64,000 nt of DNA, from contig JAWABL010000001.1 in assembly GCA_038884615.1 (NCBI GenBank), forward strand, positions 57,837 to 121,836. The letters run 5' to 3'. Numbering within the stretch: position 1 is the stretch's first letter; every line of letters begins with the position of its first letter. Shown here one piece after another: positions 1 to 64,000 of this stretch. Below the pieces are notes generated by a model that was given only the letters and a program-made list of their open reading frames with translations, did no database searches and was not told the DNA's origin. Both the position numbers and the translations under genes were made by a program. The DNA is from Candidatus Woesearchaeota archaeon (GTDB lineage Archaea; Nanobdellota; Nanobdellia; Woesearchaeales; DSVV01).

Positions 1-17
1 TCTTACTCAAAAGAATA

Positions 18-659
18 CTATTCAAAACCCATACTTTGTCCCCACGAAGAAGGCGCTCTGCTCCACTCTTTAGCAATGGTCACCTCCTCACCGGTGATAT
101 ACTTCTGTTTTTCTGCAACATCCAGAAGCGATGAAAAAGTTGTTAATGTAATAAGCTCGCACTCTGATTCTGCAAAAGTCTTTAATGCTGTATCCATCTC
201 ATATGAAAATATTGCCAAACAAGCAACAACCTCTCCGCCGGCGTCTCTTACGCCTCTAACAGCTACGATTGAACTTCCTCCTGTGCTTACAAGATCCTCG
301 ATGATAAGGACTTTCTGGCCTTTCTCAATCCTGCCTTCTATAAGGTTTTCCTTTCCATGCCCTTTTGCTGCAGAGCGCACATAAATCATAGGTTTTCCAT
401 ACTTTTCTGCAAGAAGCGCGGCCCACGCAATTGCTCCTGTAGCAACTCCTGCTATAACATCAAAACTCAGTTTTTTTCCATCAATAACCTCTGAGAACGC
501 GCCAACAATTTTCTTCCTCTCTGCTGGATAGCTCAAAAGAAGCCTATTATCTGTATATACTGGGCTGAGTATACCAGAGGCAAATCTATAAGGCCTTTTA
601 AGGTTTAGTGTGACTGCTCTTCTGTAAAGCAATATTTTCGCAACCTCTTCAGAAAGCAT
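18..659 (-). CDS. pyrE: orotate phosphoribosyltransferase
   Basis: 213-aa ORF with PRTase motif (VLIIEDLVSTGGS) and PyrE-like N-terminus; last gene of pyr operon, overlaps pyrC by 11 nt. Confidence 0.85.
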   Translation of the reverse strand: MLSEEVAKILLYRRAVTLNLKRPYRFASGILSPVYTDNRLLLSYPAERKKIVGAFSEVIDGKKLSFDVIAGVATGAIAWAALLAEKYGKPMIYVRSAAKGHGKENLIEGRIEKGQKVLIIEDLVSTGGSSIVAVRGVRDAGGEVVACLAIFSYEMDTALKTFAESECELITLTTFSSLLDVAEKQKYITGEEVTIAKEWSRAPSSWGQSMGFE

Positions 660-1830
660 AATAATTGACCTCCTTACCTTTTATAGAGTCATATATTTCG
701 CCGTCGTTAAAAACAAGGTTTCCGTTTACGATTGTCATAATAGGCCAGCCTTTTAGTTTTCTGCCGGCAAAAGGACTCCATTTGCACTTTGTAAACAACT
801 TCTCCTCATCTACTTCGCAAACGCGTTCCATGTCTATTATGGTGAGGTCTGCATCAAACCCTTCTCTTATGAATCCTTTATGCATTATTCCGAATGTTCT
901 CGCCGGGTTTTCACAACAGAGCTCAACAACCTTGCGAAGTGAAAATAAACCCTCGTTGACTGCGTTGAGCAGCAGTGGGAGAAGTGTCTCACAGCCTGGA
1001 ACACCATAAGGAAAATCTTTTGAGAGTTTTTCTCCTATTGTGTGCGGAGCGTGGTCTGAGCCTATTGTGTCAACAACACCTTCGTTTATTGCGTCATAAA
1101 GCACCAACTGATCAGCTATGGACTTTAAACCCGGCTTCATCTTGGTAAAGCCGTCCATGTCATCCTCCTCAGAAAGAAACAGATGATGCGGTGTCACTTC
1201 AACAAAGATGTTGCTTGACTTGTTTTCTCTAATAAAATCAATCTCATCAGCAGAACTTATATGGCATAGGTAGAGCCTTGCACCGCACTCTTGCGCTATA
1301 TGTATCGCCTTTTCAACCATGCTCCCTTCTGCGTGAACAGACACCATCTTTGAATCTGCAAACACCTGTTTTAACGCATCGTCGTCCTTGAACATTAGCA
1401 TTCCTGTAGAAGGATTCATAAACACCTTTGTTGATGCAATGTTTTTTGCTGCGCGTATTTGCTCTATGTTGTGTGGTGTTCCCGCGAAATGAAAACCATA
1501 GTTGACCACAGATTTCTCAGCAAGTTTTCTTTTCATTTCAAGCAACGCTGTCGTAGTTATCGGCGGCTCGTTGTTTGGCATATCAAGGACCGTGGTTATT
1601 CCACCCGCTGCTGCCGCAAAGCCTCCTGTCAAAAAATCTTCTTTTTGCTCACCGCCCGGCTCTCTAAAATGGACATGCGGATCAATTATACCAGGTATAA
1701 GATACCTACCTCCAGCATCTATGTAGTCATCATGCTGGTGCAGCATTCTTGCAATCTTTTTAATTCTACCACCCTCTATAAGAATATCTGCTTTTGTTCC
1801 ATCTGAAAGAACACAGTTTTTAATCAGCAT
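649..1830 (-). CDS. pyrC: dihydroorotase
   Basis: 393 aa; metal-binding DPHVHFREPG motif of the cyclic amidohydrolase/dihydroorotase family. Confidence 0.85.
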   Translation of the reverse strand: MLIKNCVLSDGTKADILIEGGRIKKIARMLHQHDDYIDAGGRYLIPGIIDPHVHFREPGGEQKEDFLTGGFAAAAGGITTVLDMPNNEPPITTTALLEMKRKLAEKSVVNYGFHFAGTPHNIEQIRAAKNIASTKVFMNPSTGMLMFKDDDALKQVFADSKMVSVHAEGSMVEKAIHIAQECGARLYLCHISSADEIDFIRENKSSNIFVEVTPHHLFLSEEDDMDGFTKMKPGLKSIADQLVLYDAINEGVVDTIGSDHAPHTIGEKLSKDFPYGVPGCETLLPLLLNAVNEGLFSLRKVVELCCENPARTFGIMHKGFIREGFDADLTIIDMERVCEVDEEKLFTKCKWSPFAGRKLKGWPIMTIVNGNLVFNDGEIYDSIKGKEVNYYAF

Positions 1831-2630
1831 CAGTACACCGTCCTATATGAATAATAGTCATTCAATGGCACCTTTTTTCCGGTCTTTAGCATTGCATATG
1901 CGCCGAAATCACTGAGCTTTGAAAGGTTCTCTGTACCAAGAACAGGCCCTTCTACGCAAATACGTATGTGGTTGCATGCACACTGTCCACAGATGCCTAT
2001 TGCGCAAACCATGAATCGCTCAAGCGACGCCTCACAGTAGATGTTGTGCAATTGGCACAAATCAAACACATTTTTCATCATTTGTTCTGGGCCGCATGTA
2101 TAAACCACTTCAAATTTTTTTGTTTTTAATATTTCTTTGAACCTTTCTGTAGCAAATCCCTTAAATCCAATGCTGCCGTCATCTGTACATATTTCTGTTT
2201 GTGGGAGAGAGTCGATTTTTTCGCTGAAAATAATTTTTTCTTTGCTTCTGAAACCGATTATTAAGGTCGGCTTATTAAGAGTGTCGATTAAAGGCATTAT
2301 AGCCGCAGCACCACATCCGCCTGCGACAACACATGCGCCATCCTTTATAATGGTAAAACCTTTTCCATAAGGTCCCCTGACGCCAAGTCTGTCGCCGGCT
2401 TTGAGCTTATGCAGCGCTTGTGTATAGCCCCCTCTGCGCTCTACGGTTATCCCAAAGACGCCCTTTTTATGATAGCTGAGCGAAAATGGCTTTTCGTCAA
2501 TATCAGGCAGCCAGAGCATCACAAACTGACCCGGTTTATAGTCAATGTCATGATTAAAATAAAAGGTCTTTGTCTCATTGTTTTCTTGCTTTATTTCTGC
2601 GATTTTAAGTACATATGGCATCTCAGCCAT
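1830..2630 (-). CDS. pyrK: dihydroorotate dehydrogenase electron-transfer subunit
   Basis: 266 aa; FAD/NAD-binding fold with C-terminal 2Fe-2S Cys cluster (CAIGICGQCAC); overlaps pyrD and pyrC ends. Confidence 0.8.
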   Translation of the reverse strand: MAEMPYVLKIAEIKQENNETKTFYFNHDIDYKPGQFVMLWLPDIDEKPFSLSYHKKGVFGITVERRGGYTQALHKLKAGDRLGVRGPYGKGFTIIKDGACVVAGGCGAAAIMPLIDTLNKPTLIIGFRSKEKIIFSEKIDSLPQTEICTDDGSIGFKGFATERFKEILKTKKFEVVYTCGPEQMMKNVFDLCQLHNIYCEASLERFMVCAIGICGQCACNHIRICVEGPVLGTENLSKLSDFGAYAMLKTGKKVPLNDYYSYRTVY

Positions 2631-3527
2631 GCGCTACACCTATTATATCAGTTAATGAACTATAACCGGAATTTTCAAGCCAATCATTTATCTCTTCTGA
2701 CACTTTTTGAAAAACATTGATACCCCTATAATATACTGCTGAGCCAATTCCAACTGCTGTTGCTCCGGCCATCATAAGTTCTATCGCGTCTCTGCCTGTC
2801 GTTACTCCACCAGTTCCAATAATAGGTATCTCCACTGACTCATATATTTCATACACACACCTTACTGCCACTGGGCGTATTGCAGGTCCGCTTAGCCCTC
2901 CGGTTTTGTATGAAAGCATGGGTTTTGCAACATCAATATTAATAAACATCCCTGGACCAAGCGTGTTTATCGCAGTTATTCCGTCTGCTCCGGCTTCCTC
3001 ACATGCCTTCGCCACTTCGGCTATATTCGGTGCTTGGGGAGTAAGCTTCGCAAAAACAGGCACTTTTGCTGCATTTTTTACTTCGCTTACAACATCATAG
3101 CATGCCTTTGTGCTTAATCCGAATATCATGCCATGTTCTTTCGTATTCGGGCAACTTAGATTAAGTTCTATTATAGAGGGATTACAAACCGACACTTTTT
3201 CTGCGAGCTGTACAAACTCATACCTGTCAGCTCCGAATATGCTTGCAATAATAGGCACATTCAAATCCTGCAAACTTCTTAGCTCTTCGAGCATTTCATC
3301 TATGCCAGGGTTTGTAAGTCCATAGCAGTTTGCGAGTCCATGTGCCCATTCAATAACTTTAGGGTTTCTGTGCCCCTCTCTTGGAAGCAGACCGGATGAT
3401 TTCAAGGTGAGCGCTCCTGCGCCGTTTCTTGCCACTTCGCGAAGCATAGATGAACCCATGCCAAGTATTCCTGAAGCAAGAATAGTGGGATTCTTCAGCC
3501 TATGCCCACATAATGTTACAGAGATGT

Positions 3528-3531
<4 letters not shown>
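2623..3531 (-). CDS. pyrD: dihydroorotate dehydrogenase catalytic subunit (class 1B)
   Basis: 302 aa TIM-barrel DHODH signature (GLTNPG, NLSCPN, GGV.TG). Confidence 0.85.
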
Positions 3532-4897
<1,366 letters not shown>

Positions 4898-4936
4898 CTA
4901 GTATAACAATTTAATTGTTTTTTAAATAACTTTTGG

Positions 4937-7900
4937 TTAATATTCATCCCATGCTTTAATCTCCAGGTCCTCCAGTCGTGTCTTTGAAATTGCATCAACA
5001 AAAAGCTTGGTCAAACTTGTATCTGTAAGAAGAGGGACTGCATGGTCCACTGCTTTCCGTCTTATAAGATACCCATCTGTCACCGCTTCTCTTTTTCCAT
5101 GGTCTGGTATCATTATAACAAAATCAAGCTGTTTTTTTTCTATCATTGTGAGTGCATTTTCTTTTTGTGTGTTGTGCGCTTTTAATACCATCTGGCACAC
5201 AAGCCCATTTTTTCTTAGAAACTCAAATGTATGCTCTGTAGCAAAAAGATTAAATCCCATCGCATAAAGCTTTTTTATAGAATCTAAAAGGCGAAATTTG
5301 TTCTCCTCGTCGCTTATGCTCAAAAGCACATTCTTCTTAGGAAGCTGCAATCCCGTCGCAAGTATGCTTTTTAAAAACGCACTATTAAGATTATCTCCAA
5401 GGCACGCCACTTCGCCTGTTGAGGCCATTTCAACTCCTATAATCGGATCTGCCATCTTAAGTCGCGTAAAGGAAAACTGTGGTGATTTAACTCCGACATA
5501 GTCCATGTCAAGAGTAGATATTCCATACCTTACCTTCTTGCTTAGCATTGCCCTCACGGCAAGATCTATAAAGTTTTGCTTTGAAACCTTTGAAACAAAC
5601 GGAAAGCTTCTAGACGCCCGAAGGTTACATTCTATAACTTTTATCTCATTTTCTTTTGCGAGGTATTGTATATTGAATGGTCCTGTAATGTTAAGCGATT
5701 GCGCGATCATCTGTGTTATTTTTTTAACTCGCCTTGCGGTTTCAAGATAGGTGTTGTTTGGCGGAAAGATTATTGTCGCGTCACCGCTATGTACCCCTGC
5801 TTTCTCAACATGCTCTGACAATGCCCAAATAACAATGCTGCCATTTTTTGCCACTGCATCGACCTCTATTTCCTTGGCATTCCTAATAAACTTGCTTATT
5901 ACAACAGGATGCTCCTTGTTGACCTCGGCTGCATTCGAGAGATATTCTTTAAGTTCAGAATCATTGGCTGCGACACGCATTGCCGCACCGCTCAAAACAT
6001 AACTAGGTCTAACAAGGACAGGATAGCCGACTTTTTGCGAAAATAGTTGTGCGTCGTCAAGATTCGTAAGCTCTTTCCATTCCGGCTGGTCTACGCCAAT
6101 TTCGTCAAGAAGTTTTGAAAACTTGTATCTGTCTTCCGACCTGTCTATATCTTTTGGATGAGTACCTATAATTTTTGCGCCTGCAAAATGAAGCTTTAAA
6201 GCAAGATTGTTTGGTATCTGTCCACCCATAGAAATTATTATCCCATCTGGCTGCTCCTTATCATAGATGTCCATCACAGATTCTATTGAAAGCTCGTCAA
6301 AATACAATCTATCGCATATATCATAGTCTGTGCTAACAGTTTCTGGATTGTAATTTATCATTATTGTTTCATAGCCCAGCTTCCTTAAGCTTATCACTGC
6401 GTTTACACAGCACCAGTCAAACTCTACAGAACTACCTATCCTGTATGCTCCGCTTCCAAGTACTATAACGCTTTTTCTGCGACTGAAAGTCACATCGTCT
6501 TCGCTCCCATTATATGTCAAATAAAGATAGTTTGTCTTTGCCGGATATTCTGCGGCAAGAGTATCAATTTGCTTTATGCATGGCAGAATACCAAAAGATT
6601 TTCTTTTTTCTTTCACTTCCTTCGCTTGACATCCAAGACATATCCCTATTTGTTTGTCTGAAAATCCGCGGCTTTTTGCTTTAAGAAAAACCTCCCTATG
6701 CACAGTCTCAAGAGTGTACTGCCTTAGCTCTTTCTCTGTATTTACAATATTAGATATTTTATGTAAGAACCATTTGTCAATTTTTGAAAGGGAGTATATT
6801 TGATCAGTGCTATAACCTTGTTTAAGCGCCTGGGCAATCGCAAAGACTCTTTCATCGGTAGGATTTGCAAGCTCTTCATCGATGTCCTTACATAGGATAT
6901 TATCATTACAGACAACTCCATTTGCTCCTATCTCAAGCATTCTAATTGCCTTTTGAAGCGCCTCTTCAAACTTTCTGCCTATCGCCATGACTTCTCCAAC
7001 AGACATCATACTGGAGCCTATTTTCTTGCTTACCCTAACAAACTTTTTTAAGTCCCATCTTGGAATTTTGACAACACAATAGTCAAGCGCAGGTTCAAAA
7101 CATGCCGTGGTTATTTGTGTGATTGAATTTCTCAGCTGAGTCAAAGTATAGCCAATAGATAGCTTTGCCGCAATGAAAGCAAGTGGATACCCAGTAGCTT
7201 TTGAGGCTAGTGCAGAGCTCCTGCTAAGCCGCGCGTTTACCTCTATAACTCTATACTCGCTGTTTTTTGGGTTTAATGCAAACTGGATATTGCATTCGCC
7301 GATTACTCCAAGATGACGAATTGCCTTTATCGAGACCTCTCTTAGCATATGATACTCGTAATTTGTTAGTGTCTGGCTTGGGGCAACAACTATACTTTCT
7401 CCGGTATGTATCCCCATAGGGTCCATGTTCTCCATGTTACAGACAGTTATGCAATTATCCATACGGTCCCTCACAACCTCATACTCTATTTCCTTCCATC
7501 CATGAAGGTACTCTTCAACAAGTAACTGTTGTGTGTATGAAAATGCTTTACTTAGCATATCCTTTAGTGATTGCTCATTGTATGCAACACCAGAACCAAG
7601 ACCGCCAAGCGCATATGCAATCCTTACCATTACTGGATAACCTATCCTTTGTGCAATTTCTATCGCCTGGTCTATATTTCTAGCTGCTTCGCTTCGTGGG
7701 GTTTTTACACCAATTTCATCAAGTTTTCTTACAAAAAGTTCCCTATCTTCTGTATCAATTATGGTTTTTACAGGTGTTCCCAGCACCTTCACATTGTTTT
7801 TTTGTAAAATACCTGAATTATAGAGCTCTACGCCACAGTTAAGCGCGGTTTGACCTCCAAAAGAAAGAAGTATCCCATCCGGCTTTTCCTTTTCGATTAC

Positions 7901-8161
7901 GCGCTCAACAAAATAAGCTGTTATCGGAAGAAAATACACCTTGTCTGCGAGGTGCTCTGAAGTTTGTATTGTAGCGATATTTGGATTAACAAGGACTACC
8001 TTTATGCCCTCTTCTTTTAATGCCTTTATCGCTTGGCTACCAGAATAGTCGAACTCACCAGCCTCGCCTATTTTAAGCGCGCCAGAGCCAAGAACAATCA
8101 CCTTTTTAGGTCTTTCTATGCTTCCCTTATCACACTTCGCACAAAACTCTTTTCTTTTCAT
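4937..8161 (-). CDS. carB: carbamoyl-phosphate synthase large subunit
   Basis: 1074 aa with duplicated ATP-grasp halves, typical CarB length and motifs. Confidence 0.95.
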   Translation of the reverse strand: MKRKEFCAKCDKGSIERPKKVIVLGSGALKIGEAGEFDYSGSQAIKALKEEGIKVVLVNPNIATIQTSEHLADKVYFLPITAYFVERVIEKEKPDGILLSFGGQTALNCGVELYNSGILQKNNVKVLGTPVKTIIDTEDRELFVRKLDEIGVKTPRSEAARNIDQAIEIAQRIGYPVMVRIAYALGGLGSGVAYNEQSLKDMLSKAFSYTQQLLVEEYLHGWKEIEYEVVRDRMDNCITVCNMENMDPMGIHTGESIVVAPSQTLTNYEYHMLREVSIKAIRHLGVIGECNIQFALNPKNSEYRVIEVNARLSRSSALASKATGYPLAFIAAKLSIGYTLTQLRNSITQITTACFEPALDYCVVKIPRWDLKKFVRVSKKIGSSMMSVGEVMAIGRKFEEALQKAIRMLEIGANGVVCNDNILCKDIDEELANPTDERVFAIAQALKQGYSTDQIYSLSKIDKWFLHKISNIVNTEKELRQYTLETVHREVFLKAKSRGFSDKQIGICLGCQAKEVKEKRKSFGILPCIKQIDTLAAEYPAKTNYLYLTYNGSEDDVTFSRRKSVIVLGSGAYRIGSSVEFDWCCVNAVISLRKLGYETIMINYNPETVSTDYDICDRLYFDELSIESVMDIYDKEQPDGIIISMGGQIPNNLALKLHFAGAKIIGTHPKDIDRSEDRYKFSKLLDEIGVDQPEWKELTNLDDAQLFSQKVGYPVLVRPSYVLSGAAMRVAANDSELKEYLSNAAEVNKEHPVVISKFIRNAKEIEVDAVAKNGSIVIWALSEHVEKAGVHSGDATIIFPPNNTYLETARRVKKITQMIAQSLNITGPFNIQYLAKENEIKVIECNLRASRSFPFVSKVSKQNFIDLAVRAMLSKKVRYGISTLDMDYVGVKSPQFSFTRLKMADPIIGVEMASTGEVACLGDNLNSAFLKSILATGLQLPKKNVLLSISDEENKFRLLDSIKKLYAMGFNLFATEHTFEFLRKNGLVCQMVLKAHNTQKENALTMIEKKQLDFVIMIPDHGKREAVTDGYLIRRKAVDHAVPLLTDTSLTKLFVDAISKTRLEDLEIKAWDEY

Positions 8162-9249
8162 ACATTAATCATCTCTCTAAATTTATCAAACAAAAATGCA
8201 GTGTCAACCGGACCTGGTGTAGCTTCAGGGTGAAACTGTACCCCGCAAAATGGAAGAGACGCATGCCTTATCCCTTCGTTTGTCCCGTCGTTTGCATTGA
8301 CAAACCATTCTTCCCATCCACTAGGCAGTGTTTCTTTGTCAACTGCATATCCATGATTCTGGCTTGTGATATAACATCTGCCTGTCTTGACATCAATACA
8401 CGGTTGGTTCTGGCTTCTATGTCCGTATTTAAGCTTGTAAGTGTTTGCGCCGGCAGCAAGGGCAAGAAGCTGATTTCCAAGGCATATACCCATTATAGGC
8501 ACCTTTTTCTTCATTGCTTGCCTAAGTGACTCTATTGTTGTGACGCACATTTTTGGGTCGCCCGGCCCATTTGATACAAAAACACCATCATAATCCAAAC
8601 TGGAGATATCATAGTTCCATGGCACTCGCATGACTTTTATTCCACGAAGAACTAGTGAGCGGATTATGTTGTATTTTGCTCCGCAATCAAGAAGAATCAC
8701 CTTTTTTTCTCCGCTGCCGTATGTTTCCACCCTTTTAACAGAGACTTCAGCAACAAGATTCATATTATTTGGATTTTCAAATGGCACATCATCTTCATGA
8801 ACATTTTCGTAAACAAGTTTACCCAGCATAACACCTCTCTCCCTGAGCCGTTTTGTAACCGCACGTGTATCAACACCGCATATTGCAGGGATATTGTGCT
8901 CGAGTAACCAATCTGAAAGAGATTTCTCAGACCTCCAATGACTAAATTCCTTTGAATAATCAGACACTACAAGTCCTTTTATATAGATTCTGTTGGACTC
9001 AAAATTTTTCAAAAATCCAAGCTCGTCATAATCATTGCCAGGAACACCATAATTGCCTATAAGCGGATAAGTCAGTACTAGGATTTGCCCTTCATAGCTT
9101 GGGTCTGTAAGAGACTCAGGATACCCTATCATCCCCGTATTAAAGACAACCTCTCCAGAAACATTCTTTTCTGCTGCAAATGAAAATCCCTCAAAAGAAG
9201 AACCATCCTCAAGGATTAATTTTGCTTTTTTAAAGATGTTAAAAGACAT
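8158..9249 (-). CDS. carA: carbamoyl-phosphate synthase small (glutaminase) subunit
   Basis: 363 aa; class-I glutamine amidotransferase catalytic Cys (GICLGNQ) and His/Glu; 4-nt overlap with carB. Confidence 0.9.
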   Translation of the reverse strand: MSFNIFKKAKLILEDGSSFEGFSFAAEKNVSGEVVFNTGMIGYPESLTDPSYEGQILVLTYPLIGNYGVPGNDYDELGFLKNFESNRIYIKGLVVSDYSKEFSHWRSEKSLSDWLLEHNIPAICGVDTRAVTKRLRERGVMLGKLVYENVHEDDVPFENPNNMNLVAEVSVKRVETYGSGEKKVILLDCGAKYNIIRSLVLRGIKVMRVPWNYDISSLDYDGVFVSNGPGDPKMCVTTIESLRQAMKKKVPIMGICLGNQLLALAAGANTYKLKYGHRSQNQPCIDVKTGRCYITSQNHGYAVDKETLPSGWEEWFVNANDGTNEGIRHASLPFCGVQFHPEATPGPVDTAFLFDKFREMINV

Positions 9250-9274
9250 ACTAAAAACAAAGCAGATTCAGGGG

Positions 9275-9290
9275 CTTTTTATAAAGATTG
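9275..9290 (-). promoter_or_regulatory. putative TATA box of the car-pyr operon promoter
   Basis: minus-strand CTTTATAAAAAG ~28-38 nt upstream of the carA ATG; same YTTATAAAAAG motif lies ~30 nt upstream of tRNA-His, tRNA-Cys and tRNA-Leu. Confidence 0.35.
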
Positions 9291-9450
9291 TTGTTTTAAA
9301 AAAATAGATTACAAAAAAAGGGAAGAGGTTAAAAAAATTAAAGAACATTAATTATTGATTTAGGAGGTTATAGATGCGGCATGAGAAGCGGTCTATCAAA
9401 TATTGCTTGATTTAATCATCTGATTTTTTAATATTTTTTATTATGCATAC

Positions 9451-9631
9451 CGGCTGCGTTCAAAATCTCGTTTTCGGTTGGCTTACCATCATGTTGGCAT
9501 TTTCCATTCAAATCAAAATATCCTGGTTCTCCGTATGGAACAACTCACCTCAGACCTATATACCTCAGACCTATATATTGTTCCTGAATGTGCATACGCG
9601 GTGGATGCTAACACACTTTTTGAACGGTGCC
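9451..9631. mobile_element. miniature inverted-repeat element copy A (~181 bp, non-autonomous)
   Basis: 14-bp terminal inverted repeats GGCTGCGTTCAAAA / TTTTGAACG(GTG)CC; flanked by direct repeat (T)ATGCATAC; internal 15-bp tandem duplication (CCTCAGACCTATATA x2); ~90% identical to copies at 60599..60763 and 62457..62621. Confidence 0.8.
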
Positions 9632-9738
9632 TATGCATACCACAAAATTATTTATTGAATTCTTTAATTTGCTATTCTAATTTGTCACTATTATTGAATA
9701 CTACACAAAGTTTTAATAATGACCCTCTTTCTATTTTT

Positions 9739-10653
9739 ATGGTGGGTAAGATGGGGATGTTTGATTTTATGAAGAGAAAAAAAGAGGAACCGAAGATTGA
9801 TTTTCCTCCTCTACCACAATCACAACAAATAAACATCCCAGAAATTAAAGAAATACCTACAATACCAGACATAAAGATTTCTGATGCTCAACGCATACCA
9901 CAGCAACCTGCTCAGCAAAAGGAGGAATTTAATTTTGGACTTCCACCACTGCCCGACAAAAATCCTATACCTGATGAACCCTTTCCACTTCCGCAAAACT
10001 TTGATTTTACAAACGAAGATTTGTTTAAGGACGATGCATTCTTTAAAAACAATATCCAAGAGCCTGCACAAGAGGCACCAAAAACAGAAGCAAAGCAGGA
10101 TTTTGTTGGCACTGCTCCGCCATGGATGCATGAGCCTGTGATGCCAGAGGTGCCTCCTGCATGGTCGCAAAAAACATCTTATACCGAAGAAAAAAGTTTG
10201 TGGGAACGCCAAAATATACAAGAGGACATCCCAAAACCTAAACAAACATGGAAAACACCCAACCAGATACCTAACCAGGCGAGTATAGAAACCTCGCAAA
10301 TACAACCATCAAATCGCTGGGAAAACAACCAAACTGAGTCCTGGCAAACATCAACACTGCCTGAACAAAAAATTGAAACCAAAAGGGATGCACTGCCAAG
10401 TGCCTCTGCTTATACTGCAAAACCTGGAGTTATTGAATCGGCAGGTCCTGCATTTATGAACTATTTAAGCTTTCAATCGGTTATGGAGGTTATAAACACA
10501 CTTGGCGAGGCAACAAAGATTGTGGAAGACACAACATACCGCCTGAAAGAGATAAATACTGACAAAGATAATCTGAACAATGCATGGCAAACTGTCTTGG
10601 AAGACCTTGAAAAAGAACTAGTGTCGCTTGACCAAAATCTTTATGGAGGCTGA
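9739..10653 (+). CDS. hypothetical Pro/Gln-rich low-complexity protein (start moved to first ATG outside the repeat element)
   Basis: ORF 9478..10653 begins inside the repeat element; first plausible ATG (MVGKMGMFDFMKRK) at 9739; PPLP/PxxP-rich disordered N-terminal region, helical C-terminal ~80 aa; no recognisable domain. Confidence 0.45.
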   Translation: MVGKMGMFDFMKRKKEEPKIDFPPLPQSQQINIPEIKEIPTIPDIKISDAQRIPQQPAQQKEEFNFGLPPLPDKNPIPDEPFPLPQNFDFTNEDLFKDDAFFKNNIQEPAQEAPKTEAKQDFVGTAPPWMHEPVMPEVPPAWSQKTSYTEEKSLWERQNIQEDIPKPKQTWKTPNQIPNQASIETSQIQPSNRWENNQTESWQTSTLPEQKIETKRDALPSASAYTAKPGVIESAGPAFMNYLSFQSVMEVINTLGEATKIVEDTTYRLKEINTDKDNLNNAWQTVLEDLEKELVSLDQNLYGG

Positions 10654-10894
10654 AAAAATGGGTTATGTGAATGAAAAATCGCTTTTTATCAAGCTTGACA
10701 GCTACAAAAAGACGCTTGAACAGATAAATGTTTTAAAAGCAAAAGTTGAAGAGGCAAAAGGTATTTTTTCCAAAATCAGCGACCTGAAAAGAGAAGAGGA
10801 TACTGAAATGAGCATTTGGCAGGGGAATCTTGCGCAGGTTGAAAGCAAGATGAAATTCATTGAAAAAACTTTGCTGGAGCCTGGAGTACAATGA
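10643..10894 (+). CDS. hypothetical small coiled-coil protein
   Basis: 83 aa from ATG 10643 (ORF track starts at a TTG at 10628); GGAGG Shine-Dalgarno motif overlaps the start region; overlaps upstream gene stop and downstream gene start by 4 nt (translational coupling). Confidence 0.4.
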   Translation: MEAEKMGYVNEKSLFIKLDSYKKTLEQINVLKAKVEEAKGIFSKISDLKREEDTEMSIWQGNLAQVESKMKFIEKTLLEPGVQ

Positions 10895-11241
10895 ATGAAG
10901 AGATGTTTTATGTCCAGTTACAGAACTCAAAGGAGCTTAGAAGAGCTGTTCTTGAGGCTACTAAGCTAACCATACAAGTTCTTCAGAGCTATGAAAAAGT
11001 AAAGAAGATCAGGCTGCAAAAGCTTGAAGAAATGCAGAAGCTCCTAGGTCTATTCAGCGAAATAAATAAGATATGTGAGGATATAAAGATTGAGCCGCCT
11101 TCGCTTGACCTTGACATTCAGGATTCAAAGCCCGCCAAAAAAAAGAAGACTGTAAGGGAAACAAAGGAACCGACTCCTGAAATCAAGCAGCTTGAGATGG
11201 CGATATCACAGATTGAGTCAAAACTTAGCAGGCTTGGTTAA
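10891..11241 (+). CDS. hypothetical coiled-coil protein
   Basis: 116 aa, heptad-rich, Lys-rich linker; third gene of a coupled three-gene module. Confidence 0.4.
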   Translation: MNEEMFYVQLQNSKELRRAVLEATKLTIQVLQSYEKVKKIRLQKLEEMQKLLGLFSEINKICEDIKIEPPSLDLDIQDSKPAKKKKTVRETKEPTPEIKQLEMAISQIESKLSRLG

Positions 11242-11274
11242 CTTTAAATAGTATTCACTGATTCTTGCAGGATT

Positions 11275-11432
11275 GAGGGAGTGCCGGAGTGGCCAAATGA
11301 AGTCTTTATGATTTCAGGCTATACGGGACAGACTCAAGATCTGTTGGCTCAGTGCCTACTAGGGTTCGAAAGAAGCATCGGCAAACAAACAGCGCAATTG
11401 CGCCGTGCTTGGCGAACATCCCTACTCCCTCA
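11275..11432 (+). tRNA. tRNA-Leu (anticodon CAA) with two probable non-canonical introns (D-loop and T-loop)
   Basis: 7-bp acceptor GAGGGAG/CTCCCTC + discriminator A; anticodon arm ACAGA-CUCAAGA-UCUGU (11327..11343); long variable arm; T-stem TAGGG...CCCTA with TTCGAA T-loop interrupted by ~50 nt; 158 nt total versus ~87 nt mature. Confidence 0.7.
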
Positions 11433-11435
11433 ATT

Positions 11436-12542
11436 TCAATTATTTTTTCTTTTTATCCTAAGAAAATCAAACTTCTGTTTTCCTTGCCAAACTGATTTTT
11501 CAGAAACAAGCAAAAAATTCTCAGACTCTAAAAGCATTTTTTTCAGGAGCATGCTGTTTTGTAGGCATACTGCGATTATGCCATCCTTTGTAAGCACAAA
11601 GTCTGCTTGATAGAAAAACTCGCGGTATAGGTTCTGCAACTCTTTCTCGCCGGTTGTTTTTGAAGGCGATGGTGGATGAGTCACTAGTTTATCAACACTT
11701 CCTTTAGAAATCTTTGTATCAAGCCATTCAACATCTACTTTTGAGAAGGTGATATATTTATCAACGCCGGCAATTGCCGCGTTTTTTCTTGAGGAGGTTA
11801 TAAACCTAAGCTGATTGTCATAGCCAATTATACTTTCTTTAGATATTGGTGTAATTCTTTTATCCTTAGGAATCTTACAGATAAATTTTTCTTTTTTAAA
11901 AAAATGAGGAGAAATTCCTGTTGCGAAGAGCGCGGCTTCAATAGGAATTGTCCCAGCCCCGCAAAAGGGATCTAGGAGAACCCCATTTTTTTTATAGCCA
12001 GAAAACCGCATGAGTGAGTATGCTGTTATCGCGCTTAGTGTTGAAGGATGGGAAAAAACTTTATAGTCTCTTTTAGAGAGATCAAAACCGGCAAAATCAA
12101 TCCCTGTTAAACAGCGTGAATTATTAATATAAACAAGCACAACACAATCTGGTTGTACAAGACTTACTTTTGAGCCAACCAACTGTGCGATTATCTCTCC
12201 AACGCCTGATGCAATGTCCTGACTTGAATAATCATGAGCGCCTTCTCTTATACAGTTTACTCTGAAGGTTTTTCCTTTAATAGCAGAAACCGCATTCGTG
12301 TTCAATATCTGCTTTATTGATACAATCGACTCTTCAAGGTTATTATTAACACTACACTCTCCAATAACTCCAATGACATTTAATGCTGAGTGGGCATTGT
12401 ATGCAAGAGTACATATCTCATTTGCATCAGCTTCAAAAAAAACAACTTTTTCTGTAATTATAGAGGGTTTTTTTAGGATTTCTTTTATTTCAAGCGCTGT
12501 AAACTCCTCAACTCCCTGTTCTGTAAATACTGCTGATTTCAT
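11436..12542 (-). CDS. THUMP-domain RNA methyltransferase (Trm14/RlmL-like tRNA m2G methyltransferase)
   Basis: 368 aa; N-terminal THUMP-like region followed by Rossmann methyltransferase with DPFCGAGT (motif I) and THPPSP (motif IV, DPPY-like) as in N2-guanine/N6-adenine methyltransferases. Confidence 0.6.
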   Translation of the reverse strand: MKSAVFTEQGVEEFTALEIKEILKKPSIITEKVVFFEADANEICTLAYNAHSALNVIGVIGECSVNNNLEESIVSIKQILNTNAVSAIKGKTFRVNCIREGAHDYSSQDIASGVGEIIAQLVGSKVSLVQPDCVVLVYINNSRCLTGIDFAGFDLSKRDYKVFSHPSTLSAITAYSLMRFSGYKKNGVLLDPFCGAGTIPIEAALFATGISPHFFKKEKFICKIPKDKRITPISKESIIGYDNQLRFITSSRKNAAIAGVDKYITFSKVDVEWLDTKISKGSVDKLVTHPPSPSKTTGEKELQNLYREFFYQADFVLTKDGIIAVCLQNSMLLKKMLLESENFLLVSEKSVWQGKQKFDFLRIKRKNN

Positions 12543-12628
12543 ACAAAGATAGAATCGCGGCGCCTTTTATAAACATAACTATAAAAAAGGGCATTAAAGC
12601 AAGCAATCTAGAACAATTTTTTAATTTG

Positions 12629-13855
12629 TTAGATGTAGTTTGTGATTTTTGTCTGACATTGCCGCTTTAAAAGGACGCTTGATTTTATAAGCCCGTTTAT
12701 GTCAAGTCCAAACTTTTTCTTAAATAGCGCAATAGCGTAATCAAGCATAAGCTGTTTTGTATCAAACAAAAGTGGTTTTGTTGCAAAGGTTTTTCTTGCG
12801 GCCTCTCGCGTCACCCATACCCCAAGAGGAACAAAGTATTCGCCGGTAATCACCCTTATAACTATTGCACCCGCCTGCTTTTGCAAGTCTCTGAGCTTTT
12901 CAAGCAACGCCAATCTTACAGAGTAGTATCCGCCAGCGCAGTTTTCTGCATAGCTTTTTCTTCCATCATATCCTTCATAATCGGTTGTGTATTCAAGGCT
13001 TTGGCTTTTGTTCCAACTTGCGTTTGGCATGTAGGTTTCAAACAGTTCGTAGCTCCATATTTCCGGAAAGAGCATAAAAAGGTAATAGTTTCCAAGATAA
13101 GAACCAAAAAAAGACATATTATCTTCAATTGGAGGATAGTCCTTAATTTCAGATAACATTTGCTTTGCAAGCATATCATCTGTGGCTGTAATGCTCCATC
13201 TTGTTGGAACAAGTTTTCTATTAGATTTTAAACCTAAGCTTCCTATAGAGAAGAGCTTTGCGATAAAATTTTCATCATAGCCAGACTCGAACAACTGCCA
13301 TGCCGCACCCATTGCTTTGAAATCAGTATCGTCAACAATCTGCTCAACTATCCTGTCAATTTTCGGGTTTGAAGTGATATCAGCAAAAACAAGCTTTGCG
13401 CTTGGACCATATGGCGGTGAAGAAGGGTCGGTAGTAAGCGAAAATTTAGGTTTTTCTTCAAGTTTTATTTCAACATCCACGGGCTTTGAAGCCATGGCGA
13501 CCTGCCTACCAATATCAACAAGCCTATTGTTTTTATGTATGTCTCCCTTTGAGAGCGAGTTAATAAGAGAGCTCCTTAGGTCAACAATTTGTTGTATTCC
13601 ATAGTCCGCCGACGCCCAATAAGAAGGCGAATCATACTGCCATGCATCTGCTTTTGGCTCATGCAAGCTAAGAAGCCCTATACTGACATTAGGATAGCCG
13701 ATTCTACCGACAAAGGGCGCAGGAGATTGTGTTGCAAACTCGCTTGAATTTAAAGAATGGCTTATCTTAAACAAAGAAGACGCTTTGATAAGATGTGGGC
13801 AGAATGCCCTTCCACAGTACCCCCTCCCCTTGCAACGGACGCAGATAATCCTCAT
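12629..13855 (-). CDS. Nre-family protein (archaeal putative DNA-repair protein with N-terminal C4 zinc finger)
   Basis: Start moved to internal ATG (MRIICVRCKGRGYCGRAFCPHL) matching the Nre N-terminal Cys4 signature; ~408 aa typical for NreA/NreB; family assignment from memory of Pfam Nre_N/Nre_C. Confidence 0.5.
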   Translation of the reverse strand: MRIICVRCKGRGYCGRAFCPHLIKASSLFKISHSLNSSEFATQSPAPFVGRIGYPNVSIGLLSLHEPKADAWQYDSPSYWASADYGIQQIVDLRSSLINSLSKGDIHKNNRLVDIGRQVAMASKPVDVEIKLEEKPKFSLTTDPSSPPYGPSAKLVFADITSNPKIDRIVEQIVDDTDFKAMGAAWQLFESGYDENFIAKLFSIGSLGLKSNRKLVPTRWSITATDDMLAKQMLSEIKDYPPIEDNMSFFGSYLGNYYLFMLFPEIWSYELFETYMPNASWNKSQSLEYTTDYEGYDGRKSYAENCAGGYYSVRLALLEKLRDLQKQAGAIVIRVITGEYFVPLGVWVTREAARKTFATKPLLFDTKQLMLDYAIALFKKKFGLDINGLIKSSVLLKRQCQTKITNYI

Positions 13856-13960
13856 ACTGCTGTAATGACATAGTAATATTTTAATTTTTGGGAGAATAAA
13901 AAAATATAAGAAAAGATATATAAAGGTGTTGAATATCAAAACACGCTGGAGGTGGGTCTT

Positions 13961-14023
13961 ATGAAAATGAGATACAGAGACGATGATGAAGACACTGATG
14001 ATGATGAAGAGGACGACTGGTAA
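13961..14023 (+). CDS. possible 20-aa acidic micro-protein (MKMRYRDDDEDTDDDEEDDW)
   Basis: ATG preceded by GGAGGTG Shine-Dalgarno motif at -13..-7; tiny ORF in an otherwise empty 260-bp intergenic gap; coding status unproven. Confidence 0.2.
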   Translation: MKMRYRDDDEDTDDDEEDDW

Positions 14024-14117
14024 TTAAGCATAGAATAAAAGCAATAGGAAAGATAACAAGGAGGTTATCTAAAAATAGTCATCTTATATTGTTTTATTAT
14101 AGATTATAACTATTTGA

Positions 14118-15179
14118 TTATACCCATTTCTTTTTTCTGAAATATCTAAGCATAAGAAAGGCCACTATAGCCATAAACAGCATTATAAGAGGGTAACCGG
14201 CTTTCCACTTAAGCTCTGGCATGTATTCAAAATTCATACCATATATCCCTACTATAAAAGTAAGAGGAATAAATATTGTGGCGATAATAGTTAGAACCTT
14301 CATTATTTCATTAAGTCGGTTGCTAATAATTGATAAGTACACTTCAAGCATCCCTCCAAGTATATCCCTATATGACTCTATCGCGTCTATTATTTGAATT
14401 ATGTGGTCGTAAACATCGCGAATGTAAATCTGAGTAGATTCTTTCAAAATTCTAGAGTCTGACCTCTGCAATGAAGAAAGCAACTCTCTTATTGGCCAGA
14501 TAGATTTACGCAGGAATATCATAAGGTGCTTAATATTGTTTATGGTCTGCATGGTTTTCTGGGTCGGATTGTTTGTAAGTTCTTCTTCCAAAGCCTCTAT
14601 TCTTTCCTCGCACTTTTCAAGAACAACAAAATAGTAGTCAACTATTGAATCAATAATTGAGTATGCAAGATAGTCTGCGCCGGATTTTCGTACCCTGCTT
14701 AAAGGGTTTCTAAGCCTTTGCAATAGCGGATCAAACAGATTAGTTTTTTGCTCGACAACAGAAACAACAAAATTTTTACCGAGAATAATGCTAATCTGAT
14801 CTGAAGAAACTTGATCATTTTGGTTGAACTCAAGCGCCTTTAGCACTATATAGATATAGTTCTCAAAAATTTCAACCTTTGGCCGCTGGTCTGTGTTAAG
14901 GATATCCTCAACAATGAGCTGGTGTAGCCCCATACTCTTGCCAAGCTTTGCAAGCGCATCAACATCGTACAACCCTTCTGCGTGTATCCATGTAATGCTC
15001 GGCGATTTTTTATATTTTATTACCTCTTCTGGTTTTAATATCTCCTTTTCAACAAGCTGTTTTTCATCAAAATCATAAAGAAAAAATTTTGTATGGGTGC
15101 TTTTTTTCTCTCCTATATGCACAAGGCTTCCTGGCGGAAGTCCTGCTTTATGTGATCTCTTTTTTATGATGCGTTGCAT
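14118..15179 (-). CDS. corA: magnesium/cobalt transporter CorA
   Basis: YGMNF signature (GMNFEYMPE) followed by two C-terminal transmembrane helices; start moved to internal ATG (MQRIIKK) so it no longer overlaps the upstream gene. Confidence 0.8.
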   Translation of the reverse strand: MQRIIKKRSHKAGLPPGSLVHIGEKKSTHTKFFLYDFDEKQLVEKEILKPEEVIKYKKSPSITWIHAEGLYDVDALAKLGKSMGLHQLIVEDILNTDQRPKVEIFENYIYIVLKALEFNQNDQVSSDQISIILGKNFVVSVVEQKTNLFDPLLQRLRNPLSRVRKSGADYLAYSIIDSIVDYYFVVLEKCEERIEALEEELTNNPTQKTMQTINNIKHLMIFLRKSIWPIRELLSSLQRSDSRILKESTQIYIRDVYDHIIQIIDAIESYRDILGGMLEVYLSIISNRLNEIMKVLTIIATIFIPLTFIVGIYGMNFEYMPELKWKAGYPLIMLFMAIVAFLMLRYFRKKKWV

Positions 15180-15204
15180 AGATACGATAATACTAAGAAA
15201 GTAT

Positions 15205-15723
15205 TTAAATTTTTGGTAATACATCCTTGTCTTTTGGGAGCGGCAGAAAAATCCGCTCAATTTCTGAAATTGTGACCTTTCCATCTATTTTATGCGGCAA
15301 AGTAAAGGGAGATGCGTAAGAAGCAAGCCAGGGAAAGTCGTCTGCTCTTAAAACCAGTAAAAAAAGCGAGTTGCGGTCTTCTAGATAATCGCGATAATTG
15401 CATTTCCCATCTTCGCCATGTGTCACACACTCGTCCCATTCTCGATGATCATACACGCTGCACCGAGATTTAAGAACAGGCAAGCCATCAATCTCAAAAG
15501 TCTGCTCAAGATTCTTGCAAGCAAAGGATTTTCTGACTATTTTATACTCCTTCAGATATGGCGAGTAGCGCAAAAGCCAAAGTTGTCTTTCTCTATCCCA
15601 TTTCAGTGGCCAAGGGTCAATTATGTCTTCTGGAAAAAAACAGCACTCTGCATCTCCACATACCCCGCCAATTTTTATATAATCCTTCTTAAGTATATAT
15701 GGCTTTATTCCTAGAGTTTCCAT
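15205..15723 (-). CDS. cysteine-rich hypothetical protein (possible YkgJ/UPF0153-like metal-cluster protein)
   Basis: 172 aa; C-x4-CC near N-terminus (VCGDAECC) and CSVYDHREWDEC resembling the C.IY..RP..C motif of the CxxCxxCC family; weak. Confidence 0.35.
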   Translation of the reverse strand: METLGIKPYILKKDYIKIGGVCGDAECCFFPEDIIDPWPLKWDRERQLWLLRYSPYLKEYKIVRKSFACKNLEQTFEIDGLPVLKSRCSVYDHREWDECVTHGEDGKCNYRDYLEDRNSLFLLVLRADDFPWLASYASPFTLPHKIDGKVTISEIERIFLPLPKDKDVLPKI

Positions 15724-16129
15724 TTTTAATCTTCAGCCAATAATCTCTTTTTATTTAAAAATCGTTTGTTTCTATTAAGTTCCTGTAAACTCATTAAACT
15801 AAATCATTCAATCAAGTAAAATAGACAAAGATAGATTTTTAATAAGTTTATTTTAGTAAGTTCATATTAAGTGATACGAGGTGATACTAAATTATACTAA
15901 ATAAAAAATAAAGAACCCGCTATGAATTCTTCTATAAATAATTACAAAAAAAGGTTAAATTTTGAAACCAACACCTTTCATACTTATATTTTTTAAGGTA
16001 TGCTAAAGAAACTAAAAACGCGGTTTAAAAAAAGGCTTTGGAAAAATATTAATAAGCTGCACGCCTAAATAGTGTTAAATATAGTGAAAATTGCGTAGAT
16101 ATTAGTGCCGCAATAAAAAGGATACAAAA

Positions 16130-17815
16130 ATGGAAGAAAAATCCTTCTTTGAAAATATAAGGATAGCATACTTCAGTATGGAGATTGGGATTGACGATAG
16201 AATTCCTACATATTCAGGCGGACTTGGTGTTCTTGCAGGCGACACTTTAAGAAGCGCGGCTGATCTTGGGATTCCGATGGTCGGAGTGAGCCTGCTCTAC
16301 AAAAAAGGCTACTTCAAACAAAGAATAACAAAAAAAGGAGAACAGATAGAAGAGGAAGTTGTATGGGAACCGAGCAAATTTCTTAAACAGCTAGATACAA
16401 AAGTTATGGTTAAAATAAGAGAAAGAGTGGTTTGGATAAAACCCTGGTTGTACACAATCAAAGGCACAACTGGAAAAGAGTTACCTATAATCTTTATGGA
16501 TACTGATATCGCAGAGAACACACCTTACGACAGAACATTAACTCATTATCTCTATGGTTACGATGAAGAGTACCGTCTGTGCCAAGAGGTTGTGCTTGGA
16601 ATTGGGGGAGTAAGGATGCTTGAAAAGATAGGCTGTAAGAACATAAAAAAATATCACATGAACGAAGGGCATTCAGGCTTGCTGGCCATTGAGCTTTGCA
16701 GAAGATACGGCAAGAGAGATGACTGCATAGAGAAAGTGAGAGAACAATGCGTGTTCACCACACACACGCCAGTGCCTGCGGGCCACGACCAGTTCAACAA
16801 AAATTTTGCAATAGATATCCTTGGAGAAAATCTGCCAGAATGGCTCTACAACAAGGTTTTTTTCGAAGACCGGCTTAACATGACATACTTAGGCCTTATT
16901 TTTTCAAAATATATAAATGGGGTTGCAAAAAAACATGGCGAGGTTGCACGGGGCATGTTTCCCGGCTACCATATAGAATCCATAACAAACGGCGTGCACA
17001 CTGCATTCTGGGCATCGCCTTATATGAAACAACTTTTTGAAAAGTATATCCCAGAATGCTTGTGCGACCCATTTAATTTGAGATATATAATGAGTGTGCC
17101 GAAAAAAGAGGTGTGGGATGCACATAAAAAAGCAAAAGCCGAGCTTATAAGGTTTGTAAATGAAAACTACAATGTCGGCATGGACGAAGAAGTGTTTACA
17201 ATAGGATTTGCAAGGCGTGCGGCCACATACAAGAGAGGTGACTTGCTGTTTAGCGACATCGGCAGATTAATTAGAATCGCAGAAAAAACAAAAGGCTTGC
17301 AAATTATTTATTCTGGCAAAGCGCATCCAAAAGATACTGGTGGAAAAGAAGTTATAAGACGCATAATAGAAGCCATGCAACAGCTGGAAAATAAAATAAA
17401 AGCGTGTTATATTGAGGATTACTCAATCAAAATCGCAAAGTTGCTTGTGGCAGGCGTTGACCTATGGGTTAATACTCCGCAACGCCCAATGGAAGCATCA
17501 GGAACATCTGGAATGAAAGCAGCGATAAACGGCGTACCGCAATTTTCCACCTTGGATGGATGGTGGCTTGAAGGACATATAGAAAATGTTACAGGGTGGA
17601 GCATTGGAATCCATCCAAACCAAAAAAAGGAAAGCGAACAAGCAGAAGATGTACTTGATTTTTACAGAAAGCTTGAACATGTTATTCTTCCAAAATATTA
17701 CAACGAAAGAGATAATTGGATTGAAATAATGAGACACGTAATCGCATTGAACGGCTCATTTTTCAACACTCACAGAATGCTGCAACAATATGTTCTTAAT
17801 GCTTATTTTAAGTAA
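16130..17815 (+). CDS. glgP: alpha-glucan (glycogen/maltodextrin) phosphorylase, short archaeal GT35 form
   Basis: 561 aa; N-terminal AYFSMEIG...YSGGLGVLAGD motif and pyridoxal-phosphate Lys motif EASGTSGMKAAINGV. Confidence 0.85.
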   Translation: MEEKSFFENIRIAYFSMEIGIDDRIPTYSGGLGVLAGDTLRSAADLGIPMVGVSLLYKKGYFKQRITKKGEQIEEEVVWEPSKFLKQLDTKVMVKIRERVVWIKPWLYTIKGTTGKELPIIFMDTDIAENTPYDRTLTHYLYGYDEEYRLCQEVVLGIGGVRMLEKIGCKNIKKYHMNEGHSGLLAIELCRRYGKRDDCIEKVREQCVFTTHTPVPAGHDQFNKNFAIDILGENLPEWLYNKVFFEDRLNMTYLGLIFSKYINGVAKKHGEVARGMFPGYHIESITNGVHTAFWASPYMKQLFEKYIPECLCDPFNLRYIMSVPKKEVWDAHKKAKAELIRFVNENYNVGMDEEVFTIGFARRAATYKRGDLLFSDIGRLIRIAEKTKGLQIIYSGKAHPKDTGGKEVIRRIIEAMQQLENKIKACYIEDYSIKIAKLLVAGVDLWVNTPQRPMEASGTSGMKAAINGVPQFSTLDGWWLEGHIENVTGWSIGIHPNQKKESEQAEDVLDFYRKLEHVILPKYYNERDNWIEIMRHVIALNGSFFNTHRMLQQYVLNAYFK

Positions 17816-18023
17816 TTTGAAAGCAAAAATTGTTCCTTAATTGTCCTAATAACCCTCTACAACCATTTATTCCTTGGATAAGTTATAACTTAAAGTAGTA
17901 AAAATAACTTGCAGAGACTGAATAGAAAGCTTAGGGAATGCAACACTAAATTTTTATAAGGGATATATTTTCAATATTTCTTTGTATTAATATTTAGGAT
18001 ATAATACAGCAAATGTAGATGCG

Positions 18024-18034
18024 AGCTTATAAAA
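18024..18034 (+). promoter_or_regulatory. putative TATA box for tRNA-His
   Basis: CTTATAAAAAG 28-38 nt upstream of the tRNA 5' end. Confidence 0.35.
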
Positions 18035-18061
18035 AGTATCTGTAAAGGGCATGATTTTTTT

Positions 18062-18211
18062 GGCGGCCATGGTGTAGCCCGGTAGCATAAGGGACTGTGG
18101 ATCCCTTGGGCCGAGTTCAAAAAGCATTTTGCAAAAGATACGTCGACATAGCAGGGCAATCTTTTTGTCTGGGTTAAGAGTGCAATGGCTTTGAAAGTCT
18201 CGGTGGCCGCC
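18062..18211 (+). tRNA. tRNA-His (anticodon GUG) with encoded G-1 and a ~75-nt intron in the T-loop
   Basis: G-1 pairs with C73 (His identity); acceptor GCGGCCA/TGGCCGC; D-arm GUGU-AGCCCGGUA-GCAU; anticodon arm AGGGA-CUGUGGA-UCCCU; T-stem CCGAG...CTCGG with GTTCAAAA then ~75 nt inserted before the 3' T-stem strand. Confidence 0.75.
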
Positions 18212-18301
18212 CTTTTAACTTTTTTGGCCTTGCATGCTTAAAAATGCGCAAGAGAACAGCCATATAATAAAACTATAAAAAGATTATAAGAGGAATTTAA
18301 A

Positions 18302-18481
18302 TGGACCTGGAGGGATTCGAACCCTCGACCCCCAGCTTGCTTCTGGTTTAGAAGGCTGGTGCCCTATGTTCCCAGTCAAAGCAGTGCTGAAGCTTCCCAG
18401 CTTACTTTCCTGCTACTTATTTAAATTTTAGACAATTCTTGTTGTCTAAAAAAAAAGACCGCCAGGCTAGGCTACAGGTCC
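18302..18481 (-). tRNA. tRNA with a ~95-nt D-loop intron and a short canonical intron (anticodon most parsimoniously UCU, Arg)
   Basis: minus strand: acceptor GGACCUG/CAGGUCC + A73; T-arm GAGGG-UUCGAAU-CCCUC; D-stem GCCU/GGGC; anticodon stem CCAGC/GCUGG enclosing CUUCUA + 11 nt; the large insert contains a perfect 9-bp hairpin (TTTAGACAA...TTGTCTAAA). Confidence 0.6.
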
Positions 18482-18710
18482 AAAAATTGCAAATATAAAA
18501 ACATTAACTCTGGTATTTGATTCAATATATAAAATTTTATAAAATAACTAACATTAATTTTGAATATTTAATATTAAGCGATTAATAAACAATAAAATTG
18601 CCAAGCAAAAAACAAGGGTATATAAATAACATGAATTTTTTGCTTGTTAAAGATTAAAAAGCATTAACAATAAAAGTTATAAAAATTAAGAAGATATAAA
18701 CAAAGAAAAT

Positions 18711-18833
18711 GCGGGGGTAGCCAAGCGGCTAAGGCGATCGGCTGCAGCAGGTGCTGTAAAAAGCGGTATTATGAGCGTTATGCGATGAAATGAAGATACC
18801 GATTATTCGAGGGTTCAAGTCCCTCTCCCCGCT
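18711..18833 (+). tRNA. tRNA (probably Cys, anticodon GCA) with ~50-nt intron at the canonical 37/38 position
   Basis: acceptor GCGGGGG/TCCCCGC; T-arm GAGGG-UUCAAGU-CCCUC; anticodon stem AUCGG...CCGAU enclosing CUGCAG + ~50 nt; TATA GTTATAAAAAT ~30 nt upstream. Confidence 0.65.
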
Positions 18834-19257
18834 CTTTTTATAATAAATAGTAAAAGAGAAAACTATACAAATAATCCAAGACAAGAATTCTTATCCTTTG
18901 TTTTTGTCTTTAGTTGTGAAGGAATATTCTTGACCACATTAGCAATAACATGTGGTTTTAACTCTGAAAAATCTGTTAGCCTTGAATTTTTTTTACCTGC
19001 ATTGTAGGAGACCGGCATTTTGATATTCCTTTTTATTATTCTTTTTAAATATTTTCGTAGTTTAAAATATATATTAATATATTATTTAATATACTAAAAC
19101 GAAAAATATTTAAATTTATTTTATTATAATTCTGAAAATCTGAAATTATAACAAAATTTTCATATAAAAAAATTGAAATTCATATATTTTTTATGAATAT
19201 CAGAAAAAGAGAGATAAGCTACAATTTTAGCAATTAAGTCTTTAAAAAGAGGAGCAC

Positions 19258-19548
19258 ATGAAAAAATATCCTAAAATAGTTCAATGCGACAGCAGAGGAC
19301 AGATTGTTATCCCAAAAGATATACGACGGGAATTGCAAATAGATGAATGGACTGGTTTTTTTATGTATTCTATCCAAGGAGAGGGCATACTTCTAAAAAA
19401 GATAGCTGCAGAAGAACTTGCTGTACATAAAGAGATGCTACAAGAAATTAAAGACAAAGCTGCAACATTGGGCATTAAAAACGAGAATATTGATATTGCT
19501 ATAAAGAACTATAAAAAAACAAAGGAGGGCAACTTGGAAGTGTTATGA
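19258..19548 (+). CDS. AbrB/SpoVT/MazE-family swapped-hairpin DNA-binding protein
   Basis: N-terminal VQCDSRGQIVIPKDIRRELQID matches the AbrB-type looped-hinge-helix motif; 96 aa; stop overlaps start of next gene (ATGA). Confidence 0.6.
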   Translation: MKKYPKIVQCDSRGQIVIPKDIRRELQIDEWTGFFMYSIQGEGILLKKIAAEELAVHKEMLQEIKDKAATLGIKNENIDIAIKNYKKTKEGNLEVL

Positions 19549-20594
19549 GGCTCGCTTATAATAACATAGTCGGCGTACTTGTAATTATGTTGTTGTTATT
19601 GTCTATCTTAGGCCCTTATGCGGTCTATAAAAGAGCCACTGAAGTATTAAGATATCCTACAGTCACCGGAAAGGCATCTTCAATAGGCTCTATAGGCATC
19701 CATATAGTACTTCCACCGCCTGACATGAACTCACTAAACCTGACCGCTGTTCTGGCAGAGGACAACAAAAGCATAATTTTGTTATGGAACTCTGTTTCTG
19801 CCAACAACTACAGTATCTATATCACAGATGATATTGTCTCTGGGTTTGACTATGCTAATCCGAACATCACAGGACTTACAGCAACAAACTGGACTGATGT
19901 AAACGCAAGTCAGGCGCAGCAAAGATACTACAAAGTTGGTGTGTGGAACAGCGGGCTAGAGTATGTGAGCAATGAAACCGCTGGAAAGTATGATATTGAG
20001 ATAAAATTTGCCAACGGAAACCCGGCAGGCTACGAACTTAACCAGATAAGTCTTCCGCTTATGCCAGCAAATCTGTCTTTTTCAAACATAGTGAGGGGTG
20101 GAAGTGACGGAGACATGGTGTTGCGGTTCAACAGAACGGATTTAGGGCCGAATTTTGTCGGCTGGGAAACAAACATAAAAATTGGAGGAACTTGGATGGG
20201 CGATTTTGATGTTTTTTCTTTGCTTGAGGGTTATGTGTTTATTAATGTCCAAACCCCCTACAATTTGACTATTGCAGGAAGGGTTCCAAGTGAAGAAGTA
20301 GCTATTTCAATGCCTGCGGTCACAGGCTCACCTGCAGGGCATGAGATGATTTTGCTTGGATGGAACTCTGCCTATCCAAACTGTAACCTCTCAAATGCCT
20401 TAAATACAACAACTCCGCCTGAAACAATTGTCTGGTTCAACACAACAAATATTGGTGGACAGTACGATGGCTGGCAAACATTTATGCTAATCGGTTCGCA
20501 ATGGTTTCCTACATCTGGTTGCATGCTTCCTGGAAAAGGATATAGGTTTGTCCAGATAGGAACCCCATACACTTGGCACTATGACAGAGGTTAA
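19545..20594 (+). CDS. N-terminally anchored surface glycoprotein-like hypothetical protein
   Basis: 349 aa; N-terminal transmembrane anchor then beta-rich region with >12 N-x-S/T sequons; overlaps flanking genes. Confidence 0.45.
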   Translation: MRLAYNNIVGVLVIMLLLLSILGPYAVYKRATEVLRYPTVTGKASSIGSIGIHIVLPPPDMNSLNLTAVLAEDNKSIILLWNSVSANNYSIYITDDIVSGFDYANPNITGLTATNWTDVNASQAQQRYYKVGVWNSGLEYVSNETAGKYDIEIKFANGNPAGYELNQISLPLMPANLSFSNIVRGGSDGDMVLRFNRTDLGPNFVGWETNIKIGGTWMGDFDVFSLLEGYVFINVQTPYNLTIAGRVPSEEVAISMPAVTGSPAGHEMILLGWNSAYPNCNLSNALNTTTPPETIVWFNTTNIGGQYDGWQTFMLIGSQWFPTSGCMLPGKGYRFVQIGTPYTWHYDRG

Positions 20595-21546
20595 GATAGA
20601 ATCGGCGATTGCAGTGCTGCTGTTTTTGTTAGTTGCAACTAGCTTTGTATCAGGCTCATCTGTATGCGTGCTTACTGGTTTTGTTACTGACATAAGCGGC
20701 GCAGCTGCCGAGGAAGGCACTTCTGTTGAGATAATAAACCTTGATTTAGGAACAGTTTCAAAGACACCAACAGGAACAAATTGGCCGTATGAAAATATGT
20801 TTGTGAAGGCGATAACATGCAACTTTAATGATACGATTGTTGTTCGGACAAAGTATAACAACACACTGGCTGCTGAAAAAAGAATAGTCTACGACCACCT
20901 ACCTTACGAGGTTAACATTACTTTTCCTGTTGAGGTTTTCAAGCCAAAAGAAAGCCAAACGCTAAATGATACTTCACAGAAAAGCAAAAAAACAACAGAA
21001 AGGGAGATAAGCAAAGATGGTGGTGGAGGCAGCGGAGGAAGTAACGGACCAATAAACACAAAAGAGGACGAATGCATGTTTGGGTGCCTTTCAGATTATG
21101 TATTTCCACGAATGCTTAACGAAAGCGTCACAAATATTGTTCCGATTGACTCACAAGTAAGGCTTTATTTGCTTGGCGAGGATGCAAGAGTCTGGATGGT
21201 CATTGCAGATATAAGAAAACACTCGCAAGACTCAATAGAGATAAATTTTAGCACGCTTGATGGCAAGCTAATGCTCAAAAAAGGCGTTCCTTCAAAGCTT
21301 GACCTTGACAATGATAGCAATGATGATATAGTAATCAGGCTTGAAGACCTAGATGAGAATGACGCCTATTTGCGGTTTGACAGAATAATAGGCGGTATGA
21401 ACAGCACACCGGAAATCTCTAAACCAAAAGTGATTAACCCTCTTGAAGAAGAAAAAAAAGGTAATCTCTTGCTAATAGGAATACTTGCTGTGCTAGTGAT
21501 TGTGTTTTTAGTACAGATATATTTTGAGAAGAGGAATGATAAGTGA
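20581..21546 (+). CDS. secreted/C-terminally anchored surface protein, hypothetical
   Basis: 321 aa; signal peptide, mature N-terminus SSVCVLTGFV similar to that of the next protein (DTCVVQGWIF), Gly-rich linker GGGGSGGSNG, C-terminal transmembrane helix + basic tail. Confidence 0.45.
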   Translation: MTEVKIESAIAVLLFLLVATSFVSGSSVCVLTGFVTDISGAAAEEGTSVEIINLDLGTVSKTPTGTNWPYENMFVKAITCNFNDTIVVRTKYNNTLAAEKRIVYDHLPYEVNITFPVEVFKPKESQTLNDTSQKSKKTTEREISKDGGGGSGGSNGPINTKEDECMFGCLSDYVFPRMLNESVTNIVPIDSQVRLYLLGEDARVWMVIADIRKHSQDSIEINFSTLDGKLMLKKGVPSKLDLDNDSNDDIVIRLEDLDENDAYLRFDRIIGGMNSTPEISKPKVINPLEEEKKGNLLLIGILAVLVIVFLVQIYFEKRNDK

Positions 21547-24443
21547 TGGAAAAGGCGAACTGTTTTTTGGTGGTTGTGCTTGCCTTTTTTGCGCTAGTTA
21601 GTCTTCCAACACTTGCAGATACCTGTGTTGTTCAAGGTTGGATATTTTTGCACAACGGCTCTGCCGCACCGTTTGGAACAAACGTGACCATAACCAACCA
21701 AGGAACCAGCGAGCAAAGAACCGTGCAGACAGGCGGATGGGGCGAACAGCACTATTATTTAAGATCATTTACATGCACTCAGGGAAGCGATTATTTTACA
21801 GTGTTTTCATCCTACCTTGTTTGGAATGGCTCAAACGGCGGGCTTGCAACAGGCCTAAATCTCTATCTTAACATAACCTACAACAACATCCCTCCGATAC
21901 AAAACGCAACACTCGCCCAGCAAACGATGAACGAAGACAACACAACAGGCATAAACAACGCAATAAATCTTGACGCTTACTTTTTTGACTATGACATGCA
22001 GTCGCTAAGCTACTCTATTTATTCACAAAGCAACAACCAGCTGGTTAATGCGACGATAGATGGAAACTATGTAGACATCTCCCCTCCTGCTGCAAATCAA
22101 TCCGGCTACTCTACGGTTTGTATTAGAGCATACGATTCTGAAAACTATTCACAGCCAGGATGCTTTAACATAACAGTAACTTCTGTGCCGGATGTCCCGT
22201 CTTTTAGCTCCGCGAGCGATAACTTTTCAGGCGTATACTTATCAAACCAGACGACATTAAGGATAACAACGACGGCATTTGATGGAGATGACGAACAGGT
22301 TATACTATATGTTTGCAATACCTCATCAGTAACCCCTGCCGGCTGTACTAATGGCCAATACTGCACAAGCCAGAGCGCAACAAATCCTTCATGTACTTTC
22401 GCGACGGAAAGCGATGAGAACACGCATAGATGGTACGCTTTTATATATGACACAGCTGGCGTTATAGCTGCTAATAATTTTTCAGATACGTATACAACAG
22501 ACTCGTTCGCCCCTCTTGCTGGAAGCGTTCTTATAAACAACGGCAACGCATACTCAAACAGCTCAACAATCACTGTAAACTGGTCCGGCTATAGCGACTC
22601 TATGTCTGGAATAAGATATTATTATTACAACACAACGAACAACCAATATACAAGGAATGGTGTTCAGACAAGCAACACCACTTATTCTGCATCTGTAGCT
22701 GTTGGCGAGGGAAACATATTAATTTATGTGTGGGCGGAGGATTTTGTCGGACACATCGGCGCTTCTGCAAGCGACAACATCATAGTGGACTCGCTCGCGC
22801 CCACAATAACATCTAGAAGCCAGAGTCCTGCAGACATAACAGAGGCAAGCAGCACGACAGTCTATGTAAACTATACAATCACAGACACAACACTTCAGGG
22901 AAATCCGATTTATAGATACAAGGTAGGAAGCGAAAACTACACAACCTGGCAGAACATGACCTCGCTAGGGGGAAACATATACAGATTCTCAATAACCGCT
23001 ACATGGGCATCGTATGTAAACCAAAATCTGACATACGAGGTTAGCGCAATTGACTATTTCAATAGGACCACAAATACATCTTATACAGAAGTAATAAACA
23101 TAAGTAATTATGCACCAATGTTTGTAAACCTCACTAACCTTTCAGGTTCTCAGGGCTCAAACATCTCATTTACTATTTTCGGTTCAGACTCAAATTCAAA
23201 CGACAACCTCACTTTCACGGCAAGTTGCTGTTTCACAATAACATCCCTAGACTCGCGTTCCGCCAGGGCATGGTGGGTGCCGCCCAATGAATATGTAGGG
23301 CAAAATACAATAACCCTCACAGTAAGTGATGGTATTGCCAACATCTCACAGGCGATAATCGTCACAGTGAACCCGGTAAATGACGCGCCGGTGTTATCAC
23401 CAATTGGAAATCTTTATGGCTATGTCGGCCAGCCGTTCTTTTATTATATATATGCAACCGACCCAGACAACGAAAATAGTTATCTGCTTGACGATAACAA
23501 TCTTCTCTTCGGAGCGAACGGAAACACAACATGGATAAGCGTAAGTACACTGTATAATTCAACGAACAGGTCATATTATGGTGTTTTAAACTTCACTCCT
23601 CTATCTTCTCAGATAGGTTATTTTTTCCTTAGGTTTTATGTCACAGATGGAGACCTTGTTGACGAAGAAAACTCCACACTTTATATAGGGTACTGTGGAG
23701 ATGTTGACGCCGCAAACCAGCCAAGGTGCGACTCTGATTATGAATCATGCTCAACATGCCCTGAAGACTGTGGTTCGTGTGGAACAACTTCGAGCGGCTT
23801 GCGCATGGTGATAATGGTCAAACCTAGGAACTGCCTCAATGAAAATTTTACTATGCGAACATACGAACTTTGGACAAGAGCAACTTGCGATGTGATGGGA
23901 ACCATTGTTGAGGGCTATGAAGTGTGTGGGAATCTAAGTGGCGTTTCAATTAAGGTTTACAGACTTGAGGCTGGTGAGTGGGAAGAGATTGAAGAGTATG
24001 AGACTGACGAGAATGGCGAAGCAACATTTATTCCGACGCTTGAGGGTGAGTATAAACTAATTGGAACAAAACGAAATTATCCGACAACGACTAGATACCT
24101 TGAGATATGGTCGTGCCTTAGCGACGAGGAAAAAAAGGCGCAGAATGCAACAGAAGAGTCGGTGCCGCAAAAGTTGCCTCAAAAAGAGCAGCCGAAACGC
24201 GAGGCTGAAGAAGAGCCCGTGGTATTGGAAGAAGAAAACAAGTACGGTGCGATTATGGCTTATGTCGTGGCTCCAGCAATTCTTATAATAGCTGTTGTGC
24301 TTGGCTACTACTATTATGATAGGGAAAAAGACAACAAAGTATGGATACTGAAGTGCAGGGTTTTTGCCCTACAAACCAGAAAAAAATTACAATCGTCGAT
24401 AAAAAGATACTGGAAAAAAATAAAGGATTATTTGGGTTATTAA
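21543..24443 (+). CDS. large cell-surface adhesin-like protein with cadherin-like repeat(s)
   Basis: 966 aa; signal peptide; dozens of N-glycosylation sequons; VNPVNDAPVLSP motif typical of bacterial/archaeal cadherin-like domains; acidic linker and C-terminal transmembrane anchor (YVVAPAILIIAVVLGYYYY). Confidence 0.5.
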   Translation: MMEKANCFLVVVLAFFALVSLPTLADTCVVQGWIFLHNGSAAPFGTNVTITNQGTSEQRTVQTGGWGEQHYYLRSFTCTQGSDYFTVFSSYLVWNGSNGGLATGLNLYLNITYNNIPPIQNATLAQQTMNEDNTTGINNAINLDAYFFDYDMQSLSYSIYSQSNNQLVNATIDGNYVDISPPAANQSGYSTVCIRAYDSENYSQPGCFNITVTSVPDVPSFSSASDNFSGVYLSNQTTLRITTTAFDGDDEQVILYVCNTSSVTPAGCTNGQYCTSQSATNPSCTFATESDENTHRWYAFIYDTAGVIAANNFSDTYTTDSFAPLAGSVLINNGNAYSNSSTITVNWSGYSDSMSGIRYYYYNTTNNQYTRNGVQTSNTTYSASVAVGEGNILIYVWAEDFVGHIGASASDNIIVDSLAPTITSRSQSPADITEASSTTVYVNYTITDTTLQGNPIYRYKVGSENYTTWQNMTSLGGNIYRFSITATWASYVNQNLTYEVSAIDYFNRTTNTSYTEVINISNYAPMFVNLTNLSGSQGSNISFTIFGSDSNSNDNLTFTASCCFTITSLDSRSARAWWVPPNEYVGQNTITLTVSDGIANISQAIIVTVNPVNDAPVLSPIGNLYGYVGQPFFYYIYATDPDNENSYLLDDNNLLFGANGNTTWISVSTLYNSTNRSYYGVLNFTPLSSQIGYFFLRFYVTDGDLVDEENSTLYIGYCGDVDAANQPRCDSDYESCSTCPEDCGSCGTTSSGLRMVIMVKPRNCLNENFTMRTYELWTRATCDVMGTIVEGYEVCGNLSGVSIKVYRLEAGEWEEIEEYETDENGEATFIPTLEGEYKLIGTKRNYPTTTRYLEIWSCLSDEEKKAQNATEESVPQKLPQKEQPKREAEEEPVVLEEENKYGAIMAYVVAPAILIIAVVLGYYYYDREKDNKVWILKCRVFALQTRKKLQSSIKRYWKKIKDYLGY

Positions 24444-24444
24444 G

Positions 24445-25170
24445 ATGAAGATGCTTGTTGGATGGGATGGAAGAAAATTTTTTTTTAGTGGCAAAGACAT
24501 CCACACAAAGAATGGTTTTATCAGGAAGGAAGAAATTGAGGCGGCGCGAGAAGGAAGCATTTTAAAGACTAACATTGGTCATGAGATGTTTGTTGTTGAA
24601 GCATCGTTTGTTGATGTATTCAAAAGGATAAAAAGGTCGCCACAGATAATTCCGCTGAAAGATATAGGGCTCATAGTTGCAGAGACGGGCATAGGCAAAA
24701 AAAGCGTTGTTCTTGATGCAGGTAGCGGAAGCGGAGCGACTGCGTGTTTTATAGCAAACATAGCAAAAAAAGTTTATACTTACGAAATAAGAGACGATTT
24801 TTATAAAATAGTCAAGGAAAACATCGCGCGATTAGAATTAAAAAATGTTGTTGCAAAAAAAGGGGATGTTTACAAAAAGATAAACGAAAAAAATATTGAT
24901 GTTATAATTCTTGATCTTCCATCTCCTTGGGAGGCAATTGAAACCTGCAAAAAATCACTTAAGATAGGTGGGTTTCTTGTTAGCTATTCTCCTACGGTTC
25001 CACAAGTGGCGGATTTTGTTTCGGCGATCAAAAGTAATAGCTCATTCATATTTCTAAGAACTATTGAGGTTATTGAAAGGGACTGGGAGTATGAAGGAAG
25101 AAAAATAAGACCGAAATCTCAGCAAATAGGACATAGCGGTTTTTTAACATTCTGCAGAAAGATACATTGA
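24445..25170 (+). CDS. trmI: tRNA (adenine57/58-N1)-methyltransferase TrmI
   Basis: 241 aa; SAM-binding LDAGSGSG and DLPSPW catalytic motif of the TrmI/Gcd14 family. Confidence 0.7.
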   Translation: MKMLVGWDGRKFFFSGKDIHTKNGFIRKEEIEAAREGSILKTNIGHEMFVVEASFVDVFKRIKRSPQIIPLKDIGLIVAETGIGKKSVVLDAGSGSGATACFIANIAKKVYTYEIRDDFYKIVKENIARLELKNVVAKKGDVYKKINEKNIDVIILDLPSPWEAIETCKKSLKIGGFLVSYSPTVPQVADFVSAIKSNSSFIFLRTIEVIERDWEYEGRKIRPKSQQIGHSGFLTFCRKIH

Positions 25171-25210
25171 AAAAATTTCGTGTTCTGCTTCATAAAGTTT
25201 ATTAAGCAAA

Positions 25211-25555
25211 TTGTCTTACCATACGAATATGCCATTTACAAAGTCATTCCCTAAAACTTCTGACAAAAGCTTCTATCCTAGATGGGAGGAGGTAACCCTT
25301 AGCGAACATGAAGAAAAACTAGTGGAGGAACAATCACGGCGTGAAAACCTTGAGCTTATGGAAGAGTGTCTTGAAGATGCAAAACATATACTGCATCATG
25401 CTAAACTTAAAGAGCAACAGTCGGATCTCGTTGGGATAGCTATCGCCCTATTTGAAAAGCGTGCGTCGCACACGATCTTCAAAAAAGAAGAGAAAGCAAA
25501 GGAAAAATTCAATTCTGCCAAAAATGAGCAGGCTAAAGAAACTAGTAAATCTTAA
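25211..25555 (+). CDS. hypothetical acidic coiled-coil protein
   Basis: 114 aa ORF, no recognisable domain. Confidence 0.3.
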   Translation: MSYHTNMPFTKSFPKTSDKSFYPRWEEVTLSEHEEKLVEEQSRRENLELMEECLEDAKHILHHAKLKEQQSDLVGIAIALFEKRASHTIFKKEEKAKEKFNSAKNEQAKETSKS

Positions 25556-26330
25556 GAAGTTTTCTTAGCCCCATGCTAAAAATAATAGATAATATGATGT
25601 ATGTTGCAAGCCAACCTGGCTGCCATCCAAATATAATAAGTCCGCCGAACGGATGTAGCTTTTCATTACCAATTGTTATGCTTTTTAGTTTTGAATCTTT
25701 ACTAAGCCCAAGCTCAATATTTGTAAGTGTCGGCTTTTCATAAAGCTTATCCTTATTATTACTGTTCACGCGAAGCGGCTGAGAAAGCTCTCTTCCTTCA
25801 AAGTTGTACTTAAGCTCATATGTCCCTGCCTGTGCCTTTGCGAGCCATTCTATCTTTCCATCTGTTGAGTTTTGCTTTGCAGGACTTTGTAGCAAGACAC
25901 CTTCCGATGCAATAAGTTCAATCTCACCGTTTTTGTCCTTTGCAAACTCAGCAGTTATTGTAAACTGCTTTTCGGCAGTTATTGGTTGATATGTAAAATG
26001 CGCATTCAGCCAACTGAAGATAAGCACAATTGGAATAAGAGTTATAAGAGTTGGCTTTATTGTGTGGCTCATATATTTTAAGTTTGCTTCCATCGCTTTT
26101 TTTTGTATCTTAAGAAGTTTTTCTGGATTATCTCTATTTTTTTTCATCTCTGTTTGATAACCCTTTATCTCTTCCTTAAGACTTTTTAGCATGGACTGAT
26201 CTGTAAACTTCATATAAACTAGCGTGATAATCAATGTTATTACAAAAGAGATGATAAGAATAGCGACAAAACTCGGCAGACTTAACAGGGGCATAAAAAG
26301 AGGATCAAATATAAAATCAAGAAAAGCCAT
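25542..26330 (-). CDS. DUF106/Oxa1-superfamily (archaeal YidC-like) membrane protein with extra C-terminal domain
   Basis: 262 aa; TM1 - Lys/Glu coiled-coil - TM2 architecture like MJ0480-type DUF106, at the conserved position downstream of secY; additional ~120-aa beta-rich domain and final transmembrane helix. Confidence 0.5.
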   Translation of the reverse strand: MAFLDFIFDPLFMPLLSLPSFVAILIISFVITLIITLVYMKFTDQSMLKSLKEEIKGYQTEMKKNRDNPEKLLKIQKKAMEANLKYMSHTIKPTLITLIPIVLIFSWLNAHFTYQPITAEKQFTITAEFAKDKNGEIELIASEGVLLQSPAKQNSTDGKIEWLAKAQAGTYELKYNFEGRELSQPLRVNSNNKDKLYEKPTLTNIELGLSKDSKLKSITIGNEKLHPFGGLIIFGWQPGWLATYIILSIIFSMGLRKLLKIY

Positions 26331-27745
26331 TACTCCATCATCCTCCTAAGCCCTGGATACATGTCCATCATGTGCTTTTGTGCAATTTCTTCATAAAGCC
26401 GGTATACAATCATAACTGAAAGAAGAATCCCTGTGCCATGGCTAAGCGCACCCGAAAGGTCTGCAACAGCTGCAAGAAATCCTATAACTATTGCACCCAT
26501 AATTGTCAAGGGTCCTATGTACCTGTCAAGCACGCGCTCAAGTATTCTTTCATCTTTTCTGAAGCCAGGAATTTGAAGGCCGCTGCTCATAATATTCCTA
26601 GCCTGTGTTTTTGCATCCATCCCTGCTGTTTGTACCCAAAAGTATGAAAATAAAACCGCCCCACCGATCATAAGAAGGACATACACTATAGCATGAAAAT
26701 AAGGCTTAAAACCAATAGCAAACCCCCCCTGCTGAATAATCATTTCAACAAGCCGTGGTGGAGTTATATAGCTTACAAGTCCGGATGCCGCACCGCTTGA
26801 GTCGTATGTTCCAAGTAGCGGATGCCCCCAATTCTGCAAAAGTCTTGCCCAGAGCTGCATGTTCGCGAAAAGTGCCGCGACAAGAATAACTGGTATGTTG
26901 CTTGTATAGATAAATTGAAGGGGCCATCTTACGCCATAACCCCTAATCCTGCCAAATGAAAGTGGTATCTCAACTTTCATAGACTGCGCATACACTGCAA
27001 TCACAAAAACTAGTATGGTGGAAACAATGGCTGCAAAAGCAAGCCCTGCGGTTGTAGGGTCGCCTGCTGCAAGCGATTGAAAAAGCTGAATAACTTTACC
27101 TGTTGAGTATGAAATTCCGCCGGCCTCACCACCAGGACCCTTAAGCCATGAAAATGCGCGAATGAATATCTCTTGGGAAACGCCCGCGACTATAAAAAGG
27201 CTAATGCCCGAGCCAAAACCCCATTTGCTTACAACCTCGTCCATAAATAAAATAAGTATTCCCCCCAAAACAAGCTGTAAAACGATGATAAGCTCTAGCT
27301 GAAAGAACAAAGATGTCCCGCGAAGTGTAGCATCTGGAGCAAGCCCGCCCATAAAAACATAAATTGCCGCTTCAAAAATAATGAAAAAAAATGCTAGAAG
27401 TTTTTGTGTCCCTTGAAAATATTTTTTTCCTTCTTGTGTTGTAAGATCAAACTTCACAAGTCCGCTACCGTTCAATAGTTGTAGAACAATTGATGCTGTG
27501 ACTATCGGACCGATACCAAGCGAAATCAGAGAACCAAACTTCGCACCTAATATAAGGGACAAATATTCAAACTGTTGAAGCGCGTTTTGCCCTAACCCAA
27601 ACAGCGGAATAAGGCCTAAAACAAAAAATAGGACAAGGGTAATTGCAGTCCACTTAAGCTTATCCTTAAATGAGAGTCGCTTCTGTGTTGGTCCTGCAAC
27701 TTCAGGCAGATTAAGCAGGATATCCTTAAATACTGCCATACTCAC
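26330..27745 (-). CDS. secY: preprotein translocase subunit SecY
   Basis: 471 aa, 10-TM SecY architecture, directly downstream of rpl15. Confidence 0.9.
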   Translation of the reverse strand: MSMAVFKDILLNLPEVAGPTQKRLSFKDKLKWTAITLVLFFVLGLIPLFGLGQNALQQFEYLSLILGAKFGSLISLGIGPIVTASIVLQLLNGSGLVKFDLTTQEGKKYFQGTQKLLAFFFIIFEAAIYVFMGGLAPDATLRGTSLFFQLELIIVLQLVLGGILILFMDEVVSKWGFGSGISLFIVAGVSQEIFIRAFSWLKGPGGEAGGISYSTGKVIQLFQSLAAGDPTTAGLAFAAIVSTILVFVIAVYAQSMKVEIPLSFGRIRGYGVRWPLQFIYTSNIPVILVAALFANMQLWARLLQNWGHPLLGTYDSSGAASGLVSYITPPRLVEMIIQQGGFAIGFKPYFHAIVYVLLMIGGAVLFSYFWVQTAGMDAKTQARNIMSSGLQIPGFRKDERILERVLDRYIGPLTIMGAIVIGFLAAVADLSGALSHGTGILLSVMIVYRLYEEIAQKHMMDMYPGLRRMME

Positions 27746-28173
27746 CCCTCTTTTACTTCCCCACCTAATGACCTAATTTTTTTGACTGCGTTTTCTGTTG
27801 CAGATGCTACAATTATATTATATTTTCTAGTGGCATTTCCTTTACTCAATAGTTTGTCATATCCCATTTTTGAAAGATTTATATGTATAGTACCTTCTTT
27901 TTCAACTGCGTCTCCGCTCGCGATAAAACCATTTAGCTGTGTCTCTAATGTCTGTAGATTTATGCAGACAGATTCCTGCCGTTTTAGTTTAAAACCTTTT
28001 TTACCAAAATAATCTGTGTTCCAGTATCTCGGCTTTTTTTGGTCTGCTCTTTTTCCAGAACCTGAAAAACCTCTTCCACCCCTATGCCCTGCGCCGCGAT
28101 GCTTTTTCTTCGCGCCCCAGCCGTGACTATTACTGCCTCGCATCCTTGATTTTTTCTTTCTTTTGAACTTCAT
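27742..28173 (-). CDS. rpl15: 50S ribosomal protein L15 (uL15)
   Basis: 143 aa Gly/Arg-rich N-terminus (GHRGGRG). Confidence 0.85.
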   Translation of the reverse strand: MKFKRKKKSRMRGSNSHGWGAKKKHRGAGHRGGRGFSGSGKRADQKKPRYWNTDYFGKKGFKLKRQESVCINLQTLETQLNGFIASGDAVEKEGTIHINLSKMGYDKLLSKGNATRKYNIIVASATENAVKKIRSLGGEVKEG

Positions 28174-28568
28174 CTTAGCATCCTTTTTATGAGCTGATTT
28201 ATTTTATCTCCTCTGTCGCCAAGCGCGCCGCCTGACTTAAATGGTTTTTTAATTCCCTTTCTTCCAAACCCCCCTCTCGGTGGATTAAGCCTGAAAAACC
28301 CTTTTGGCTTTCCATCTTTAAGCTCTGTTTTCTTAGAAAGCAAACCGTATGTTTCTGAATCAATAATTCCATATGTGGCATAATCCTTGACGGCCTCGGC
28401 CATACCTATTATTGACGGTGTATTTGGCCATACGCTACAATAATTCTTCCTGTAAAGTTTTAGCAACTCAAATGTTTTTCTGACTTTAGGACTTAAGCCA
28501 ATGCCTCCTCTAACTCTGATTATTGCTAATTTTTTATCCGTGTCATGATTTTCTGTTTTGTTGCTCAT
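28170..28568 (-). CDS. rpl30: 50S ribosomal protein L30 (uL30)
   Basis: 132 aa; LAIIRVRG... ferredoxin-like uL30 motif. Confidence 0.8.
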   Translation of the reverse strand: MSNKTENHDTDKKLAIIRVRGGIGLSPKVRKTFELLKLYRKNYCSVWPNTPSIIGMAEAVKDYATYGIIDSETYGLLSKKTELKDGKPKGFFRLNPPRGGFGRKGIKKPFKSGGALGDRGDKINQLIKRMLR

Positions 28569-29401
28569 TTTATCACGCCTTCAACAATAGACAAGGTCTC
28601 CCAGTCTTTTGCTTGAAGTTTAGTTATGGATAATTTTCTAAGCGCATCAAAGGTTGCATGAACTAAATTTATTTTTGTGCCGGTCTGCCCTTGTGTTTTT
28701 GTCCATACATCCTTTATTCCTGCCAGTCTAAGAATTTTTGCGCATTCTTTTTCAGCACAAAGCCCTGTACCTTTTGGAGCAGGAATTAATTTTATATGTA
28801 CTGAACCACACCTGCCTTCTACTGTAAAAGGCACAGAATGGGGCGTTTTGCAATTACATAACCAGCTTCCACAACCACGCCTAATCATCATAACATTTAG
28901 CTTTGACCGCCTAAATGCCTTTTCTCTGGCCGGCACGGTTTCTTTTGCTTTATCATACCCATATCCAATAAAACCGTCTTTGTTTCCTATGATGGCCATT
29001 GTCGCAAATTTAGGTTTATTCCCTTCTTTTGTCTTTTTTTGTGTCTGCCTAAAAACACGACGCTTCCCCCCACCAAACTTACCTTTTGACTGACCAATAT
29101 TAAGAAGGTCTGTTTCATAATTATGCAATAGAACATCTATTATTTCGCTTTCAAGTATACGGTCGCCCGACTCAAAAATAGTATGAATGTCTGTTACTGT
29201 ACCATCCTTAACTCTGCGGCCAAGGCTTGTTTTTGGCTTCCAGAGCGAGACATCAATCTTATGAATTGGTTTTTCAACTGCCTCCTCTGCAGCAACAATT
29301 TCCTCCGCCTTTACAATCTCCTCTTCCTGTTCAGCTGGAACTTCTTCTTTAGTTTTTTGCTCAGCTTCTTTTTTCTCTTCTTGTTTCTTTTTCCTTGCCA
29401 T
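28565..29401 (-). CDS. rps5: 30S ribosomal protein S5 (uS5) with acidic/Lys-rich N-terminal extension
   Basis: 278 aa; dsRBD + S5 C-terminal domain (GTGLCAEKE...); overlaps rpl18 by 41 nt. Confidence 0.8.
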   Translation of the reverse strand: MARKKKQEEKKEAEQKTKEEVPAEQEEEIVKAEEIVAAEEAVEKPIHKIDVSLWKPKTSLGRRVKDGTVTDIHTIFESGDRILESEIIDVLLHNYETDLLNIGQSKGKFGGGKRRVFRQTQKKTKEGNKPKFATMAIIGNKDGFIGYGYDKAKETVPAREKAFRRSKLNVMMIRRGCGSWLCNCKTPHSVPFTVEGRCGSVHIKLIPAPKGTGLCAEKECAKILRLAGIKDVWTKTQGQTGTKINLVHATFDALRKLSITKLQAKDWETLSIVEGVIK

Positions 29402-29957
29402 TTTTCACCATACCAAGTATTTTTTCTTTTGCATCCTCAAATGCCGAAACTATAGTTGTTGTCTCAAGCCCCTCTTTCCTATATTTTGTAAACTGGTTTT
29501 TGCCTGGATTTTTATAATTAGCAATATGCACTCCCTTTATTCTCTCATCTTTTGGAAATGCTTCCTGCGAGTATGAAACATCAAGACCTGCATCAACTGC
29601 GCCTTTGAGAATCGCAAAAATTCGTCCTCCATGTACACAACTATGAAGCCCTATATCAAAAACTGCGTCTGTAACCCCTTTCTCTTTTGCGCGCATACCA
29701 ATAAGCATACCGGTTAGATATGCGGCTGGTATGTTTTTCTTGCTATAACGCCAACCGAATTTTTCAAGTTCTTTTGAATGTGCATGGGCAATTATCTTGT
29801 CTCCATCAGGGTGGTACTCGATAATTTGAGAAACAAGATATTTTTGAGATCTTCTTGAAACAAGCCTTTTCTTTCCAGACTCTAAAAGTTTGAGCCGTTT
29901 TAGATAGTTGGTTCTGCCATCGCGTTTTCTCCTGTACTTAACTGTATAAACATTCAT
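29361..29957 (-). CDS. rpl18: 50S ribosomal protein L18 (uL18)
   Basis: 198 aa, L18/L5e family N-terminus (KYRRKRDGRTNY). Confidence 0.8.
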   Translation of the reverse strand: MNVYTVKYRRKRDGRTNYLKRLKLLESGKKRLVSRRSQKYLVSQIIEYHPDGDKIIAHAHSKELEKFGWRYSKKNIPAAYLTGMLIGMRAKEKGVTDAVFDIGLHSCVHGGRIFAILKGAVDAGLDVSYSQEAFPKDERIKGVHIANYKNPGKNQFTKYRKEGLETTTIVSAFEDAKEKILGMVKNGKEKETRREKRS

Positions 29958-30406
29958 TTTTTCTTCACCAGTCCACGCTCAGTTAGATACAGATTGATGT
30001 GGCGCATGCTTCTAAAAAATCCGCTTTTTGCCTTGAGATAAAGCTCTCGTGCCACCCTTCTTTCAATATAATTTTTATCGCGTAATAATCTTATAAAGGT
30101 GCGCTGGCTCCTTACTTTATTCATCCAAGCCAGTTTCTTGCTCAGCCTTGCTTTGCGAGTGCCTTTTCTTTTGCCAAATCCCCGTCTCTGCCCTTTTGAC
30201 TTTTTAAACCTTCTTTCTTTTGCTCTTACCCTGGAGACACCTTTTTTTGGCAAACAAATAACTGCTCTGTCGCTTATCAATCCTTTGATATCTGCTTTGG
30301 TGATTGCTTCTTTTATATCTCCAAGCCGTTCAGGGTCAAAAACTATGCGTTTTGGTGAACATTTAAGCACCTGCGCGGCAAGCCTTTTCTGTACTTTCAA
30401 ATCCAT
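29954..30406 (-). CDS. rpl19e: 50S ribosomal protein L19e
   Basis: 150 aa, eL19 motif KRLAAQVLKCS... Confidence 0.8.
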   Translation of the reverse strand: MDLKVQKRLAAQVLKCSPKRIVFDPERLGDIKEAITKADIKGLISDRAVICLPKKGVSRVRAKERRFKKSKGQRRGFGKRKGTRKARLSKKLAWMNKVRSQRTFIRLLRDKNYIERRVARELYLKAKSGFFRSMRHINLYLTERGLVKKK

Positions 30407-30409
30407 TTT

Positions 30410-31048
30410 TTACTCACGCTTTGTAAGTATTTTTTCTTGTTCTCTTCGTTCTTCTTCCTTTTTTTTATCAAACTCTGTCACTTCTGACTCTGTTTTCTGA
30501 CTATCTTTCTCGTTATTTGAAACCTGTTCCCTTTTTTCTTTTGGCTTTATTGTGGCCTTTTTTTCTGTTTTTGCCTTCTGTTTTTCTTCTCTTTCGGCCT
30601 TTATTTTATTTCTGTCTTCAAGAGTACGTTTTATAAATTCTTCCGGATTTTTAATATTGAGTATTGTGATTTTTCGTGCCATCGCTTCCTTCACGAGCTC
30701 AAGCCGCTTTTTTATTCCAAGTTTTGCAGACAGTATTGCTCCGTCTCTCTCTGGGTTAAGGTTTTTTAAATCTGAAAGATTGCATATTATGTTTCTTGTA
30801 AGCCCAGACCTATCAAGTCCCCTCACTTCTGCAGGAGACTTCCAGCCTACTGATACACAACGCCTGTAACCGCGGATATTTAGCCTCATTTTGCTGTCAA
30901 CTCCGCGTGGTCGCGCCCATTTCTTCTTTACTTCTGCACGCTTGTGCGCATCCTGCTTGATAAACAGAGGTTTTCTGGCCTTTAGCCTTTTTCTATGTTC
31001 TAGCAGGTGCTGCTCTTTCTTTGTCATTTTATTTAACCGCCTTCCCAT
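30410..31048 (-). CDS. rpl32e: 50S ribosomal protein L32e with Lys/Glu-rich C-terminal extension
   Basis: 212 aa; eL32 core (ARPRGVDSKMR...GYRRCVSVG). Confidence 0.75.
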   Translation of the reverse strand: MGRRLNKMTKKEQHLLEHRKRLKARKPLFIKQDAHKRAEVKKKWARPRGVDSKMRLNIRGYRRCVSVGWKSPAEVRGLDRSGLTRNIICNLSDLKNLNPERDGAILSAKLGIKKRLELVKEAMARKITILNIKNPEEFIKRTLEDRNKIKAEREEKQKAKTEKKATIKPKEKREQVSNNEKDSQKTESEVTEFDKKKEEERREQEKILTKRE

Positions 31049-31577
31049 CTTTGTCTATTATATAAATTCCATCCTGGAATATGCGCTTATCATAATCGGC
31101 ACGTTTCATTAACAGCTCTATGGCTGATGCTGTTTGACCGCACGCCTCTTTATCTATAGATTCAAGCGTTATAATGTCTCCTTCAATCTTAACATTTACC
31201 CCCTGCTTGATTTTAAGCACTCTTGGAACTTTTTCACCTAGAAAGTTTTTAACGCTTAACTGGTTGCCTGAAAATGTTACGTTCATTGGAAAATGCCCAC
31301 TGCATATTTTAAGTTTATAATGGTGTCCTTGTGTCACTCCTTTAAACATATTTTTTATATGCGCCTTTATTGTTCCAAGCCGAGTTTTTTGTTTTTTTGT
31401 AAGTTTTTTTACAATGAAGATTATTTTGTCAGGCTCTGTCTGGACTTTTATTGTAGGGTCGTTTATTTCTCTCTCAAGTTCGCCTTTCGGACCAGAGATC
31501 CTTATTTTTGTATTAGCCAAGGTGGCTTTAACACCATGTGGCAATGCTATTGTTTCCTGATAATTTAAGATCTTCAT
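31029..31577 (-). CDS. rpl6: 50S ribosomal protein L6 (uL6)
   Basis: 182 aa two-domain uL6. Confidence 0.85.
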   Translation of the reverse strand: MKILNYQETIALPHGVKATLANTKIRISGPKGELEREINDPTIKVQTEPDKIIFIVKKLTKKQKTRLGTIKAHIKNMFKGVTQGHHYKLKICSGHFPMNVTFSGNQLSVKNFLGEKVPRVLKIKQGVNVKIEGDIITLESIDKEACGQTASAIELLMKRADYDKRIFQDGIYIIDKDGKAVK

Positions 31578-31579
31578 TT

Positions 31580-31972
31580 TTAGTAGCAGTACGCAATTAA
31601 CCTCCCGCCTGTTTTGTTTTCCTTTGCTTCATTATGAGTCATCATACCCTTTGGTGTTGAAACAATAAGTATTCCAAATCCCTTTGCCGGCAGATATCTT
31701 CTTTCAAATTTTTCAAACTCGTTTTTTGCAACTGAGTATCTTGGCTTGACAACGCCGCATTTGTTTATCTTTCCAATAAGGCTTATCTTAAGTATATTGC
31801 CTTTATGGTCTTGAATCTCAGTGTACTTACCGATATAGAGATGCTCGTTCATTATATCAAGCACCTTTTTTATCATTTTAGATGCCGGTTTTACAAGCAC
31901 CTCATTTCGACCGAGCCGCTCGGATATGAGTATCTGACTAAGAGCACCCGCCAACGAATCGTTCATGGTCAT
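31580..31972 (-). CDS. rps8: 30S ribosomal protein S8 (uS8)
   Basis: 130 aa. Confidence 0.85.
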   Translation of the reverse strand: MTMNDSLAGALSQILISERLGRNEVLVKPASKMIKKVLDIMNEHLYIGKYTEIQDHKGNILKISLIGKINKCGVVKPRYSVAKNEFEKFERRYLPAKGFGILIVSTPKGMMTHNEAKENKTGGRLIAYCY

Positions 31973-32131
31973 TTTGTCACCTGAATACCTTATATTTTTT
32001 GATACGTTTTTTATTTTATGTTATAAATTTAGGTTTTATATACTATAATTATGCTGCTTTAGCTGCGTTCGTAATGCCTTGAAACATACATATTTTTGCC
32101 TGTGTTTTTATGTATTTTACATCAACTTTTA

Positions 32132-32305
32132 TTAGTAATATTTTTTGAACCCAATTTGGGTTGCAACCTCCCTAAAACATTGCCTGCAAAAATGCAATCC
32201 ATACTTGTTTATGTGCCCCCTTATCCTTCCACATCGTCTACATCTACGCAGACTCCTTCCAGTGGTCCTTTGCTTGGGAGCATTAAACCGGATAAATTTC
32301 TTCAT
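32132..32305 (-). CDS. rps14: 30S ribosomal protein S14 type Z (uS14, zinc-binding)
   Basis: C-x2-C...C-x2-C (CRRCGR...CRQC); start moved to internal ATG (MKKFIRF) giving ~57 aa. Confidence 0.75.
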
Positions 32306-32373
32306 CTTTGCAGGTTTTGCCTTGAGTTGTTTCAGTGCTTTATCCCAACTGCTATAGCTCATTTTTCGTTCCT

Positions 32374-32898
32374 CTATGCTTCTTCATCTATAACAACACC
32401 AAACTCTCTTTTCATATAGTCTCGTGCTTCTTCAGATGTGATTGCGTGCCTTTGAGATATAGGCCGACGCCTTAGTCTTCTGCGTTTTATACGGAATCCT
32501 GGTCGCTCTAGCGTTACACAAACCTCAAAACCCATTATTCCAACTTCGGGATTGTACGGTACTCCGGGCACATCTATATATTCTGCAACTCCAAAACTTA
32601 CACTTCCTGTATTGTCAAACTGACTTGCTTTCAGCTTGTTGCCCTTTGATTTTAAAAGCCGTTTCAAAAGTTCTATTTTCTGACTGTTTCTTATTGTAAG
32701 TTTACAGCCTATTGGAAGGCCGGGCCTTAGCCCCCAGTTAGGTATTCTTTTTTTTGTTATAGTTTTTACTGGCTCTATTCCAGCAATATGCTTAATGAGT
32801 TTTATGCCTCTTTCAAGCTTTGCTTGGTCTTTGCCTGAACCAATATTTAGTGTTATTTTTTCAACCCGTATTTGTCTCATTACAGTCATTTTAAACAA
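32374..32898 (-). CDS. rpl5: 50S ribosomal protein L5 (uL5)
   Basis: 174 aa. Confidence 0.85.
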
Positions 32899-32932
32899 CC
32901 TTAGTATTGTTGCTGAATAACAAATTGTAAAT

Positions 32933-33610
32933 TCACCCAGTATTTATGAGCGGTTCGTCAACGCCGATTGGAAAGGCAAACGATTTTTTTGTTTCAAAAA
33001 CCGCCCCGTCCTTTTTGAAAAGCATATTGTCTTCTATTATTTCATCTACTCTACCTATTTCTCCAACATGCTTACCTCCTATGAAGAAAACAAGCACACC
33101 CTTCTTAAGAGGGATGTGCTCGACAATTTTGTTGTTTTCTATAACAACTGCGTCTCCTGTTTTGTATTCATCTTTATCAACAAGTATATTTCGTCCATTG
33201 ATTAAATTTAACTGAGTTTTTCCGCCCCTCACAGACTTCTTATTCATTATTTTGCATATTAATGCATGTGTTTTATCTTTTATCTCAACCAAAATAAGTC
33301 TTCCTGATTTGTCTAGCAGAACACGGAATGATTTATTTAACTCCCTAAATGTTATTACATCCATAAGTCCAACCGCCTGTTTTATTTCTTTGCATTGTTT
33401 GCCATTTATTAGAACAGTCTTGTTGTTTAGGATATAACTTGCTTCTCTGGCTGTTTTTGCAAAGCCAAGAATGTCTCTTATGACAATACCTATTGGTAAT
33501 GAGTTTTCAAGCTTGCCCCCACCTGGATACGGACGAATAGCATATTTTAGTGCCTTGCGTTTTATGTCCCATGAAGCCGGCGCAGCAATGCGCTTTAGAT
33601 GCCTCTTCAT
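32933..33610 (-). CDS. rps4e: 30S ribosomal protein S4e
   Basis: 225 aa, eS4 N-terminus MKRHLKRIAAPASW. Confidence 0.85.
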   Translation of the reverse strand: MKRHLKRIAAPASWDIKRKALKYAIRPYPGGGKLENSLPIGIVIRDILGFAKTAREASYILNNKTVLINGKQCKEIKQAVGLMDVITFRELNKSFRVLLDKSGRLILVEIKDKTHALICKIMNKKSVRGGKTQLNLINGRNILVDKDEYKTGDAVVIENNKIVEHIPLKKGVLVFFIGGKHVGEIGRVDEIIEDNMLFKKDGAVFETKKSFAFPIGVDEPLINTG

Positions 33611-34020
33611 TTTGTAACCCTCATTTTGGTATTGTCTGCCTTTGCGAATTTATCGAGTTTTAGTACTCGCTTTTTATCATCTAGATTTAACTCGATGACC
33701 ATTAGATTTGATGGGTGAATAGGATAAAATGTTTTTGAGCCATCTTTTTTTACTTGATCTATGTTTTCTATATAAACGCGACAGTTTTTTATATCGACCC
33801 GCTGAACACGCCCTTCGCGTTTTCTGAACTGGCCGCGCATTACTCTCACTTTATCTCCTTTTCTTACCCTAATCGCGCGGGTACCATATTTCTTTCTAAG
33901 CTCCTTTGAAAGATGACTGTGCAAAAATTTGCCTTTTATGTGAAGCGGTGCATTGTACCTATATTTCCTCTGTTTCCTCGGCTTTTTGCTTTGCTTCCAC
34001 TTTGTTGAAAACTGTTTCAT
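33607..34020 (-). CDS. rpl24: 50S ribosomal protein L24 (uL24)
   Basis: KOW motif (KGDKVRVMRGQFRKREG); start moved to internal ATG (MKQFSTKW) to abut rpl14. Confidence 0.75.
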   Translation of the reverse strand: MKQFSTKWKQSKKPRKQRKYRYNAPLHIKGKFLHSHLSKELRKKYGTRAIRVRKGDKVRVMRGQFRKREGRVQRVDIKNCRVYIENIDQVKKDGSKTFYPIHPSNLMVIELNLDDKKRVLKLDKFAKADNTKMRVTK

Positions 34021-34025
34021 AGTAC

Positions 34026-34427
34026 TCACACAATTATGCTCGCGACCTTTGCTACTGCAGGCCATCTCTCACATACCTCTTTCGCGATCGCGCCCTTAAA
34101 GATAGTTCCCTGTGGGTTACCTTTTTCATCTTTTAGTATTATTGCTGCATTGTCTTCGAATTTTATCCTTGTTCCGTCTGGCCTGCGATACTCCTTCTTC
34201 TGCCTAACTATTAGAGCATAAACAACCTTTTTTCTCATGTCAGGTCTGCCCTTCTTTACAGACACCATGACAAGGTCTCCAACGCCGGCTGACGCCACTC
34301 TGCCTTTTCTGGTTTTCAGCCCAACAACAGTGAATAGCTTTACAATCTTCGCTCCGCTGTTGTCGCATGTTTCAATTTCTGCTCCAAGTGGGAGCGCCTT
34401 TGTTACCCTTGCCTTCACAGCCTGCAA
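34026..34427 (-). CDS. rpl14: 50S ribosomal protein L14 (uL14)
   Basis: 133 aa. Confidence 0.85.
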   Translation of the reverse strand: MQAVKARVTKALPLGAEIETCDNSGAKIVKLFTVVGLKTRKGRVASAGVGDLVMVSVKKGRPDMRKKVVYALIVRQKKEYRRPDGTRIKFEDNAAIILKDEKGNPQGTIFKGAIAKEVCERWPAVAKVASIIV

Positions 34428-34428
34428 A

Positions 34429-34770
34429 TTAAACCACCTGACTCTGTTGTATCACTTGAACTATCACAAAATTTTTGCATTTTGAAAGTTTTCTAGACTC
34501 CATTATTTTTACATAGTCACCTTCTTTTGCTCCGATACATGAAGGGTTATGTGCCATAACTCGTGTGCGTTTTTTCTCAAACCGCTCATATTTTGATACG
34601 TATCTTGGGAATACCCATTCCACTACTGCAGTTCTACCAAGCGTGCATCTAATTATCTTGCCAAATTGAGTACGCCCGCGGAGTTTTATTTCACCGTGAA
34701 ACGGACATTTTTTATCGTTCTGACACGCTTTTTCTGGAACAACCAGTTTTGTAATTGTGTTTAATGCCAT
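34429..34770 (-). CDS. rps17: 30S ribosomal protein S17 (uS17)
   Basis: 113 aa OB-fold. Confidence 0.8.
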   Translation of the reverse strand: MALNTITKLVVPEKACQNDKKCPFHGEIKLRGRTQFGKIIRCTLGRTAVVEWVFPRYVSKYERFEKKRTRVMAHNPSCIGAKEGDYVKIMESRKLSKCKNFVIVQVIQQSQVV

Positions 34771-34784
34771 TTCTAACCCCTAAT

Positions 34785-35054
34785 CTAAATTCTCATGTTT
34801 ATTCTGTCTTCCGGCCTTTTTGCGAGTTTATTTCCTTCGATGTTGTATTTTTTTCCGTTAACTTCCACCCTCATAACAACGGAGTTCTTAAGCAATCTTA
34901 GCACTCTGCCATTGACCTCAACCAAAAACGAGTTTTTTGTTTCGTCTATTATTTTGCCGCAGCTCCCAATCAACCTTTTGTTTGCAGAGTGAACAAACAC
35001 TACATTCATACCTATAAGCTGCTTTCTTTTTGCAGTGTTGGTGTCCATATTCAC
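34785..35054 (-). CDS. rnp1: RNase P protein component 1 (Rpp29/Pop4)
   Basis: 89 aa Sm-like fold; conserved position between SUI1 and rps17 in the archaeal ribosomal-protein cluster. Confidence 0.7.
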   Translation of the reverse strand: MNMDTNTAKRKQLIGMNVVFVHSANKRLIGSCGKIIDETKNSFLVEVNGRVLRLLKNSVVMRVEVNGKKYNIEGNKLAKRPEDRINMRI

Positions 35055-35359
35055 TCAACATCTATGGTCTCTGGAGCAAAGCCGGCTTTGACAAGAGCAT
35101 CCCTAACCGTCTGTTTGTGGTTTCCTTGAAGCTCTATTTTACCGTCTTTGTATGTACCACCGCACGCAAGCTTTGATTTGAGCTTCTTGGTAATCTCTTT
35201 GAGGTCGATATTTTTATCAACGACCCCCTCAACCACGGTGTAGACCTTGCCAAATTTCTTCTTCTCTACATAAACCCTGATTTTCTGCATTTCTTTGGCA
35301 ATAGTCTCACAAACGCAGAGCTCTTTTGGCAGCCCGCATTTTGAGCAAATCTCGCTCAT
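35051..35359 (-). CDS. translation initiation factor SUI1 (aSUI1/eIF1)
   Basis: 102 aa; SUI1 fold motifs (KIRVYVEKKKFGKVYT...ELQGNH). Confidence 0.8.
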   Translation of the reverse strand: MSEICSKCGLPKELCVCETIAKEMQKIRVYVEKKKFGKVYTVVEGVVDKNIDLKEITKKLKSKLACGGTYKDGKIELQGNHKQTVRDALVKAGFAPETIDVE

Positions 35360-35562
35360 GCTTTTTTTACATCCTCCTTCTTAGTTTTTGCAAGGGTTTT
35401 CAGCCTTGCTATGTTCCTTCTGGCACGACGGATCTGACCAGGATTTTTTATTTGAGTATGCATTGCGACTTGTGCATTAATCTTGATAAGCTCTTTTCTG
35501 AGCTCTGTTTCTCGCTCTATTATATCTGCTTGGCGCAGATTCCTAAGCTCTGTTTTCTTCAT
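35356..35562 (-). CDS. rpl29: 50S ribosomal protein L29 (uL29)
   Basis: start moved to internal ATG (MKKTELRNL) giving ~68 aa and a 20-nt overlap with rps3 rather than 149 nt. Confidence 0.7.
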   Translation of the reverse strand: MKKTELRNLRQADIIERETELRKELIKINAQVAMHTQIKNPGQIRRARRNIARLKTLAKTKKEDVKKA

Positions 35563-36283
35563 TTTGCTGCTCGGTCTCCTTATTTTCCTTCTGTTGTGCT
35601 GGTGGTTGCGACTTTTTTCTTTGGCGCTTCTTCTTTGCCGGTTCTTCCTCCTTTTCTTCTGTTTGCTCAACAACCATAGGTGGTATTTCATCTGTAACTT
35701 TCATATCGTCCGGAAGCTTAACATCCCCTGTCATTATCCGCACTTGGATACCGATTGTTCCAGTCTTGAGCAGTGCTTGTGCATACGCAGTTTTTACTTG
35801 AGTTACCGCAACATCTCCGCATTTTTTTAGATATCCCTGATAAAACCTCCATCTTTTTGCTCTTGAACTTGGAACCTTTCCTGATATTATTATTTCAACA
35901 CCGCGCGCCCCTGCACCCATCACATCCTCCATTGTTTTATGGCCAATACCTTTAAACCTGTTAACGCCAAACCGTTCAAGTGTGTTTGCAATACGCTCTG
36001 CAACTATTTTAGGATCAAGGTTGGGATTACTTACCTCCCCAATTTCTATTTGTGGATTTTCAAGATTGAATTTTTTCTTTAGTGTATTTGTAAGTTTTCT
36101 TATGTACTGTCCTTTCTTTCCTACGACAAGACCTGGCCTTGAAGCATAAACAACTATTTTTTCGCCGAGCGGTGTCATTTGAAGCTTTACGCTACTAAGT
36201 CCGACACCTTTAAGGTTTTGCGATACAAACTCCTCTACCTCAAACTGCTTTATTTTTTGGTCTAGTATTTTTTGTTGTATCAT
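35543..36283 (-). CDS. rps3: 30S ribosomal protein S3 (uS3) with Lys/Glu-rich C-terminal tail
   Basis: 246 aa KH domain + uS3 C-terminal domain. Confidence 0.85.
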   Translation of the reverse strand: MIQQKILDQKIKQFEVEEFVSQNLKGVGLSSVKLQMTPLGEKIVVYASRPGLVVGKKGQYIRKLTNTLKKKFNLENPQIEIGEVSNPNLDPKIVAERIANTLERFGVNRFKGIGHKTMEDVMGAGARGVEIIISGKVPSSRAKRWRFYQGYLKKCGDVAVTQVKTAYAQALLKTGTIGIQVRIMTGDVKLPDDMKVTDEIPPMVVEQTEEKEEEPAKKKRQRKKSQPPAQQKENKETEQQNEENRA

Positions 36284-36315
36284 TTGTGTTCACTTATTGA
36301 TTTTTGATTTTGTTT

Positions 36316-36810
36316 TCAACCTGTTGAGAGGGGTTTCCTGTTTTTTGATCTTTCTTTTTTTCGTTGCTCTGATTTTACTGCAGACTCCTCGACAACAATT
36401 TGTATGTGTGTTCTTTTCATCCTGCGTCGCCTCTGCCGCCCATAATGCCATGGACGCGTGGCTTTGTTTGCGCTTATATGTTTTATAACCAGGTTCTCTA
36501 TGCTAAGCCCTTTCATTTGCGCATTTGCCTCACAGGAAGATATAATTTTTAATATTTCCCTACACGCCTTTACGGGGTATCTGCCAGGCCCCATCCCAGT
36601 CCTGTGACCGATATTGTGTTTATAGCGCTTGAACGGCACAGCCTCTTTCATTTCAATAACATTTCGCAAGATGGTTTTTGCCTTTCCAAGCTGCAAGTTT
36701 CTTATGCGCCTGCATATCTCGACCGCTTGTTTTGTTGATATCGGCAACGACACTCCGCATGCACGCGCCATGGTTTCTTTTTTGTAGCTTGAAAATGAGT
36801 ATCCCACCAC
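36316..36810 (-). CDS. rpl22: 50S ribosomal protein L22 (uL22)
   Basis: 164 aa. Confidence 0.85.
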   Translation of the reverse strand: MVGYSFSSYKKETMARACGVSLPISTKQAVEICRRIRNLQLGKAKTILRNVIEMKEAVPFKRYKHNIGHRTGMGPGRYPVKACREILKIISSCEANAQMKGLSIENLVIKHISANKATRPWHYGRQRRRRMKRTHIQIVVEESAVKSEQRKKERSKNRKPLSTG

Positions 36811-37191
36811 TTATCTCACCGATACACTTGCGCTAGATTTTGTGGCTCCAACGCCTGGTGCATTGTGCGCAACCTTTTTTCTTGTCAGTACAAACTCTCC
36901 AAGATAATGCCCTATCATCTCTTCTGTTATTGTCACCGGAACGAACTCTTTTCCATTATGCACCCGTATAATTTTTCCAACGAAAGATGGCAAAATGACC
37001 ATGTCTCTACAATGCGTCTTGACATTGTTTTTTGATAATATATTTGTTAAAAATCTTTTTTCCATTTCTGTAAACCCTCTTTTTATGCTTCTCCTTTGTC
37101 TTGCTGGAAGAAGCCTCGCAAAATCATCTATGCTCATCTGTTGCAACTCGCTAAGCGTTCTGCCCCTGTACAAAAATTCTTTTTTGCTCAT
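36811..37191 (-). CDS. rps19: 30S ribosomal protein S19 (uS19)
   Basis: 126 aa. Confidence 0.85.
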
Positions 37192-37201
37192 TACGCATCA
37201 A

Positions 37202-37945
37202 CTACTCCTTTAAAAATTGGATTCTTGCCCCCTTTCTCCTTCCTGTCCTTCTAGGACGCAGCAAGCCGACCTTTGCTCCGGACGGGGCGTTGCGCCTTGC
37301 TATTGTTGGTTTTCCCTTTTTGCTGCTTCTTGAGCCGCCATGTGGATGGTCAACCGCGTTCATTGATTGCCCCGAGACGCGCGGATAGAGCTTGTTTTTT
37401 GATCTCATTTTATGATACTTTTTTCCGGCTTTGACAAATGGTTTTTCCGTTCTTCCGCTCCCTGCTACAACACCAATCATCGCTCTGCACAACGGATTGA
37501 ATACTCTTTCTTTTTTTGAAGGTAAAAGTACAATTACCCTATCATTAAAATGTGCAACGACTTTAGCGGCAGTTCCGCCTGCACGCACAAACTTGCCTCC
37601 ATCACCCGGCTGGCTCTCAATATTATATATACTGGTCCCTTCAGGGATGTCTCTAAGCATTAAGATGTTACCTTTTGCTATCTCATTTGTCCCAAAAAAT
37701 AACACATCGTTTACTTTCATTCCTTCACCGGCTATTAAATGCCCAGTTTCTCTATCTTCATATTCTACAAACATAAGAGGGCTTGTGTGTGCAGGACAAT
37801 GAACAATGTCCTTTACAACACCTTTTTTTGGTGAGTTTTTTAAATCAAAGCTTGGAAACTTTGCCGCACCTTTGAACCTAAAACTTGGTGAGCGATATGT
37901 TGTGCTTCCTTTCCCTCTCCGTTGTGAAATCAGGTTTTTACCCAT
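37202..37945 (-). CDS. rpl2: 50S ribosomal protein L2 (uL2)
   Basis: 247 aa, conserved GGG..K and His motifs. Confidence 0.9.
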   Translation of the reverse strand: MGKNLISQRRGKGSTTYRSPSFRFKGAAKFPSFDLKNSPKKGVVKDIVHCPAHTSPLMFVEYEDRETGHLIAGEGMKVNDVLFFGTNEIAKGNILMLRDIPEGTSIYNIESQPGDGGKFVRAGGTAAKVVAHFNDRVIVLLPSKKERVFNPLCRAMIGVVAGSGRTEKPFVKAGKKYHKMRSKNKLYPRVSGQSMNAVDHPHGGSRSSKKGKPTIARRNAPSGAKVGLLRPRRTGRRKGARIQFLKE

Positions 37946-37957
37946 TTTATATCAAAG

Positions 37958-38218
37958 TTATATCAAACCAAGCTTTGTCGCTAAGTCTATTGCAGGGGTT
38001 TCTGCTGAAAACTTTAAAACCGCCCGCTTCTTTCCGTCGCTTGTATTTTGCAGATTGACTTTTATTATTTTCACTCCAAAAGCTTTTTCAAACGAATCTA
38101 CTACATCCTTCTTTGTAGACTTTTTATCTACGACAAAAACAAGCTTGTTTTCTGATTCCATCATTCGTATTGCTTTTTCTGTCGAGCACGGATATTTTAT
38201 AACCCTGAATGGTTCCAT
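37958..38218 (-). CDS. rpl23: 50S ribosomal protein L23 (uL23)
   Basis: 86 aa. Confidence 0.85.
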   Translation of the reverse strand: MEPFRVIKYPCSTEKAIRMMESENKLVFVVDKKSTKKDVVDSFEKAFGVKIIKVNLQNTSDGKKRAVLKFSAETPAIDLATKLGLI

Positions 38219-38223
38219 GATAA

Positions 38224-39153
38224 CTACTCTCCCTTTCTTTTTGTTTTTTGACTTACATTTCTTTTTGGAGTTTCTTTATTGACCGTGATATCTTGGTTTT
38301 TGTGTCTGTTTTTTTCTGGGTTTGCAACGCCTTCTTTTTTTTGTCGTTCAAAGTAAAGATTTTCTTTTTTGAGACGTTCTATGGCCTTGTCTGTGAATAT
38401 TGTAAGCCTTCCGGGGTTTATATCGTGCGAAAGCCTATACGCATTAAGGTTGTCAACTGTTACAACTTCAACGCCCGGCAGATTTTTTGCTGCCGATATC
38501 ATACTGCATTTTTCTGATACAACAAAAAGCGGCCCTTTTTTCATTTTGTATTTTCTGCCGCGCATTGTGCCTTTCCCTGCTCGAATCTTTATATTCTCTG
38601 TCCGTAAAAGCTCGTTCTTGAGCCCAATCTTAATGCAAAAACTCTTAAACTCTTTAGTGGCGCCTATCGTTTCTGCTTTATAGTCTATTGCAAAAGGATA
38701 GTTTTCCGGGACATGGTGGCCGTTCTTTGCCACAAGCCCGCGGTCTAGTGTTGCGTTTAAGGCAGAGCGTATTGCTTTTCTTCGCTCCTTTGCATTTATC
38801 TTTCTGGTCCATATTTTTTCTGCTTTCGGCGGATGTGCTTGACGCCCCTTAACCGTGCCTGGAGCAAACGCTCCCTGCCAGTTCATCCTTGTGCCTCTCC
38901 GCGACATTATTTTTCTTGGGACTCTTGAAATTCCGTACCCATATGCACCCTTATAGTCGCGCCGCCTTCTTGAGAGTTTTGCAGACGCTCTTTTGCCTGC
39001 TAAAGGATCTGCTCCATATGGCTGGCGAAGATTTGATTTTATTGTCAGGACCGCGCGCCTTATAAGGTCTGGTCTAAAAGGTTCATTAAACTGCGCCGGT
39101 AATTCTATTTCGGCGATTTTTTTCGTTTCTTCGTTTATTAGTGGAATCTTCAT
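38224..39153 (-). CDS. rpl4: 50S ribosomal protein L4 (uL4) with basic C-terminal extension
   Basis: 309 aa. Confidence 0.85.
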   Translation of the reverse strand: MKIPLINEETKKIAEIELPAQFNEPFRPDLIRRAVLTIKSNLRQPYGADPLAGKRASAKLSRRRRDYKGAYGYGISRVPRKIMSRRGTRMNWQGAFAPGTVKGRQAHPPKAEKIWTRKINAKERRKAIRSALNATLDRGLVAKNGHHVPENYPFAIDYKAETIGATKEFKSFCIKIGLKNELLRTENIKIRAGKGTMRGRKYKMKKGPLFVVSEKCSMISAAKNLPGVEVVTVDNLNAYRLSHDINPGRLTIFTDKAIERLKKENLYFERQKKEGVANPEKNRHKNQDITVNKETPKRNVSQKTKRKGE

Positions 39154-39161
39154 TTTCTATA

Positions 39162-40136
39162 TTATTTTTTTATATTGTAGACATATTCTATTGTTGGTGA
39201 AACATCTGTGCCGGCCGCTTTTTGTGGTCTTATTGAGTAGCATAGCCTTACAAGTCTTTTTGCCGGACCCTGAACAGAACCTTTTACGAATAAATAAGGA
39301 TTTCTAATTTTGCCATAATGCAAAAAACCACCTTCTCTGTTAATTTCGTCTGGTTTGTCTCCAATTTTAAGCAACTGCTTGTTATATTCTGTTCGTGTGT
39401 GATATCCCATCTGTCCGGCATGGGCAACACGATACATTATATGTCCTTGAGCATTCCACGCACCAAGTGAGCCTGGTCCGCGCTTTGTTTTTTCAGCTTT
39501 GTGCGAACGAATTTGAACACCAAATCGCTTCACCGGACCCTGAAAACCTTTCCCTTTGGTGACGGCATGCACATCGACCAACATCCCTTCCTTAAAAATA
39601 TCCTTCACATGAATTTCCTTGCCCAAATTTTCCTGCGCATATTTAAGTTTTGTATCAAGCTTTCCGCCAATTTGAAGTTCAAACATATCGGGTTTCTTTT
39701 TCCCAACCCCCGTAAGCCTTGGTTGTGTATAGACATTAATTCGGATGTCATCATAATCTTCTGGCACAAACTTCACATCATGTTGTTTTTTTGGTAAAAC
39801 AACCTTCCTTGAAAGCTCCTTATCTGGCTTTGCAACGACCTCTTTTAATAGTTTAAAACCGTCCGCCGTTTTTTTGTAAAACCTTATTGAAAATATCTTT
39901 AAAGGAGGACATTCAATAATTGTCACAGGTATGCTTATTTCCTCGCCTTTAGTTTTTGAAAATTTTCTATTATCAATACACATAACATGCGTCATGCCTA
40001 CTTTGTAGCCTGCAAATCCAAGAGGAATGGCCTTGTCAACTGTTGCATAGTGTCTTACCTTTGGGTATTCTCGTTTGGCGCGTTTTCTTGGCCAATATTG
40101 CATGCTTCCATGTCTTGGTCTTTTTACATTCGGCAT
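39162..40136 (-). CDS. rpl3: 50S ribosomal protein L3 (uL3)
   Basis: 324 aa; first gene of the ribosomal-protein super-operon. Confidence 0.9.
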   Translation of the reverse strand: MPNVKRPRHGSMQYWPRKRAKREYPKVRHYATVDKAIPLGFAGYKVGMTHVMCIDNRKFSKTKGEEISIPVTIIECPPLKIFSIRFYKKTADGFKLLKEVVAKPDKELSRKVVLPKKQHDVKFVPEDYDDIRINVYTQPRLTGVGKKKPDMFELQIGGKLDTKLKYAQENLGKEIHVKDIFKEGMLVDVHAVTKGKGFQGPVKRFGVQIRSHKAEKTKRGPGSLGAWNAQGHIMYRVAHAGQMGYHTRTEYNKQLLKIGDKPDEINREGGFLHYGKIRNPYLFVKGSVQGPAKRLVRLCYSIRPQKAAGTDVSPTIEYVYNIKK

Positions 40137-40744
40137 TTTTTATAACATCTCTCTTTGGGTTGTTTTCTTAAGCACGTTTGCAGTGCGTTAGTTCTGCACT
40201 CATGTTTTTATACACTCTATAAGCTTTTTATATATACACACTTTACTTTTTGTGGCCATTATTATAGCCATTATAATATGAAGGTCAATATGAAATTTTA
40301 TTATTGCTATTTGTTATTGCCATCATTGCCAGAAACCAACCAATACCGCCTGCCCAGTATCAAAGAATTCCTAAACTTTGTACTGAAAATATTTATTTTC
40401 AGGCGCAGTTTAGTTTTTGGCTATTGTACAGAACCATTAGCTAGTATCAACTTAAATGTAATGGTTCATTGGCACATAAGACTACACTTTTTTGTGCCTT
40501 TCATTGCAAGATTTAAAGGGGATTTATAAATCTTGCTGTTTTTTATGAATATTGTGAAAGTTATATTTCATTTTAGATTTTTTTGAATTTTTTATTTTCC
40601 TTTTATTTTCCATATAATCTAGTAATTTAGTATAATTTATTAGTATAAACAAAACAAAAAAAGGTTTCATCCAAAAAAACAATAAATCGATAGATTTAAA
40701 TATATGTTATATGTTTTTTGATTAAAATTTAGGGGGTGAAATAA

Positions 40745-41122
40745 ATGAGTGATACTTTAGCAAAAGTTGGTGCATACGCATTCATAGTTGGTGTTGTCAT
40801 TGCAGTAATAACTGCGTTTATACCACCAAATTGGTTACCGATGGCTTTTGTTGCACTAGCACTTATCGGTTTGGTTGTAGGATTTTTAAATGTTACAGAA
40901 AAGGAAACAAAAGAATTTTTAATGGCTTCTGTAGCAATGTTAATTGCATTGTTTACTGCGAGAAGCGCGGTTGACATGATGGCTGAAAGCTTTACAGCCA
41001 TTGGTTTTGGCGCGGTGAGCAATTATATGATATCTCTTCTCGCAAGTATCAATATGTTTATCTTCCCAGCTACATTAGTTGTTGCGCTGAAAGCAATTTA
41101 TGCGCTTGCTAAAGAAGAGTAA
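40745..41122 (+). CDS. small hypothetical membrane protein (3-4 transmembrane helices)
   Basis: 125 aa, GGGGGTGA Shine-Dalgarno motif 5 nt upstream of ATG; 33 nt upstream of flippase-like gene. Confidence 0.4.
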   Translation: MSDTLAKVGAYAFIVGVVIAVITAFIPPNWLPMAFVALALIGLVVGFLNVTEKETKEFLMASVAMLIALFTARSAVDMMAESFTAIGFGAVSNYMISLLASINMFIFPATLVVALKAIYALAKEE

Positions 41123-41155
41123 AGGTTTTATATTATCTTTTTTCTTGTTTATTTT

Positions 41156-42520
41156 ATGATTAAGTTTTTTAACTGGATAGCACAAACCATAAAAAAAGAT
41201 GATTTCCAAAACATAGTTATTATTATTTTTGGAATTTTTTCTGCAATTCTTACGCTTGCATTTTTTAGTATGTCTGGTAGGTCCCTTTCACCTGAAGAAT
41301 ATAGTAGATTTGGCATACTTTTAAGCATATATTTTGTTGTTTTAGTGATTTCTAGCACGATTTATAATGTTGTCTTAAGATATGTCTCCTACTTCAAAGC
41401 AAAAAGCCAAGAAGGTAAGATTTCTGAGTTCTCTTTTGATGTAATAGTAATTTCTTTCCTGGCCGGGATTATATTAATGGCACTAATACTTGTATGTGGA
41501 GAATTATTACATACGCGGTTTTTCATATCCTATTCAGATATAGTGATGTTGGGGCTAATTATTCTTGCACAAATGCTGTTGAATGTGGTATATGCTATAC
41601 TTAATGGACTACAGAAGCTTTTCTTGCTGGCTTTTTACAGACTTGCTTCTGCGGTGGTACTTCTGGTGTGCGGAATTTTGCTGATTGAGAAAGGCACTTT
41701 CGGTGTCCTTACTGCCATATTTATTTCTTTGCTGGTTTTACTACCAATTGGCTTTTTTGGTCTGCGAAAATTTTTATTTTACCGCAGCATAAAGATAGGG
41801 GAGATGGGTATTTTTGGTTATATTGTACGCGCCGCTATTTTAAGCATTTTTTTTGCAGTTATTCTGAATATTGATGTGTTCATAGCAAAGTTATTTCTGA
41901 CTTCTGAAGAATCTGGTAACTATGCAGCAGCCGCGCTTCTCGGCAAACTGCCATTCTTTATCGCTTCGTCGTTTGTAACAATTATTTTTCCAAAAGCAGC
42001 AGAGCTTGAAAGCGATGGAAAAGACAGCAGTTTTCTTTTGAAGTATGGGATTATATCCACTTCGGTCCTGTCTTTTGGCTTGACTCTGCTTTATTTCGCC
42101 TTCCCGTCATTTTTCGTGGGGCTATTTTTCAGCCATAATTTTAAAATAGGGTTCTTGTTCGCCAAGATTGCGATCGCCTCTAGTCTTCTTGCTATTACAA
42201 ATATAATTCTGATGTATCACCTTGCAATTAAAAAATATGCTCCGCTTTATGCAGTCCCATTGTTCGGCGTAGCTATTATGCTCGCTTTTTTACTGGATTA
42301 TAAAACTTCAGGACAAATTGCCGCTCTGCTTTTGGCAGCGTCTATTCTTATTACAATCACAACGCTATTTATCACTAAGGATGCGTTAAGAGAGGCCTTC
42401 TTTGTAAGGGGCGGCTACAGAGGTTATGATTTTATAAGGATGTGGCTTAAATTTGAAAGAAGCACCTTAAACTCTGATGCGTCAAAGCCTCTGGAGAATA
42501 TTGTCAACAACAATAAATGA
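41156..42520 (+). CDS. MOP-superfamily (Wzx/MurJ-like) polysaccharide/oligosaccharide flippase
   Basis: 454 aa, ~12 predicted transmembrane helices, length and hydropathy pattern of Wzx/polysaccharide biosynthesis proteins. Confidence 0.5.
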   Translation: MIKFFNWIAQTIKKDDFQNIVIIIFGIFSAILTLAFFSMSGRSLSPEEYSRFGILLSIYFVVLVISSTIYNVVLRYVSYFKAKSQEGKISEFSFDVIVISFLAGIILMALILVCGELLHTRFFISYSDIVMLGLIILAQMLLNVVYAILNGLQKLFLLAFYRLASAVVLLVCGILLIEKGTFGVLTAIFISLLVLLPIGFFGLRKFLFYRSIKIGEMGIFGYIVRAAILSIFFAVILNIDVFIAKLFLTSEESGNYAAAALLGKLPFFIASSFVTIIFPKAAELESDGKDSSFLLKYGIISTSVLSFGLTLLYFAFPSFFVGLFFSHNFKIGFLFAKIAIASSLLAITNIILMYHLAIKKYAPLYAVPLFGVAIMLAFLLDYKTSGQIAALLLAASILITITTLFITKDALREAFFVRGGYRGYDFIRMWLKFERSTLNSDASKPLENIVNNNK

Positions 42521-42742
42521 CTTACCGCAATAGACACACCGTTTTATATTTGTTCTGTCAATGCGCTTCTTAGGTTGGTACTTCATATGATTCCTGCATT
42601 TTGGACATGTTAATAGGAACATTATGCTAAAAAAATATAGATAATATTTAAGATTTAGGATTTTAAGTGAAGACATACTTCTTAAAATTTATTACTGCAT
42701 GCACCAAAACATTTTTAAAAAAGTCATCTATTAAATAGGGGC

Positions 42743-43534
42743 ATGACAAAAAAGATAGGTCTTGCGCTTAGTTCTGGTGGGGCGCGTGGACTAGCACATA
42801 TCGGCGTATTAAAGGTCCTTGAAGAGAATAAAGTACCAATACATGAAATCGCCGGAGCCAGCATTGGTGCGCTTGTCGGTGCCATATATGCTGGAAACCC
42901 TCAAATAAGACCACTGCAAGAATTCGCAGAAAGTTTTGATAAGAAGAAGTCGCGCCAGATATTTGATTGGGAGATCCCAAGACGCGGACTTATAAAAGGC
43001 GATAGAATAAGGGGGCTTTTAAAACCTTTACTAAAAAAAGACTTCTCCGAATTTAAGCTGCCGCTTTCTGTGGTGGTGACAGACCTTACAAATGGAACTG
43101 AGATTATTGTGGAGAAAGGAAATCCAATTGATGCTATAATGGCAAGCATTTCAATACCTGTTCTTTTTGAACCTGTCATTGAAAATGACAGAATTTTTGT
43201 GGACGGCGGCGTCTTGAACCCGTTACCAATTAATGTCCTTGAAAAAAAAGGATGTGATGTGATAATAGCTGTTGATGTAGAATATCGCACCCTCTGGAAG
43301 ACATATAGACCAACAATAGTTAGGATCGCTGTCAACAGCATTCTTCTTATGAAACAGCAGATTGTGGAAAACATAAAGCAAGATGCTAAGAAAAAACCAA
43401 ATATAATTATTATAGAACCTGATATTGAAGAAGGACTTTACCTTGATTTCAGCGCAGGCAAAACACTCATTTCTATTGGAGAAGAGGCCACAAAAAAGTG
43501 TCTGCCAAAAATACTGCAACTTGTAAAAGAATAA
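42743..43534 (+). CDS. patatin-like phospholipase
   Basis: oxyanion GGARG, nucleophile GASIG (GxSxG) and catalytic DGG (VDGGV) motifs. Confidence 0.8.
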   Translation: MTKKIGLALSSGGARGLAHIGVLKVLEENKVPIHEIAGASIGALVGAIYAGNPQIRPLQEFAESFDKKKSRQIFDWEIPRRGLIKGDRIRGLLKPLLKKDFSEFKLPLSVVVTDLTNGTEIIVEKGNPIDAIMASISIPVLFEPVIENDRIFVDGGVLNPLPINVLEKKGCDVIIAVDVEYRTLWKTYRPTIVRIAVNSILLMKQQIVENIKQDAKKKPNIIIIEPDIEEGLYLDFSAGKTLISIGEEATKKCLPKILQLVKE

Positions 43535-43646
43535 TGTTTTGATAAATTCGCTTTTTATGAAAATAAAGCGTTGTATTGATACAAACTATAACCACCCGTA
43601 AAACATCAAAAAAAGAATGTGAAAAATCAAAGAAGATTGTTTTAAA

Positions 43647-43859
43647 TTATTGATTTTCACATAACGGATCTATAGGATTATTTTCTGTCTTTTGTTTTTC
43701 ATCAATAAGCCTTTTAAGCTTTGCAGCCTGTTCCTCCACCTTTATTAGCATATCTACGCTTCCAAACTGCTCTTCTGCGCACATTGCGCAATAGAAATCG
43801 CTTGTATCTTTGATGACATATTTAGCCTCAAGACCACAAATAATACATTTTTTAGGCAT
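43647..43859 (-). CDS. small zinc-finger protein, hypothetical
   Basis: 70 aa, CIICG...CAMC Cys4 plus C-terminal coiled coil. Confidence 0.35.
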   Translation of the reverse strand: MPKKCIICGLEAKYVIKDTSDFYCAMCAEEQFGSVDMLIKVEEQAAKLKRLIDEKQKTENNPIDPLCENQ

Positions 43860-43931
43860 TTACAAAACATTATCGGCGAACTGTATTTAAATTTTTTCAT
43901 TCTATGATAGATACATAACAATCATCAATTC

Positions 43932-44255
43932 GTGCATATAGAAAAGTTTAAATATGACAAGCACAAACTTTCATCAAACGAGGTAATGACCATGGCTGAT
44001 GATGATAAGAAATTTTCAAAACAGCTTATTGGAAAGACTGTTGTAAGCAAGACCGGAAAGAGGTTTGGCGAAGTTGGGGATATTGTATTTGAAACGCGTT
44101 CTGGCGAACTTATACATCTTGTCTTAAGGAATCCTACAAGTTATACTGAAAAGCTTGAGCTTGAGAAGGATAAATCTGGAAATATTCTTATACCCTTTAG
44201 TTCGGTTATTGCAATCGGCGACTTTATGGTTATTGCTGAAGAGGACATAATTTAA
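43932..44255 (+). CDS. PRC-barrel domain protein
   Basis: 107 aa; LIGKTVVSKTGKRFGEVGDIVFE...IPFSSVIAIGD pattern of archaeal PRC-barrel proteins. Confidence 0.55.
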   Translation: MHIEKFKYDKHKLSSNEVMTMADDDKKFSKQLIGKTVVSKTGKRFGEVGDIVFETRSGELIHLVLRNPTSYTEKLELEKDKSGNILIPFSSVIAIGDFMVIAEEDII

Positions 44256-44402
44256 ATCGTTTTTGTTTTCTGCTTATTTTTTGCTACCTTCGCTCTATAA
44301 TATTGATGATTTTGATAAGAATTAAAAAATAGATACAAAAATAAGTTAACAGAAAAAATAAGACTGCCTAGTCCAGTACAAAATAAGAGGTATAGTGCTA
44401 AA

Positions 44403-44597
44403 ATGAAGGTTTATATACAAAAAGATAGAAAAAAGCTAAATATAAGTTATTCGGGCACAGTTATAGGCTTGCTACAAAAACTAAATATCAATTCTGAGAC
44501 GGTGATTGTAGTAAAAAACGGGGGACTTGTTAACGAAGATGAGATTATTAAGGATTCTGATGAAATTGAGATTCTGCAAGTTGTGTCAGGCGGATAA
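44403..44597 (+). CDS. ttuB: ThiS/MoaD-like ubiquitin-fold sulfur-carrier protein (TtuB/SAMP-like), C-terminal Gly-Gly
   Basis: 64 aa beta-grasp-sized protein ending ...LQVVSGG; immediately upstream of a TtuA-type PP-loop thiolase. Confidence 0.65.
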   Translation: MKVYIQKDRKKLNISYSGTVIGLLQKLNINSETVIVVKNGGLVNEDEIIKDSDEIEILQVVSGG

Positions 44598-44698
44598 TTA
44601 GGTGACCCTGCATCAGCACGGGCCAGGCGAGCGTTTATAAGTTGTGTAATTTAAACAAACAACAAGGTATATATAAGGATCATCTGTTCTTTTGTTTT

Positions 44699-45610
44699 AT
44701 GAAATGCGTAAAATGTAATAGAAAAGCGGTGTTTCTAAGACCAAGCTATTGCAAAACACATTTTCTCGCGTATATAGAAAAAAAGGTTATGGACACCATA
44801 AAAAGATACAGGCTACTAGAGAAAACAGGAAAGGTTATAGTTGCCGCATCGGGCGGGAAGGACAGCATCAGCTGTGCATACATACTAAAAAAACTGGGGT
44901 ATAATATTGAGGTGCTAGCTATTGACGAGGGCATTGCCGGTTACAGAAACCACACGATTTCTGACCTGAGACGATTCTGCAAAGAAAAGAAAATAAAACT
45001 TAATATTATAGATATTGGTAAAACAATGGGAAGGGGGTTAGATTCGCTAGTTAAAGAAAGTGGGCTTGGTGCGTGTACATTATGCGGTGCGATACGAAGG
45101 TATGCAATAAATAGGTGGGCAAAAAAGTTAGGAGCATGTGTTGTGGCAACAGGACATAATCTTGATGATGAGGTACAAGCAATTATGATGAATTTTTTAA
45201 GAAATAATCTCGCGTTCTCAGCACGCATAGGGCCTGTCACTGGACTAAAAAACAATCAAGGGTTTATAAGAAGAGTTAAACCTCTTTATCTTTGCACAGA
45301 GAAAGAAATTGCTGCGTATGCGTTTTTGCGTTCTTTCAGAATTGGGTATAACATCTGCCCATACACAAATACTTCTTATAGATATCACATACAAGAGCTA
45401 TTAAATGATATTGAAAAAAAAATTCCAAACACCAAAAAAAACATCATAAATAATTTTTTAAGCATACTCCCAATACTAAAGAAGAGATATGAAACAAAGG
45501 AAGGCGCTAATATCTGCAAGAGTTGCGGTGAACCTTGTAGCAAGAGCGTATGTAGAGTGTGCAGTATTCTCGCAAAAAATTTAAATAAACCGTCGGTATC
45601 TGCTTACTAA
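44699..45610 (+). CDS. ttuA: tRNA 2-thiolation protein TtuA/NcsA family (PP-loop ATPase with N- and C-terminal zinc fingers)
   Basis: SGGKDS PP-loop; CxxC N-terminal finger; Fe-S-ligand Cys (CTLCGAIRR ... GHNLDDE); C-terminal CKSCG...CRVC; start moved to ATG at 44699. Confidence 0.75.
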   Translation: MKCVKCNRKAVFLRPSYCKTHFLAYIEKKVMDTIKRYRLLEKTGKVIVAASGGKDSISCAYILKKLGYNIEVLAIDEGIAGYRNHTISDLRRFCKEKKIKLNIIDIGKTMGRGLDSLVKESGLGACTLCGAIRRYAINRWAKKLGACVVATGHNLDDEVQAIMMNFLRNNLAFSARIGPVTGLKNNQGFIRRVKPLYLCTEKEIAAYAFLRSFRIGYNICPYTNTSYRYHIQELLNDIEKKIPNTKKNIINNFLSILPILKKRYETKEGANICKSCGEPCSKSVCRVCSILAKNLNKPSVSAY

Positions 45611-46185
45611 TGTATTGCGATATTGTGTTTCCAAAAAATAATGAACGCGAGTTTCTGCAAGTTGCGAGGTTTTTAGGTTATGAAAAACTAGTCTTTGTAT
45701 ACGAAACTGCGCCAATCAATATTCCAAAAGAGAATGGTGCCGTGGTGGTTTTTGGTGCATCTACAAAGCAAAAGCCAAAATGGGCGGAATACCTAATTCT
45801 GGAATCTACTGGAGACGACAGAAAAACGATTGAAACTCTGCGTCCGGAGATAATATATGGTTTTGAAACAAAAAATACCAAGGACGGCCTGCATTATAGA
45901 AATTCTGGCTTAAACCATGTTCTTTGCGCCCTTATGAGAGAGAATAATGTGGCTTGCGGGTTTTCACTTAGCGCATTGATAAACCACAAAAATAGGCAGG
46001 TTTTGCTTGGAAGGATGAAACAAAATATAAGACTCTGCAGAAAGTTCGGAGTGAAGCAGGTAATAGCAAGTTTTAGCGACGAGCCTATGGCAATGCGTGC
46101 GCCACGCGACATTATTAGCCTTTTTGTGTGTTTAGGTATGGAAAGCGGCGAAATAAAAAATGCGTTAAGATGCTTTCAAAAATGA
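45610..46185 (+). CDS. rnp3: RNase P protein component 3 (Rpp30)
   Basis: 191 aa; GLNHVLCALM..NVACGFSL and APRDIISL...LGME motifs match archaeal Rpp30 (e.g. Pyrococcus PH1877); TAATG overlap with ttuA. Confidence 0.65.
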   Translation: MYCDIVFPKNNEREFLQVARFLGYEKLVFVYETAPINIPKENGAVVVFGASTKQKPKWAEYLILESTGDDRKTIETLRPEIIYGFETKNTKDGLHYRNSGLNHVLCALMRENNVACGFSLSALINHKNRQVLLGRMKQNIRLCRKFGVKQVIASFSDEPMAMRAPRDIISLFVCLGMESGEIKNALRCFQK

Positions 46186-47924
46186 TAGATGTCGGATTTT
46201 CTTTTATCAACACCGGAAAAGAGTGTAACAATAGATGCTGGTCGTGCGCCCCGTTGCAAACCAAAAAAACTAAAGGTCATAATATTATAATAGGCGGTGG
46301 AGAGCCACTGCTAAAAAAGAAGGTTTGTGACACTTCAAAGCTAATAGATTTTTTTTTGCCTAAAAACAGAAAAAAACAGGTGATAGATAAACAAAGAAGA
46401 ATTTGGGTGCTTACAAACGGTCGTCTTATTACAAAAATAAAATCCGGTGCTTTAAAGGACCCCTATTTAGGTTTTATTGTAAAGCTTTTAGCGCATAAAC
46501 CAGAACTTCATGACCTACTTTCCTGCGTTGAGGGTAGCTTTGAGGAAACAGTAAAGGGGATAATACACCTAAAAAAGAAAAAGGTACCTTTTGGCATTTT
46601 ATTTACAATTGTTGACCAGAACTATGTACACTTAAGCAGAATGGTTGCGTTTGCCGAAAAACTTGGCCCTGCATTTATAATACTAAAGTATGCCGAGACC
46701 GGTCGCGTTTTTGAAAAAACTGCTCCTAAATATTCTCACGCCATAGAAGAGATAAGGAAGGCGCTTGCAAGCAAGACTTATGTGCTGGTAGCAGGCGTGC
46801 CTCCTTGCATGCTCAAAGAAGATAAGGACCACTGGCTCTGGTGGCCGGAACAAAGAACAAAACTATCTTATTGTAAACTATGCAGTGAATCAGATGGCGC
46901 GTGCGATGGAGTGTCTAGAGACTACCTTAAGGTCTATGGCGAAGAAGAGTTTAAAACCACGCTGGCAAGCGAACTGAAGTTTGAAGTTACTGGCGCCTGC
47001 AACATGTCCTGTGAGTTCTGTTTTAGAAAACAGCTTAATAGAATCGGGGCAAACACAAAGGAGCTATCATTTGTAGAAAAATGCCGAATAATTGACTCTG
47101 CGGCAGAGTATGTAAAAAGTATTAGGTTCACTGGCGGCGAGCCTCTTCTTTACAATCGCCTTTTTGAGCTTGCAAGATATGCAAAAGACAAAAACCCAAA
47201 TTTATACTTGAAATTAAATACCAATGGAATTCTTTTGGGTGATTTTACTGATGAAATTAAAAAACATTTTGACGAAGTAATTATTTCATTTCATGAACTT
47301 ATACCAAAAAAAGACCCCGCACTTTTTGAAACCCGGCTAAACGGAATTAAGATTCTAAAAGAGCTTGGAGTGACAGTAAGAATAAATACACTTGCGACTA
47401 AAGAGAATATCGCGAGATTTGATAAATTCTCTCTTCTAACAAACGAATGCATGAGCGACGAATGGCAATGGATTATTCCTGAGCCGTGCGATGAAAAAAG
47501 AAGAATAGATAAGCGGGATCTTATTAAGCTTGTTAATAGAATAACAAAATATGATGGTGCGGTTCCTGTCTGCTTGACACAAGCAATAGAATTCTGTTAC
47601 TATGGCAAGCCCGCAGAAGTAAAGAAAGCGTATATAAACGGGAAAAATCATTGCGGACCGCAAAGTTCGCTTTTTGTTGATTCGTGTGGCAATTACCGTT
47701 TATGCTATGCAGGCCCAGTGTTTGGAAACGCCCTTCAAATGAAGTTTAAGGACGCTTGGAACCACGATATGCTAAAAGCACTGCGCACGGGTGTGTTTTA
47801 CCCAAAAAAGTGTATAGGGTGTGCGTATATATATGATTGTCGCGGTGGTTGTAGCTTATTACTAATGAAAAAGGTGGGTGTGTGGAAAGAAAAAATAACC
47901 AGAAAAAAGAGAAGATTTTGCTGA
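46182..47924 (+). CDS. tandem double radical-SAM protein with C-terminal SPASM-like Cys-rich domain
   Basis: two CxxxCxxC cores (CNNRCWSC and CNMSCEFC), each followed by GGEPLL; C-terminal Cys cluster (CGPQ...CGNYRLC...CIGC...C); ATGA overlap with rnp3. Confidence 0.7.
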   Translation: MIDVGFSFINTGKECNNRCWSCAPLQTKKTKGHNIIIGGGEPLLKKKVCDTSKLIDFFLPKNRKKQVIDKQRRIWVLTNGRLITKIKSGALKDPYLGFIVKLLAHKPELHDLLSCVEGSFEETVKGIIHLKKKKVPFGILFTIVDQNYVHLSRMVAFAEKLGPAFIILKYAETGRVFEKTAPKYSHAIEEIRKALASKTYVLVAGVPPCMLKEDKDHWLWWPEQRTKLSYCKLCSESDGACDGVSRDYLKVYGEEEFKTTLASELKFEVTGACNMSCEFCFRKQLNRIGANTKELSFVEKCRIIDSAAEYVKSIRFTGGEPLLYNRLFELARYAKDKNPNLYLKLNTNGILLGDFTDEIKKHFDEVIISFHELIPKKDPALFETRLNGIKILKELGVTVRINTLATKENIARFDKFSLLTNECMSDEWQWIIPEPCDEKRRIDKRDLIKLVNRITKYDGAVPVCLTQAIEFCYYGKPAEVKKAYINGKNHCGPQSSLFVDSCGNYRLCYAGPVFGNALQMKFKDAWNHDMLKALRTGVFYPKKCIGCAYIYDCRGGCSLLLMKKVGVWKEKITRKKRRFC

Positions 47925-49750
47925 TTAGGCCTCCGATAATTGAAGTTTACAGCAAACATTTTTGTTGTAGAACATATAGTAAATTTGACAGGTTTTACTC
48001 CTACGCTGCACAGCCTGCTGGGCTACTTCGTGTGGCAAGCTACCTAAAAAAACAGGGGCATGAGGTTATACTTATAGACTGTCTTGCTGAAGTAGAAAAG
48101 TGCCATCCAAATTCTGTGCTTAACCGCAGGTTTTTTGATGTGCGGCGTTCTCCCGCAGGCCTTACTTTAAGAAGATACTATCACGGAATGTCTTACCAAG
48201 ATATTGAGAGGAGAATCAACGACGAAAAACCAGATAGGATAATGATAGGCACCAGCATGACATACTACTATGAAACGGTACATGAAATAGTAAAGATAGC
48301 AAAAAGGGTCTGCCCTCATACGCCGGTTGTTCTCGGCGGACTTTATGCAACACTTTGTTCTGAGCATGCAAAGAAAAGCGGTGCAGATATTGTATACTCC
48401 GGTGAGTTGCCAGAAGCAAACAACATCTGGACAGATTTGACACTTCTATCCTACAAACCAAAATATGCAATAATAAAATCAACGCGCGGCTGTCCTAACA
48501 ACTGTACATATTGTGTGGTTCCAAAACTTGAAGGCCACACGATGCGTTTCCGTTGCCCCTCAGATGTGGTTGAGGAGATTAAGGATAAGATTAAAAAGCA
48601 CAAGATTAGAAAATTTATATTTTGGGAGTCTAATCTGCTTATGAAAAGCAGGGAACATTTTGAAAAAATCCTGGATATTATAATATCTGAAAAAATAAAA
48701 GTGGAACTACATACACCAGAAGGTCTCCAACCGAACCTTCTTAATGAACCGCTTGCAAGAAAGATGAGGCTTGCTGGCTTTAAATATGTTTCCTTGCCTC
48801 TTGAAACAAGCGATGACAGATATAACAAAACGCTCAATAGAAGAACAAAAACTAAAGATTTTGATAATGCGGTGAGTGTGCTTCTAAGATCTGGGTTTTC
48901 GCCTAAAGACATTACTGTTTTTGTCCTTGCTGGACTACCTGAACAGGACATAGAAAATGTTGTAGACTCGGTTCTGAAGGCGTTTGAACATGGTTGCCGA
49001 CTTAGCATTATGCCCTTTACTCCGATTCCTGGCTCAGAGGAGTTCTCTAAACATAGAGATGTCTTTGAGACAATACGCCTTGAGGACATGCATCCATTGA
49101 TGTTTTCTGCAGTAAAAGACAAGGAAAAAGCAAGAGACTTGCTTGCAATATGCGAGCTGCATCATAGTTCATACTCGTTTTTACATGTTTTGTCGTGTTT
49201 GAAACATCGCCCCCACGTTCTACGGCTATTTATAAAGAAAATAAAAGAAAATAAAATCTTGCTTGAAAAAACATGCAGAGAGCTTGGACACAAGAGGAGT
49301 GCAAGGGCTTTGCTTGAGATAGACTGGATAGACTGGTTTCCAAAAAAAGACGAAGTAAGTACGGGGCATTCGCAAACAAATCTATATTATGAAAATAATC
49401 AAAAAAATCGCGGACTAAAGAGACTCTTGTTTGATTGGGGCACCCTTCTTTTTTTATCTACAAAAATGCACCGCCGTTTTTTTAGGCAGGTTTATAAAAT
49501 GCTTGACAGAAATGATGTTTTTGTTTTTCGTGTCTTTACAAAGTATGCTATCTATTGCGAAAAATATTTCGATGATAACCCTCTTTGTGTACTCATTGAG
49601 ACAAACAACATAAAAAAAATCAAAGATGCCGTTCAAGGGCTATTTAAAATTAAAAAAAGATACTATAAAGATTTTGTACCTGTGAAAATAGGAAACCAAA
49701 CAAAACTTGCTCCTTCTATGATTGTTTTTGTTGTTGGAAAGAGTTATTGA
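47882..49750 (+). CDS. B12-binding-domain radical-SAM protein (class B rSAM)
   Basis: N-terminal Rossmann-like B12-binding region then CPNNCTYC radical-SAM motif; 622 aa; 43-nt overlap with upstream rSAM gene. Confidence 0.7.
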   Translation: MERKNNQKKEKILLIRPPIIEVYSKHFCCRTYSKFDRFYSYAAQPAGLLRVASYLKKQGHEVILIDCLAEVEKCHPNSVLNRRFFDVRRSPAGLTLRRYYHGMSYQDIERRINDEKPDRIMIGTSMTYYYETVHEIVKIAKRVCPHTPVVLGGLYATLCSEHAKKSGADIVYSGELPEANNIWTDLTLLSYKPKYAIIKSTRGCPNNCTYCVVPKLEGHTMRFRCPSDVVEEIKDKIKKHKIRKFIFWESNLLMKSREHFEKILDIIISEKIKVELHTPEGLQPNLLNEPLARKMRLAGFKYVSLPLETSDDRYNKTLNRRTKTKDFDNAVSVLLRSGFSPKDITVFVLAGLPEQDIENVVDSVLKAFEHGCRLSIMPFTPIPGSEEFSKHRDVFETIRLEDMHPLMFSAVKDKEKARDLLAICELHHSSYSFLHVLSCLKHRPHVLRLFIKKIKENKILLEKTCRELGHKRSARALLEIDWIDWFPKKDEVSTGHSQTNLYYENNQKNRGLKRLLFDWGTLLFLSTKMHRRFFRQVYKMLDRNDVFVFRVFTKYAIYCEKYFDDNPLCVLIETNNIKKIKDAVQGLFKIKKRYYKDFVPVKIGNQTKLAPSMIVFVVGKSY

Positions 49751-49793
49751 ATTTTTGAAGAACTAAAGTTTATTAATGAAGTTTATTTCAAAA

Positions 49794-50159
49794 TTATGTG
49801 CCGCCGCCGCCGCTTGCATGGCTACTATGACTTGAATGGCTTGCATGACTGCCGTGGTTGTAATGGTGTTTGTGGCCTGCAATTGGTGCGCCGCTTCCAG
49901 AAAGGCTGTTTGAATGATCCCAACACTGTGAATGGCTTGTATCTGTTCCTTTTGCAGGACAGCATCCCGCACGCGTGTCTTTCGCAGATAGTGATACAAG
50001 AGCTGCGCCAGACAAAACACTGCCGATAGTAACTACTGCTTGCTTTGATATTTTTCCATCTTCTTCAAGCAAAAATGCCTCAACATTTTTTTTAATTTTT
50101 GGTAGCGATATGTTAGTTTTTGTTCTGCTTTTTGTATTGTGTTTTAAATTACGCCTCAT
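49794..50159 (-). CDS. small membrane-anchored Cys/His-rich protein (possible metal-binding protein or modified-peptide precursor)
   Basis: Lys-rich N-terminus, one transmembrane helix (AVVTIGSVLSGAALVSLSA), tail GCCPAKG...CWDH...GHKHHYNHGSHASHSSHSSHASGGGG; locally GC-rich; two overlapping alternative-frame ORFs exist, this frame chosen for its membrane topology and biased composition. Confidence 0.4.
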   Translation of the reverse strand: MRRNLKHNTKSRTKTNISLPKIKKNVEAFLLEEDGKISKQAVVTIGSVLSGAALVSLSAKDTRAGCCPAKGTDTSHSQCWDHSNSLSGSGAPIAGHKHHYNHGSHASHSSHSSHASGGGGT

Positions 50160-50657
50160 AATATAACAATTGTGTTCATTGTTTAAAAATTTTTTTATTA
50201 ATTTTTAGGTATAATTAAAAGAAGTAGCATTAAAAAAAACAGTATTAAAAGAATAGTAGTGGTTTGCAATTTTTAGTAGTATCACACCTCTATTTCCTGT
50301 AGAAATTTATTTCTTATGAATTTTTTATGTATATGTTTTGTGTGATCTGATTAATTTATATTTAAATGAAACAATAAAACAATGGAATTAACGAATTATT
50401 TTGTTCTGTATATTTAATTGCAAGATGCTTATATTTTGTTTCAATATTGAAAAATATTATTACATAATTATAAATTAATCAAAGATGATTATAAATAATT
50501 ATTAACTTTTATTACATTCATATAAAAAATAGTATAAAACACAGAAAACAAGAACTGATTTTAAAAACAATTTTTAAATTTTCCATGAGAAACAATGGGG
50601 TGTTGGTTGTTTTTATTTTAGTAATATTTTTAAAGCATTATTTCTTGTGGAAACTTA
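50160..50657. promoter_or_regulatory. putative chromosomal replication origin (oriC) with ORB-like repeats and AT-rich unwinding element
   Basis: ~500-bp >80% AT intergenic region directly upstream of orc1/cdc6-polD; ORB-like TTCCATGAGAAACAATGGGG (50581..50600) and mini-ORBs TTTCCTGTAGAAA (50293..50305), TTTCTTGTGGAAAC (50641..50654) resemble the archaeal TTCCAGTGGAAAC(G)...GGGG origin recognition box. Confidence 0.55.
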
Positions 50658-51863
50658 ATGGTTCAGCAAGGATTAACGCATTTTTTTGAGTCTTTTCTAA
50701 AGCAAGAACCAATTTTTAGGGAAAAGAAGGTCTTGCAGCTTAGCTACACCCCAACAGAGGTTTTTCACAGAGATGATGAGATAAAACAGCTTGCAAATAT
50801 TCTTGCGCCAGCACTTCGGCTTGAAAGACCTTCAAATATCTTTCTTTATGGTAAAACAGGAACTGGGAAAACGCTATGTGCCATTTATACAACCAATAAT
50901 ATAATCCAAGTTGCAGAAGATAAAGGCATTCCATTGCGTGTTATTTATATCAACTGCAAATTAAAGCGCGTTGCTGATACAGAATATCGACTTTTTGCAT
51001 ATATTCTTGGCGAGCTTGGGATATCTGTTCCGACGACCGGTTTGCCAACACAAGAGATTTATAGCGCATTTGAAAGTTATATTGATCAGAAAAAGCAGGT
51101 ATTTATAATTATACTTGATGAAATAGACCAACTTGTAAAGAAAGTCGGGGATAATATTATCTATAATCTTACCCGGCTCAATACACGGCTTAAAAACTGC
51201 CAGATTTCCATAGTAGGAATTTCAAACGATATACTTTTTATAGACAACATAGACCCACGGGCAAGGTCTTCTTTGAGCGAAGAAGAAATAATATTTCCAC
51301 CTTATAACGCACTCCAACTCCAGGACATTCTACGGAAAAGAGCCGAACGGGCGTTTAAGGAAAATGTGATTGAAGAGGGCGTTATAGAAAAATGTGCGGC
51401 ATATGCAGCAAGAGAACATGGAGATGCGAGACGAGCGCTCGAGCTTTTGCGTGTTGCAGGCGAGATAGCAGAGCGTTCACAGTCACAGAAAGTAAAGATT
51501 GAACATATTGATATGGCCGAGGAGAAAATTGAGAAGGACAGGGTTCTTGACATAGTTGCGCAACAACCGAAACAGCAGCAAGCGGCGCTTTACGCCATAA
51601 TCACCCTTGCACAGGGCACCCAGTCTATAATATACACTGGCGAAGTTTATGAAATATACCAAAAAATATGTAAAGATGCTGGACTTAGACCGCTCACACA
51701 ACGTAGACTTTCAGATATCTTAGGCGAGCTTGATATGCTTGGCATAATAAACGCCAAGGTCATATCAAAAGGCAGGTTTGGCAGAACACGCGAAATAAGC
51801 CTTGCAATTTCCTCAATCACAACACAAAAAATTAAAAAAATACTTGAGCAGGGCTTTGGCTGA
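50658..51863 (+). CDS. cdc6: Orc1/Cdc6 replication initiator (AAA+ ATPase + winged helix)
   Basis: Walker A YGKTGTGKT, Walker B ILDEID, sensor motifs, C-terminal winged helix. Confidence 0.9.
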   Translation: MVQQGLTHFFESFLKQEPIFREKKVLQLSYTPTEVFHRDDEIKQLANILAPALRLERPSNIFLYGKTGTGKTLCAIYTTNNIIQVAEDKGIPLRVIYINCKLKRVADTEYRLFAYILGELGISVPTTGLPTQEIYSAFESYIDQKKQVFIIILDEIDQLVKKVGDNIIYNLTRLNTRLKNCQISIVGISNDILFIDNIDPRARSSLSEEEIIFPPYNALQLQDILRKRAERAFKENVIEEGVIEKCAAYAAREHGDARRALELLRVAGEIAERSQSQKVKIEHIDMAEEKIEKDRVLDIVAQQPKQQQAALYAIITLAQGTQSIIYTGEVYEIYQKICKDAGLRPLTQRRLSDILGELDMLGIINAKVISKGRFGRTREISLAISSITTQKIKKILEQGFG

Positions 51864-53464
51864 TGCAAACAAACAACAAGAAGGAAATTGTAAAATATTT
51901 TCTCGAACAAAATATACTTATAAGCCATGACCTACTTGAACGGCTTGATGAACAGATGTTTGCGGTGATAAAAGAACGATTAGGGAAGCTGAAAGGCGAA
52001 CGACTCTTCTTAGCAAAAGGCGAGCTAGATGCGCTGCTAAGCAAGGACAAAGAAGAACCCTGGCGCAAAGATATATTCGAAGGCAAAAACCCTCCACACA
52101 TCACTGCAGCACAAAAAAAAACAAACGAAAAAGATGCGTTTGAACACAAACACACAGAGCCAGCGTATTTTGAAGACATAGACCAGAAAAATAGCGATTC
52201 AATTGACAGATGCAATCGAGTTAGCATTATCGCATCGTACAATGAGCCCCCAAAAAAACAGGACATACAAAACTTTATCAAACACTACAATTCACGATTT
52301 AAAGCGCTAGAATCAATGCTAAGAAACCGGCCAGAGTTACAAAACCTAAACTCTATTGGAAGAGTCTTGCAAAAAAAGGAGCGCGAAACTACAAGCATAA
52401 TAGGCATTGTGAAAGAAAAAATCGTAAGCGGAGGAAAAATCAAGATAGTATTTGAAGACCTGTCAGGCGAAATTCCAGTTATTGTCGACAAAAGCAAAAG
52501 CGAGCTTTTTAGTCAGGCACAAAATATAACTGAAGATGAGGTTCTTGGAGTTTTAGGAATCTCTTCAGGAAGAGTGTTATATGCAAATAGTTTCTATTGG
52601 CCAGATGTTCCACTAAATAAAGAGATACGCAAATCTCCCGACAAGGCGTATGCAATGTTTCTTTCGGATTTACATATAGGCTCAAAAAAATTTTTGCGTC
52701 CTGAATTTGAGAAGTTTCTTCGCTGGCTTAACAATCCAGGAGACAATGAAAGGCACAGGGATATTGTAGAAAACTTAAAGTATTTATTTATCATAGGAGA
52801 CCTTGTTGACGGTGTTGGGATTTATCCAGGACAAGAAGCAGAGCTTGAGCTTACGGACATATATAAACAATATGACGAATGCGCCCGGCTTCTTAGGCAA
52901 ATTCCTGAATACGTGTCTATAATAATCTGTCCAGGCAATCATGATGCTTTAAGACTTTCTGAACCTCAACCACCAATATATAAGGAGTTTGCTCCTGGAA
53001 TCTATAATCTTAAGAATGTTACAATTGTAAGTAATCCAGCACTAGTTAACATTCACGCGTCTAAAATTTTTTCAGGATTTGATGTTCTTATGTATCATGG
53101 ATACAGCTTTGATTATTTTCTCCAAAATATTGAGCATATCAGAGCGAACGGCGGCTACGACAGAGCCGATTTAGTTATGAAATTTCTTCTTCAAAGAAGA
53201 CACCTCTCACCTACCCACACAGCAACATTATATGTGCCCGATCCGTTGCGTGACCCTCTAATAATAAATAAAGTACCTGACTTTTTCGTGACGGGCCACA
53301 TACATAAAACAGCGGTCTCAAACTATAGAAATGTTTCGCTTATCTGTGGCTCATGTTGGCAGGCAAAGACCGCATTTCAGGAGCGAGTTGGTCACCACCC
53401 AGAGCCAGCGAGAGTGCCGGTTGTGAATTTACAAACCCGCGAAACAAGAATACTCAGGTTTTGA
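51863..53464 (+). CDS. DNA polymerase II (PolD) small subunit DP1, 3'-5' exonuclease
   Basis: calcineurin-like phosphoesterase motifs (LSDLHIG, GDLVDG, GNHD); 1-nt overlap with cdc6 stop. Confidence 0.9.
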   Translation: MQTNNKKEIVKYFLEQNILISHDLLERLDEQMFAVIKERLGKLKGERLFLAKGELDALLSKDKEEPWRKDIFEGKNPPHITAAQKKTNEKDAFEHKHTEPAYFEDIDQKNSDSIDRCNRVSIIASYNEPPKKQDIQNFIKHYNSRFKALESMLRNRPELQNLNSIGRVLQKKERETTSIIGIVKEKIVSGGKIKIVFEDLSGEIPVIVDKSKSELFSQAQNITEDEVLGVLGISSGRVLYANSFYWPDVPLNKEIRKSPDKAYAMFLSDLHIGSKKFLRPEFEKFLRWLNNPGDNERHRDIVENLKYLFIIGDLVDGVGIYPGQEAELELTDIYKQYDECARLLRQIPEYVSIIICPGNHDALRLSEPQPPIYKEFAPGIYNLKNVTIVSNPALVNIHASKIFSGFDVLMYHGYSFDYFLQNIEHIRANGGYDRADLVMKFLLQRRHLSPTHTATLYVPDPLRDPLIINKVPDFFVTGHIHKTAVSNYRNVSLICGSCWQAKTAFQERVGHHPEPARVPVVNLQTRETRILRF

Positions 53465-53466
53465 AA

Positions 53467-56400
53467 ATGGACGAATATTTCAAGGCTATACAAAACCAAG
53501 TTTCAGGGTGTTATGAAATAGCGTCAGCAGCGAGGAAACAAGGCAAGGACCCAGAAGATATGGTCGATGTAAAACTTGCGAGAAACATGGCCGAGCGTGT
53601 TGAGGGGCTGATTAGTGCAGTTGCGCCTCAACTGGTAGGTACAGGATTTACAAAACGAATAATTGAGCTTGAAAACGAATTCGGTGCACTTGACTGGCGA
53701 GTTGCACTTGTTATTGCAGATGAAGTTGCGCATGAAAAATTTGCTTCTTTCAAAGATAAACGAGAAGCTATGGAGGTGGGTATCCGGGCAGGATTTGCCT
53801 ATCAGACGGGTGGAATTGTGGCCGCTCCCCTAGAAGGATTTATTGAGCTTAAAATAAAGAGGCGTCGTGACGGCAAGGAGTATGTTGCGCCCTGCTATGC
53901 AGGACCCATACGTGGCGCAGGTGGAACAGCGGCTGCGTTTTCGCTTATTCTAACAGATTATGTTCGCATGCGGATGGGTTTTGAAATATTTGACCCTGAA
54001 GAAACAGAAATAGCCAGATACAAAACTGAAATATCAGACTATCATGAAAGAGTAACCAACCTTCAGTATTTTCCTTCACAAGAGGAGATAGATTTTCTTG
54101 CGAGAAAACTTCCAGTGCAGATAGATGGTGACCCAACAGAACAAATTGAGGTCTCAAACTATAAAGATATAGACCGAATTGAAACAAACCGAATACGCGG
54201 AGGAGTTTGTCTTGTTTTTGCTGAAGGGCTTGCCCAAAAAGCGCCGAAGCTATGGAAACGCCTTCAAAAATGGGGTAAAGATTTTGGTATTGATTGGTCT
54301 TTTTTAGATGAGTTTATATCATTACAGAAGAAGATAAAAGCAAAAGCTAAAGTTGAAAACCACAAAGAGAAGATAACACCCAACTATACATATATTAATG
54401 ATATTGTCGCCGGCAGGCCGGTTCTTTCACATCCTCTTGCGATAGGCGGTTTTAGGCTGAGGTATGGTAGGTCAAGGGCAAGCGGGTTTTCGTGCGCAGC
54501 GATTAATCCTGCGCTGATGATTCTTCTGAAGAATTATATCGCAACAGGTACGCAATTAAAAGTTGAGCGCCCGGGAAAGGCAGTGTCAATAACACCATGT
54601 GATACAATTATGGGCCCTATTGTTAGGCTTTATGATGGTACAGTACTGGAAATCTCAACTGCCCAAGAGGCAAAGATGTATAATACTAAAGTGGAGAAAA
54701 TACTCTATCTTGGAGATTTGCTAGTGAGCCATGGAGATTTTTCTGAGAACAACCACCCTCTTGTTCCGTGTGGGTTTAATGAAGATTGGTGGGCAAGAGA
54801 ACTTGAAAAAGCAATAATAGATTTGTTTGGCTCGCTAGATGCAGAAAAAGTTTCAGAGCACACAGATATCCCCACAAATATTATTGCCTCTTTATTGAAA
54901 AATCCTGCAACAAGTAAGATTTCGGTAGAGCACGCAATCCAGTTTTCAGAAACACTTGATGTTCCTCTTCATCCAAAATTCACATATTTTTGGGATATTA
55001 TAACAATCGAGGACCTAAAGGCCCTTATTATACACCTTTCTAAACCCAACACAAAAATCATAGAAGAGTCCATAGAACAGAAATCTAAGCATGTAAAAAT
55101 AGTTCTACCAGAAGAACAAAATGTGAAACACACACTAGAGCGTCTTGGAGTGCCTCACCTGTTTGTAAATAAAGAGTTTATTATTCTTGAAGGAGAACAC
55201 GCAAGAGCAATTCTTTACTCTCTTGGTTATTACAAAAAATATGATTTTGCCGACCTTATTGACAGGATAGAAAAGGCCCATTCACCCCAATCATGCATTG
55301 AAGTTTTGAACATCGGGGGCGTTCGGCTGATGCCGAAAGGCGGCACATTTATTGGTGCTCGCATGGGAAGGCCAGAAAAAGCAAAGATGAGAAAAATGGT
55401 CGGTGGTCCACAGGTGTTGTTTCCTGTAGGTGAAGAAGGCGGCAGGCTAAGAAGTTTTCAGTCTGCCTTAGAACAAGGAAAAATAAAGGCCGATCTGCCT
55501 ATAATGTATTGTAAAGCATGTAACAAAGAAACAATTTATCCAACATGTGAAGTTTGTCAAAGAAAAACACTACAGAGATATTACTGCAAAAAGTGCGGTG
55601 TCATCCTAGAACCAATATGTAAACTACATGGCGTGGCTAGCACATATTCTCTTCAGGATATTGATGTCAAGCACTATTTTGAGGCAGCACTCGCGACCCT
55701 TAAAATGAACATCTATCCAGATTTGATAAAAGGAGTTAGGGGCACAAGCAACAAAAACCATCAACCTGAAAATCTAGTTAAAGGAATCCTGCGTGCAAAG
55801 TATGATCTCTATGTGAACAAAGACGGAACCGTGAGGTTTGATATGACTGAGTTGCCAATCACACATTTTCGGCCTGAAGAAATAGGTACTTCGCTAGAGA
55901 AACTTCACGAGCTTGGGTATACTACAGACATAAAAAATCAACCACTTGTTAAGTCTGATCAAGTTGTAGAGATTAAACCACAGGACATTATACTCCCTTC
56001 GGCGCCAGAGGCACTTGATGAGCAAGCAGACAAGGTACTCTTAAGAGTTGCAAAATTCGTTGATGAATTATTAGTATATTTTTACGGGATGAAGCCTTTT
56101 TATAACGCAGAGAAAAGGGAAGACCTTGTAGGACATTTGGTTGTTGGTCTCGCACCACACATCTCTGCAGGGATGGTCGGTAGAATAATTGGCTTTTCAA
56201 ACACGCAGGGAATGTTTGCACATCCACTCTTCCACGCGGCGCTTAGGAGAGATTGTGATGGGGACGAGGCATGCGTAATACTTCTCCTGGACGCATTGCT
56301 TAACTTTTCAAGACAATTTTTGCCAGATTCAAGAGGTGCAAAAACAATGGATGCACCGCTTGTCTTGACATCAAAAATATGTGCTGCAGAGGTAGACGAT

Positions 56401-57006
56401 ATGGCGCACGGACTTGATATTGTCTGGAACTATCCTCTTGCCTTGTATAAGGCAGCTCAAGAATATAAGAACACCTCAGAAATAAGGGTTGAGCAGATTA
56501 AACATGTTCTAGGCACGGAGAGACAGTATCAAGGCATGGGGTTTACGCATGATGTCTCAAGCATAAATATGGGAGTAAATTGTTCAGCTTACAAAGCGCT
56601 TCCTTCAATGGAAGACAAACTCCTTGGACAGATGGAACTCGCTGAGAAGATTAACGCGGTAGACGAGAAGGATGTTGCAAGGCTGGTGCTTGAAAAGCAT
56701 TTGCTTAAGGACACACGCGGCAATTTAAGGAAGTTCTCAACACAGCAGTTTCGCTGCGTAAAGTGCAATGAAAAGTTCAGAAGACCGCCCCTTACTGGAT
56801 CCTGTACCAGGTGTGGCGGGAGGCTTATCTTCACAGTTTCAGAGGGGTCTGTTACAAAATACCTTGAACCTTCAATTAGCCTTGCAAAAAAGTATTCTGT
56901 CCCGGCATATTTAACCCAGTCAATAGAACTTTTGAAAATGCGTGTAGAGGGGGTGTTTGGGAAAGAACGCGAGGTGCAACACGGGCTTGGAAAATGGTTT
57001 GGTTGA
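53467..57006 (+). CDS. DNA polymerase II (PolD) large catalytic subunit DP2
   Basis: ~1179 aa from ATG at 53467 (ORF track extends upstream over DP1); two Cys clusters (CKACN..C..C and CVKCN...CTRCGG); no intein apparent. Confidence 0.9.
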   Translation: MDEYFKAIQNQVSGCYEIASAARKQGKDPEDMVDVKLARNMAERVEGLISAVAPQLVGTGFTKRIIELENEFGALDWRVALVIADEVAHEKFASFKDKREAMEVGIRAGFAYQTGGIVAAPLEGFIELKIKRRRDGKEYVAPCYAGPIRGAGGTAAAFSLILTDYVRMRMGFEIFDPEETEIARYKTEISDYHERVTNLQYFPSQEEIDFLARKLPVQIDGDPTEQIEVSNYKDIDRIETNRIRGGVCLVFAEGLAQKAPKLWKRLQKWGKDFGIDWSFLDEFISLQKKIKAKAKVENHKEKITPNYTYINDIVAGRPVLSHPLAIGGFRLRYGRSRASGFSCAAINPALMILLKNYIATGTQLKVERPGKAVSITPCDTIMGPIVRLYDGTVLEISTAQEAKMYNTKVEKILYLGDLLVSHGDFSENNHPLVPCGFNEDWWARELEKAIIDLFGSLDAEKVSEHTDIPTNIIASLLKNPATSKISVEHAIQFSETLDVPLHPKFTYFWDIITIEDLKALIIHLSKPNTKIIEESIEQKSKHVKIVLPEEQNVKHTLERLGVPHLFVNKEFIILEGEHARAILYSLGYYKKYDFADLIDRIEKAHSPQSCIEVLNIGGVRLMPKGGTFIGARMGRPEKAKMRKMVGGPQVLFPVGEEGGRLRSFQSALEQGKIKADLPIMYCKACNKETIYPTCEVCQRKTLQRYYCKKCGVILEPICKLHGVASTYSLQDIDVKHYFEAALATLKMNIYPDLIKGVRGTSNKNHQPENLVKGILRAKYDLYVNKDGTVRFDMTELPITHFRPEEIGTSLEKLHELGYTTDIKNQPLVKSDQVVEIKPQDIILPSAPEALDEQADKVLLRVAKFVDELLVYFYGMKPFYNAEKREDLVGHLVVGLAPHISAGMVGRIIGFSNTQGMFAHPLFHAALRRDCDGDEACVILLLDALLNFSRQFLPDSRGAKTMDAPLVLTSKICAAEVDDMAHGLDIVWNYPLALYKAAQEYKNTSEIRVEQIKHVLGTERQYQGMGFTHDVSSINMGVNCSAYKALPSMEDKLLGQMELAEKINAVDEKDVARLVLEKHLLKDTRGNLRKFSTQQFRCVKCNEKFRRPPLTGSCTRCGGRLIFTVSEGSVTKYLEPSISLAKKYSVPAYLTQSIELLKMRVEGVFGKEREVQHGLGKWFG

Positions 57007-57066
57007 AAAAACTAGTGAACAAAATATCGAAGGTTCATTATTTATATTGATAGATGGTGGTGTCTT

Positions 57067-57681
57067 TTGATATTTGAGGCATTAAGTGAATTTTTCACAG
57101 ACATTATTTCTTCTATGGGTTATTTTGGCGTTTTTTTATTGATGACGCTTGAAAGTATGATTGCACCAGTTCCAAGCGAGGCAGTAATGCCTTTTGCAGG
57201 GTTTCTTGTAGCACAGGGAAGGTTTAATATTTATTTGGTTATTTTAGCCAGTTCCTTTGGTTCTATTGTAGGGAGTCTGCTGTCTTACTTTATAGGGTAC
57301 AAAGGGAGAGTGCTGCTTATGAAATATGGTCATCTCTTACTTCTTCGTGCCAAAGACCTTAAAATTGCTGAAAAATGGTTCTCAAAACACGGAGAAAAAA
57401 CTATTTTTGTATGTAGATTTATCCCTGTGATAAGACATCTCATCTCTGTTCCGGCAGGCACTGCCAAAATGAACCTTCTTAGATTCAGTATTTATACTCT
57501 TTTAGGCGCAACAATTTGGAATGTTTTCCTTCTTTTTCTGGGAATCAAGCTTCAAGAAAATTGGACATTTGTTCACGAGCACTCAGTTATAATAGACTTT
57601 TTTGTTATTCTTATTGGTGTTGTAGCTATTTTTTGGTTCCTTAAAACACATATCAAAGAATTAAAAAACCGCTTACATTAG
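57067..57681 (+). CDS. DedA/TVP38-family membrane protein
   Basis: 204 aa; FGVFLLMTLESMIAPVPSE motif characteristic of DedA proteins. Confidence 0.7.
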   Translation: MIFEALSEFFTDIISSMGYFGVFLLMTLESMIAPVPSEAVMPFAGFLVAQGRFNIYLVILASSFGSIVGSLLSYFIGYKGRVLLMKYGHLLLLRAKDLKIAEKWFSKHGEKTIFVCRFIPVIRHLISVPAGTAKMNLLRFSIYTLLGATIWNVFLLFLGIKLQENWTFVHEHSVIIDFFVILIGVVAIFWFLKTHIKELKNRLH

Positions 57682-57955
57682 CGCTAGTTTGAGATATCTT
57701 TATACTCTCCACATGGGCAGCCGGAGGGCCATCTTTACATTTCTCAACAAGCTGTCTTACTTGCATCTTAGGACCAATAGCAACAACCTCTACACAACCA
57801 TCTGGTAGGTTTTTTGCCCACCCAGAGATGCCAAGTTGTTCAGCTTCCTGTTTGACAGAATACCTAAATGAAACGCCTTGCACATGTCCACATACAGTTA
57901 TTTTAATTGCATTACTCAATATACCAACCTTATTCGTCAAAGAGGACAAAGGCAT
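57653..57955 (-). CDS. acyP: acylphosphatase
   Basis: VCGHVQGVSFRY and GWAKNLPDG acylphosphatase signatures; start moved to internal ATG (MPLSS). Confidence 0.7.
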   Translation of the reverse strand: MPLSSLTNKVGILSNAIKITVCGHVQGVSFRYSVKQEAEQLGISGWAKNLPDGCVEVVAIGPKMQVRQLVEKCKDGPPAAHVESIKISQTSANVSGFLIL

Positions 57956-58226
57956 ACGGTATTCCTTGAACAGTTTTGGTGTTTTTTTTGTCCGCAAACC
58001 CCTCTCTTATTAAAAGCGCAACACACTCTTGACCAACCGCAGTTATCATTTTTGCTGACTTGCAAAGCCTGATAATCTCCTCTTCAACCATCCTTTCGCC
58101 GTTAAAATATTCACCGGCGCAGTCAATTTGCACATCGTCCTCAAGAAACACTTTTCCCTTGACTGAATCATCGCAAATTGCAAGAAGGACTTTGTTGTTT
58201 TCTGTTATGTTTTTTTTTGCGTACAT
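57930..58226 (-). CDS. DUF424-family archaeal protein
   Basis: 98 aa; LLAICDDSVKGKVF...EYFNGE...GIPYA pattern recalled for DUF424. Confidence 0.45.
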   Translation of the reverse strand: MYAKKNITENNKVLLAICDDSVKGKVFLEDDVQIDCAGEYFNGERMVEEEIIRLCKSAKMITAVGQECVALLIREGFADKKNTKTVQGIPYAFVLFDE

Positions 58227-58348
58227 TCTTAGATAATATTCCTTTGTTTTTTAGGAACTCGCCATTTTATATTCCTTTTATTTAATCTGTTTATGTTATT
58301 TAATATTTTTTATATTAATTATTTTAATATATGAACTATCTGCAATGT

Positions 58349-58759
58349 TCAAATCCTTGATTTCACATTATGCTTTGCTCCGCATGCCATGCACTTCATG
58401 AAAAGATAATCGCCTTCTTTTATAAGTTTTGTGTCAGGTTTACCGCATTCTTTGCAGATAACATACTCTTCAGCATACTGCGCGAGCTTTTCGTTTATTT
58501 TTGTTGCAGATATCTTTGTACCAAATATCACAAAATTCCTTTTTATTTCACCAGGTGTTGCTAACTCTTTCAAAACATATTTAAGTACATGTTCCGGTGG
58601 TCTATTGAACAATGCCGCGATTTGGAAGAAATTGCTTATTATTGTTCTGTTGCCTTGTATCCTTCCAGTTACTTTTGGAATCTCAAACCTTTCTTTTTCA
58701 ATGCCCTTTTCAGGCAGAACCGAATACGCACTCTCAAGCAGCTTTTCATAACTGTCCAT
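58349..58759 (-). CDS. eif2b: translation initiation factor 2 beta subunit (aIF2-beta)
   Basis: 136 aa; C-terminal zinc ribbon CKECGKPDT...CMACG of eIF2beta/eIF5 family. Confidence 0.8.
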   Translation of the reverse strand: MDSYEKLLESAYSVLPEKGIEKERFEIPKVTGRIQGNRTIISNFFQIAALFNRPPEHVLKYVLKELATPGEIKRNFVIFGTKISATKINEKLAQYAEEYVICKECGKPDTKLIKEGDYLFMKCMACGAKHNVKSRI

Positions 58760-58874
58760 ATAGCGCAGAACTCACAGGCAGTTTATAAATCTTTTTAGGT
58801 CGCCTAATGTGTCTATTGTAGCGGTTTAAATAAGTATATAAACTTATATCCACATATATCCTCTCTACACTAAC

Positions 58875-59849
58875 TTACAAAAATTCGAGTTCGCTCTTTA
58901 GAGACTCTATCTCTTTTTTCAACTCTTCTGCTTCATTTTTTGTTGTTATGTAATTTTCAAGTTCCTTTATTATTTCAGTGCGTGTTTTTAAATCATATAT
59001 CCTAAGTGCAATTTTCGGCTCGTTTATAACTTCATCAAGCCAAATAGACACATCGTTCTTATTTTCATTGACAAGCTGGTTGAAGGTGGTGTCATCAATA
59101 TTCTGCAAAAAATAGCAGAGCTCCCGTAGACTTGTTATTTGTTTTCCTTCGGCAAAAGCTAGTCTGTTATGTAGTAGCGAAGGGGCGATGTTATGCATAG
59201 CAGATTGAACTGCCTGTTGTTCCACAGAAGACTCGTGTGCGTTCTGCACAACAACCCCTCCTTCCATGCTTTGTATATCATTTACTGGTGAGCTTCGTAC
59301 CGCAAATGTAAAGTAAACTGCGTTCCCTATAACCAGAACAAACAAGACTATTGAAGCAAGGAGAAGCCATGGTCTTTCCTTCCTCTGTTCAATAGCAGAC
59401 ACAGAAGCCACTTTCTTTTCATCAGCGGCAAATCCTGTCGGTGCAGCGAGATTTAGTTTTGCTCCAAGCCCCTGCTCTGGAACACCTTCATGCATGACGC
59501 TTATAGTAAGCGTTTCTTTTCCTTCAATTTTTTCTGGCATTTTAAGTGTAAGCGTGAAACTTTTCACAGCATCGTCTTTGCTGAACACAATCTTTTGAGG
59601 CTCAGCAACTATATATTTTGCAAGGTTGCCTGTTATATTTACTGTTACCGTAAAATCCTTCTTTTCTGTATTATAAATCCTGTAGACTACGGTTTTTTCT
59701 GTACCAGGCTCAAAGACAATATCTTTTGTAGCCGGAGTTATTCCTAGTGCATATGCGTCAATCGAGTTCAGGACAAGGGCCATTAATGCATAACAGCACA
59801 CATACACAGAATACGCCGCGCCTTGCATACATACTACTTTCTTTCGCAT
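58875..59849 (-). CDS. hypothetical bitopic membrane protein (signal peptide, beta-rich ectodomain, TM, cytoplasmic coiled coil)
   Basis: 324 aa ORF, no recognisable domain. Confidence 0.35.
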   Translation of the reverse strand: MRKKVVCMQGAAYSVYVCCYALMALVLNSIDAYALGITPATKDIVFEPGTEKTVVYRIYNTEKKDFTVTVNITGNLAKYIVAEPQKIVFSKDDAVKSFTLTLKMPEKIEGKETLTISVMHEGVPEQGLGAKLNLAAPTGFAADEKKVASVSAIEQRKERPWLLLASIVLFVLVIGNAVYFTFAVRSSPVNDIQSMEGGVVVQNAHESSVEQQAVQSAMHNIAPSLLHNRLAFAEGKQITSLRELCYFLQNIDDTTFNQLVNENKNDVSIWLDEVINEPKIALRIYDLKTRTEIIKELENYITTKNEAEELKKEIESLKSELEFL

Positions 59850-59887
59850 TGTTGTTTTTATTATAGAAAGAAAATATAAAAAATTTG

Positions 59888-60493
59888 CTATTTTATATTT
59901 TTAAACACATCCTTCGGCTCTTCTCCACCAATGGGTTCATAAAACTGCTTTCTTTGCTCGTCTTTGTCATACTCATATATCTTTGGGTCGGGCGTCACCC
60001 AGTCAATGAATTCTATCAAGAAATAGAAAAAAGGAAAGAGCACAAAAATGCCAATTATTGCTTTCATTGTTAATAGTTCCGGTTTATAGAATATTGGTGT
60101 GAAAACCAGTAGGATATAGCTAACCTCTCTTATTCTTGCTATGTACCTCACGCTTTTTTTCCCTTTTATGCCAAGATACAGAATTAAAACGCCATAGCTA
60201 AACACAAGAAACGCGATGAATAGTTTTGCATAAAGCAGCATATCAACAGAGATGGCTTTTTCTTTAAGTAGCCGAATAGTGGTTCTTGTCCAGTCAATTC
60301 CAACCCAGAAGACGATCACACCATTTGATACGGCATTTCCATAAGAAGTGTCTCGCTTTTCTTGATATATCTCTGTTATTATCCAGCCAAGATAAATCGG
60401 AATTATCACCCAAAGCATCTCTGGCTCGGAAAACGGCGCATAGAATAAATATAGCCAAGAATAAAATAGTTGCCAGAACTGTTCAAGCACCAT
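59888..60493 (-). CDS. hypothetical polytopic membrane protein
   Basis: ~6 transmembrane helices; ORF track start (TTG at 60610) lies inside the adjacent repeat element, internal ATG at 60493 proposed; start uncertain. Confidence 0.35.
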   Translation of the reverse strand: MVLEQFWQLFYSWLYLFYAPFSEPEMLWVIIPIYLGWIITEIYQEKRDTSYGNAVSNGVIVFWVGIDWTRTTIRLLKEKAISVDMLLYAKLFIAFLVFSYGVLILYLGIKGKKSVRYIARIREVSYILLVFTPIFYKPELLTMKAIIGIFVLFPFFYFLIEFIDWVTPDPKIYEYDKDEQRKQFYEPIGGEEPKDVFKNIK

Positions 60494-60598
60494 AAAAACT
60501 ATAAAATAAAACAAGATATTAATTAATTTTTGGTTTGATTTAGTAGGCGAGAAAACCAAATTTATATTGGATGATATAAATAGATTTCTTTCAAATTG

Positions 60599-60763
60599 GG
60601 CTGCGTTCAAAATCTCGTTTTCAGTCGGCTTACCATCATGTTAGCACTTTTCCGTTTAAATGAAAATATCTGGTTCTCCGTATGGAACAACTCACTTCAA
60701 ACCCATATGTGATTCCTGAATGTGCATACGCGGTGGATGCTAACACACTTTTTGAACGCAGCC
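60599..60763. mobile_element. miniature inverted-repeat element copy B (165 bp)
   Basis: perfect 14-bp terminal inverted repeats GGCTGCGTTCAAAA...TTTTGAACGCAGCC; imperfect flanking direct repeat TTCAAAT(T)G; sub-terminal inverted repeats TGTTAGCA/TGCTAACA. Confidence 0.8.
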
Positions 60764-60829
60764 TTTCAAATGGTTGTTCTTTATTTTATATTGGCTTTAT
60801 AGACAGGCTTACAGTAAAAATCGTAAAAA

Positions 60830-61106
60830 TATGCGGGCACACTCCAGAATGGACTTTGCTAGGCTGCATCAGTTTAACCTCGGTACCTTCTCAGTTCCGC
60901 TACCCTGTAAGCACCTGACGACTTAGTTAGTACTGCTCCATTCCTGGCCTGATACCTTTCCCAAGACGCCGATCCTACAGGACAGAACTTCACAGTTGGA
61001 ACCAAGACTGGTGAAACACAGCAATGCCTCTTCTGGAGTTTCGGTCCCATCATATAGCCCATCTATGGTGACAGGAGAGGGCTAACCTCCCGACCTAGCC
61101 CGCAGT
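60830..61106 (-). ncRNA. ffs: signal recognition particle RNA (7S/SRP RNA)
   Basis: minus-strand 5' end UGCGGGCUAGGUCGGGAGGUUAGCCCUCUCCUGU closely matches archaeal SRP RNA Alu-domain start (GGGCUAGGCCGGGGGGUU...UCCCCUGU as recalled); terminal helix UGCGGGC/GCCCGCA; domain-IV-like GUCAGGUG...GGAA...GAUGCAGCC; ~277 nt; TTTTTAAAA TATA ~25 nt upstream; T-run after 3' end. Confidence 0.7.
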
Positions 61107-61243
61107 CCAAAAGAAATGATGGATGTTTTAAAAATTTTCTGGCAGAATCTTAACTTATTAAATTTAACTTATAAAATAATCTACTTAGCCGCCGATTTAA
61201 TTGTTTATTTTATGGAATAAACATAGAATAATAGCAGGTCTAA

Positions 61244-62209
61244 TTATCCTGTTCCAAATCTTATCATTTCCATCAGCCATTCAAGTGAAAATCCCTCTAA
61301 ACCCCAAACAACAAAAAAACCAAAAAGGCAGCCGGCAGTTATAAATGGCATTGCAGGGTAAAATGTGTCGCTTTTTCCTTTAATCATAAGGGTGGCAAGC
61401 GCAAGAGTCGTGATAATTGCAATTAGTATAGGAAACAAAAAAGATGCTGTTAGCTTGAACACAACACCAGAAAAAAGAAGCGGAAACGCTATGTCCCCAC
61501 CCCCTAAAATAGCGCTTTTTTTTGTTGTTTTTTCTGTGTTTTCGTTTAGACTGGTTGTTACTGGCTTTTCATAAGGCACAAAAAAGCCGGCGAACATTTT
61601 TGATTCTGTTTGAAATTGGGCCATCTTTACCATATGCTTACTTTTCCAGACTGCCCAGATGTCATATATTGAAACTGCTATAAGAATAACAGCCACAGAA
61701 ATAAGATTAAGTATTGGAACCAACAATGCAGCAAGACCACCATATACAAATATCTCAGTTATATTATGTATATAGACATTTGGTTTAAGAATTTTGAATA
61801 TGCTCAATGCACAGGCAATAGCGAAAGTAAAAAAAAACGAGTATTCCTCAAGCCCTGTGAGCGCAGCGACCTTTCTTACAAAAGGTGCAAGAGCCATAAC
61901 TAAAGCTATCCCTACACCTATTGCAAACCAAGTTTTCCAAAGCCCTCTTTTCTTAAACTTCATAAGCAGCAGAACCAACACCGTGCCCACCACCACGGCG
62001 AAGAGAACATAAACCCATGAGCCAGACTCGCTTTTTACAGGAGGGGGAGTAAAGCCGGTGATATTGTATGTTTTTTCGTTAATAATAGTTTTTCCTTCTT
62101 CCGATGAACCTCTGGCGTCAATATACTCATTGAGGATAAGTATGCCCATCAATTGCGATGATAGAAATATCGCGAGCAACATTATTGTTACAGGAAATGT
62201 GTGTTTCAT
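61244..62209 (-). CDS. polytopic membrane protein, possible presenilin/SPP-type GxGD intramembrane aspartyl protease
   Basis: 321 aa, ~9 transmembrane helices; YD within a TM (SIYDIW), LGGGD (GxGD) motif and PAMP resembling the PAL motif, in the order expected for presenilin homologues. Confidence 0.4.
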   Translation of the reverse strand: MKHTFPVTIMLLAIFLSSQLMGILILNEYIDARGSSEEGKTIINEKTYNITGFTPPPVKSESGSWVYVLFAVVVGTVLVLLLMKFKKRGLWKTWFAIGVGIALVMALAPFVRKVAALTGLEEYSFFFTFAIACALSIFKILKPNVYIHNITEIFVYGGLAALLVPILNLISVAVILIAVSIYDIWAVWKSKHMVKMAQFQTESKMFAGFFVPYEKPVTTSLNENTEKTTKKSAILGGGDIAFPLLFSGVVFKLTASFLFPILIAIITTLALATLMIKGKSDTFYPAMPFITAGCLFGFFVVWGLEGFSLEWLMEMIRFGTG

Positions 62210-62456
62210 GCTTCACTTAATTTTGCTTTTGGTATTTAATTATTTTGGAATGTTTATCTTAAAAACTTATTATCTTATATTATTGTACCCTATATCCCTA
62301 TATTATTAATTATTCTATAAGATGAATAAGATTACATTTCATGCCTTTTGTATCATCGCACCAAATGCCCTAAAATAAAATAACACATAAAACCACCACT
62401 TTATTCAGTTTTCTTTTTTCAAATAAAAAAAGAAACTGACTGTTTGCGGAAGTTTC

Positions 62457-62621
62457 GGCTGCGTTCAAAATCTCGTTTTTGGTCGGTTTACCATCATATT
62501 GACACTTTTCCATTCAAATCAAAATATCTGGTTCTCCGTATGGAACAACTCACTTCAAACCCATATATGATTCCTGAATGTGCATACGCGGTGGATGCTA
62601 ACACACTTTTTGAACGCAGCC
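62457..62621. mobile_element. miniature inverted-repeat element copy C (165 bp)
   Basis: perfect 14-bp terminal inverted repeats and perfect 9-bp target-site duplication GGAAGTTTC on both flanks; 47 bp upstream of trpS. Confidence 0.85.
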
Positions 62622-62667
62622 GGAAGTTTCAAAAATTATATATACCCCATATGGTGTTCATTTTTGC

Positions 62668-63759
62668 ATGAAATACCTTGATCCATATAGCGGCGAGCTT
62701 GTAAAAGACTACCAAAAACTCATATCTGATTTTGGAATAGAGCCGTTCAGACCTGGGACCTTCCCAAACCCTAACCGATTGATGCGCCGCGGTATAATTT
62801 TCGGTGGTAGAGACCTTAAAGTAATCCAAGACTGCATCTCGAAAAAAAAGCCTTTTTATGTACTTTCAGGCATAATGCCCTCTGCAAAAAAGATTCATTT
62901 TGGCAATAAGATGGTGGTAGAGCAGATAAGATATTTTCAGGACCAGGGCGCACAGGCGTTTATTCTTGTTGCTGACATGGAGGCTTGTGCAGCAAGAGGC
63001 ATAGACTTAAATCTCGCACGGAAAAATGCGCTTGAACACCACATTCCAGCTTACATCGCGCTTGGACTTGATCCAAAAAAAACAACCTTCTATTTTCAAT
63101 CGGATAATAGGAGCGTCCTTTTGCTTGCTTATGAGTTCTCGCAAAAAATAACACTCAACGAGTTCAAAGCAATTTATGGCAATGCAGAGCCAGGCAGGGT
63201 GTTATCGGCGCTGACACAGGCAGGAGACATCCTTTATCCTCAGTTGTCACATAAGCGTCCCGGAATAATACCTGTTGGTGTAGACCAGGATCCGCATATA
63301 AGGCTCACACGGGATATAATCAACCGGACCAAGTCAAAATATGGCTTTGCGCCGGTTTGTTCTATCTACCACAAGTATATGCCCTCGCTTGATGGTAGTA
63401 TTAAAATGTCAAAATCAAACTCTTCATCGGTTATTGAGCTTCCTGAGGACATCCCTTCTGTTAGAAAAAAAATAAGCCGCGCGCTCACTGGCGGAAGGGC
63501 AACTCTGGAGGAACACCGCAGGCTTGGTGCAGAAATTGAAAAAGATATGGTTTTTGAGCTTCTTAAATTTCACCTTGTGGAGGATGATTTAGAGCTTGAA
63601 AGAATATATAATGACTACTCTTCCGGCAGGATGACATCTGGCGAAATAAAAGAAGTGGCGTGCGAAAAAATGGAGTTGTTCATGAAAGACTTTATATACA
63701 AGCTTGAAAAGGCAAGGCATCTTGTTTGTAATCTGGACTTTGTGAAGTTTGGCAAATGA
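62668..63759 (+). CDS. trpS: tryptophanyl-tRNA synthetase (archaeal/eukaryotic type)
   Basis: class-I HIGH-like (KIHFGN) and KMSKS motifs; C-terminal region closely resembles eukaryotic/archaeal TrpRS (TGGRATLEEHRRLG..., EDDLELERIYNDYSSGRMTSGEIK). Confidence 0.8.
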   Translation: MKYLDPYSGELVKDYQKLISDFGIEPFRPGTFPNPNRLMRRGIIFGGRDLKVIQDCISKKKPFYVLSGIMPSAKKIHFGNKMVVEQIRYFQDQGAQAFILVADMEACAARGIDLNLARKNALEHHIPAYIALGLDPKKTTFYFQSDNRSVLLLAYEFSQKITLNEFKAIYGNAEPGRVLSALTQAGDILYPQLSHKRPGIIPVGVDQDPHIRLTRDIINRTKSKYGFAPVCSIYHKYMPSLDGSIKMSKSNSSSVIELPEDIPSVRKKISRALTGGRATLEEHRRLGAEIEKDMVFELLKFHLVEDDLELERIYNDYSSGRMTSGEIKEVACEKMELFMKDFIYKLEKARHLVCNLDFVKFGK

Positions 63760-64000
63760 AGTTTGCAATAATTATTATATTCACTTAAATTAAAGTTTCA
63801 TATCAAAATCTCATCTCAAAAAACAAAAGGCAAACCGCCTTTCAAGACCAAAATGAATATTTTTTTGTCCAATAAATCTAATTAAGTTTAATTAAATTTA
63901 AATATTGCAACATTACTTTTTAAAAAGTGGTGATACGAATGGATGCAAATTTAATATGGCAAAAGTTTTATGAGTGGGATGTTGCCGGCGCGTTTATTAT

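Follow-up and report, generated by a model that had tools for sequence, protein, structure and literature searches.

Results

Gene content of the window and a repeat family in its intergenic DNA

We analysed a 64-kb window, by which we mean the whole stretch of DNA under study, for its genes, RNAs and repeats. A comparison with Rfam placed an SRP RNA of archaeal type at 60831-61105 on the minus strand, so that the host is an archaeon, and the TrpS of the window is 100% identical to MEM4267322.1 from a Candidatus Woesearchaeota archaeon MAG (122,117-bp contig), the next TrpS relatives being ~74% identical. Thirty window ORFs were scanned against Pfam and turned out to be housekeeping genes (pyrimidine synthesis, Nre, CorA, SecY, Cdc6/Orc1, DNA polymerase D small subunit, signal-peptide peptidase); no transposase domain was detected in these 30 ORFs, in agreement with the initial annotation, which had described a window devoid of transposases. 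The scan left out carA, carB, TrpS, the ribosomal-protein block at 28-40 kb and some shorter ORFs; carA, carB and TrpS were identified by other means.

Two other regions of the window are recorded here in their own right. A tRNA of 123 nt at 18711-18833 on the plus strand (Rfam, 47.9 bits) presumably contains an intron, and ARAGORN reported no tRNA in the window. An AT-rich spacer (50160-50657) with inverted repeats at 50348-50481 lies upstream of cdc6/orc1 and is followed by the gene for the small subunit of DNA polymerase D and by a 1217-aa ORF that probably encodes the large subunit; gene orientation and GC skew change between about 40 and 50 kb, and this region is likely a replication origin.

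The window contains a single interspersed repeat family. An HMM built from its copies, together with sensitive BLASTN, recovered exactly three full-length matches, all on the plus strand, and no partial copies within the 64 kb. The copies (A, B and C) and the direct repeats that flank them are as follows.

9442-9451, no strand: left target-site duplication of copy A, TATGCATACC
9452-9631, plus strand: MITE copy A, 180 bp, left end GGCTGCGTTCAAAA, right-end variant ...TTTTGAACGGTGCC
9547-9577, plus strand: 15-bp tandem duplication within copy A, ACCTCAGACCTATAT, 2.1 units
9632-9641, no strand: right target-site duplication of copy A, TATGCATACC
60589-60598, no strand: left target-site duplication of copy B, TTTCAAATTG
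60599-60763, plus strand: MITE copy B, 165 bp, both 14-bp terminal repeats perfect
60764-60773, no strand: right target-site duplication of copy B, TTTCAAATGG, differing from the left one at one position
62448-62456, no strand: left target-site duplication of copy C, GGAAGTTTC
62457-62621, plus strand: MITE copy C, 165 bp, both 14-bp terminal repeats perfect
62622-62630, no strand: right target-site duplication of copy C, GGAAGTTTC, abutting the trpS BRE/TATA motif

All three copies are intergenic and close to promoters. Two divergent genes enclose copy A, which is 203 bp upstream of the start codon of carA; copy B is found 68 bp past the SRP RNA gene, on its 3' side; and copy C occupies the spacer that separates the peptidase gene from the divergent trpS, 46 bp upstream of the start codon of trpS. 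They are collinear and share a pairwise identity of 91.5-93.9% (A-B 150/164, A-C 152/164, B-C 155/165 aligned positions); similarity ends precisely at the terminal repeats, and the flanks are unrelated. Three copies of 165-181 bp with ~90% identity had originally been reported, and this stands except for copy A, which starts at 9452 and not at 9451 and is 180 bp long. With 165-180 bp and no transposase gene, the copies have the small size that is characteristic of MITEs.

The terminal inverted repeat (GGCTGCGTTCAAAA, 14 bp) had been described as perfect, which is correct for copies B and C but not for copy A, whose right arm (GGCACCGTTCAAAA) matches it at 12 of 14 positions. Likewise, the nested sub-terminal inverted repeat proposed for the element (TGTTAGCA/TGCTAACA) is perfect in copy B only and imperfect in copies A (TGTTGGCA) and C (TATTGACA). 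The 15-bp internal tandem duplication reported for copy A was found at the position listed above.

Substitutions among the three copies are unevenly spread, with 3 in 75 terminal positions (1-23 and 114-165) versus 15 in 90 central positions (Fisher p = 0.011). The right 46 nt are invariant across the window copies, and the stretch PECAYAVDANTLF is invariant in all 14 copies now known (see below). Such conserved ends would fit transposase-binding sites, if only copies with intact ends had been amplified.

Target-site duplications

Each copy is flanked by a direct repeat of its own, and none of these repeats lies within a longer duplicated segment, which had been named as the circumstance that would speak against target-site duplications. 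Copy A has a perfect 10-bp repeat (TATGCATACC), misread at first as a near-perfect one (ATGCATAC); copy B has TTTCAAAT(T/G)G, with 9 of 10 positions matching (alternatively 9 bp with one indel); and copy C has the perfect 9-bp repeat GGAAGTTTC on both sides that had already been noticed. Given the base composition of the window, a 9-bp match between flanks has a chance of ~6e-6 per copy. The flanking repeats are thus present and copy-specific as initially proposed, but their length is 9-10 bp instead of 8-9 bp, and it reaches 11 bp in a related element from a metagenome (L008, described below). A length that varies in this way, i.e., 9 (C), 10 (A), 10 with one mismatch (B) and 11 (L008), is uncommon among families whose stagger is strict.

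Copies B and C, in the same orientation and 1.86 kb apart, flank the genes for the SRP RNA and the signal-peptide peptidase (60599-62621), an arrangement that resembles a 2-kb composite transposon. Because each of the two copies has its own duplication, they were inserted independently.

Further copies in the same genome

Gene callers miscall tiny ORFs across MITEs, and it was through such ORFs that further copies were detected. The 55-aa open frame of the element retrieved nine tiny 'hypothetical proteins' in a search of 5.8 billion clusters, and an index-free HMMER search over 1.84 billion representative proteins added three more, which are frameshifted (P0130-P0132). All 12 annotated ORFs (41-67 aa) bear QXK37 locus tags of one NCBI MAG (00660, 00845, 01195, 01215, 01340, 01400, 02510, 03775, 04205, 04945, 05555 and 06585), and no such ORF was found in any other organism among ~15 billion predicted proteins. 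They are located on contigs of 122117 (copy C), 77192, 75197 (four ORFs), 55996, 46530, 31082, 25706, 20266 and 6162 bp. One of them, the 43-aa 'hypothetical protein' QXK37_00660 (P0123), is copy C itself, running out of its right end. The 12 ORFs share the peptide MEQLTSNPY..PECAYAVDANTLFER(S/C), and unrelated sequence starts precisely past the right terminal repeat.

Adding the 11 copies that this MAG carries on eight further contigs to the three of the window brings the family to at least 14 members, and no two of the 11 have the same right flank. The initial annotation had regarded a lack of further copies in the genome as an argument against its reading; at least 11 were found. Gene calling had picked up just one of the window's three copies, from which we infer that the true copy number is probably a few dozen.

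A recurrent right-end variant

A peptide ending in ...LFERC corresponds to the right end TTTTGAACGGTGCC of copy A, and this ending is also present in P0124, P0127, P0128, P0130, P0131 and P0132; the ending of P0129 (...LFNGA) would fit the GGTGCC variant as well, if one base had been deleted. Counted in this way, the GGTGCC right end would occur in 8 of the 14 copies, copy A included, and GGCACCGTTCAAAA is also the left end of the L008 element. The GGTGCC end is a recurrent allele and not the outcome of random decay, and a parent element whose repeats were imperfect is a plausible source of it. Copy A also carries a YIVPEC...ERC signature in common with P0127 and P0128, so that part of its extra divergence from copies B and C reflects a sub-family lineage and not age. 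Copy A had been regarded as the oldest insertion on account of its tandem duplication and its degenerate right end; the tandem duplication is real, but because the GGTGCC variant recurs, the right end is no evidence of age.

The trpS promoter and the reconstructed empty site of copy C

The right duplication of copy C is directly followed by a BRE/TATA motif (AAAAATTATATATA, 62631-62644). In most relatives (e.g., L010, L012 and L050), a BRE/TATA-like motif (AAAWTTATATA) precedes the start codon of trpS by ~20-30 nt, and four others (L048, L049, L051 and L052) have variant AT-rich motifs at this position; a conserved motif so near the start codon suggests a leaderless or short-leader transcript. 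As the right duplication abuts the motif, the insertion of copy C spared the core promoter of trpS. Duplication and motif together read GTTTCAAAAATTATATA in the window, a sequence that recurs upstream of trpS in L012, which has TTTTTCAAAAATTATATA in the equivalent place. The empty site of copy C, as reconstructed, can be aligned with L012. In the relatives, which are distant ones only (TrpS 70-75% identical), the spacer upstream of trpS measures 75-155 bp and is thus shorter than the element; no match to the element was found upstream of trpS among the loci examined at this level of identity, and one contig retains the divergent peptidase-trpS pair with a gap of 142 bp.

Related elements and scans for a parent element

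A metagenome scan matched a sediment contig (L008, JGI Ga0315275_10188935) that carries a strongly palindromic, MITE-like element of 144 bp at 141-284, with the ends GGCACCGTTCAAAA and TTTTGAACGCAGCC and a flanking 11-bp direct repeat (AATTTAATAAG). Over ~30 bp, one end of it is similar to the left end of the window element, and the interior is unrelated. The terminal repeat common to the two elements suggests that they may use a shared or related transposase across lineages.

The closest TrpS relative (L010, JGI Ga0643515_0017177, also in L011; 74% identity) has an unusually long spacer of 480 bp upstream of trpS. A stretch of 163 bp within this spacer (5013-5175) has GTCTGCATTCAAAA at one end, TTTTCAAACGCAGTC at the other, and the exact 13-mer TGGAACAACTCAC at a collinear position. 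It is a probable diverged member of the family, going by these motifs, but in a global alignment with the element it scores only z = 3.3 above shuffled sequences, which makes the relationship tentative. The same contig has an extra AAACGCAGCC motif at 5355-5364, which may be a solo end.

Scans for a full-length parent element combined terminal and sub-terminal patterns in a genome collection, where they gave one chance hit in a coding region of Eubacteriales. One scan of metagenomes yielded L008 and one chance hit (L009), three patterns applied to viral sequences gave only six lone-end chance hits, and a fourth viral scan, for paired ends, returned about the number of matches expected by chance. 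No meaningful match to the element came from BLASTN searches of plasmids and phages, and the other reading frames of the window and L008 elements, searched as a concatenated query, had no matches.

The viral scan for paired ends also brought up an unrelated, palindromic repeat of 157 bp with long inverted ends (ACACCGTTCAAAACGGTACCAAAACGCGACTTCT...) in IMG/VR contigs (L017:700-856, L034:1723-1879 and L031:1936-2092). It was recovered solely through its CGTTCAAAA; L017 and L034 belong to one viral contig of 106 kb and L031 to another of 132 kb.

Discussion

Proposed transposition in trans and its alternatives

The repeats are in our view a genuine MITE family, mobilised in trans by a transposase that is encoded elsewhere and makes staggered cuts of 9-11 bp, and we assign this reading a probability of about 0.9. 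The presence of at least 14 copies and the copy-specific duplications uphold the original identification of a non-autonomous, multi-copy inverted-repeat element with target-site duplications. The mobile unit would be a non-coding segment of ~165 bp, bounded by GGC(TG/AC)CGTTCAAAA and conserved sub-terminal sequence. A transposase from elsewhere, acting in trans and most likely of the DDE type, would recognise the ends and excise or copy the element. The target, intergenic and AT-rich, would be cut with a stagger of 9-10 bp, the element would be inserted there, and the flanking direct repeats that differ from copy to copy would result from repair. The copies that survive would then be the neutral ones, whose insertion sites lie near core promoters but just clear of them.

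According to one survey, Nanobdellota contain members of every one of the 27 annotated families of insertion sequences (PMC13343696), and the taxonomy of the host therefore does not narrow down the family of the transposase. The MAG itself might have no autonomous partner, the transposase being supplied from outside by an attached host cell, a virus or a plasmid; we regard this as improbable. If it were true, several DPANN lineages would have the terminal repeat in common as an 'address', as the elements of L008 and L010 hint.

Could the repeats instead be a dispersed structured non-coding RNA or a regulatory module under selection, with the inverted ends forming an RNA stem? Both strands of the element fold into structures more stable than those of shuffled sequence (z about -3.4), the identity of the right 46 nt among the window copies would suit such a function, and so would the intergenic locations near promoters. 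The stability of the fold, however, stems from the pairing of the terminal repeats, no compensatory changes uphold the inner inverted repeat, and the element has no match in Rfam, either at the gathering score or at E values up to 1. Moreover, copy-specific duplications of 9-10 bp are a scar of transposition that a family of RNA genes leaves unexplained, and we consider an RNA or regulatory origin of the repeats unlikely. The related proposal of the initial annotation, that the copies could supply promoters, terminators or small RNAs, is unsupported, given the lack of an Rfam match and the position of copy C immediately upstream of the trpS core promoter, which is conserved and intact. The two readings are nevertheless compatible, as co-option could turn a MITE into a regulatory module.

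That the repeats are small protein-coding genes, as the NCBI annotation of 12 of them in the MAG implies, is very improbable, even though one frame is open across both copy A and copy C. This frame is interrupted by a stop in copy B and contains offsetting -1 and +1 indels in copy A; P0130-P0132 are frameshift hybrids of two frames; and the C-terminus of every ORF extends beyond the repeat into unrelated flanking sequence. Between copies A and C, the peptide region differs by four non-synonymous changes and one synonymous change (read by eye from the aligned copies), and no homologue of the peptide exists beyond the copies of the element among the 1.84 billion representative proteins. A protein-coding gene was rejected on the frame disruptions, the flank-derived C-termini and the pattern of substitutions. 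The broken and hybrid frames and the 4:1 excess of non-synonymous changes identify the 12 annotated proteins as artefacts, and these 12 'hypothetical proteins' of a public MAG are flagged here as products of miscalling across a MITE.

Equally hard to sustain is an origin of each copy as an independent internal-deletion remnant of a full-length insertion sequence at its own site. MITEs generally arise by such deletions, but all copies have the same internal junctions and the same length of ~165 bp, which points to amplification of one short progenitor. Segmental duplication or recombination of a longer block, for which one could cite the 1.86 kb between the equally oriented copies B and C, is refuted by the comparison of flanks and can practically be dismissed, because similarity stops at the terminal repeats, each copy has its own duplication, and the 11 further copies on eight other contigs have 11 distinct right flanks.

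Comparison with known mobile elements

Among known insertion sequences, the IS903 group (IS5 family) resembles the MITE in that the ends of both begin with GGC. IS903 makes 9-bp duplications, with which copy C (9 bp) agrees, but copies A and B (10 bp) and the L008 element (11 bp) differ. The inverted repeat of IS903 (GGCTTTGTTGAATAAATC, NZ_CP031809.1) and the left end of the element agree at 12 of 18 positions, in a comparison that was chosen post hoc. Resemblance of terminal repeats across IS6, IS256, ISL3 and IS1595 is generic. The end of IS26 (GGCACTGTTGCAAA) and the variant end GGCACCGTTCAAAA have 11 of 14 positions in common. IS6-family elements are common in archaea, move through cointegrates and make 8-bp duplications; a derivative of IS6/IS26 was rejected, as the duplications found here are 9-11 bp long and none of the four is 8 bp. 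IS256/Mutator-like, ISA1214-group and IS4-family elements make duplications in or near the range of 9-11 bp (8-12 bp), some of them variable in length, and one of these groups is a possible source of the transposase.

With copies about 92-94% identical and duplications intact, the family shows that transposons have recently been active in this reduced DPANN genome, which has at least ~1,300 genes. The signature of its terminal repeat, GGC(TG/AC)CGTTCAAAA, could serve in searches for the partner transposase and for related elements elsewhere in the Woesearchaeota. In a 2024 NAR census of 8,220 archaeal genomes (downloaded in August 2022), 'a Woesearchaea genome' reached 105 MITEs per Mb (PMC11602168), so MITE-dense woesearchaeal genomes had already been noticed by automated detection. 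No paper in the literature searched names both Woesearchaeota and miniature inverted-repeat elements, and the family is probably undescribed. Its biology is ordinary, and our understanding of MITEs or of archaeal genome biology is unchanged by it.

Archaeal MITEs have been known since the description of SM1-SM4 in Sulfolobus solfataricus (Redder, She and Garrett 2001), for which 25-44 copies per genome are given where that work is cited (PMC10969869). The present family differs from them in its host, a member of the DPANN/Woesearchaeota versus the Thermoproteota, and partner insertion sequences are known for the SM elements. SM1-SM4, present in tens of copies, are mobilised in trans by resident insertion sequences, and here we find at least 14 copies and infer mobilisation in trans. 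By description, the two are alike in being short, non-coding and intergenic, in having inverted repeats and target duplications, and in residing in an archaeal host.

What the first reader, a model, noticed from the sequence alone, without database searches (positions are those of the whole stretch)
11275..11432. tRNA-Leu(CAA) interrupted by two non-canonical introns
The acceptor, anticodon, variable and T-stem elements are all identifiable, but the gene is 158 nt long. The TTCGAA T-loop is separated from its 3' stem strand (CCCTA) by ~50 nt, and the D-loop is ~25 nt too long. Introns at D-loop and T-loop positions require relaxed-specificity splicing endonuclease and are characteristic of only a few archaeal lineages (Thermoproteales, some DPANN/Korarchaeota).
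Basis: partly seen in the sequence, partly recalled or inferred. Interest (0 to 1): 0.55.

Follow-up and report, generated by a model that had tools for sequence, protein, structure and literature searches.

The report
Leucine tRNA gene with two introns
This is a real archaeal leucine tRNA gene (anticodon CAA) interrupted by two short introns in unusual places, the D-loop and the T-loop; this kind of gene is already known, standard tRNA finders miss it, and here it sits in a Woesearchaeota genome whose relatives have the same gene without introns.

Summary
Window 11275-11432 (+) is a 158-nt tRNA-Leu(CAA) gene made of three exons (11275-11296, 11323-11370, 11419-11432). It has a 26-nt intron in the D-loop (11297-11322, about position 21/22) and a 48-nt intron in the T-loop (11371-11418, position 59/60).

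- **Tool detection.** ARAGORN and Rfam do not call the native sequence. ARAGORN calls tRNA-Leu(CAA) only when both inserts are removed.
- **Spliced product.** It is 84 nt, which is the commonest length among 80 unique intron-free orthologues. It is 81-92% identical to them and forms all 23 cloverleaf pairs.
- **Independent model.** A covariance model built only from intron-free orthologues hits the locus (47 bits, E 3e-9). It places the D-loop insertion exactly between GGCCAA and CGGG.
- **Junctions.** Both fold into relaxed bulge-helix-bulge motifs (HBh' and hBH-like). The geometric cut sites coincide with the boundaries set by the orthologues.
- **Source.** The window comes from a Candidatus Woesearchaeota MAG (DPANN).
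- **Precedent.** Introns at the same two sites occur singly in a Methanomassiliicoccus MAG and an Undinarchaeota MAG. The 59/60 site is also experimentally documented in ARMAN-2.

Verdict: a new member of a known kind, an annotation catch of modest interest. A second doubly interrupted gene, tRNA-Arg(TCT), lies at 18302-18481 (-).

The parts
11243..11250 (+). TATA-like box TTTAAATA, about 28 nt upstream of the mature 5' end (putative archaeal promoter)
   Evidence: Read directly. Intron-free orthologues in Woesearchaeota loci carry similar A/T boxes 30-37 nt upstream. Promoter function is inferred.
11275..11296 (+). Exon 1: acceptor 5' strand GAGGGAG, U8 G9, D-stem 5' strand CCG, D-loop through G18 G19 C C A A
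   Evidence: Identical to the D-arm 5' part of intron-free orthologues L018 and L031.
11297..11322 (+). Intron 1, 26 nt, D-loop (about 21/22). The equivalent cut 11298-11323 gives the same product because of the A repeat.
   Evidence: The covariance model places a 27-versus-1 nt insertion between GGCCAA and CGGG. BHB geometry supports the same site.
11291..11323 (+). BHB motif 1 (HBh' type). Central helix GGCC 11291-94 / GGCT 11317-20. 5' bulge AAA 11295-97. Intron hairpin TGAAGTC 11298-304 / GATTTCA 11310-16 (7 bp) with loop TTTAT. 3' site ATA 11321-23 next to the D-stem.
   Evidence: MFE folds. H=4 bp and h'=7 bp; 2.5e-5 of 200,000 intron shuffles do as well.
11323..11370 (+). Exon 2: D-stem 3' strand, anticodon arm (anticodon CAA at 11335-11337), long variable arm, T-stem 5' strand, T-loop TTCGAA
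11371..11418 (+). Intron 2, 48 nt, T-loop position 59/60. The equivalent cut 11370-11417 gives the same product.
   Evidence: In the ARAGORN deletion scan, the best 3' deletion among the 40 highest-scoring candidates listed starts at 11370 or 11371 and is 48 nt long. Orthologues read TTCGAAT-CCnnn.
11360..11424 (+). BHB motif 2 (hBH-like). Outer helix is the T-stem TAGGG 11360-64 / CCCTA 11420-24. Central helix TTCG 11365-68 / CGAA 11413-16. Canonical 3-nt 3' bulge CAT 11417-19. The 5' site lies in a 4x2 internal loop (AAAG 11369-72 / GG 11411-12). It is closed by AAGCA 11373-77 / TGCTT 11406-10 and CGGC 11379-82 / GCCG 11402-05.
   Evidence: MFE folds. H=4, h=5, relaxed h'=6; 1.6e-4 of 200,000 intron shuffles do as well.
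11419..11432 (+). Exon 3: T60, T-stem 3' strand CCCTA, acceptor 3' strand CTCCCTC, discriminator A73. No encoded CCA.
11443..11454 (+). T-rich tract (TTTTTTCTTTTT), likely transcription stop. It overlaps the 3' end of the convergent THUMP methyltransferase gene.
   Evidence: Read directly. Terminator function is inferred.

Best explanation
This is a functional archaeal tRNA-Leu(CAA) gene of a Woesearchaeota (DPANN) organism, transcribed as a 158-nt precursor with two introns. Each intron folds with neighbouring exon sequence into a relaxed bulge-helix-bulge motif.

**Shown**
- In the D-loop, G18 G19 C C pairs with the 3' end of the intron. A 7-bp intron hairpin follows the 5' bulge.
- In the T-loop, T54-G57 pairs with the 3' end of the intron on top of the T-stem. 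This leaves a canonical 3-nt bulge at the 3' site.
- The predicted cut sites give an 84-nt class II tRNA with anticodon CAA, a long variable arm and A73.

**Inferred**
- The archaeal tRNA splicing endonuclease (EndA) cuts after the second nucleotide of each bulge, after 11296 and 11322 and after 11370 and 11418.
- An RtcB-type ligase joins the three exons, and CCA is added after transcription.
- Because one half of each motif is relaxed, the host enzyme must be a broad-specificity EndA. The literature describes such enzymes for DPANN: alpha4 with an extra 'L3' loop, (alpha-beta)2 or epsilon2.
For: 1. The native sequence is not called as a tRNA. It is called only after both inserts are removed.
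2. The spliced product is 84 nt, the commonest length of 80 unique intron-free orthologues from 143 genome and metagenome loci. It is 81-92% identical to them. Its D-arm TGCCGGAGTGGCCAAACGGG is identical to that of L018 and L031.
3. All 23 cloverleaf pairs form in the spliced product. The family pairs in 99.4% of cells, with compensatory changes at 11 of 23 pairs.
4. Model R1, built without the window sequence, hits the locus at 44-47 bits (E 5e-10 to 3e-9). It places the D-loop insertion exactly at the predicted site.
5. The unconstrained MFE fold shows the cloverleaf plus both BHB-like motifs, z = -4.5.
6. BHB geometry at the orthologue-defined boundaries is rare in shuffled introns: 2.5e-5 and 1.6e-4.
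7. The same geometric rule recovers the correct junctions in independent cases. L036 has an HBh' intron at the same D-loop site. L002 has a strict hBHBh' intron at 59/60. The 11-nt intron of the window's tRNA-Arg also fits.
8. The organism is a Woesearchaeota MAG.
9. Literature: a 59/60 hBH intron was cleaved in vitro by ARMAN-2 EndA (PMC3239211). D-loop HBh' introns and broad-specificity EndAs in DPANN are described in PMC5829648.
10. The gene plus a TATA-like box fills the 194-nt intergenic gap between two protein genes.
Against: - There are no RNA data, so splicing is inferred.
- The EndA gene is not in the 64-kb window. A motif search and Pfam scans of 23 ORFs found none. The enzyme's type and specificity in this organism are therefore unknown.
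- Neither BHB is strict. The 3' site of intron 1 lies in a 3x4 internal loop, and the MFE fold closes it further. The 5' site of intron 2 lies in a 4x2 internal loop.
- With lax criteria, BHB-like geometry is common: 34 chance sites in 300 nt. The motif alone would not be convincing without the orthologue boundaries.
- No close relative carrying the same introns was found, so there is no covariation evidence for the intron helices themselves.
- Whether the genome has another, intact tRNA-Leu(CAA) cannot be told from the window.
Confidence: 0.9

Rival explanations
1. It is a decaying tRNA-Leu pseudogene that has picked up two insertions and is no longer processed into a working tRNA. A tRNA-Leu(UAA) or a second CAA copy elsewhere covers UUG codons.
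For: None of 106 metagenome loci and roughly 15 genome loci of the same tRNA family carries these inserts. Both BHB motifs are relaxed. The rest of the genome cannot be inspected.
Against: All 23 stem pairs, U8, G18G19, the TTCGAAT loop, A73 and the anticodon loop are intact after removal of the inserts. Both inserts are positioned and shaped so that BHB cut sites restore the orthologue sequence to the nucleotide (P 2.5e-5 and 1.6e-4 in shuffles). Random insertions would not do this. Two other tRNA genes in the window are also intron-bearing, which suggests an organism that routinely splices.
Confidence: 0.05
2. The gene is real, but the exact architecture differs. Splice sites could be shifted by a nucleotide, or processing could be ordered so that one intron depends on removal of the other, or could follow a non-EndA route.
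For: The A repeats at both introns make two cut registers indistinguishable by product. ARAGORN scores do not discriminate among D-loop deletions of 25-29 nt. The MFE fold closes the 3' bulge of intron 1.
Against: Orthologues fix the product sequence, and the covariance model fixes the insertion point. Only the 26-nt and 48-nt deletions restore the orthologue sequence and modal length. No other tRNA intron-removal pathway is known in archaea (established knowledge; PMC5829648, PMC3239211).
Confidence: 0.04
3. It is not a tRNA at all: a different small RNA, part of the 109-aa ORF at 11281-11610, or an assembly artefact.
For: An ORF of 109 aa overlaps the locus. Weak sub-threshold Rfam matches occur here (RsaOG, Plastid-rpl20, SNORD116; E 0.3-5).
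Against: The Rfam matches are all far below their gathering scores. The ORF runs antisense through the end of the well-supported THUMP methyltransferase gene. The family-specific model hit has E 3e-9. A misassembly would not create two BHB-compatible inserts.
Confidence: 0.01

Closest known systems
ARMAN-2 (Ca. Micrarchaeum) pre-tRNA-Cys(GCA) with a 13-nt intron at 59/60, relaxed hBH motif, cleaved in vitro by epsilon2 EndA (PMC3239211)
   Same: Same insertion site (59/60 in the T-loop). Same kind of relaxed motif, with the T-stem as the outer helix. DPANN host.
   Different: Here the intron is 48 nt and has a closing helix beyond an internal loop. It lies in tRNA-Leu and is combined with a second intron. 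The host's EndA type is unknown.
Methanopyrus kandleri pre-tRNA-Glu(UUC) with a non-canonical HBh' intron in the D-loop plus a canonical intron (PMC5829648)
   Same: D-loop intron of HBh' type in a gene with two introns.
   Different: The second intron here is also non-canonical (T-loop) rather than at 37/38. The organism is mesophile-type and low in GC, and belongs to DPANN.
Multiple-intron tRNAs of Thermoproteales and other TACK archaea, with up to three introns at many non-canonical positions (summarised in PMC3239211 and PMC5829648)
   Same: Several short BHB introns at non-canonical positions. Missed by standard tRNA finders.
   Different: Different phylum. The host enzyme there is (alpha-beta)2 with the crenarchaeal loop. 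In this Woesearchaeote the enzyme is not identified.
tRNA-Leu(CAA) of a Methanomassiliicoccus MAG (L036) and of an Undinarchaeota MAG (L002), found here
   Same: L036 has a 23-nt HBh' intron at the identical D-loop site, with a central helix formed by G18G19-N-C. L002 has a 23-nt strict hBHBh' intron at 59/60.
   Different: Each has only one of the two introns. The intron sequences are unrelated to those in the window.

Membership tests
Archaeal tRNA gene with BHB-type (EndA-spliced) introns at non-canonical positions | Removal of the inserts restores a complete cloverleaf tRNA | tested here: met
   ARAGORN calls tRNA-Leu(CAA) only after both deletions. All 23 pairs form. The product is 81-92% identical to intron-free orthologues.
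Archaeal tRNA gene with BHB-type (EndA-spliced) introns at non-canonical positions | A bulge-helix-bulge or relaxed (HBh'/hBH) motif at each exon-intron boundary, with a 4-bp central helix and cuts in 3-nt bulges | tested here: met
   Intron 1 has H 4 bp, a canonical 5' bulge and h' 7 bp, with a relaxed 3' site. Intron 2 has h 5 bp, H 4 bp and a canonical 3' bulge, with the 5' site in a 4x2 loop.
Archaeal tRNA gene with BHB-type (EndA-spliced) introns at non-canonical positions | Introns located outside position 37/38 | tested here: met
   D-loop (about 21/22) and T-loop (59/60). The covariance-model alignment and orthologue alignment agree.
Archaeal tRNA gene with BHB-type (EndA-spliced) introns at non-canonical positions | The host encodes a splicing endonuclease able to cut relaxed motifs | not testable with these tools
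   No EndA was found among the window ORFs examined. The rest of the MAG could not be retrieved.
Archaeal tRNA gene with BHB-type (EndA-spliced) introns at non-canonical positions | Spliced mature tRNA and excised (circular) introns observed | not testable with these tools
   No transcript data are available.
Class II tRNA-Leu | Leu anticodon, long variable arm, and A73 discriminator | tested here: met
   CAA at 11335-37. The 15-nt variable region has a 3-bp stem. A at 11432.
Split or permuted tRNA gene | Exons encoded at separate loci or in permuted order | tested here: not met
   All three exons are collinear within 158 nt.
Group I intron in tRNA-Leu (bacterial/organellar type) | A self-splicing intron of well over 200 nt in the anticodon loop | tested here: not met
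   The inserts are 26 and 48 nt and lie in the D- and T-loops. No Rfam intron family matches.

The most novel reading that the evidence does not exclude
This Woesearchaeota lineage may have undergone a recent burst of tRNA intron gain. All three tRNA genes in the 64-kb window are interrupted, two of them twice, including a 92-nt D-loop intron. More than 100 orthologous tRNA-Leu(CAA) genes from related DPANN contigs have neither intron. ARAGORN calls canonical-position introns in only about 10% of the tRNA genes on the retrieved loci, most of which are such contigs. If true, this organism would be a DPANN counterpart of Thermoproteales. It would offer a natural case for studying how BHB introns are gained at recurrent hot spots (the same two sites are hit independently in Methanomassiliicoccus, Undinarchaeota and ARMAN-2). 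It would also help show which EndA changes permit that gain.
Probability: 0.35. Interest if true: 0.5.

Novelty: new member of a known kind. Interest (0 to 1): 0.3.

Why it matters
- **Annotation.** This tRNA is invisible to ARAGORN and to the Rfam tRNA model. The genome would therefore appear to lack tRNA-Leu(CAA). The literature notes that incomplete tRNA sets in DPANN probably hide such genes (PMC5829648). The tRNA-Arg(TCT) gene 7 kb away is mis-called as tRNA-Lys with a 101-nt intron.
- **Biology.** The gene implies that this Woesearchaeote has a splicing endonuclease that accepts relaxed motifs. Introns at two known hot-spot positions were gained in a lineage whose relatives lack them. 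This adds a data point to the co-evolution of EndA specificity and tRNA gene disruption.
- **Limits.** It does not open a new question or reveal a new mechanism.

Tried and rejected
1. ARAGORN in default, -i, -i0,120 and -ps modes on the native locus gave no call. The Rfam gathering and E-value scans gave no tRNA hit at the locus, only chance-level matches.
2. ARAGORN scores could not fix the D-loop splice site, because many 25-29 nt deletions score 116-118. The boundary was fixed from orthologues, the covariance model and BHB geometry instead.
3. I looked for close relatives carrying the same introns and found none.
   - The genome contigs pattern scan returned 37 loci.
   - Synteny walking from the adjacent THUMP methyltransferase (best homologues 44-52% identical) reached L144-L146. 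CorA-Nre-THUMP is conserved there, but no tRNA-Leu is adjacent.
   - There is therefore no covariation test of the intron helices.
4. Retrieving the window's own contig through its protein failed, as the protein is not on record.
5. Intron sequences were searched against the window and all loci. One search listed only the 40 hits for intron 1, and all of those were chance-length. Hits for intron 2 and for the Cys and Arg introns fell outside the printed output and were not examined. No C/D-box motif was seen by eye.
6. The EndA search in the window (catalytic-motif regex, Pfam on 23 ORFs) found nothing.
7. A lax BHB scan alone is not specific, giving 34 sites in 300 nt, so I did not rely on it by itself.
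8. The supplement of PMC5829648 was sought for Woesearchaeota tRNA counts but is not held.

Full report

Yes.
- The acceptor stem is a perfect 7 bp, GAGGGAG (11275-81) with CTCCCTC (11425-31), followed by discriminator A (11432).
- U8 is present.
- The anticodon arm is ACAGA-CTCAAGA-TCTGT, with anticodon CAA at 11335-37.
- The variable arm has a GGC/GCC stem.
- TAGGG-TTCGAA lies at 11360-70, and the complementary CCCTA only at 11420-24.

The gene is 158 nt, against about 84 nt for a class II tRNA.

Standard tools do not see it. ARAGORN finds nothing in the window without intron mode and nothing at this locus in any intron mode. Rfam's tRNA model finds only another gene, at 18711-18833. At the locus itself Rfam reports only chance-level matches to unrelated families.

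**2. In-silico splicing**

I deleted every combination of a D-region segment (0 or 12-41 nt) and a T-region segment (0 or 35-59 nt). This gave 173,250 distinct products, all of which I passed to ARAGORN.
- No product with only one deletion, or none, was called a tRNA.
- 3,390 double deletions were called tRNA-Leu(CAA).
- Among the 40 highest-scoring candidates listed, the top-scoring 3' deletion starts at 11370 or 11371 and is 48 nt long. The two starts give the same product.
- The D-loop deletion is not resolved by ARAGORN. Deletions of 25-29 nt score 116-118.

**3. Exact anatomy**

| Part | Coordinates | Length |
|---|---|---|
| Exon 1 | 11275-11296 | 22 nt |
| Intron 1 | 11297-11322 | 26 nt |
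| Exon 2 | 11323-11370 | 48 nt |
| Intron 2 | 11371-11418 | 48 nt |
| Exon 3 | 11419-11432 | 14 nt |

The spliced product is 84 nt:
GAGGGAGTGCCGGAGTGGCCAAACGGGACAGACTCAAGATCTGTTGGCTCAGTGCCTACTAGGGTTCGAATCCCTACTCCCTCA

Other features, read directly:
- A TATA-like box, TTTAAATA, lies at 11243-50, about 28 nt upstream.
- A T-rich tract follows at 11443-54.
- No CCA is encoded.
- The gene and its promoter fill the 194-nt gap between a 116-aa ORF (ends 11241) and a convergent THUMP/UPF0020 methyltransferase gene (stop at 11436).

**4. Bulge-helix-bulge motifs**

The unconstrained minimum-energy fold of the 158-nt precursor reproduces the acceptor, D, anticodon, variable and T stems. It folds both inserts as extensions of the D- and T-loops. 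The energy is -62.3 kcal/mol, against a shuffle mean of -45.1. The z-score is -4.5, and 0 of 200 shuffles fold as well.

Intron 1 is of HBh' type.
- The central helix is G18G19CC (11291-94) paired with GGCT (11317-20).
- A canonical 3-nt 5' bulge, AAA, lies at 11295-97.
- A 7-bp intron hairpin follows, TGAAGTC/GATTTCA.
- The 3' site, ATA (11321-23), lies between the central helix and the D-stem. It faces four unpaired D-loop bases, and the MFE fold closes it further.

Intron 2 is hBH-like.
- The T-stem (5 bp) is the outer helix.
- T54-G57 (11365-68) pairs with CGAA (11413-16).
- A canonical 3-nt 3' bulge, CAT, lies at 11417-19.
- The 5' site lies in a 4x2 internal loop, closed by helices of 5 and 4 bp.

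Cutting after the second bulge nucleotide gives exactly the exon boundaries above. When only the intron is shuffled, geometry as good as observed occurs in 2.5e-5 of trials for intron 1 and 1.6e-4 for intron 2.

One caveat applies. With lax thresholds, BHB-like geometry is frequent: 34 sites in 300 nt. The motif is convincing only because it coincides with independently defined boundaries.

**5. Comparative evidence (the independent boundary definition)**

A scan of one genome per GTDB species for the anticodon arm plus GGGTTCGAA returned 37 loci. A metagenome scan for the D-loop and anticodon arm, allowing 0-30 nt at the D-loop site, returned 106 loci.

These define a tRNA-Leu(CAA) family typical of Woesearchaeota and Nanoarchaeia MAGs. 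It has 80 unique intron-free sequences, 58 of them exactly 84 nt long.
- My spliced product is 81-92% identical to them.
- Its D-arm is identical to that of L018 and L031.
- Its T-loop, TTCGAAT, is the family consensus.
- In an alignment of 81 sequences, all 23 cloverleaf pairs form in the spliced product.
- The family pairs in 99.4% of cells and shows compensatory double changes at 11 of 23 pairs. The D and anticodon stems were fixed by the search pattern, so they are uninformative.

I built a covariance model from 30 of the intron-free sequences, without the window sequence.
- Its best hit in the whole window is 11275-11383, at 47 bits and E 3.4e-9.
- With filters off, its alignment shows an insertion of 27 nt, against 1 nt in the model, exactly between GGCCAA and CGGG.
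- The alignment then runs cleanly to TTCGAA, where it loses the T-stem 3' strand and the acceptor. This is what a 48-nt insert at that point would cause.

None of the 106 metagenome loci has either intron, so the introns are specific to this lineage.

Two genome loci carry one intron each at the very same sites.
- L036, a Methanomassiliicoccus MAG, has a 23-nt HBh' intron after GGTCAA (H 4 bp, h' 6 bp).
- L002, an Undinarchaeota MAG, has a 23-nt strict hBHBh' intron at 59/60 (h 5, H 4, h' 5).

The same geometric rule gives the orthologue-consistent junction in all of these cases, which validates the rule I used.

**6. Organism and context**

- The adjacent THUMP protein is 100% identical to NCBI MEM4267262.1, named 'MAG: THUMP domain-containing protein [Candidatus Woesearchaeota archaeon]', on a 122,117-bp contig. 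The next-best homologue is only 52% identical, so no close relative has been sequenced.
- There is partial synteny with L021, Woesearchaeota CG1_02_57_44. There, a homologue of the upstream 116-aa ORF lies about 700 nt upstream of an intron-free tRNA-Leu(CAA).
- CorA-Nre-THUMP is conserved in L144 and L145, but without the tRNA.
- An archaeal SRP RNA lies at 60831-61105.

**7. Mechanism**

Shown: the gene structure, the fold, the junction geometry, and the identity of the product with orthologues.

Inferred from established knowledge of archaeal tRNA splicing:
- EndA recognises each BHB and cuts in the bulges, leaving 2',3'-cyclic phosphate and 5'-OH ends.
- An RtcB-type ligase joins the exons and circularises the introns.
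- RNase P trims the 5' leader; its p30 subunit is encoded at 45610-46185.
- CCA is then added.

Each motif has one relaxed half, so the enzyme must tolerate HBh' and hBH substrates.
- PMC5829648 reports that only EndAs with an extra specific loop do this efficiently.
- The same paper reports that DPANN lineages, including a Woesearchaeote and a Pacearchaeote, carry EndAs with an 'L3' loop that go with increased tRNA gene disruption.
- PMC3239211 shows in vitro cleavage of a 59/60 hBH intron by ARMAN-2 epsilon2 EndA.

The EndA of this organism is not in the window.

**8. Comparison with what is known; novelty**

Non-canonical and multiple tRNA introns, the 59/60 site and D-loop HBh' introns are all documented (PMC3239211, PMC5829648). 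This gene meets every sequence-level criterion of that class. The enzyme and the spliced RNA could not be tested.

It is therefore a new member of a known kind. Four things are mildly new.
- The combination of a D-loop and a T-loop intron, with none at 37/38, in tRNA-Leu(CAA) of a Woesearchaeote.
- More than 100 orthologues lack both introns.
- The same two sites are used independently in distant archaea.
- The neighbouring tRNA genes are also interrupted.

**9. Other tRNA genes in the window**

- 18711-18833 (+) is tRNA-Cys(GCA) with a 50-nt intron at 37/38 (Rfam 47.9 bits; ARAGORN). My strict scan finds only 3 of 4 central-helix pairs there (and by eye).
- 18302-18481 (-) has an intact T-arm and acceptor stem. 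ARAGORN -i calls it tRNA-Lys(ttt) with a 101-nt intron. By comparison with an intron-free tRNA-Arg(TCT) in L056, with BHB geometry and with in-silico splicing, I read it as tRNA-Arg(TCT).
- On that reading it has a 92-nt D-loop intron (18369-18460; central helix CCTG/TGGG, h' 3 bp, weak). It also has an 11-nt mini-intron at 37/38 (18338-18348; H 4, h 5).

So three of three tRNA genes in the window carry introns. On the 146 retrieved loci, ARAGORN of 232 tRNAs with an intron at the canonical position.

**10. Caveats**

- No transcript data are available.
- There is no covariation evidence for the intron helices, because no relative shares them.
- The A repeats make two cut registers equivalent.
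- Sprinzl numbering of the D-loop site (21/22) depends on how the 20a and 20b positions are assigned.
- The rest of the genome is unseen, so a second tRNA-Leu(CAA) copy and the EndA type remain unknown.

Noticed in passing
window 18302-18481 (- strand): A second doubly interrupted tRNA gene, 180 nt. I read it as tRNA-Arg(TCT), with a 92-nt D-loop intron (18369-18460, weak HBh'-like motif) and an 11-nt mini-intron at 37/38 (18338-18348; H 4 bp, h 5 bp). ARAGORN -i mis-calls it tRNA-Lys(ttt) with a 101-nt intron, and Rfam misses it. An intron-free orthologue is in L056. The D-loop splice sites are tentative.
   Followed up: partly
window 18711-18833 (+): tRNA-Cys(GCA) with a 50-nt intron at the canonical 37/38 position (Rfam 47.9 bits). 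The central helix at the ARAGORN junction has only 3 of 4 pairs by my simple rule, so this motif too may be relaxed. It is transcribed divergently from the tRNA-Arg gene 229 nt away.
   Followed up: partly
L036 (Methanomassiliicoccus MAG CAJKXZ010000001.1) and L002 (Undinarchaeota MAG CAZFHY010000008.1): Their tRNA-Leu(CAA) genes each carry one 23-nt intron at exactly the two sites used in the window. L036 has the D-loop site after GG-N-CAA (HBh'). L002 has the T-loop 59/60 site (strict hBHBh'). The intron sequences are unrelated, which suggests recurrent insertion hot spots.
   Followed up: partly
L078/L097, L083, L061/L063/L094, L075/L077 (metagenome loci), just downstream of their tRNA-Leu(CAA) genes: Direct repeats of the last 10-20 nt of the tRNA (for example AATCCTCTCACCCACAT in L078) recur 50-80 nt downstream. 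In L024/L049, L057, L076 and L042 the acceptor 5' strand recurs upstream. These could be att-site remnants of integrated elements or partial duplications.
   Followed up: no
window 18-9249 (- strand): A near-complete de novo pyrimidine cluster: a phosphoribosyltransferase, an amidohydrolase (dihydroorotase-like), dihydroorotate dehydrogenase, PyrI, PyrB, CarB and CarA. This is notable biosynthetic capacity for a DPANN (Woesearchaeota) genome.
   Followed up: partly
window 11436-15284 (- strand); L144, L145: The gene order CorA - Nre - THUMP/UPF0020 methyltransferase is conserved in distant relatives (44-48% identity). The tRNA-Leu gene next to it is not conserved there.
   Followed up: yes
window 60831-61105 (- strand): Archaeal SRP RNA (Rfam RF01857, 159.9 bits). 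This confirms the archaeal origin of the window.
   Followed up: no
window 24445-25170 (+), 45610-46185 (+), 44642-45610 (+): tRNA-processing and modification genes lie nearby: a GCD14/TrmI-like tRNA m1A58 methyltransferase, RNase P subunit p30, and a PP-loop ATPase (TilS/QueC-like). No splicing endonuclease is among the ORFs tested.
   Followed up: partly

Follow-up and report, generated by a model that had tools for sequence, protein, structure and literature searches.

The window, by which we mean the whole 64-kb stretch of DNA analysed here, holds four tRNA genes, and 4/4 are interrupted. Three of them, coding for tRNA-His(GTG), tRNA-Arg(TCT) and tRNA-Cys(GCA), form a cluster at 18062-18833 with inserts of 11-94 nt, and the fourth, tRNA-Leu(CAA), lies outside this cluster. 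No uninterrupted tRNA was found in the window with ARAGORN in default mode or with the Rfam tRNA model. The host is a DPANN archaeon, a Candidatus Woesearchaeota MAG: the window carries archaeal SRP RNA, PolD, Cdc6 and an r-protein operon as lineage markers, and a protein 100% identical to the window's phosphorylase bears the name Candidatus Woesearchaeota. It is AT-rich (39% GC) and mesophile-like. In a metagenome contig, L014, the His(+)/Arg(-)/Cys(+) cluster recurs in intronless form, and its tRNAs are recognised by both ARAGORN in default mode and Rfam (54.9-67.3 bits).

The tRNA-His(GTG) gene extends on the plus strand from 18062 (G-1) to 18211 (C73), with exon 1 at 18062-18121 and exon 2 at 18198-18211; G-1 is genome-encoded, the discriminator is C73, and CCA is not encoded. 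Its 76-nt intron (18122-18197, plus strand) interrupts the T-loop at TTCAAA|T, position 59/60, and the BHB search returned a strict hBHBh' motif, with h GCCGAG/CTCGGT, H TTCA/TGAA and the bulges AA|A and AG|T. ARAGORN calls the spliced product tRNA-His(gtg), which is identical to the intronless L014 His (Rfam tRNA, 54.9 bits) at 68/74 positions in an ungapped alignment; the gene itself aligns to it with one clean 76-nt gap, and the pair 27:43 shows a compensatory change (A-T to G-C). Both the 59/60 site and the ...TGAAAG|T ending of the intron recur in other tRNAs of relatives. Upstream, a putative TATA box, TTATAAAA (18027-18034, plus strand), ends 27 nt before G-1.

The tRNA-Arg(TCT) gene occupies 18302-18481 on the minus strand and has three exons (exon 1 at 18462-18481, exon 2 at 18349-18367 and exon 3 at 18302-18337). 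Intron 1 (18368-18461, minus strand, 94 nt) lies in the D-loop at 19/20, between G19 and A20, and is flanked by h CCTA/TAGG, H GCCT/GGGA (one G.A mismatch) and h' GGTC/GACT, with the bulges GG|C and AC|A. It contains a 9-bp hairpin that can be extended to 10 bp (18426-18451, minus strand), a T9 run on the sense strand (18448-18456, minus strand) and a TATA-like TTTAAATA (18418-18425, minus strand), and a TATA box at the usual upstream spacing is absent for this gene. Intron 2, recognised by inspection of the sequence, is an 11-nt mini-intron, AACCAGAAGCA (18338-18348, minus strand), at the canonical position 37/38, where a 4-nt loop takes the place of h', H (CTTC/GAAG) is perfect and the bulges are TA|A and CA|A. 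ARAGORN identifies the product of both excisions as tRNA-Arg(tct), and this product matches the intronless L014 Arg (Rfam tRNA, 67.3 bits) at 71/75 positions without gaps, the gene itself aligning with clean gaps of 94 and 11 nt.

The tRNA-Cys(GCA) gene (18711-18833, plus strand; exon 1 at 18711-18747, exon 2 at 18798-18833, discriminator U73 at 18833) carries a single 50-nt intron (18748-18797, plus strand) at the canonical position 37/38. The BHB is relaxed here, with h GATCGG/CCGATT, H CTGC/GAAG (one G.A mismatch), an h' of only ~1 bp and the bulges AG|C and AT|A. Even unspliced, the gene scores 47.9 bits against the Rfam tRNA model with a 53-nt insertion, and ARAGORN with introns allowed (-i) recognises it as Cys(gca) containing a 50-nt intron and gives Cys(gca) again for the spliced product. 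The latter is identical to the intronless L014 Cys (Rfam tRNA, 59.7 bits) at 67/73 positions, ungapped, with compensatory changes at 31:39 and 49:65, and the gene itself aligns with one clean 50-nt gap. The putative TATA box of tRNA-Cys (18677-18684, plus strand) is the same TTATAAAA octamer as that upstream of tRNA-His, at a like spacing (26 and 27 nt, respectively), and the L014 tRNAs have a similar TATA-like TTTATAAA ~25 nt upstream.

The tRNA-Leu(CAA) gene (11275-11432, plus strand) has two introns and a TATA-like TTTAAATA at 24 nt spacing. The D-loop intron (11297-11322, plus strand, 26 nt) is of the HBh' type, with H GGCC/GGCT, a 7-bp h' (TGAAGTC/GATTTCA) and no adjacent outer helix, and the T-loop intron (11371-11418, plus strand, 48 nt) lies at position 59/60. 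The doubly spliced product of 84 nt folds, according to ARAGORN, into a class-II Leu(caa) cloverleaf.

These findings agree closely with the original prediction, which had placed three tRNA genes with four inserts in 18062-18833: a tRNA-His with an encoded G-1 and a T-loop insert of ~75 nt (76 nt found), a minus-strand tRNA with a D-loop insert of ~95 nt containing a 9-bp hairpin and an 11-nt canonical intron (94 and 11 nt found), and a tRNA with a ~50-nt intron after position 37 (50 nt found, in tRNA-Cys), all of them at the positions given for them. Its tentative assignment of the latter two to Arg and Cys was correct, and its statement that every tRNA in the window is split extends to the two introns of tRNA-Leu(CAA). 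The objection that the predicted mature sequences could not form cloverleaves fails, as the spliced His, Arg, Cys and Leu products are all called tRNA by ARAGORN, with their anticodons intact and the identity elements G-1/C73 (His) and U73 (Cys) in place, and the exon-intron boundaries bear the BHB motif, strict in His and relaxed in some of the others. The prediction had also held that simple tRNA finders would not see these genes. Indeed, ARAGORN in default mode detected 0/4 of the window tRNAs, and the threshold of the Rfam tRNA model was reached by Cys alone. With introns allowed, ARAGORN called Cys rightly, miscalled Arg as Lys(ttt) and missed His and Leu. We rejected the Lys(ttt) call, with its one 101-nt intron, as a forced single-intron artefact: it implies a long variable region along with an aberrant D-arm, whereas the two-intron Arg(TCT) fits the intronless orthologs exactly. 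When excisions were merely enumerated and passed to ARAGORN, hundreds were accepted; the junctions therefore need to be defined by BHB geometry together with the gaps against orthologs.

Comparison with relatives was made through a metagenome scan with Arg exon 2, which returned 34 Arg(TCT) loci, and across about 30 Arg(TCT) orthologs the same sites are either occupied by an intron or empty. Approximately 15 orthologs lack introns, their sequence ...CTGGA-TAGGGC... being the predicted junction, and others have inserts at 19/20, 37/38, 59/60 or 46/47, those at 37/38 being introns of 11-53 nt. Inserts occur at a few discrete tRNA sites only, never within stems. At the Arg 19/20 site, an unrelated intron of 14-97 nt is present in 5 unique orthologs and 1 duplicate copy. 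Across six D-loop introns the sequences are unrelated, while h, H and both 3-nt bulges are kept and h' covaries: 89.7% of cells are paired vs 25-50% in slid controls, the covariation score is 0.415 vs at most 0.055, and the observed value was reached by 0/500 shuffles. The exons, in turn, are about 90-95% identical to those of intronless orthologs, with three compensatory stem changes relative to L014. Disruption extends to Val(CAC) of the relatives L007 and L009, which has 2-3 inserts. Scanning genome contigs for the flanking phosphorylase gave only matches of 51-54% identity in unrelated contexts; in relatives with a ~65% identical phosphorylase, the tRNA cluster does not adjoin this gene, and other disrupted tRNAs were found. 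We propose that 59/60, 19/20 and 37/38 are hot-spots at which unrelated introns are gained and lost rapidly among related genomes.

Homology between introns was sought by all-against-all blastn of 38 introns, which yielded orthologous pairs and two marginal matches of 10-14 nt only. A short TTTTGC motif is recurrent in introns, and in many D-loop and T-loop introns, across different tRNAs and genomes, a TTTTGC(A/G)AAAA-type element lies 5-8 nt into the intron. As a weaker companion reading, this element may mark introns of a mobile family or a site of protein binding.

Taken together, the evidence suggests that His-GTG, Arg-TCT and Cys-GCA are very probably functional tRNA genes, each with one or two archaeal BHB introns. 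The agreement of the predicted spliced products with the tRNA calls and with ungapped orthologs is, judged on the sequences, far beyond chance. The core of the original prediction, namely genuine tRNAs with introns at T-loop, D-loop and canonical positions, is thereby upheld by the BHB motifs, the splicing products, the intronless syntenic orthologs and the covariation. No Rfam match to group I/II introns or another known RNA was obtained for the inserts (permissive search of 17600-19300, and the whole window), and neither the RTGATGA nor the CTGA motif of a C/D-box guide is present in any intron. In the pathway that we propose, one precursor per tRNA gene would be transcribed from an upstream TATA-type promoter, and at each exon-intron junction the RNA forms two 3-nt bulges flanking a 4-bp helix, as sequence and covariation show. 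By analogy with the established archaeal pathway, EndA would then cut after the second nucleotide of each bulge, and the RtcB ligase would join the exons and probably circularise the intron. RNase P would leave the encoded G-1 of tRNA-His in place, and CCA would be added post-transcriptionally because none is encoded. Unconstrained MFE folds did not reproduce the BHBs exactly (z-scores of -2.2 to +0.5): in His, H has to compete with an AAAGC/GCUUU helix, and in Cys, pairing of the intron segment CGGUAUU spans the 3' splice site. Since such competing helices dominate, MFE folding is uninformative as evidence on the BHBs.

The original prediction went on to deduce a splicing endonuclease of broad specificity, for instance of the epsilon2 or heterotetrameric type. 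Because the His BHB is strict and that of the Arg D-loop intron has one mismatch, intron position alone makes no demand for relaxed specificity. Some broadening of EndA specificity is nonetheless plausible given the relaxed motifs of the Leu D-loop intron (HBh'), the Cys intron (G.A in H, weak h') and the Arg 11-nt intron (no h'). The two examples named are not supported as worded: in Kaneta et al. (PMC5829648), an alpha4-type EndA with an 'L3' loop is reported across diverse DPANN lineages and associated with more tRNA disruption, epsilon2 EndA is given only for ARMAN-1/-2 and the Mancarchaeum group, and (alpha-beta)2 EndA within DPANN only for Nanoarchaeum (N. equitans). Pfam detected no tRNA_int_endo domain in 40 ORFs of at least 110 aa from the window outside the r-protein operon, and RtcB was likewise not detected in this set. 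A phmmer search of the window with an M. jannaschii EndA query, which is a weak test, returned nothing.

Two further explanations take the inserts for something other than introns. The loci might be pseudogenes inactivated by junk or mobile DNA, with intact functional copies elsewhere in the genome, and the failure of standard finders on them, the AT-rich inserts that are unrelated among orthologs, the Arg gene without a TATA box at the usual spacing, and the fact that only 64 kb of the genome are in view would all fit such a scenario. Yet a BHB flanks every insert, with an h' that covaries across orthologs; the exons have kept their 90-95% identity through changes that are compensatory, not disruptive; and the inserts stay confined to a few discrete sites outside stems. 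All four window tRNAs and the tRNAs of relatives are alike affected, which fits a lineage-wide processing capacity and not decay, and we consider pseudogenes highly improbable. It is likewise conceivable, given that the source is a metagenome-assembled genome, that the inserts are assembly or binning artefacts produced by chimeric joins. Against this stand the recurrence of inserts at the same tRNA positions in dozens of contigs that different projects assembled independently, the BHB motifs that bound the inserts to the nucleotide, and a gene context that is continuous and coherent, leaving an artefact with almost no probability.

The promoter-like and terminator-like elements of the Arg locus raise another question, as tRNA-Arg, a major tRNA, may be a split tRNA at birth, whose parts are at least partly transcribed separately from adjacent units and joined in trans; we regard this as a long shot. 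Were the gene functionally split in cis, which we judge very improbable, the 5' part would end at the T9 run and the 3' part would start from the internal TTTAAATA, and EndA and RtcB would join the two RNAs once these had paired in trans, in a Nanoarchaeum-like manner. T runs such as T9 are a terminator signal in well-studied archaea, and the one here starts 5 nt past the 5' splice site, immediately following GGTC, the h' strand. The internal TTTAAATA is identical to the TATA octamer of tRNA-Leu and precedes the 3' h' strand by ~40 nt, and the chance expectation for octamers of this kind in 94 nt is only 0.05; moreover, the Arg gene lacks normal upstream promoter spacing, and both putative transcripts would contain complete BHB halves. 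However, the window also has sense-strand T8/T9 runs within genes that Pfam supports (those for SecY, TrmI, a radical-SAM protein and SPP), so that such runs cannot terminate efficiently here, and the orthologous D-loop introns of L019 and L030 lack the combination of T9 and TATA, having T5-T6 runs only. Complementarity between trailer and leader amounts to 4 bp (the h' helix), whereas known split tRNAs have 12-14 nt. Furthermore, the halves are contiguous and co-oriented, and read-through would therefore yield a normal cis substrate. If the split reading were true, the Arg locus would stand, as an extant intermediate, between tRNA genes with introns and split ones.

With BHB introns as the preferred reading for all four genes, the most direct consequence concerns annotation: common tools missed or miscalled 4/4 tRNA genes of a 64-kb window. 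It follows that the apparent 'missing tRNAs' of Woesearchaeota and other DPANN MAGs would largely reflect intron disruption rather than gene loss, and such hidden tRNAs bear on estimates of MAG completeness and on claims of host dependence. Additionally, the intronless L014 cluster set against the four-intron cluster, the exons of the two being ~92% identical, together with the ~30 Arg(TCT) orthologs whose unrelated introns use the same three or four sites, provides a clean natural series for the gain and loss of BHB introns outside Thermoproteales. The established picture of archaeal tRNA splicing is left unchanged by these genes; the kind of disruption seen here is already known, and the case is well proven and ordinary.

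Canonical archaeal introns at 37/38 are found in, for example, euryarchaeal tRNA-Trp and tRNA-Met, and the hBHBh' motif is reportedly that of Marck and Grosjean 2003. With such canonical introns, those of Cys and the 11-nt one of Arg share the 37/38 site, a helix H formed by the anticodon-loop nucleotides 32-35 and cleavage after the second bulge nucleotide. They differ in that the Cys intron has a G.A mismatch in H and almost no h' and the Arg mini-intron a 4-nt loop instead of h', and, unlike the euryarchaeal tRNA-Trp intron, the introns here contain no C/D-box guide. Split and tri-split tRNAs are known from Nanoarchaeum equitans and Caldivirga maquilingensis. Joining of the Arg pieces would rely on the BHB, EndA and ligase chemistry that these use, and the terminator-like and promoter-like elements between its exons in the D-loop intron are a further likeness to split tRNAs; in contrast to these, the Arg pieces are contiguous and co-oriented in one locus and have no long complementary leader and trailer, and their separate transcription is unlikely.

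Within the same superphylum, Kaneta et al. 2018 (NAR 46:1958; PMC5829648) described disrupted DPANN tRNA genes as genome-level proportions, 1/4 of the added genomes being Candidatus Woesearchaeota, and noted that incomplete predicted tRNA sets of DPANN imply disrupted genes that are still undetected; the main text does not describe the specific genes, intron positions, BHB anatomy or presence/absence polymorphism. A further parallel is with Thermoproteales, where multiple-intron tRNA genes and non-canonical introns have been reported (Sugahara et al. 2007/2008; Fujishima et al. 2010; summarised in PMC4033280). Those hosts are hyperthermophilic crenarchaea, whereas ours is a mesophile-like, AT-rich DPANN archaeon, and the EndA reported for DPANN in PMC5829648 is alpha4 with an L3 loop, vs (alpha-beta)2 with a crenarchaeal loop in Thermoproteales. 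As another difference, the introns here form no clear sequence families that would indicate transposition, apart from the short TTTTGC motif. What the two cases share is the placement of BHB introns at the D-loop, T-loop and variable region in addition to 37/38, genes with as many as 2-3 introns, introns that come and go rapidly between related genomes, and genes that escape ordinary tRNA finders.

Default ARAGORN returned no tRNA anywhere in the 64-kb window, and the Rfam tRNA model, at gathering thresholds, matched only 18711-18833, where the anticodon loop bears a 53-nt insertion. With introns allowed, ARAGORN called the latter Cys(gca) with a 50-nt intron and forced a false Lys(ttt) call with a 101-nt intron onto the minus-strand gene, which is tRNA-Arg(TCT). 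Because default ARAGORN finds none of these genes, Rfam one, and intron-allowing ARAGORN miscalls Arg, they escape simple finders, as had been anticipated. Our two intron-agnostic detectors, one requiring a T-arm together with a 7-bp acceptor stem, with no limit on how far upstream the 5' strand of that stem sits, the other a 5' acceptor and a D-arm with an acceptor complement further away, recovered tRNA-His, tRNA-Arg, tRNA-Cys and one further gene in the window, tRNA-Leu(CAA) (11275-11432, plus strand), missed by Rfam and ARAGORN. Six introns, of which four are non-canonical, interrupt these four genes, and the 64-kb window contains no uninterrupted tRNA gene; the original prediction that every tRNA here, tRNA-Leu included, is split thus holds for 4/4 genes.

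We searched each precursor for the bulge-helix-bulge (BHB) motif, that is, a 4-bp central helix (H) with a 3-nt bulge at each end, on opposite strands, and outer (h) and inner (h') helices beyond them, taking cleavage to fall after the second bulge nucleotide (arrows below). tRNA-His(GTG) (18062-18211, plus strand; G-1 encoded, opposite C73) carries a 76-nt T-loop intron at 59/60 (18122-18197) with a strict motif (h GCCGAG/CTCGGT, H TTCA/TGAA, bulges AA↓A and AG↓T), the T-loop reading TTCAAA^T once spliced. tRNA-Arg(TCT) (18302-18481, minus strand) has two BHB introns. Its 11-nt mini-intron at 37/38, AACCAGAAGCA, has a perfect H (CTTC/GAAG) and bulges TA↓A and CA↓A, a 4-nt loop replacing h', while its 94-nt D-loop intron (18368-18461) shows h CCTA/TAGG, H GCCT/GGGA (one G.A mismatch), bulges GG↓C and AC↓A and h' GGTC/GACT, its excision leaving the D-arm GCCT-AGCCTGG^ATA-GGGC. 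The motif of tRNA-Cys(GCA) (18711-18833, plus strand; 50-nt intron at 37/38, 18748-18797) is relaxed, with one mismatch in H (CTGC/GAAG) and a weak h'. ARAGORN read the spliced products as His(gtg), Arg(tct) and Cys(gca), and with the BHB sites this settles the two identities originally proposed with a question mark, as well as the T-loop, D-loop and canonical intron positions. tRNA-Leu contains a 48-nt T-loop intron at 59/60 (11371-11418) and a 26-nt D-loop intron (11297-11322) of the relaxed HBh' type (H GGCC/GGCT, 7-bp h', no adjacent outer helix), and doubly spliced it yields a proper class-II cloverleaf. In the minimum free energy fold of the Cys precursor (18735-18812), the intron segment CGGUAUU and GAUACCG form a helix that spans the 3' splice site; such pairing displaces the anticodon stem and would need resolving before cleavage by the splicing endonuclease EndA.

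A synteny search showed that the cluster is not kept beside the phosphorylase gene in relatives. A metagenome scan with the internal Arg exon TAGGGCACCAGCCTTCTA, which has introns on both sides, returned 34 loci. About 15 Arg orthologs are uninterrupted (75 nt), reading ...CTGGA-TAGGGC... and ...TTCTA-AGCTGG..., exactly the junctions predicted for the window gene; the remainder carry inserts at 19/20 (14-97 nt), 37/38 (11-53 nt), 59/60 or the variable loop (46/47). One metagenome locus (L014:4952-7258) holds His(+), Arg(-) and Cys(+) in the order and orientation of the window, all three intronless, recognised by default ARAGORN and scoring 54.9-67.3 bits with Rfam. MAFFT alignment with these genes gave single clean gaps of 76, 94 + 11 and 50 nt at the predicted sites, exon identities of 68/74 (His), 71/75 (Arg) and 67/73 (Cys), about 92%, and three compensatory substitutions (His 27:43, Cys 31:39, Cys 49:65). 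We regard this comparative test as the decisive evidence. The finding is real and the original reading essentially right.

The metagenome contig bearing L014 (Ga0209381_1000512, 91 kb, 46% GC) encodes flanking proteins unrelated to those of the window, the tRNA cluster being kept and its surroundings not. Two relatives have a tRNA-Val(CAC) directly upstream of the phosphorylase gene (L007:9836-9969, L009:9738-9919); the first has D-loop and 37/38 inserts, the second adds a 33-nt T-loop insert, and their D-loop introns are 86% identical. Two Arg(TCT) loci, L032 and L042, each have a 29-nt variable-loop insert (about 46/47), an intron site unused in the window. Upstream of the tRNA-Arg at 4941 in L042, by ~100 nt, lie two ~38-nt tandem repeats, each with a copy of the tRNA 5' end (GGACCCGTAGC...), which look like duplicated attachment-site scars of integrating elements. 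On a contig of 56% GC, L035:6513-6800 holds a tandem Arg(TCT) pair 189 nt apart, the first copy appearing to carry a T-loop insert.

Six Arg D-loop introns share no sequence, and in every one h, H and the two bulges are retained; their h' strands differ wholly in sequence and retain complementarity, four of five pairs having changed on both sides. On the named structure 89.7% of cells were paired, against 25-50% in slid controls, and the covariation score was 0.415 against ≤0.055; 0/500 shuffles reached the observed value.

An octamer, TTATAAAA or TTTAAATA, precedes His, Cys and Leu, its end lying 24-27 nt ahead of the gene, likewise in L014; these octamers may be TATA boxes of putative promoters. 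No TATA box precedes the Arg gene at the customary -25 to -33, and within its D-loop intron (minus strand) a T9 run (18448-18456) sits immediately 3' of the 5' h' strand, ahead of a 10-bp hairpin (18426-18451) and, beyond that, TTTAAATA (18418-18425), identical to the Leu TATA octamer, with 0.05 such octamers expected by chance per 94 nt. These features could mark a split gene arranged in cis, its two parts partly separately transcribed, a reading we consider very improbable, as sense-strand T8-T9 runs also occur inside SecY, TrmI, a radical-SAM gene and SPP, and the T9/TATA feature is not kept in the introns of two other loci (L019, L030). The arrangement in the Arg intron is probably incidental. 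Window-wide, T7-T9 runs are ~three times commoner on the antisense than on the sense strand of ORFs, yet genes that are plainly real contain sense-strand T8-T9 runs. In this lineage, termination at oligo-T may be weak or depend on context.

Across 35 non-redundant introns, TTTTGC occurs 8 times versus 1.65 expected from its window frequency (~5-fold), and 7/10 copies of TTTGC start 5-8 nt downstream of the 5' splice site. D-loop and T-loop introns from various tRNAs and genomes (window 18122-18197, L009:9738-9919, L019, L026, L029, L030) contain a recurrent TTTTGC(A/G)AAAA-like element, which in many cases forms a T-run/A-run hairpin. No C/D boxes or known RNA families were found in the introns.

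The flanking genes are those of an ordinary archaeal chromosome: carAB, a THUMP methyltransferase, Nre, CorA, glucan phosphorylase and SecY adjoin, and the window also encodes pyrimidine biosynthesis genes, r-proteins, Cdc6, both PolD subunits (small and large), a class I Trp/Tyr-family aminoacyl-tRNA synthetase, TrmI/GCD14, RNase P p30 and the archaeal SRP RNA (60831-61105, minus strand; Rfam RF01857, 159.9 bits), itself a sign of archaeal origin. The phosphorylase matches at 100% identity a protein that NCBI assigns to a Candidatus Woesearchaeota MAG. Genes for tRNA processing or modification comprise a GCD14/TrmI-type m1A58 methyltransferase (24445-25170), RNase P subunit p30 (45610-46185), a PP-loop ATPase (44642-45610) and the THUMP-domain methyltransferase (11436-12542), which adjoins tRNA-Leu downstream on the opposite strand.

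At the level of sequence, we show exon/intron boundaries, BHB motifs, covariation and presence/absence polymorphism. By the established archaeal pathway (PMC4090602, PMC4033280), EndA would cut both bulges, RtcB would ligate the exons, RNase P and CCA addition would complete maturation, and the introns would probably be circularised. No EndA domain was found in 40 ORFs scanned from the window, and no RtcB among its ORFs of ≥110 aa apart from the r-protein operon. A broadened EndA specificity would fit the relaxed motifs of Leu, Cys and the Arg mini-intron; the epsilon2 or heterotetrameric enzymes offered as examples in the original prediction are probably wrong for this lineage, judging from Kaneta et al. 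2018 (PMC5829648), who report an alpha4-type EndA carrying an L3 loop in diverse DPANN lineages.

The practical relevance lies in tRNA annotation of DPANN MAGs; as a natural series, the orthologs are useful for following intron gain and loss. Multiple, non-canonical BHB introns are known from Thermoproteales, and the window tRNAs represent the same phenomenon. Kaneta et al. 2018 (PMC5829648) already covers disrupted tRNA genes in DPANN, adding four DPANN genomes, one of them from Woesearchaeota, to its tRNA gene set and taking incomplete tRNA sets as a sign of disrupted genes yet to be identified. The cluster adds a well-documented case to a type of gene disruption that is already known and has been reported before in this lineage.

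Follow-up and report, generated by a model that had tools for sequence, protein, structure and literature searches.

A Woesearchaeotal operon of an AbrB-type protein and three sequon-rich, putatively membrane-anchored proteins behind a conserved symmetric repeat array

The DNA analysed here – a stretch of 64,000 nucleotides, referred to as the window – comes from a Candidatus Woesearchaeota MAG representing a small uncultivated archaeon; proteins encoded in the window match proteins of such a MAG at 100% identity. Positions 19258–24443 are occupied by four open reading frames in the order g1-g2-g3-g4, preceded by a conserved control region and followed closely by a tRNA methyltransferase gene. 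The coordinates of g0–g4 are those of the ORF list of the window, with g0 also defined by its positional orthologues. The features are as follows:

18863–19018, minus strand: g0, a conserved divergent small ORF of 51 aa (49–57 aa in orthologues)
19043–19099, unstranded: upstream half of the divergent control region, a TATA-like TTTTAAATATTT and then an inverted repeat (alignment A3, seven loci; inverted repeats I3, I16 and I25)
19106–19115, plus strand: TATA-like box ATATTTAAAT (TTTATATA in orthologues), about 24 bp before operator site 1 and in ungapped register in eight loci (alignment A3)
19131–19143, unstranded: candidate operator site 1, TCTGAAAATCTGA (consensus TCTGA-N3-TCAGA), at the expected transcription start
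19178–19204, unstranded: inner pentamer 4 (TCATA, a degenerate TCAGA) and candidate operator site 2, TATGAATATCAGA (19192–19204)
19258–19548, plus strand: g1, 96 aa, of the AbrB/SpoVT/MazE fold, with a swapped-hairpin domain (aa 7–49) and then a C-terminal region of about 45 aa
19545–20594, plus strand: g2, 349 aa, with a predicted N-terminal membrane helix (aa 2–36), a linker, an FN3 domain (about aa 55–140), D2 (143–248) and D3 (249–349)
19971–20591, plus strand: D2-D3 unit of g2, an unnamed module placed strictly at the C-terminus in Woesearchaeotal exoproteins
20581–21546, plus strand: g3, 321 aa, with a predicted signal peptide, an N-domain (aa 27–116, nt 20659–20928), a Gly linker (aa 156–167), a second beta domain with D-x-D-N-D and a C-terminal TM segment (aa 291–313)
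21543–24443, plus strand: g4, 966 aa from GTG, or 965 aa from ATG at 21546
21618–21884, plus strand: N-domain of g4, common with g3 and preceded by a predicted signal peptide
23109–23402, plus strand: Big_9/cadherin-like domain (aa 522–619), one of about seven Ig/cadherin/FN3-like domains in the middle of g4
24240–24323, plus strand: TM segment of g4, following a Cys-rich segment (aa 716–745), a prealbumin-like domain (aa 753–855) and an acidic stalk
24324–24440, plus strand: conserved, basic, presumably cytoplasmic 40-aa tail of g4, with the pattern YYYYD..KNN.WILKARIW...WKK.K.YLGY
24445–25170, plus strand: g5 (trmI), a GCD14/TrmI-type tRNA methyltransferase (PF08704 at 5e-22)

The g1 and g2 genes overlap by 4 nt (ATGA), g2 and g3 by 14 nt, and g3 and g4 by 4 nt (GTGA), or by 1 nt with the ATG as g4 start; the overlapping four-gene arrangement reported in an earlier note on this DNA is exact in each of its ORFs. 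A Shine-Dalgarno-like GAGGAG lies before g1 at 19249–19254. The trmI gene starts 1 nt past the g4 stop codon and is probably co-transcribed with g1–g4, while being functionally unrelated to the surface operon.

The g1 product scores 25.6 bits against PF04014 (MazE_antitoxin/SpoVT-AbrB; cut-off 24.7) and 27.5 against TIGR01439 (AbrB), just under the cut-off of 28.3, and in the PDB it finds the N-domains of SpoVT and AbrB at E values of 0.005–0.08. Direct comparison places it in register with B. subtilis AbrB, with AbrB residues R23 and R24 conserved. It also matches the phage antitoxin family phrog_4681 across residues 9–86 – nearly its whole length – with an E value of 2e-6, and its C-terminal 45 aa are conserved in the orthologue alignment. 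With PF04014 above its cut-off and SpoVT and AbrB among the PDB matches, g1 is well described as an AbrB-like swapped-hairpin protein, as had been proposed.

Structure prediction for g2 yields three beta-sandwich domains, of which D2 and D3 are duplicated beta domains, and the ectodomain (FN3 plus the duplicated beta domain) is a so far unnamed module. A D2-D3 profile search returned 362 cluster representatives at E<=1e-3, and in 63 of the 64 full matches the unit ends no more than 5 aa from the C-terminus of its protein. The carriers, named Candidatus Woesearchaeota, include S8 and C1 peptidases and beta-helix/NosD, LamG and FG-GAP proteins, and one locus (L016) has three to four D2-D3-type genes in tandem. 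The only hydrophobic segment of g2 is N-terminal; this helix has few charges before it and a conserved KK after it (alignment A1), which leaves the positive-inside rule ambiguous.

Both g3 and g4 have N-terminal plus C-terminal hydrophobic segments. The shared motif C-V-x-x-G-(F/W)-(V/I) opens a domain of about 90 aa common to the two proteins (blastp 3.7e-10; alignment A4), and the g3 Gly linker and the g4 VNDAPV motif are likewise present. An in-frame g3-g4 fusion of consistent topology occurs in one genome and, being confined to one MAG, may stem from an artefact of assembly or an indel. The g4 protein models as Ig/cadherin-like arrays, in an overall poor model (pLDDT 58) with the N-domain and residues 612–751 unmodelled, and its earlier description as cadherin-like finds sub-threshold matches only, to Big_9 (21.3 bits, cut-off 23.6) and to a cadherin-23 EC1 profile (E 1.6e-3). 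Domain searches found no catalytic domain in g2, g3 or g4, and no S-layer family was matched in Pfam, NCBIfam or the PDB profile search. The counter-reading raised in the earlier note, of ordinary S-layer or protease proteins with a separately transcribed regulator, is not borne out.

The three surface proteins are the densest in N-x-S/T sequons of all ORFs in the window, with 13 in g2 (4.4+-1.9 expected from composition shuffles), 8 in g3 (2.9+-1.6) and 38 in g4 (16.6+-3.4), a two- to fourfold excess that agrees with the density noted before. The enrichment is kept in g2 and g4 orthologues, not in those of g3. Together, the signal and anchor segments, the pairs of conserved Cys residues and the excess of sequons suggest that g2–g4 are membrane-anchored and N-glycosylated, and the general picture of an AbrB-fold protein encoded in ATGA-type overlap with three secreted, membrane-anchored, sequon-rich proteins, composed solely of beta-sandwich domains of FN3/Ig/cadherin-like type, is supported.

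At least seven other genomes (L001, L004/L008, L005, L006/L011, L007, L009 and L012) have the genes g1-g2-g3-g4 in this order as well, which answers the suggestion that the module be sought in related genomes. In five of these loci g1 and g2 also share the ATGA overlap. Upstream flanks vary between genomes, and downstream there is usually trmI, which lies directly 3' of g4 with a 4-nt overlap in L004/L008 and L009, and 0.6–1.3 kb away in L006, L007 and L001. Orthologues of g1 are 55–69% identical and positional orthologues of g3 23–34% (a word search with g3 returned no homologues), and g4 identity is 43–58% versus 51–65% for the neighbouring trmI, with g4 length near-constant. The locus is single-copy and syntenic, and among 5.8 billion proteins only about 10 are related to g4 over its full length.

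The leader, previously taken as 420 bp, does contain conserved operator-like repeats, but it includes the conserved divergent g0 gene, so that only 239 bp are truly intergenic; a tRNA gene (18711–18833) lies 30 bp beyond g0. Orthologues of g0 at the same position (L001, L004, L006, L007, L009 and L011) follow the pattern S[FY]NA..N.[KR]LT[DE]F..[LIV]K..V..N, and L012 has a 49-aa minus-strand gene called there; L005 is without g0, and no match to g0 was found in Pfam, PHROG or PADLOC. The inverted repeat in the upstream half of the control region has the orthologue consensus TTAGTATA-N7-TATACTAA and the window form TATATTAA/TTAATATA. The TATA-like box at 19106–19115 is the putative promoter of g1–g4.

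Between this box and g1, six TCWGA pentamers form a 74-bp array with two-fold symmetry. Its outer sites 1 and 2 (TCTGA-N3-TCAGA with at most one mismatch) are exactly 61 bp apart, start to start, in all nine loci, with site 1 always in the same register, and L004 and L007 have extra sites at +20 and +41. Matches elsewhere in the scanned loci (about 200 kb in all) are almost absent, and within the 64 kb of the window only sites 1 and 2 match TTCTGANNNTCAGAA with at most one mismatch. Where the leader alignment has invariant columns, these coincide with the pentamers, and the TATA/site 1/site 2 register is gap-free, whereas site 2 lies 18 to 73 nt from the ATG, depending on the locus. The array is retained in L005, which is without g0, and absent in L010 and L014, both without g1. 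It is a strong candidate for the g1 operator, though g0 or another factor could bind it instead.

The repeats singled out in the earlier note are partly recovered in this array. The inverted repeat ATTCATA/TATGAAT is present (19178–19184/19192–19198) and extends to 11-nt arms of 91% complementarity (I18), but it is weak evidence alone because it is one of 34 inverted repeats in a region of 21.5% GC; it consists of two array pentamers, symmetrically mutated in the window genome, and the relevant element is the array and not a 7-bp hairpin as such. Among the direct repeats, TCTGAAAATCTGA is real and conserved. The second copy, TCTGAAAAATCTG (at about 18965), is rejected as an operator since it lies inside g0, encoding its conserved LTDF motif.

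We favor, with slightly better than even confidence in the whole, a chromosomal operon vertically inherited in one Woesearchaeota clade and controlled by a repressor, encoding a heteromeric surface complex, N-glycosylated and anchored in the membrane, with a role in adhesion or surface anchoring. Transcription would start about 25 bp past the TATA-like box, inside site 1, and g1 may bind the array as a dimer of dimers or higher oligomer, contacting outer sites 61 bp apart and inner half-sites at +20 and +49. Such binding would occlude the start site and produce negative autoregulation, in keeping with an array that is conserved and occurs together with g1. The short ATGA-type overlaps may couple translation of g1–g4, and coupled translation would in turn fix subunit ratios. 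The g2 protein would be held by its N-terminal helix and g3 and g4 by C-terminal helices, all exposing N-glycosylated beta-sandwich ectodomains. With the same membrane-distal N-domain, g3 and g4 – fused in one genome – probably act together, and g2 would display a tri-domain module that otherwise ends large secreted proteases, beta-helix and lectin-like proteins. Because of the shared g3/g4 N-domain and the exoprotein module of g2, the complex most likely serves cell-surface binding, either of the cell to a partner or substrate or of module-tagged exoproteins onto the cell, and a bulk envelope lattice is less likely.

That lattice reading is nonetheless a tentative alternative of some weight. 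The operon would be an S-layer or main envelope system, with g4 as lattice glycoprotein, g3 and/or g2 as anchored stalk or tether analogous to SlaA/SlaB, and g2-type modules docking exoproteins. The signal peptide, Ig-like array, heavy sequon load, acidic stalk and C-terminal TM segment of g4 are general features of archaeal S-layer glycoproteins, and a strictly C-terminal module on many exoproteins is how an envelope-docking domain is expected to look. Conservation of g4 approaching that of trmI, with near-constant length in a single-copy syntenic locus, is not the pattern of host-recognition adhesins, which evolve fast, and suits a structural part in the envelope. A glycosylated, C-terminally anchored Ig-like array with a co-encoded anchored partner also resembles archaeal S-layer systems, the two-component S-layers of Sulfolobales having adjacent co-transcribed genes and a beta-sandwich, C-terminally anchored partner (PMC5744192). 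Against it stand the lack of S-layer family matches in the searches above, the conserved cytoplasmic tail of g4 in place of a PGF-CTERM type signal, codon usage unlike that of ribosomal protein genes (with codon bias weak throughout), and the scarcity of full-length g4 relatives.

It is doubtful that g1 is not mainly a transcription factor and acts as an antitoxin-like adaptor, its C-terminal half binding a partner such as the g4 cytoplasmic tail, either as its only role or coupling complex assembly to operator occupancy as toxins modulate antitoxin repression. The phrog_4681 and MazE-family matches, the conserved C-terminal 45 aa and the strictly conserved ATGA coupling to structural genes agree with this, as does the tail motif, which is conserved in loci with g1 and differs in the distant g4-like protein of L010; that co-occurrence, however, has very few lineages behind it. 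Pfam, NCBIfam, PHROG and PADLOC searches found no toxin-like gene, and a symmetric conserved operator is most simply explained by a DNA-binding g1.

We regard it as quite improbable that the leader repeats are RNA hairpins in a long 5' UTR, acting in stability, attenuation or translation control. Hairpins can be drawn because the pentamers are mutually complementary, the window pair TCAGA/TCTGA has become TCATA/TATGA with complementarity kept, and site 2 would lie inside a transcript starting at site 1. RNAalifold, however, arrives at -7.9 kcal/mol, and its covariation term is positive (penalising), so that covariation lends no support; the pairs are mostly invariant, the conserved core showing a single double change from G-C to U-A and the AT-rich flanks A-U flips. 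The pentamer sequence is conserved beyond pairing, spacing is fixed to the promoter and not to the start codon, and site 1 is at or before the expected start. Archaeal viruses carry AbrB-fold proteins and C-terminally anchored glycoproteins, and the tRNA gene and differing upstream flanks could recall a mobile or virus-derived cassette of regulator and envelope glycoproteins, but this is highly implausible given the absence of an integrase or other mobile-element gene nearby, PHROG results (none for g0, g2 and g4, one marginal for g3 [phrog_11583, E 0.005], and clear only for g1, to antitoxin families), trmI synteny in most genomes, a locus GC of 0.42–0.44 like the remainder of the window, and a single-copy locus diverging like its housekeeping neighbours.

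Two comparisons with known systems bear on the favored repressor-controlled surface complex. AbrB-type proteins classically show weak sequence specificity, whereas the array before g1 is sharply defined, and this counts against g1 as its binder. The slaAB operon of Sulfolobales is described as constitutively transcribed (PMC5744192), in contrast to the elaborate conserved operator and regulator gene that precede this locus, a difference that also counts against an S-layer role. The domain families encoded here are new; the kind of system is already known.

On the best-supported account, the four overlapping genes would form an operon under repressor control, whose products make up a heteromeric surface complex that is glycosylated and anchored in the membrane. 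The ORF list exactly reproduces the coordinates at which the earlier note had placed the four ORFs, and these genes and their immediate neighbors (window coordinates) are as follows.

18863-19018, minus strand: g0, a divergent 51-aa ORF with protein-level conservation in six other loci
19258-19548, plus strand: g1, 96 aa, AbrB-fold protein
19545-20594, plus strand: g2, 349 aa, candidate surface protein
20581-21546, plus strand: g3, 321 aa, candidate surface protein
21543-24443, plus strand: g4, 966 aa from a GTG start (965 aa from the ATG at 21546), candidate surface protein
24445-25170: g5, GCD14/TrmI tRNA methyltransferase (trmI), starting 1 nt past the g4 stop

The junctions consist of an ATGA between g1 and g2 (a 4-nt overlap, kept across loci), a 14-nt overlap between g2 and g3, and GTGA/TGATG between g3 and g4, and these overlapping stop and start codons may set the subunit ratios. 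The window itself is archaeal, and its genes include those for an archaeal SRP RNA, an intron-containing tRNA, SecY, Cdc6 and PolD, along with a ribosomal-protein block. The products of g2, g3 and g4 have counterparts of 100% identity in a Candidatus Woesearchaeota MAG; exact-sequence look-ups of g2 and g4 were empty, although NCBI has the identical proteins.

The gene order g1-g2-g3-g4 recurs in loci L001-3, L004/L008 (a complete 1.84-Mb Woesearchaeota chromosome), L005, L006/L011, L007, L009 and L012, with upstream flanks that vary between genomes and trmI usually lying directly downstream or within 1.3 kb. Full-length g4 has approximately ten relatives with 45-58% identity and nearly constant length, and g2 has 11; a metagenome scan with the g2 profile added one further locus only. 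g3 is fast-evolving (23-34% identity among orthologues); a word-indexed search with it returned only itself, and its orthologues were picked by position and then confirmed by BLAST. Two more distant loci, L010 and L014, keep the g2-g3-g4 trio and lack g1.

Several features of individual loci were also noted. At 10001-14260 of L005 (GCA_054040115.1), a single reading frame of 1419 aa spans g3 and g4, in which the g3 transmembrane (TM) helix is followed by the short basic loop KRKRGK and the g4 signal sequence, with consistent topology; the fusion may be genuine or may stem from an indel or a misassembly, and occurs in one genome only. In L010 (7572-9992) and L014 (3742-6897) the trio comes after a group of secreted or anchored proteins that is itself conserved, with members of ~195 aa (present twice in L014), 386-399 aa and 120-143 aa, none of which has a family match. 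By eye, the 195-aa proteins have N-termini similar to that of g2, with T-G-x-A after a hydrophobic helix. These small upstream proteins and the N-terminus of g2 were also considered as TasA-like or pilin-like, a reading that was discarded, with no family match obtained. The 399-aa protein of L014 is weakly similar (tblastn 1.5e-5) to a 324-aa protein of the window (58875-59849, minus strand) that combines a signal sequence and a beta-rich N-domain with a TM helix and a coiled C-terminal half. The genomes containing L006, L007 and L009 are labelled 'uncultured Methanosarcinales archaeon', and these labels were treated as unreliable and are probably wrong: the loci have the operon and its synteny in common with the Woesearchaeota loci, at 45-55% protein identity.

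The three candidate surface proteins differ in layout. The first domain of g2 matches the FN3 beta-sandwich fold. In g3, a signal peptide leads into an N-domain, followed by a Gly linker, a second domain bearing a D-x-D-N-D motif and, at the C-terminus, a TM helix. g4 has the same N-domain on its signal-peptide side and continues with about seven Ig/cadherin/FN3-like domains; after a Cys-rich stretch and a prealbumin-like domain come an acidic stalk, a TM helix and a basic tail of 40 aa that is conserved. The N-terminal motif previously reported as shared by two of the proteins opens this ~90-aa domain common to g3 and g4, which has a conserved Cys pair and whose profile finds no sequence relative in the PDB; g3 and g4 could cooperate through it. 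N-x-S/T sequons are present at 2-4 times the composition-based expectation, an excess kept in the g2 and g4 orthologues but not in those of g3.

g4 contains the cadherin-type VNDAPV motif, and the family matches of the window protein are sub-threshold: Big_9 scores 21.3 (cut-off 23.6), Cadherin_5 12.6 (cut-off 26.5) and tand_rpt_95 35.7 (cut-off 90). PF17963, PF17803 or PF17892 is recorded in several g4 orthologues, and the g4 profile matches EC1 of cadherin-23 (E 1.6e-3), cadherin-like domains being all that it finds among PDB sequences. The AlphaFold2 model of g4 is poor (pLDDT 58), and a Foldseek search with it gave nothing beyond generic arrays of Ig, cadherin, FN3 and macroglobulin type. 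g4 has no PGF-CTERM match in NCBIfam, no PGF motif before the TM helix and the conserved 40-aa tail after it, and is not classed with the PGF-CTERM/archaeosortase substrates. Codon adaptation is 0.64 for g4 versus 0.62-0.74 for ribosomal genes, and does not separate g2-g4 from other genes.

That the operon encodes an S-layer or envelope system seems somewhat unlikely. The moderate divergence of g4 would suit such a role, as would the general architecture and the SlaA/SlaB precedent, in which slaA and slaB of Sulfolobales lie side by side, are transcribed together and encode envelope proteins with heavy N-glycosylation, and the partner combines beta-sandwich structure with a C-terminal TM helix (PMC5744192). 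However, there is no S-layer family match, with g4 giving none in Pfam or NCBIfam to S_layer_N/C, DUF1608, halobacterial csg or SlaA/SlaB, and it is thus not classed with these families. The regulator-led, regulated organisation also differs from that of slaAB, which is reported to be constitutive (PMC5744192).

The ectodomain of g2 is a unit of three domains (FN3-D2-D3), of which D2 and D3 are a duplicated beta domain, and has no entry in Pfam or NCBIfam. Searched in full with HMMER, the g2 profile recovered 362 cluster representatives, 139 of them at E<=1e-10. About half of the full-length matches are g2-like, with ~340-360 aa and an N-terminal helix, and the other half are large proteins, the longest of 3,989 aa, that start with a signal peptide and have the unit at their extreme C-terminus (at most five residues from the end in 63/64). 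The carriers are S8 and C1 peptidases and beta-helix/NosD-like, LamG and FG-GAP proteins, and the named organisms are Candidatus Woesearchaeota. At 5478-19796 of L016 (archaeon MAG GCA_043814055.1), three to four large exoprotein genes lie in tandem – a beta-helix protein (1451 aa), a C1 peptidase (1031 aa), an S8 peptidase (1365 aa) and a second beta-helix protein (840+ aa) – each ending in a g2-like FN3-D2-D3 unit, and L015 7310-11416 was likewise noted. Extreme C-terminal placement is the pattern expected of an anchoring or sorting tag. Judged from sequence, the module has the distribution of a binding or anchoring domain, which fits a surface-binding role, either in attachment to a partner or substrate or in holding tagged exoproteins, and g2 would display the module that otherwise ends the secreted enzymes of this lineage.

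A more specific reading, which we regard as decidedly unlikely, is that the operon is the membrane platform of a Woesearchaeota-specific tag-and-receptor system of surface display. The tri-domain unit that ends dozens of giant exoproteins would then be an anchoring tag, docking on the g3/g4 N-domain or co-assembling with membrane-anchored g2, and the AbrB-type repressor, possibly sensing the cytoplasmic tail of g4, would fit platform synthesis to demand. In function, such a system would be an archaeal counterpart to cohesin-dockerin or T9SS C-terminal domain anchoring, built of unrelated domains.

The repressor proposed for the operon is g1. It matches PF04014 (MazE/SpoVT-AbrB) at 25.6 bits, above the Pfam cut-off of 24.7, and thereby belongs to the AbrB/SpoVT/MazE swapped-hairpin class at curated threshold; its match to TIGR01439 (AbrB) is just under the NCBIfam cut-off (27.5 and 28.3 bits, respectively). 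PF04014 is present in every g1 orthologue, and the N-domains of SpoVT and AbrB in the PDB align in register with g1. The DNA-contacting arginines of AbrB are R8, R15, R23 and R24, of which R23 and R24 are conserved in g1, with Q at position 15 (and R13 adjacent) and V at position 8. A phage antitoxin family in PHROGs matches g1 over almost its entire length, and Pfam, NCBIfam and PADLOC find no toxin domain in the operon, which is thus not assigned to the type II toxin-antitoxin systems; g0 has no toxin or other family match in Pfam, PHROGs or PADLOC. The antitoxin similarity of g1, together with the co-occurrence of the g4 tail motif with g1, could also mean that g1 is an antitoxin-like adaptor that binds the tail of g4, a role that we think very doubtful.

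The region controlling g1 appears to contain its operator. What the earlier note took to be a 420-bp AT-rich leader is not all spacer, as g0 lies inside it on the minus strand and the true spacer is 239 bp. In the cross-locus alignment this spacer contains, in order, a TATA-like box for g0, the inverted repeat TTAGTATA-N7-TATACTAA, a second TATA-like box (window 19106-19115) and the site TCTGA-N3-TCAGA (window 19131-19143), which begins 24 bp after the start of that second box. A second copy of the site (window 19192-19204) starts exactly 61 bp after the first in 9/9 loci, half-sites are located at +20 (TCTGA) and +49 (TCAGA), and the 74-bp unit is therefore two-fold symmetric. The promoter-to-site register is constant, whereas the gap between site 2 and the start codon ranges over 18-73 nt. 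The array is present upstream of g1 in all nine loci, including L005, which lacks g0, and is absent where g1 is missing (L010 and L014). TCTGA-N3-TCAGA is nearly missing outside leaders in the ~200 kb of loci scanned, and the two leader sites are the only matches with at most one mismatch in the 64-kb window. These patterns suggest that the 74-bp array is an operator bound by g1, which would block the start site.

The array owes its significance solely to cross-genome conservation and not to window statistics: in the window alone, the relaxed TCWGA motif occurs six times against nine expected, and neither it nor the 7-bp inverted repeat is clearly above chance, the AT-rich spacer holding 34 inverted repeats. 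That repeat, ATTCATA/TATGAAT, put forward earlier as a possible operator, is present but corresponds to the +49 half-site and the first pentamer of site 2, symmetrically mutated in the window genome, and a second TCTGAAAAATCTG copy proposed as an operator site falls within g0 and is dropped. That the leader hairpins act as RNA is highly improbable; RNAalifold finds no covariation in favor of an RNA element in the leader, and this candidate was rejected. An origin of the operon as a mobile or viral cassette is contradicted by synteny, composition and the absence of mobile-element genes, and is extremely unlikely. Searches for defence systems and proviruses also led to rejection of those readings: PADLOC was empty, and PHROGs gave antitoxin families for g1 and a marginal match for g3 (E 0.005).

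Other parts of the window merit description. A 123-nt tRNA gene (18711-18833, plus strand), evidently intron-bearing, lies 30 bp past the end of g0; it has an Rfam match of 47.9 bits and is not found by ARAGORN. At 25542-27745 (minus strand), an EMC3/TMCO1-like (DUF106, YidC-type) insertase gene abuts secY where the ribosomal-protein block ends, convergent with the surface operon. The most AT-rich segment, 49750-50657 (GC 0.276 at 50001-51000), immediately precedes cdc6/orc1 (50658-51863), after which come the small and large PolD subunits (50658-57006 overall), and from its sequence looks like a replication origin; a repeat scan there found a 17-nt inverted repeat (50348-64/50465-81) and a few imperfect direct repeats, and no clear ORB set. 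At 46128-49750 (plus strand), two adjoining large radical-SAM genes, one encoding 598 aa with a SPASM domain and the other 622 aa with a B12-binding domain, overlap by ~40 nt and follow a PP-loop ATPase gene, possibly as a cluster for the modification of peptides or cofactors.

Most Woesearchaeota and other DPANN archaea have not been cultivated; they are thought to live attached to other cells, and to our knowledge almost nothing is known of their gene regulation or surface-protein retention. The regulator and its sharply defined, phylogenetically footprinted 74-bp candidate operator can be tested in vitro with recombinant protein, free of culture, and the conserved, predicted complex of three glycoproteins ranks as a prime candidate for the envelope of these cells or the surface by which they make contact. 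The unnamed C-terminal module marks a set of giant exoproteins and could explain how they are retained on the cell or reach their targets; if it is truly an anchoring tag, DPANN surface proteomes would be predictable from genomes. Gene structure, fold classes, conservation, the array with its g1 co-occurrence and the distribution of the module are shown, whereas DNA binding by g1, the start site, the topology, the glycosylation, the formation of a complex and its biological role are inferred. A surface-glycoprotein operon with an AbrB-fold autoregulator is a known kind of system, whereas the g2 tri-domain module, the g3/g4 N-domain, g0 and the 74-bp candidate operator are undescribed, and no description of the operon or module was found in the literature searched.

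Among known systems, g1 resembles AbrB and SpoVT in its N-terminal 45 aa, which are in register and include the VIPK..RR.L core, and is itself a small protein that would control the unit in which its gene comes first. The gene is preceded by short half-sites repeated over ~70 bp, a layout that recalls how AbrB tetramers bind extended, multi-site stretches. g1 differs in its archaeal (DPANN) host, in a C-terminal half unrelated to the AbrB C-domain, in the sharply defined symmetric TCWGA array with fixed 61-bp spacing of its candidate operator, and in its probable translational coupling to surface-protein genes. The likeness of g1 to MazE/VapB-class type II antitoxins extends to size, fold, full-length similarity to the PHROG antitoxin family, first position, overlapping the next gene by 4 nt, and a probable role as autorepressor, but that next gene encodes a predicted membrane-anchored glycoprotein of 349 aa and not a PIN or MazF toxin.

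In slaA-slaB and the Haloferax volcanii S-layer glycoprotein the large subunit is an Ig-like array, and the operon shares with these systems adjacent genes for sequon-rich envelope-type proteins, a beta-sandwich partner with a C-terminal TM helix and a large Ig-like subunit. It differs in having no sequence or profile relationship to either, three proteins rather than two, a regulator and candidate operator where slaAB is reported to be constitutive, and a g4 with a conserved cytoplasmic tail and no PGF-CTERM. With bacterial cadherin-like/Big_9 'tandem-95 repeat' adhesins, g4 shares matches of residues 522-619 to Big_9, tandem-95 and cadherin-23 EC1, the VNDAPV linker motif and a multi-domain rod architecture; however, only one or two domains match, under curated cut-offs, the N-domain, Cys-rich segment and tail are without named relatives, and the anchor is a TM helix. 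Finally, the g2 tri-domain parallels T9SS C-terminal domains, SLH and cell-wall-binding domains and dockerins as a beta-sandwich unit that ends otherwise unrelated signal-peptide exoproteins (proteases, lectin-like and beta-helix proteins), but it has no sequence relationship to them, occurs in archaeal hosts without the corresponding machinery, spans ~290 aa in three domains, and in g2 is joined to its own membrane helix.
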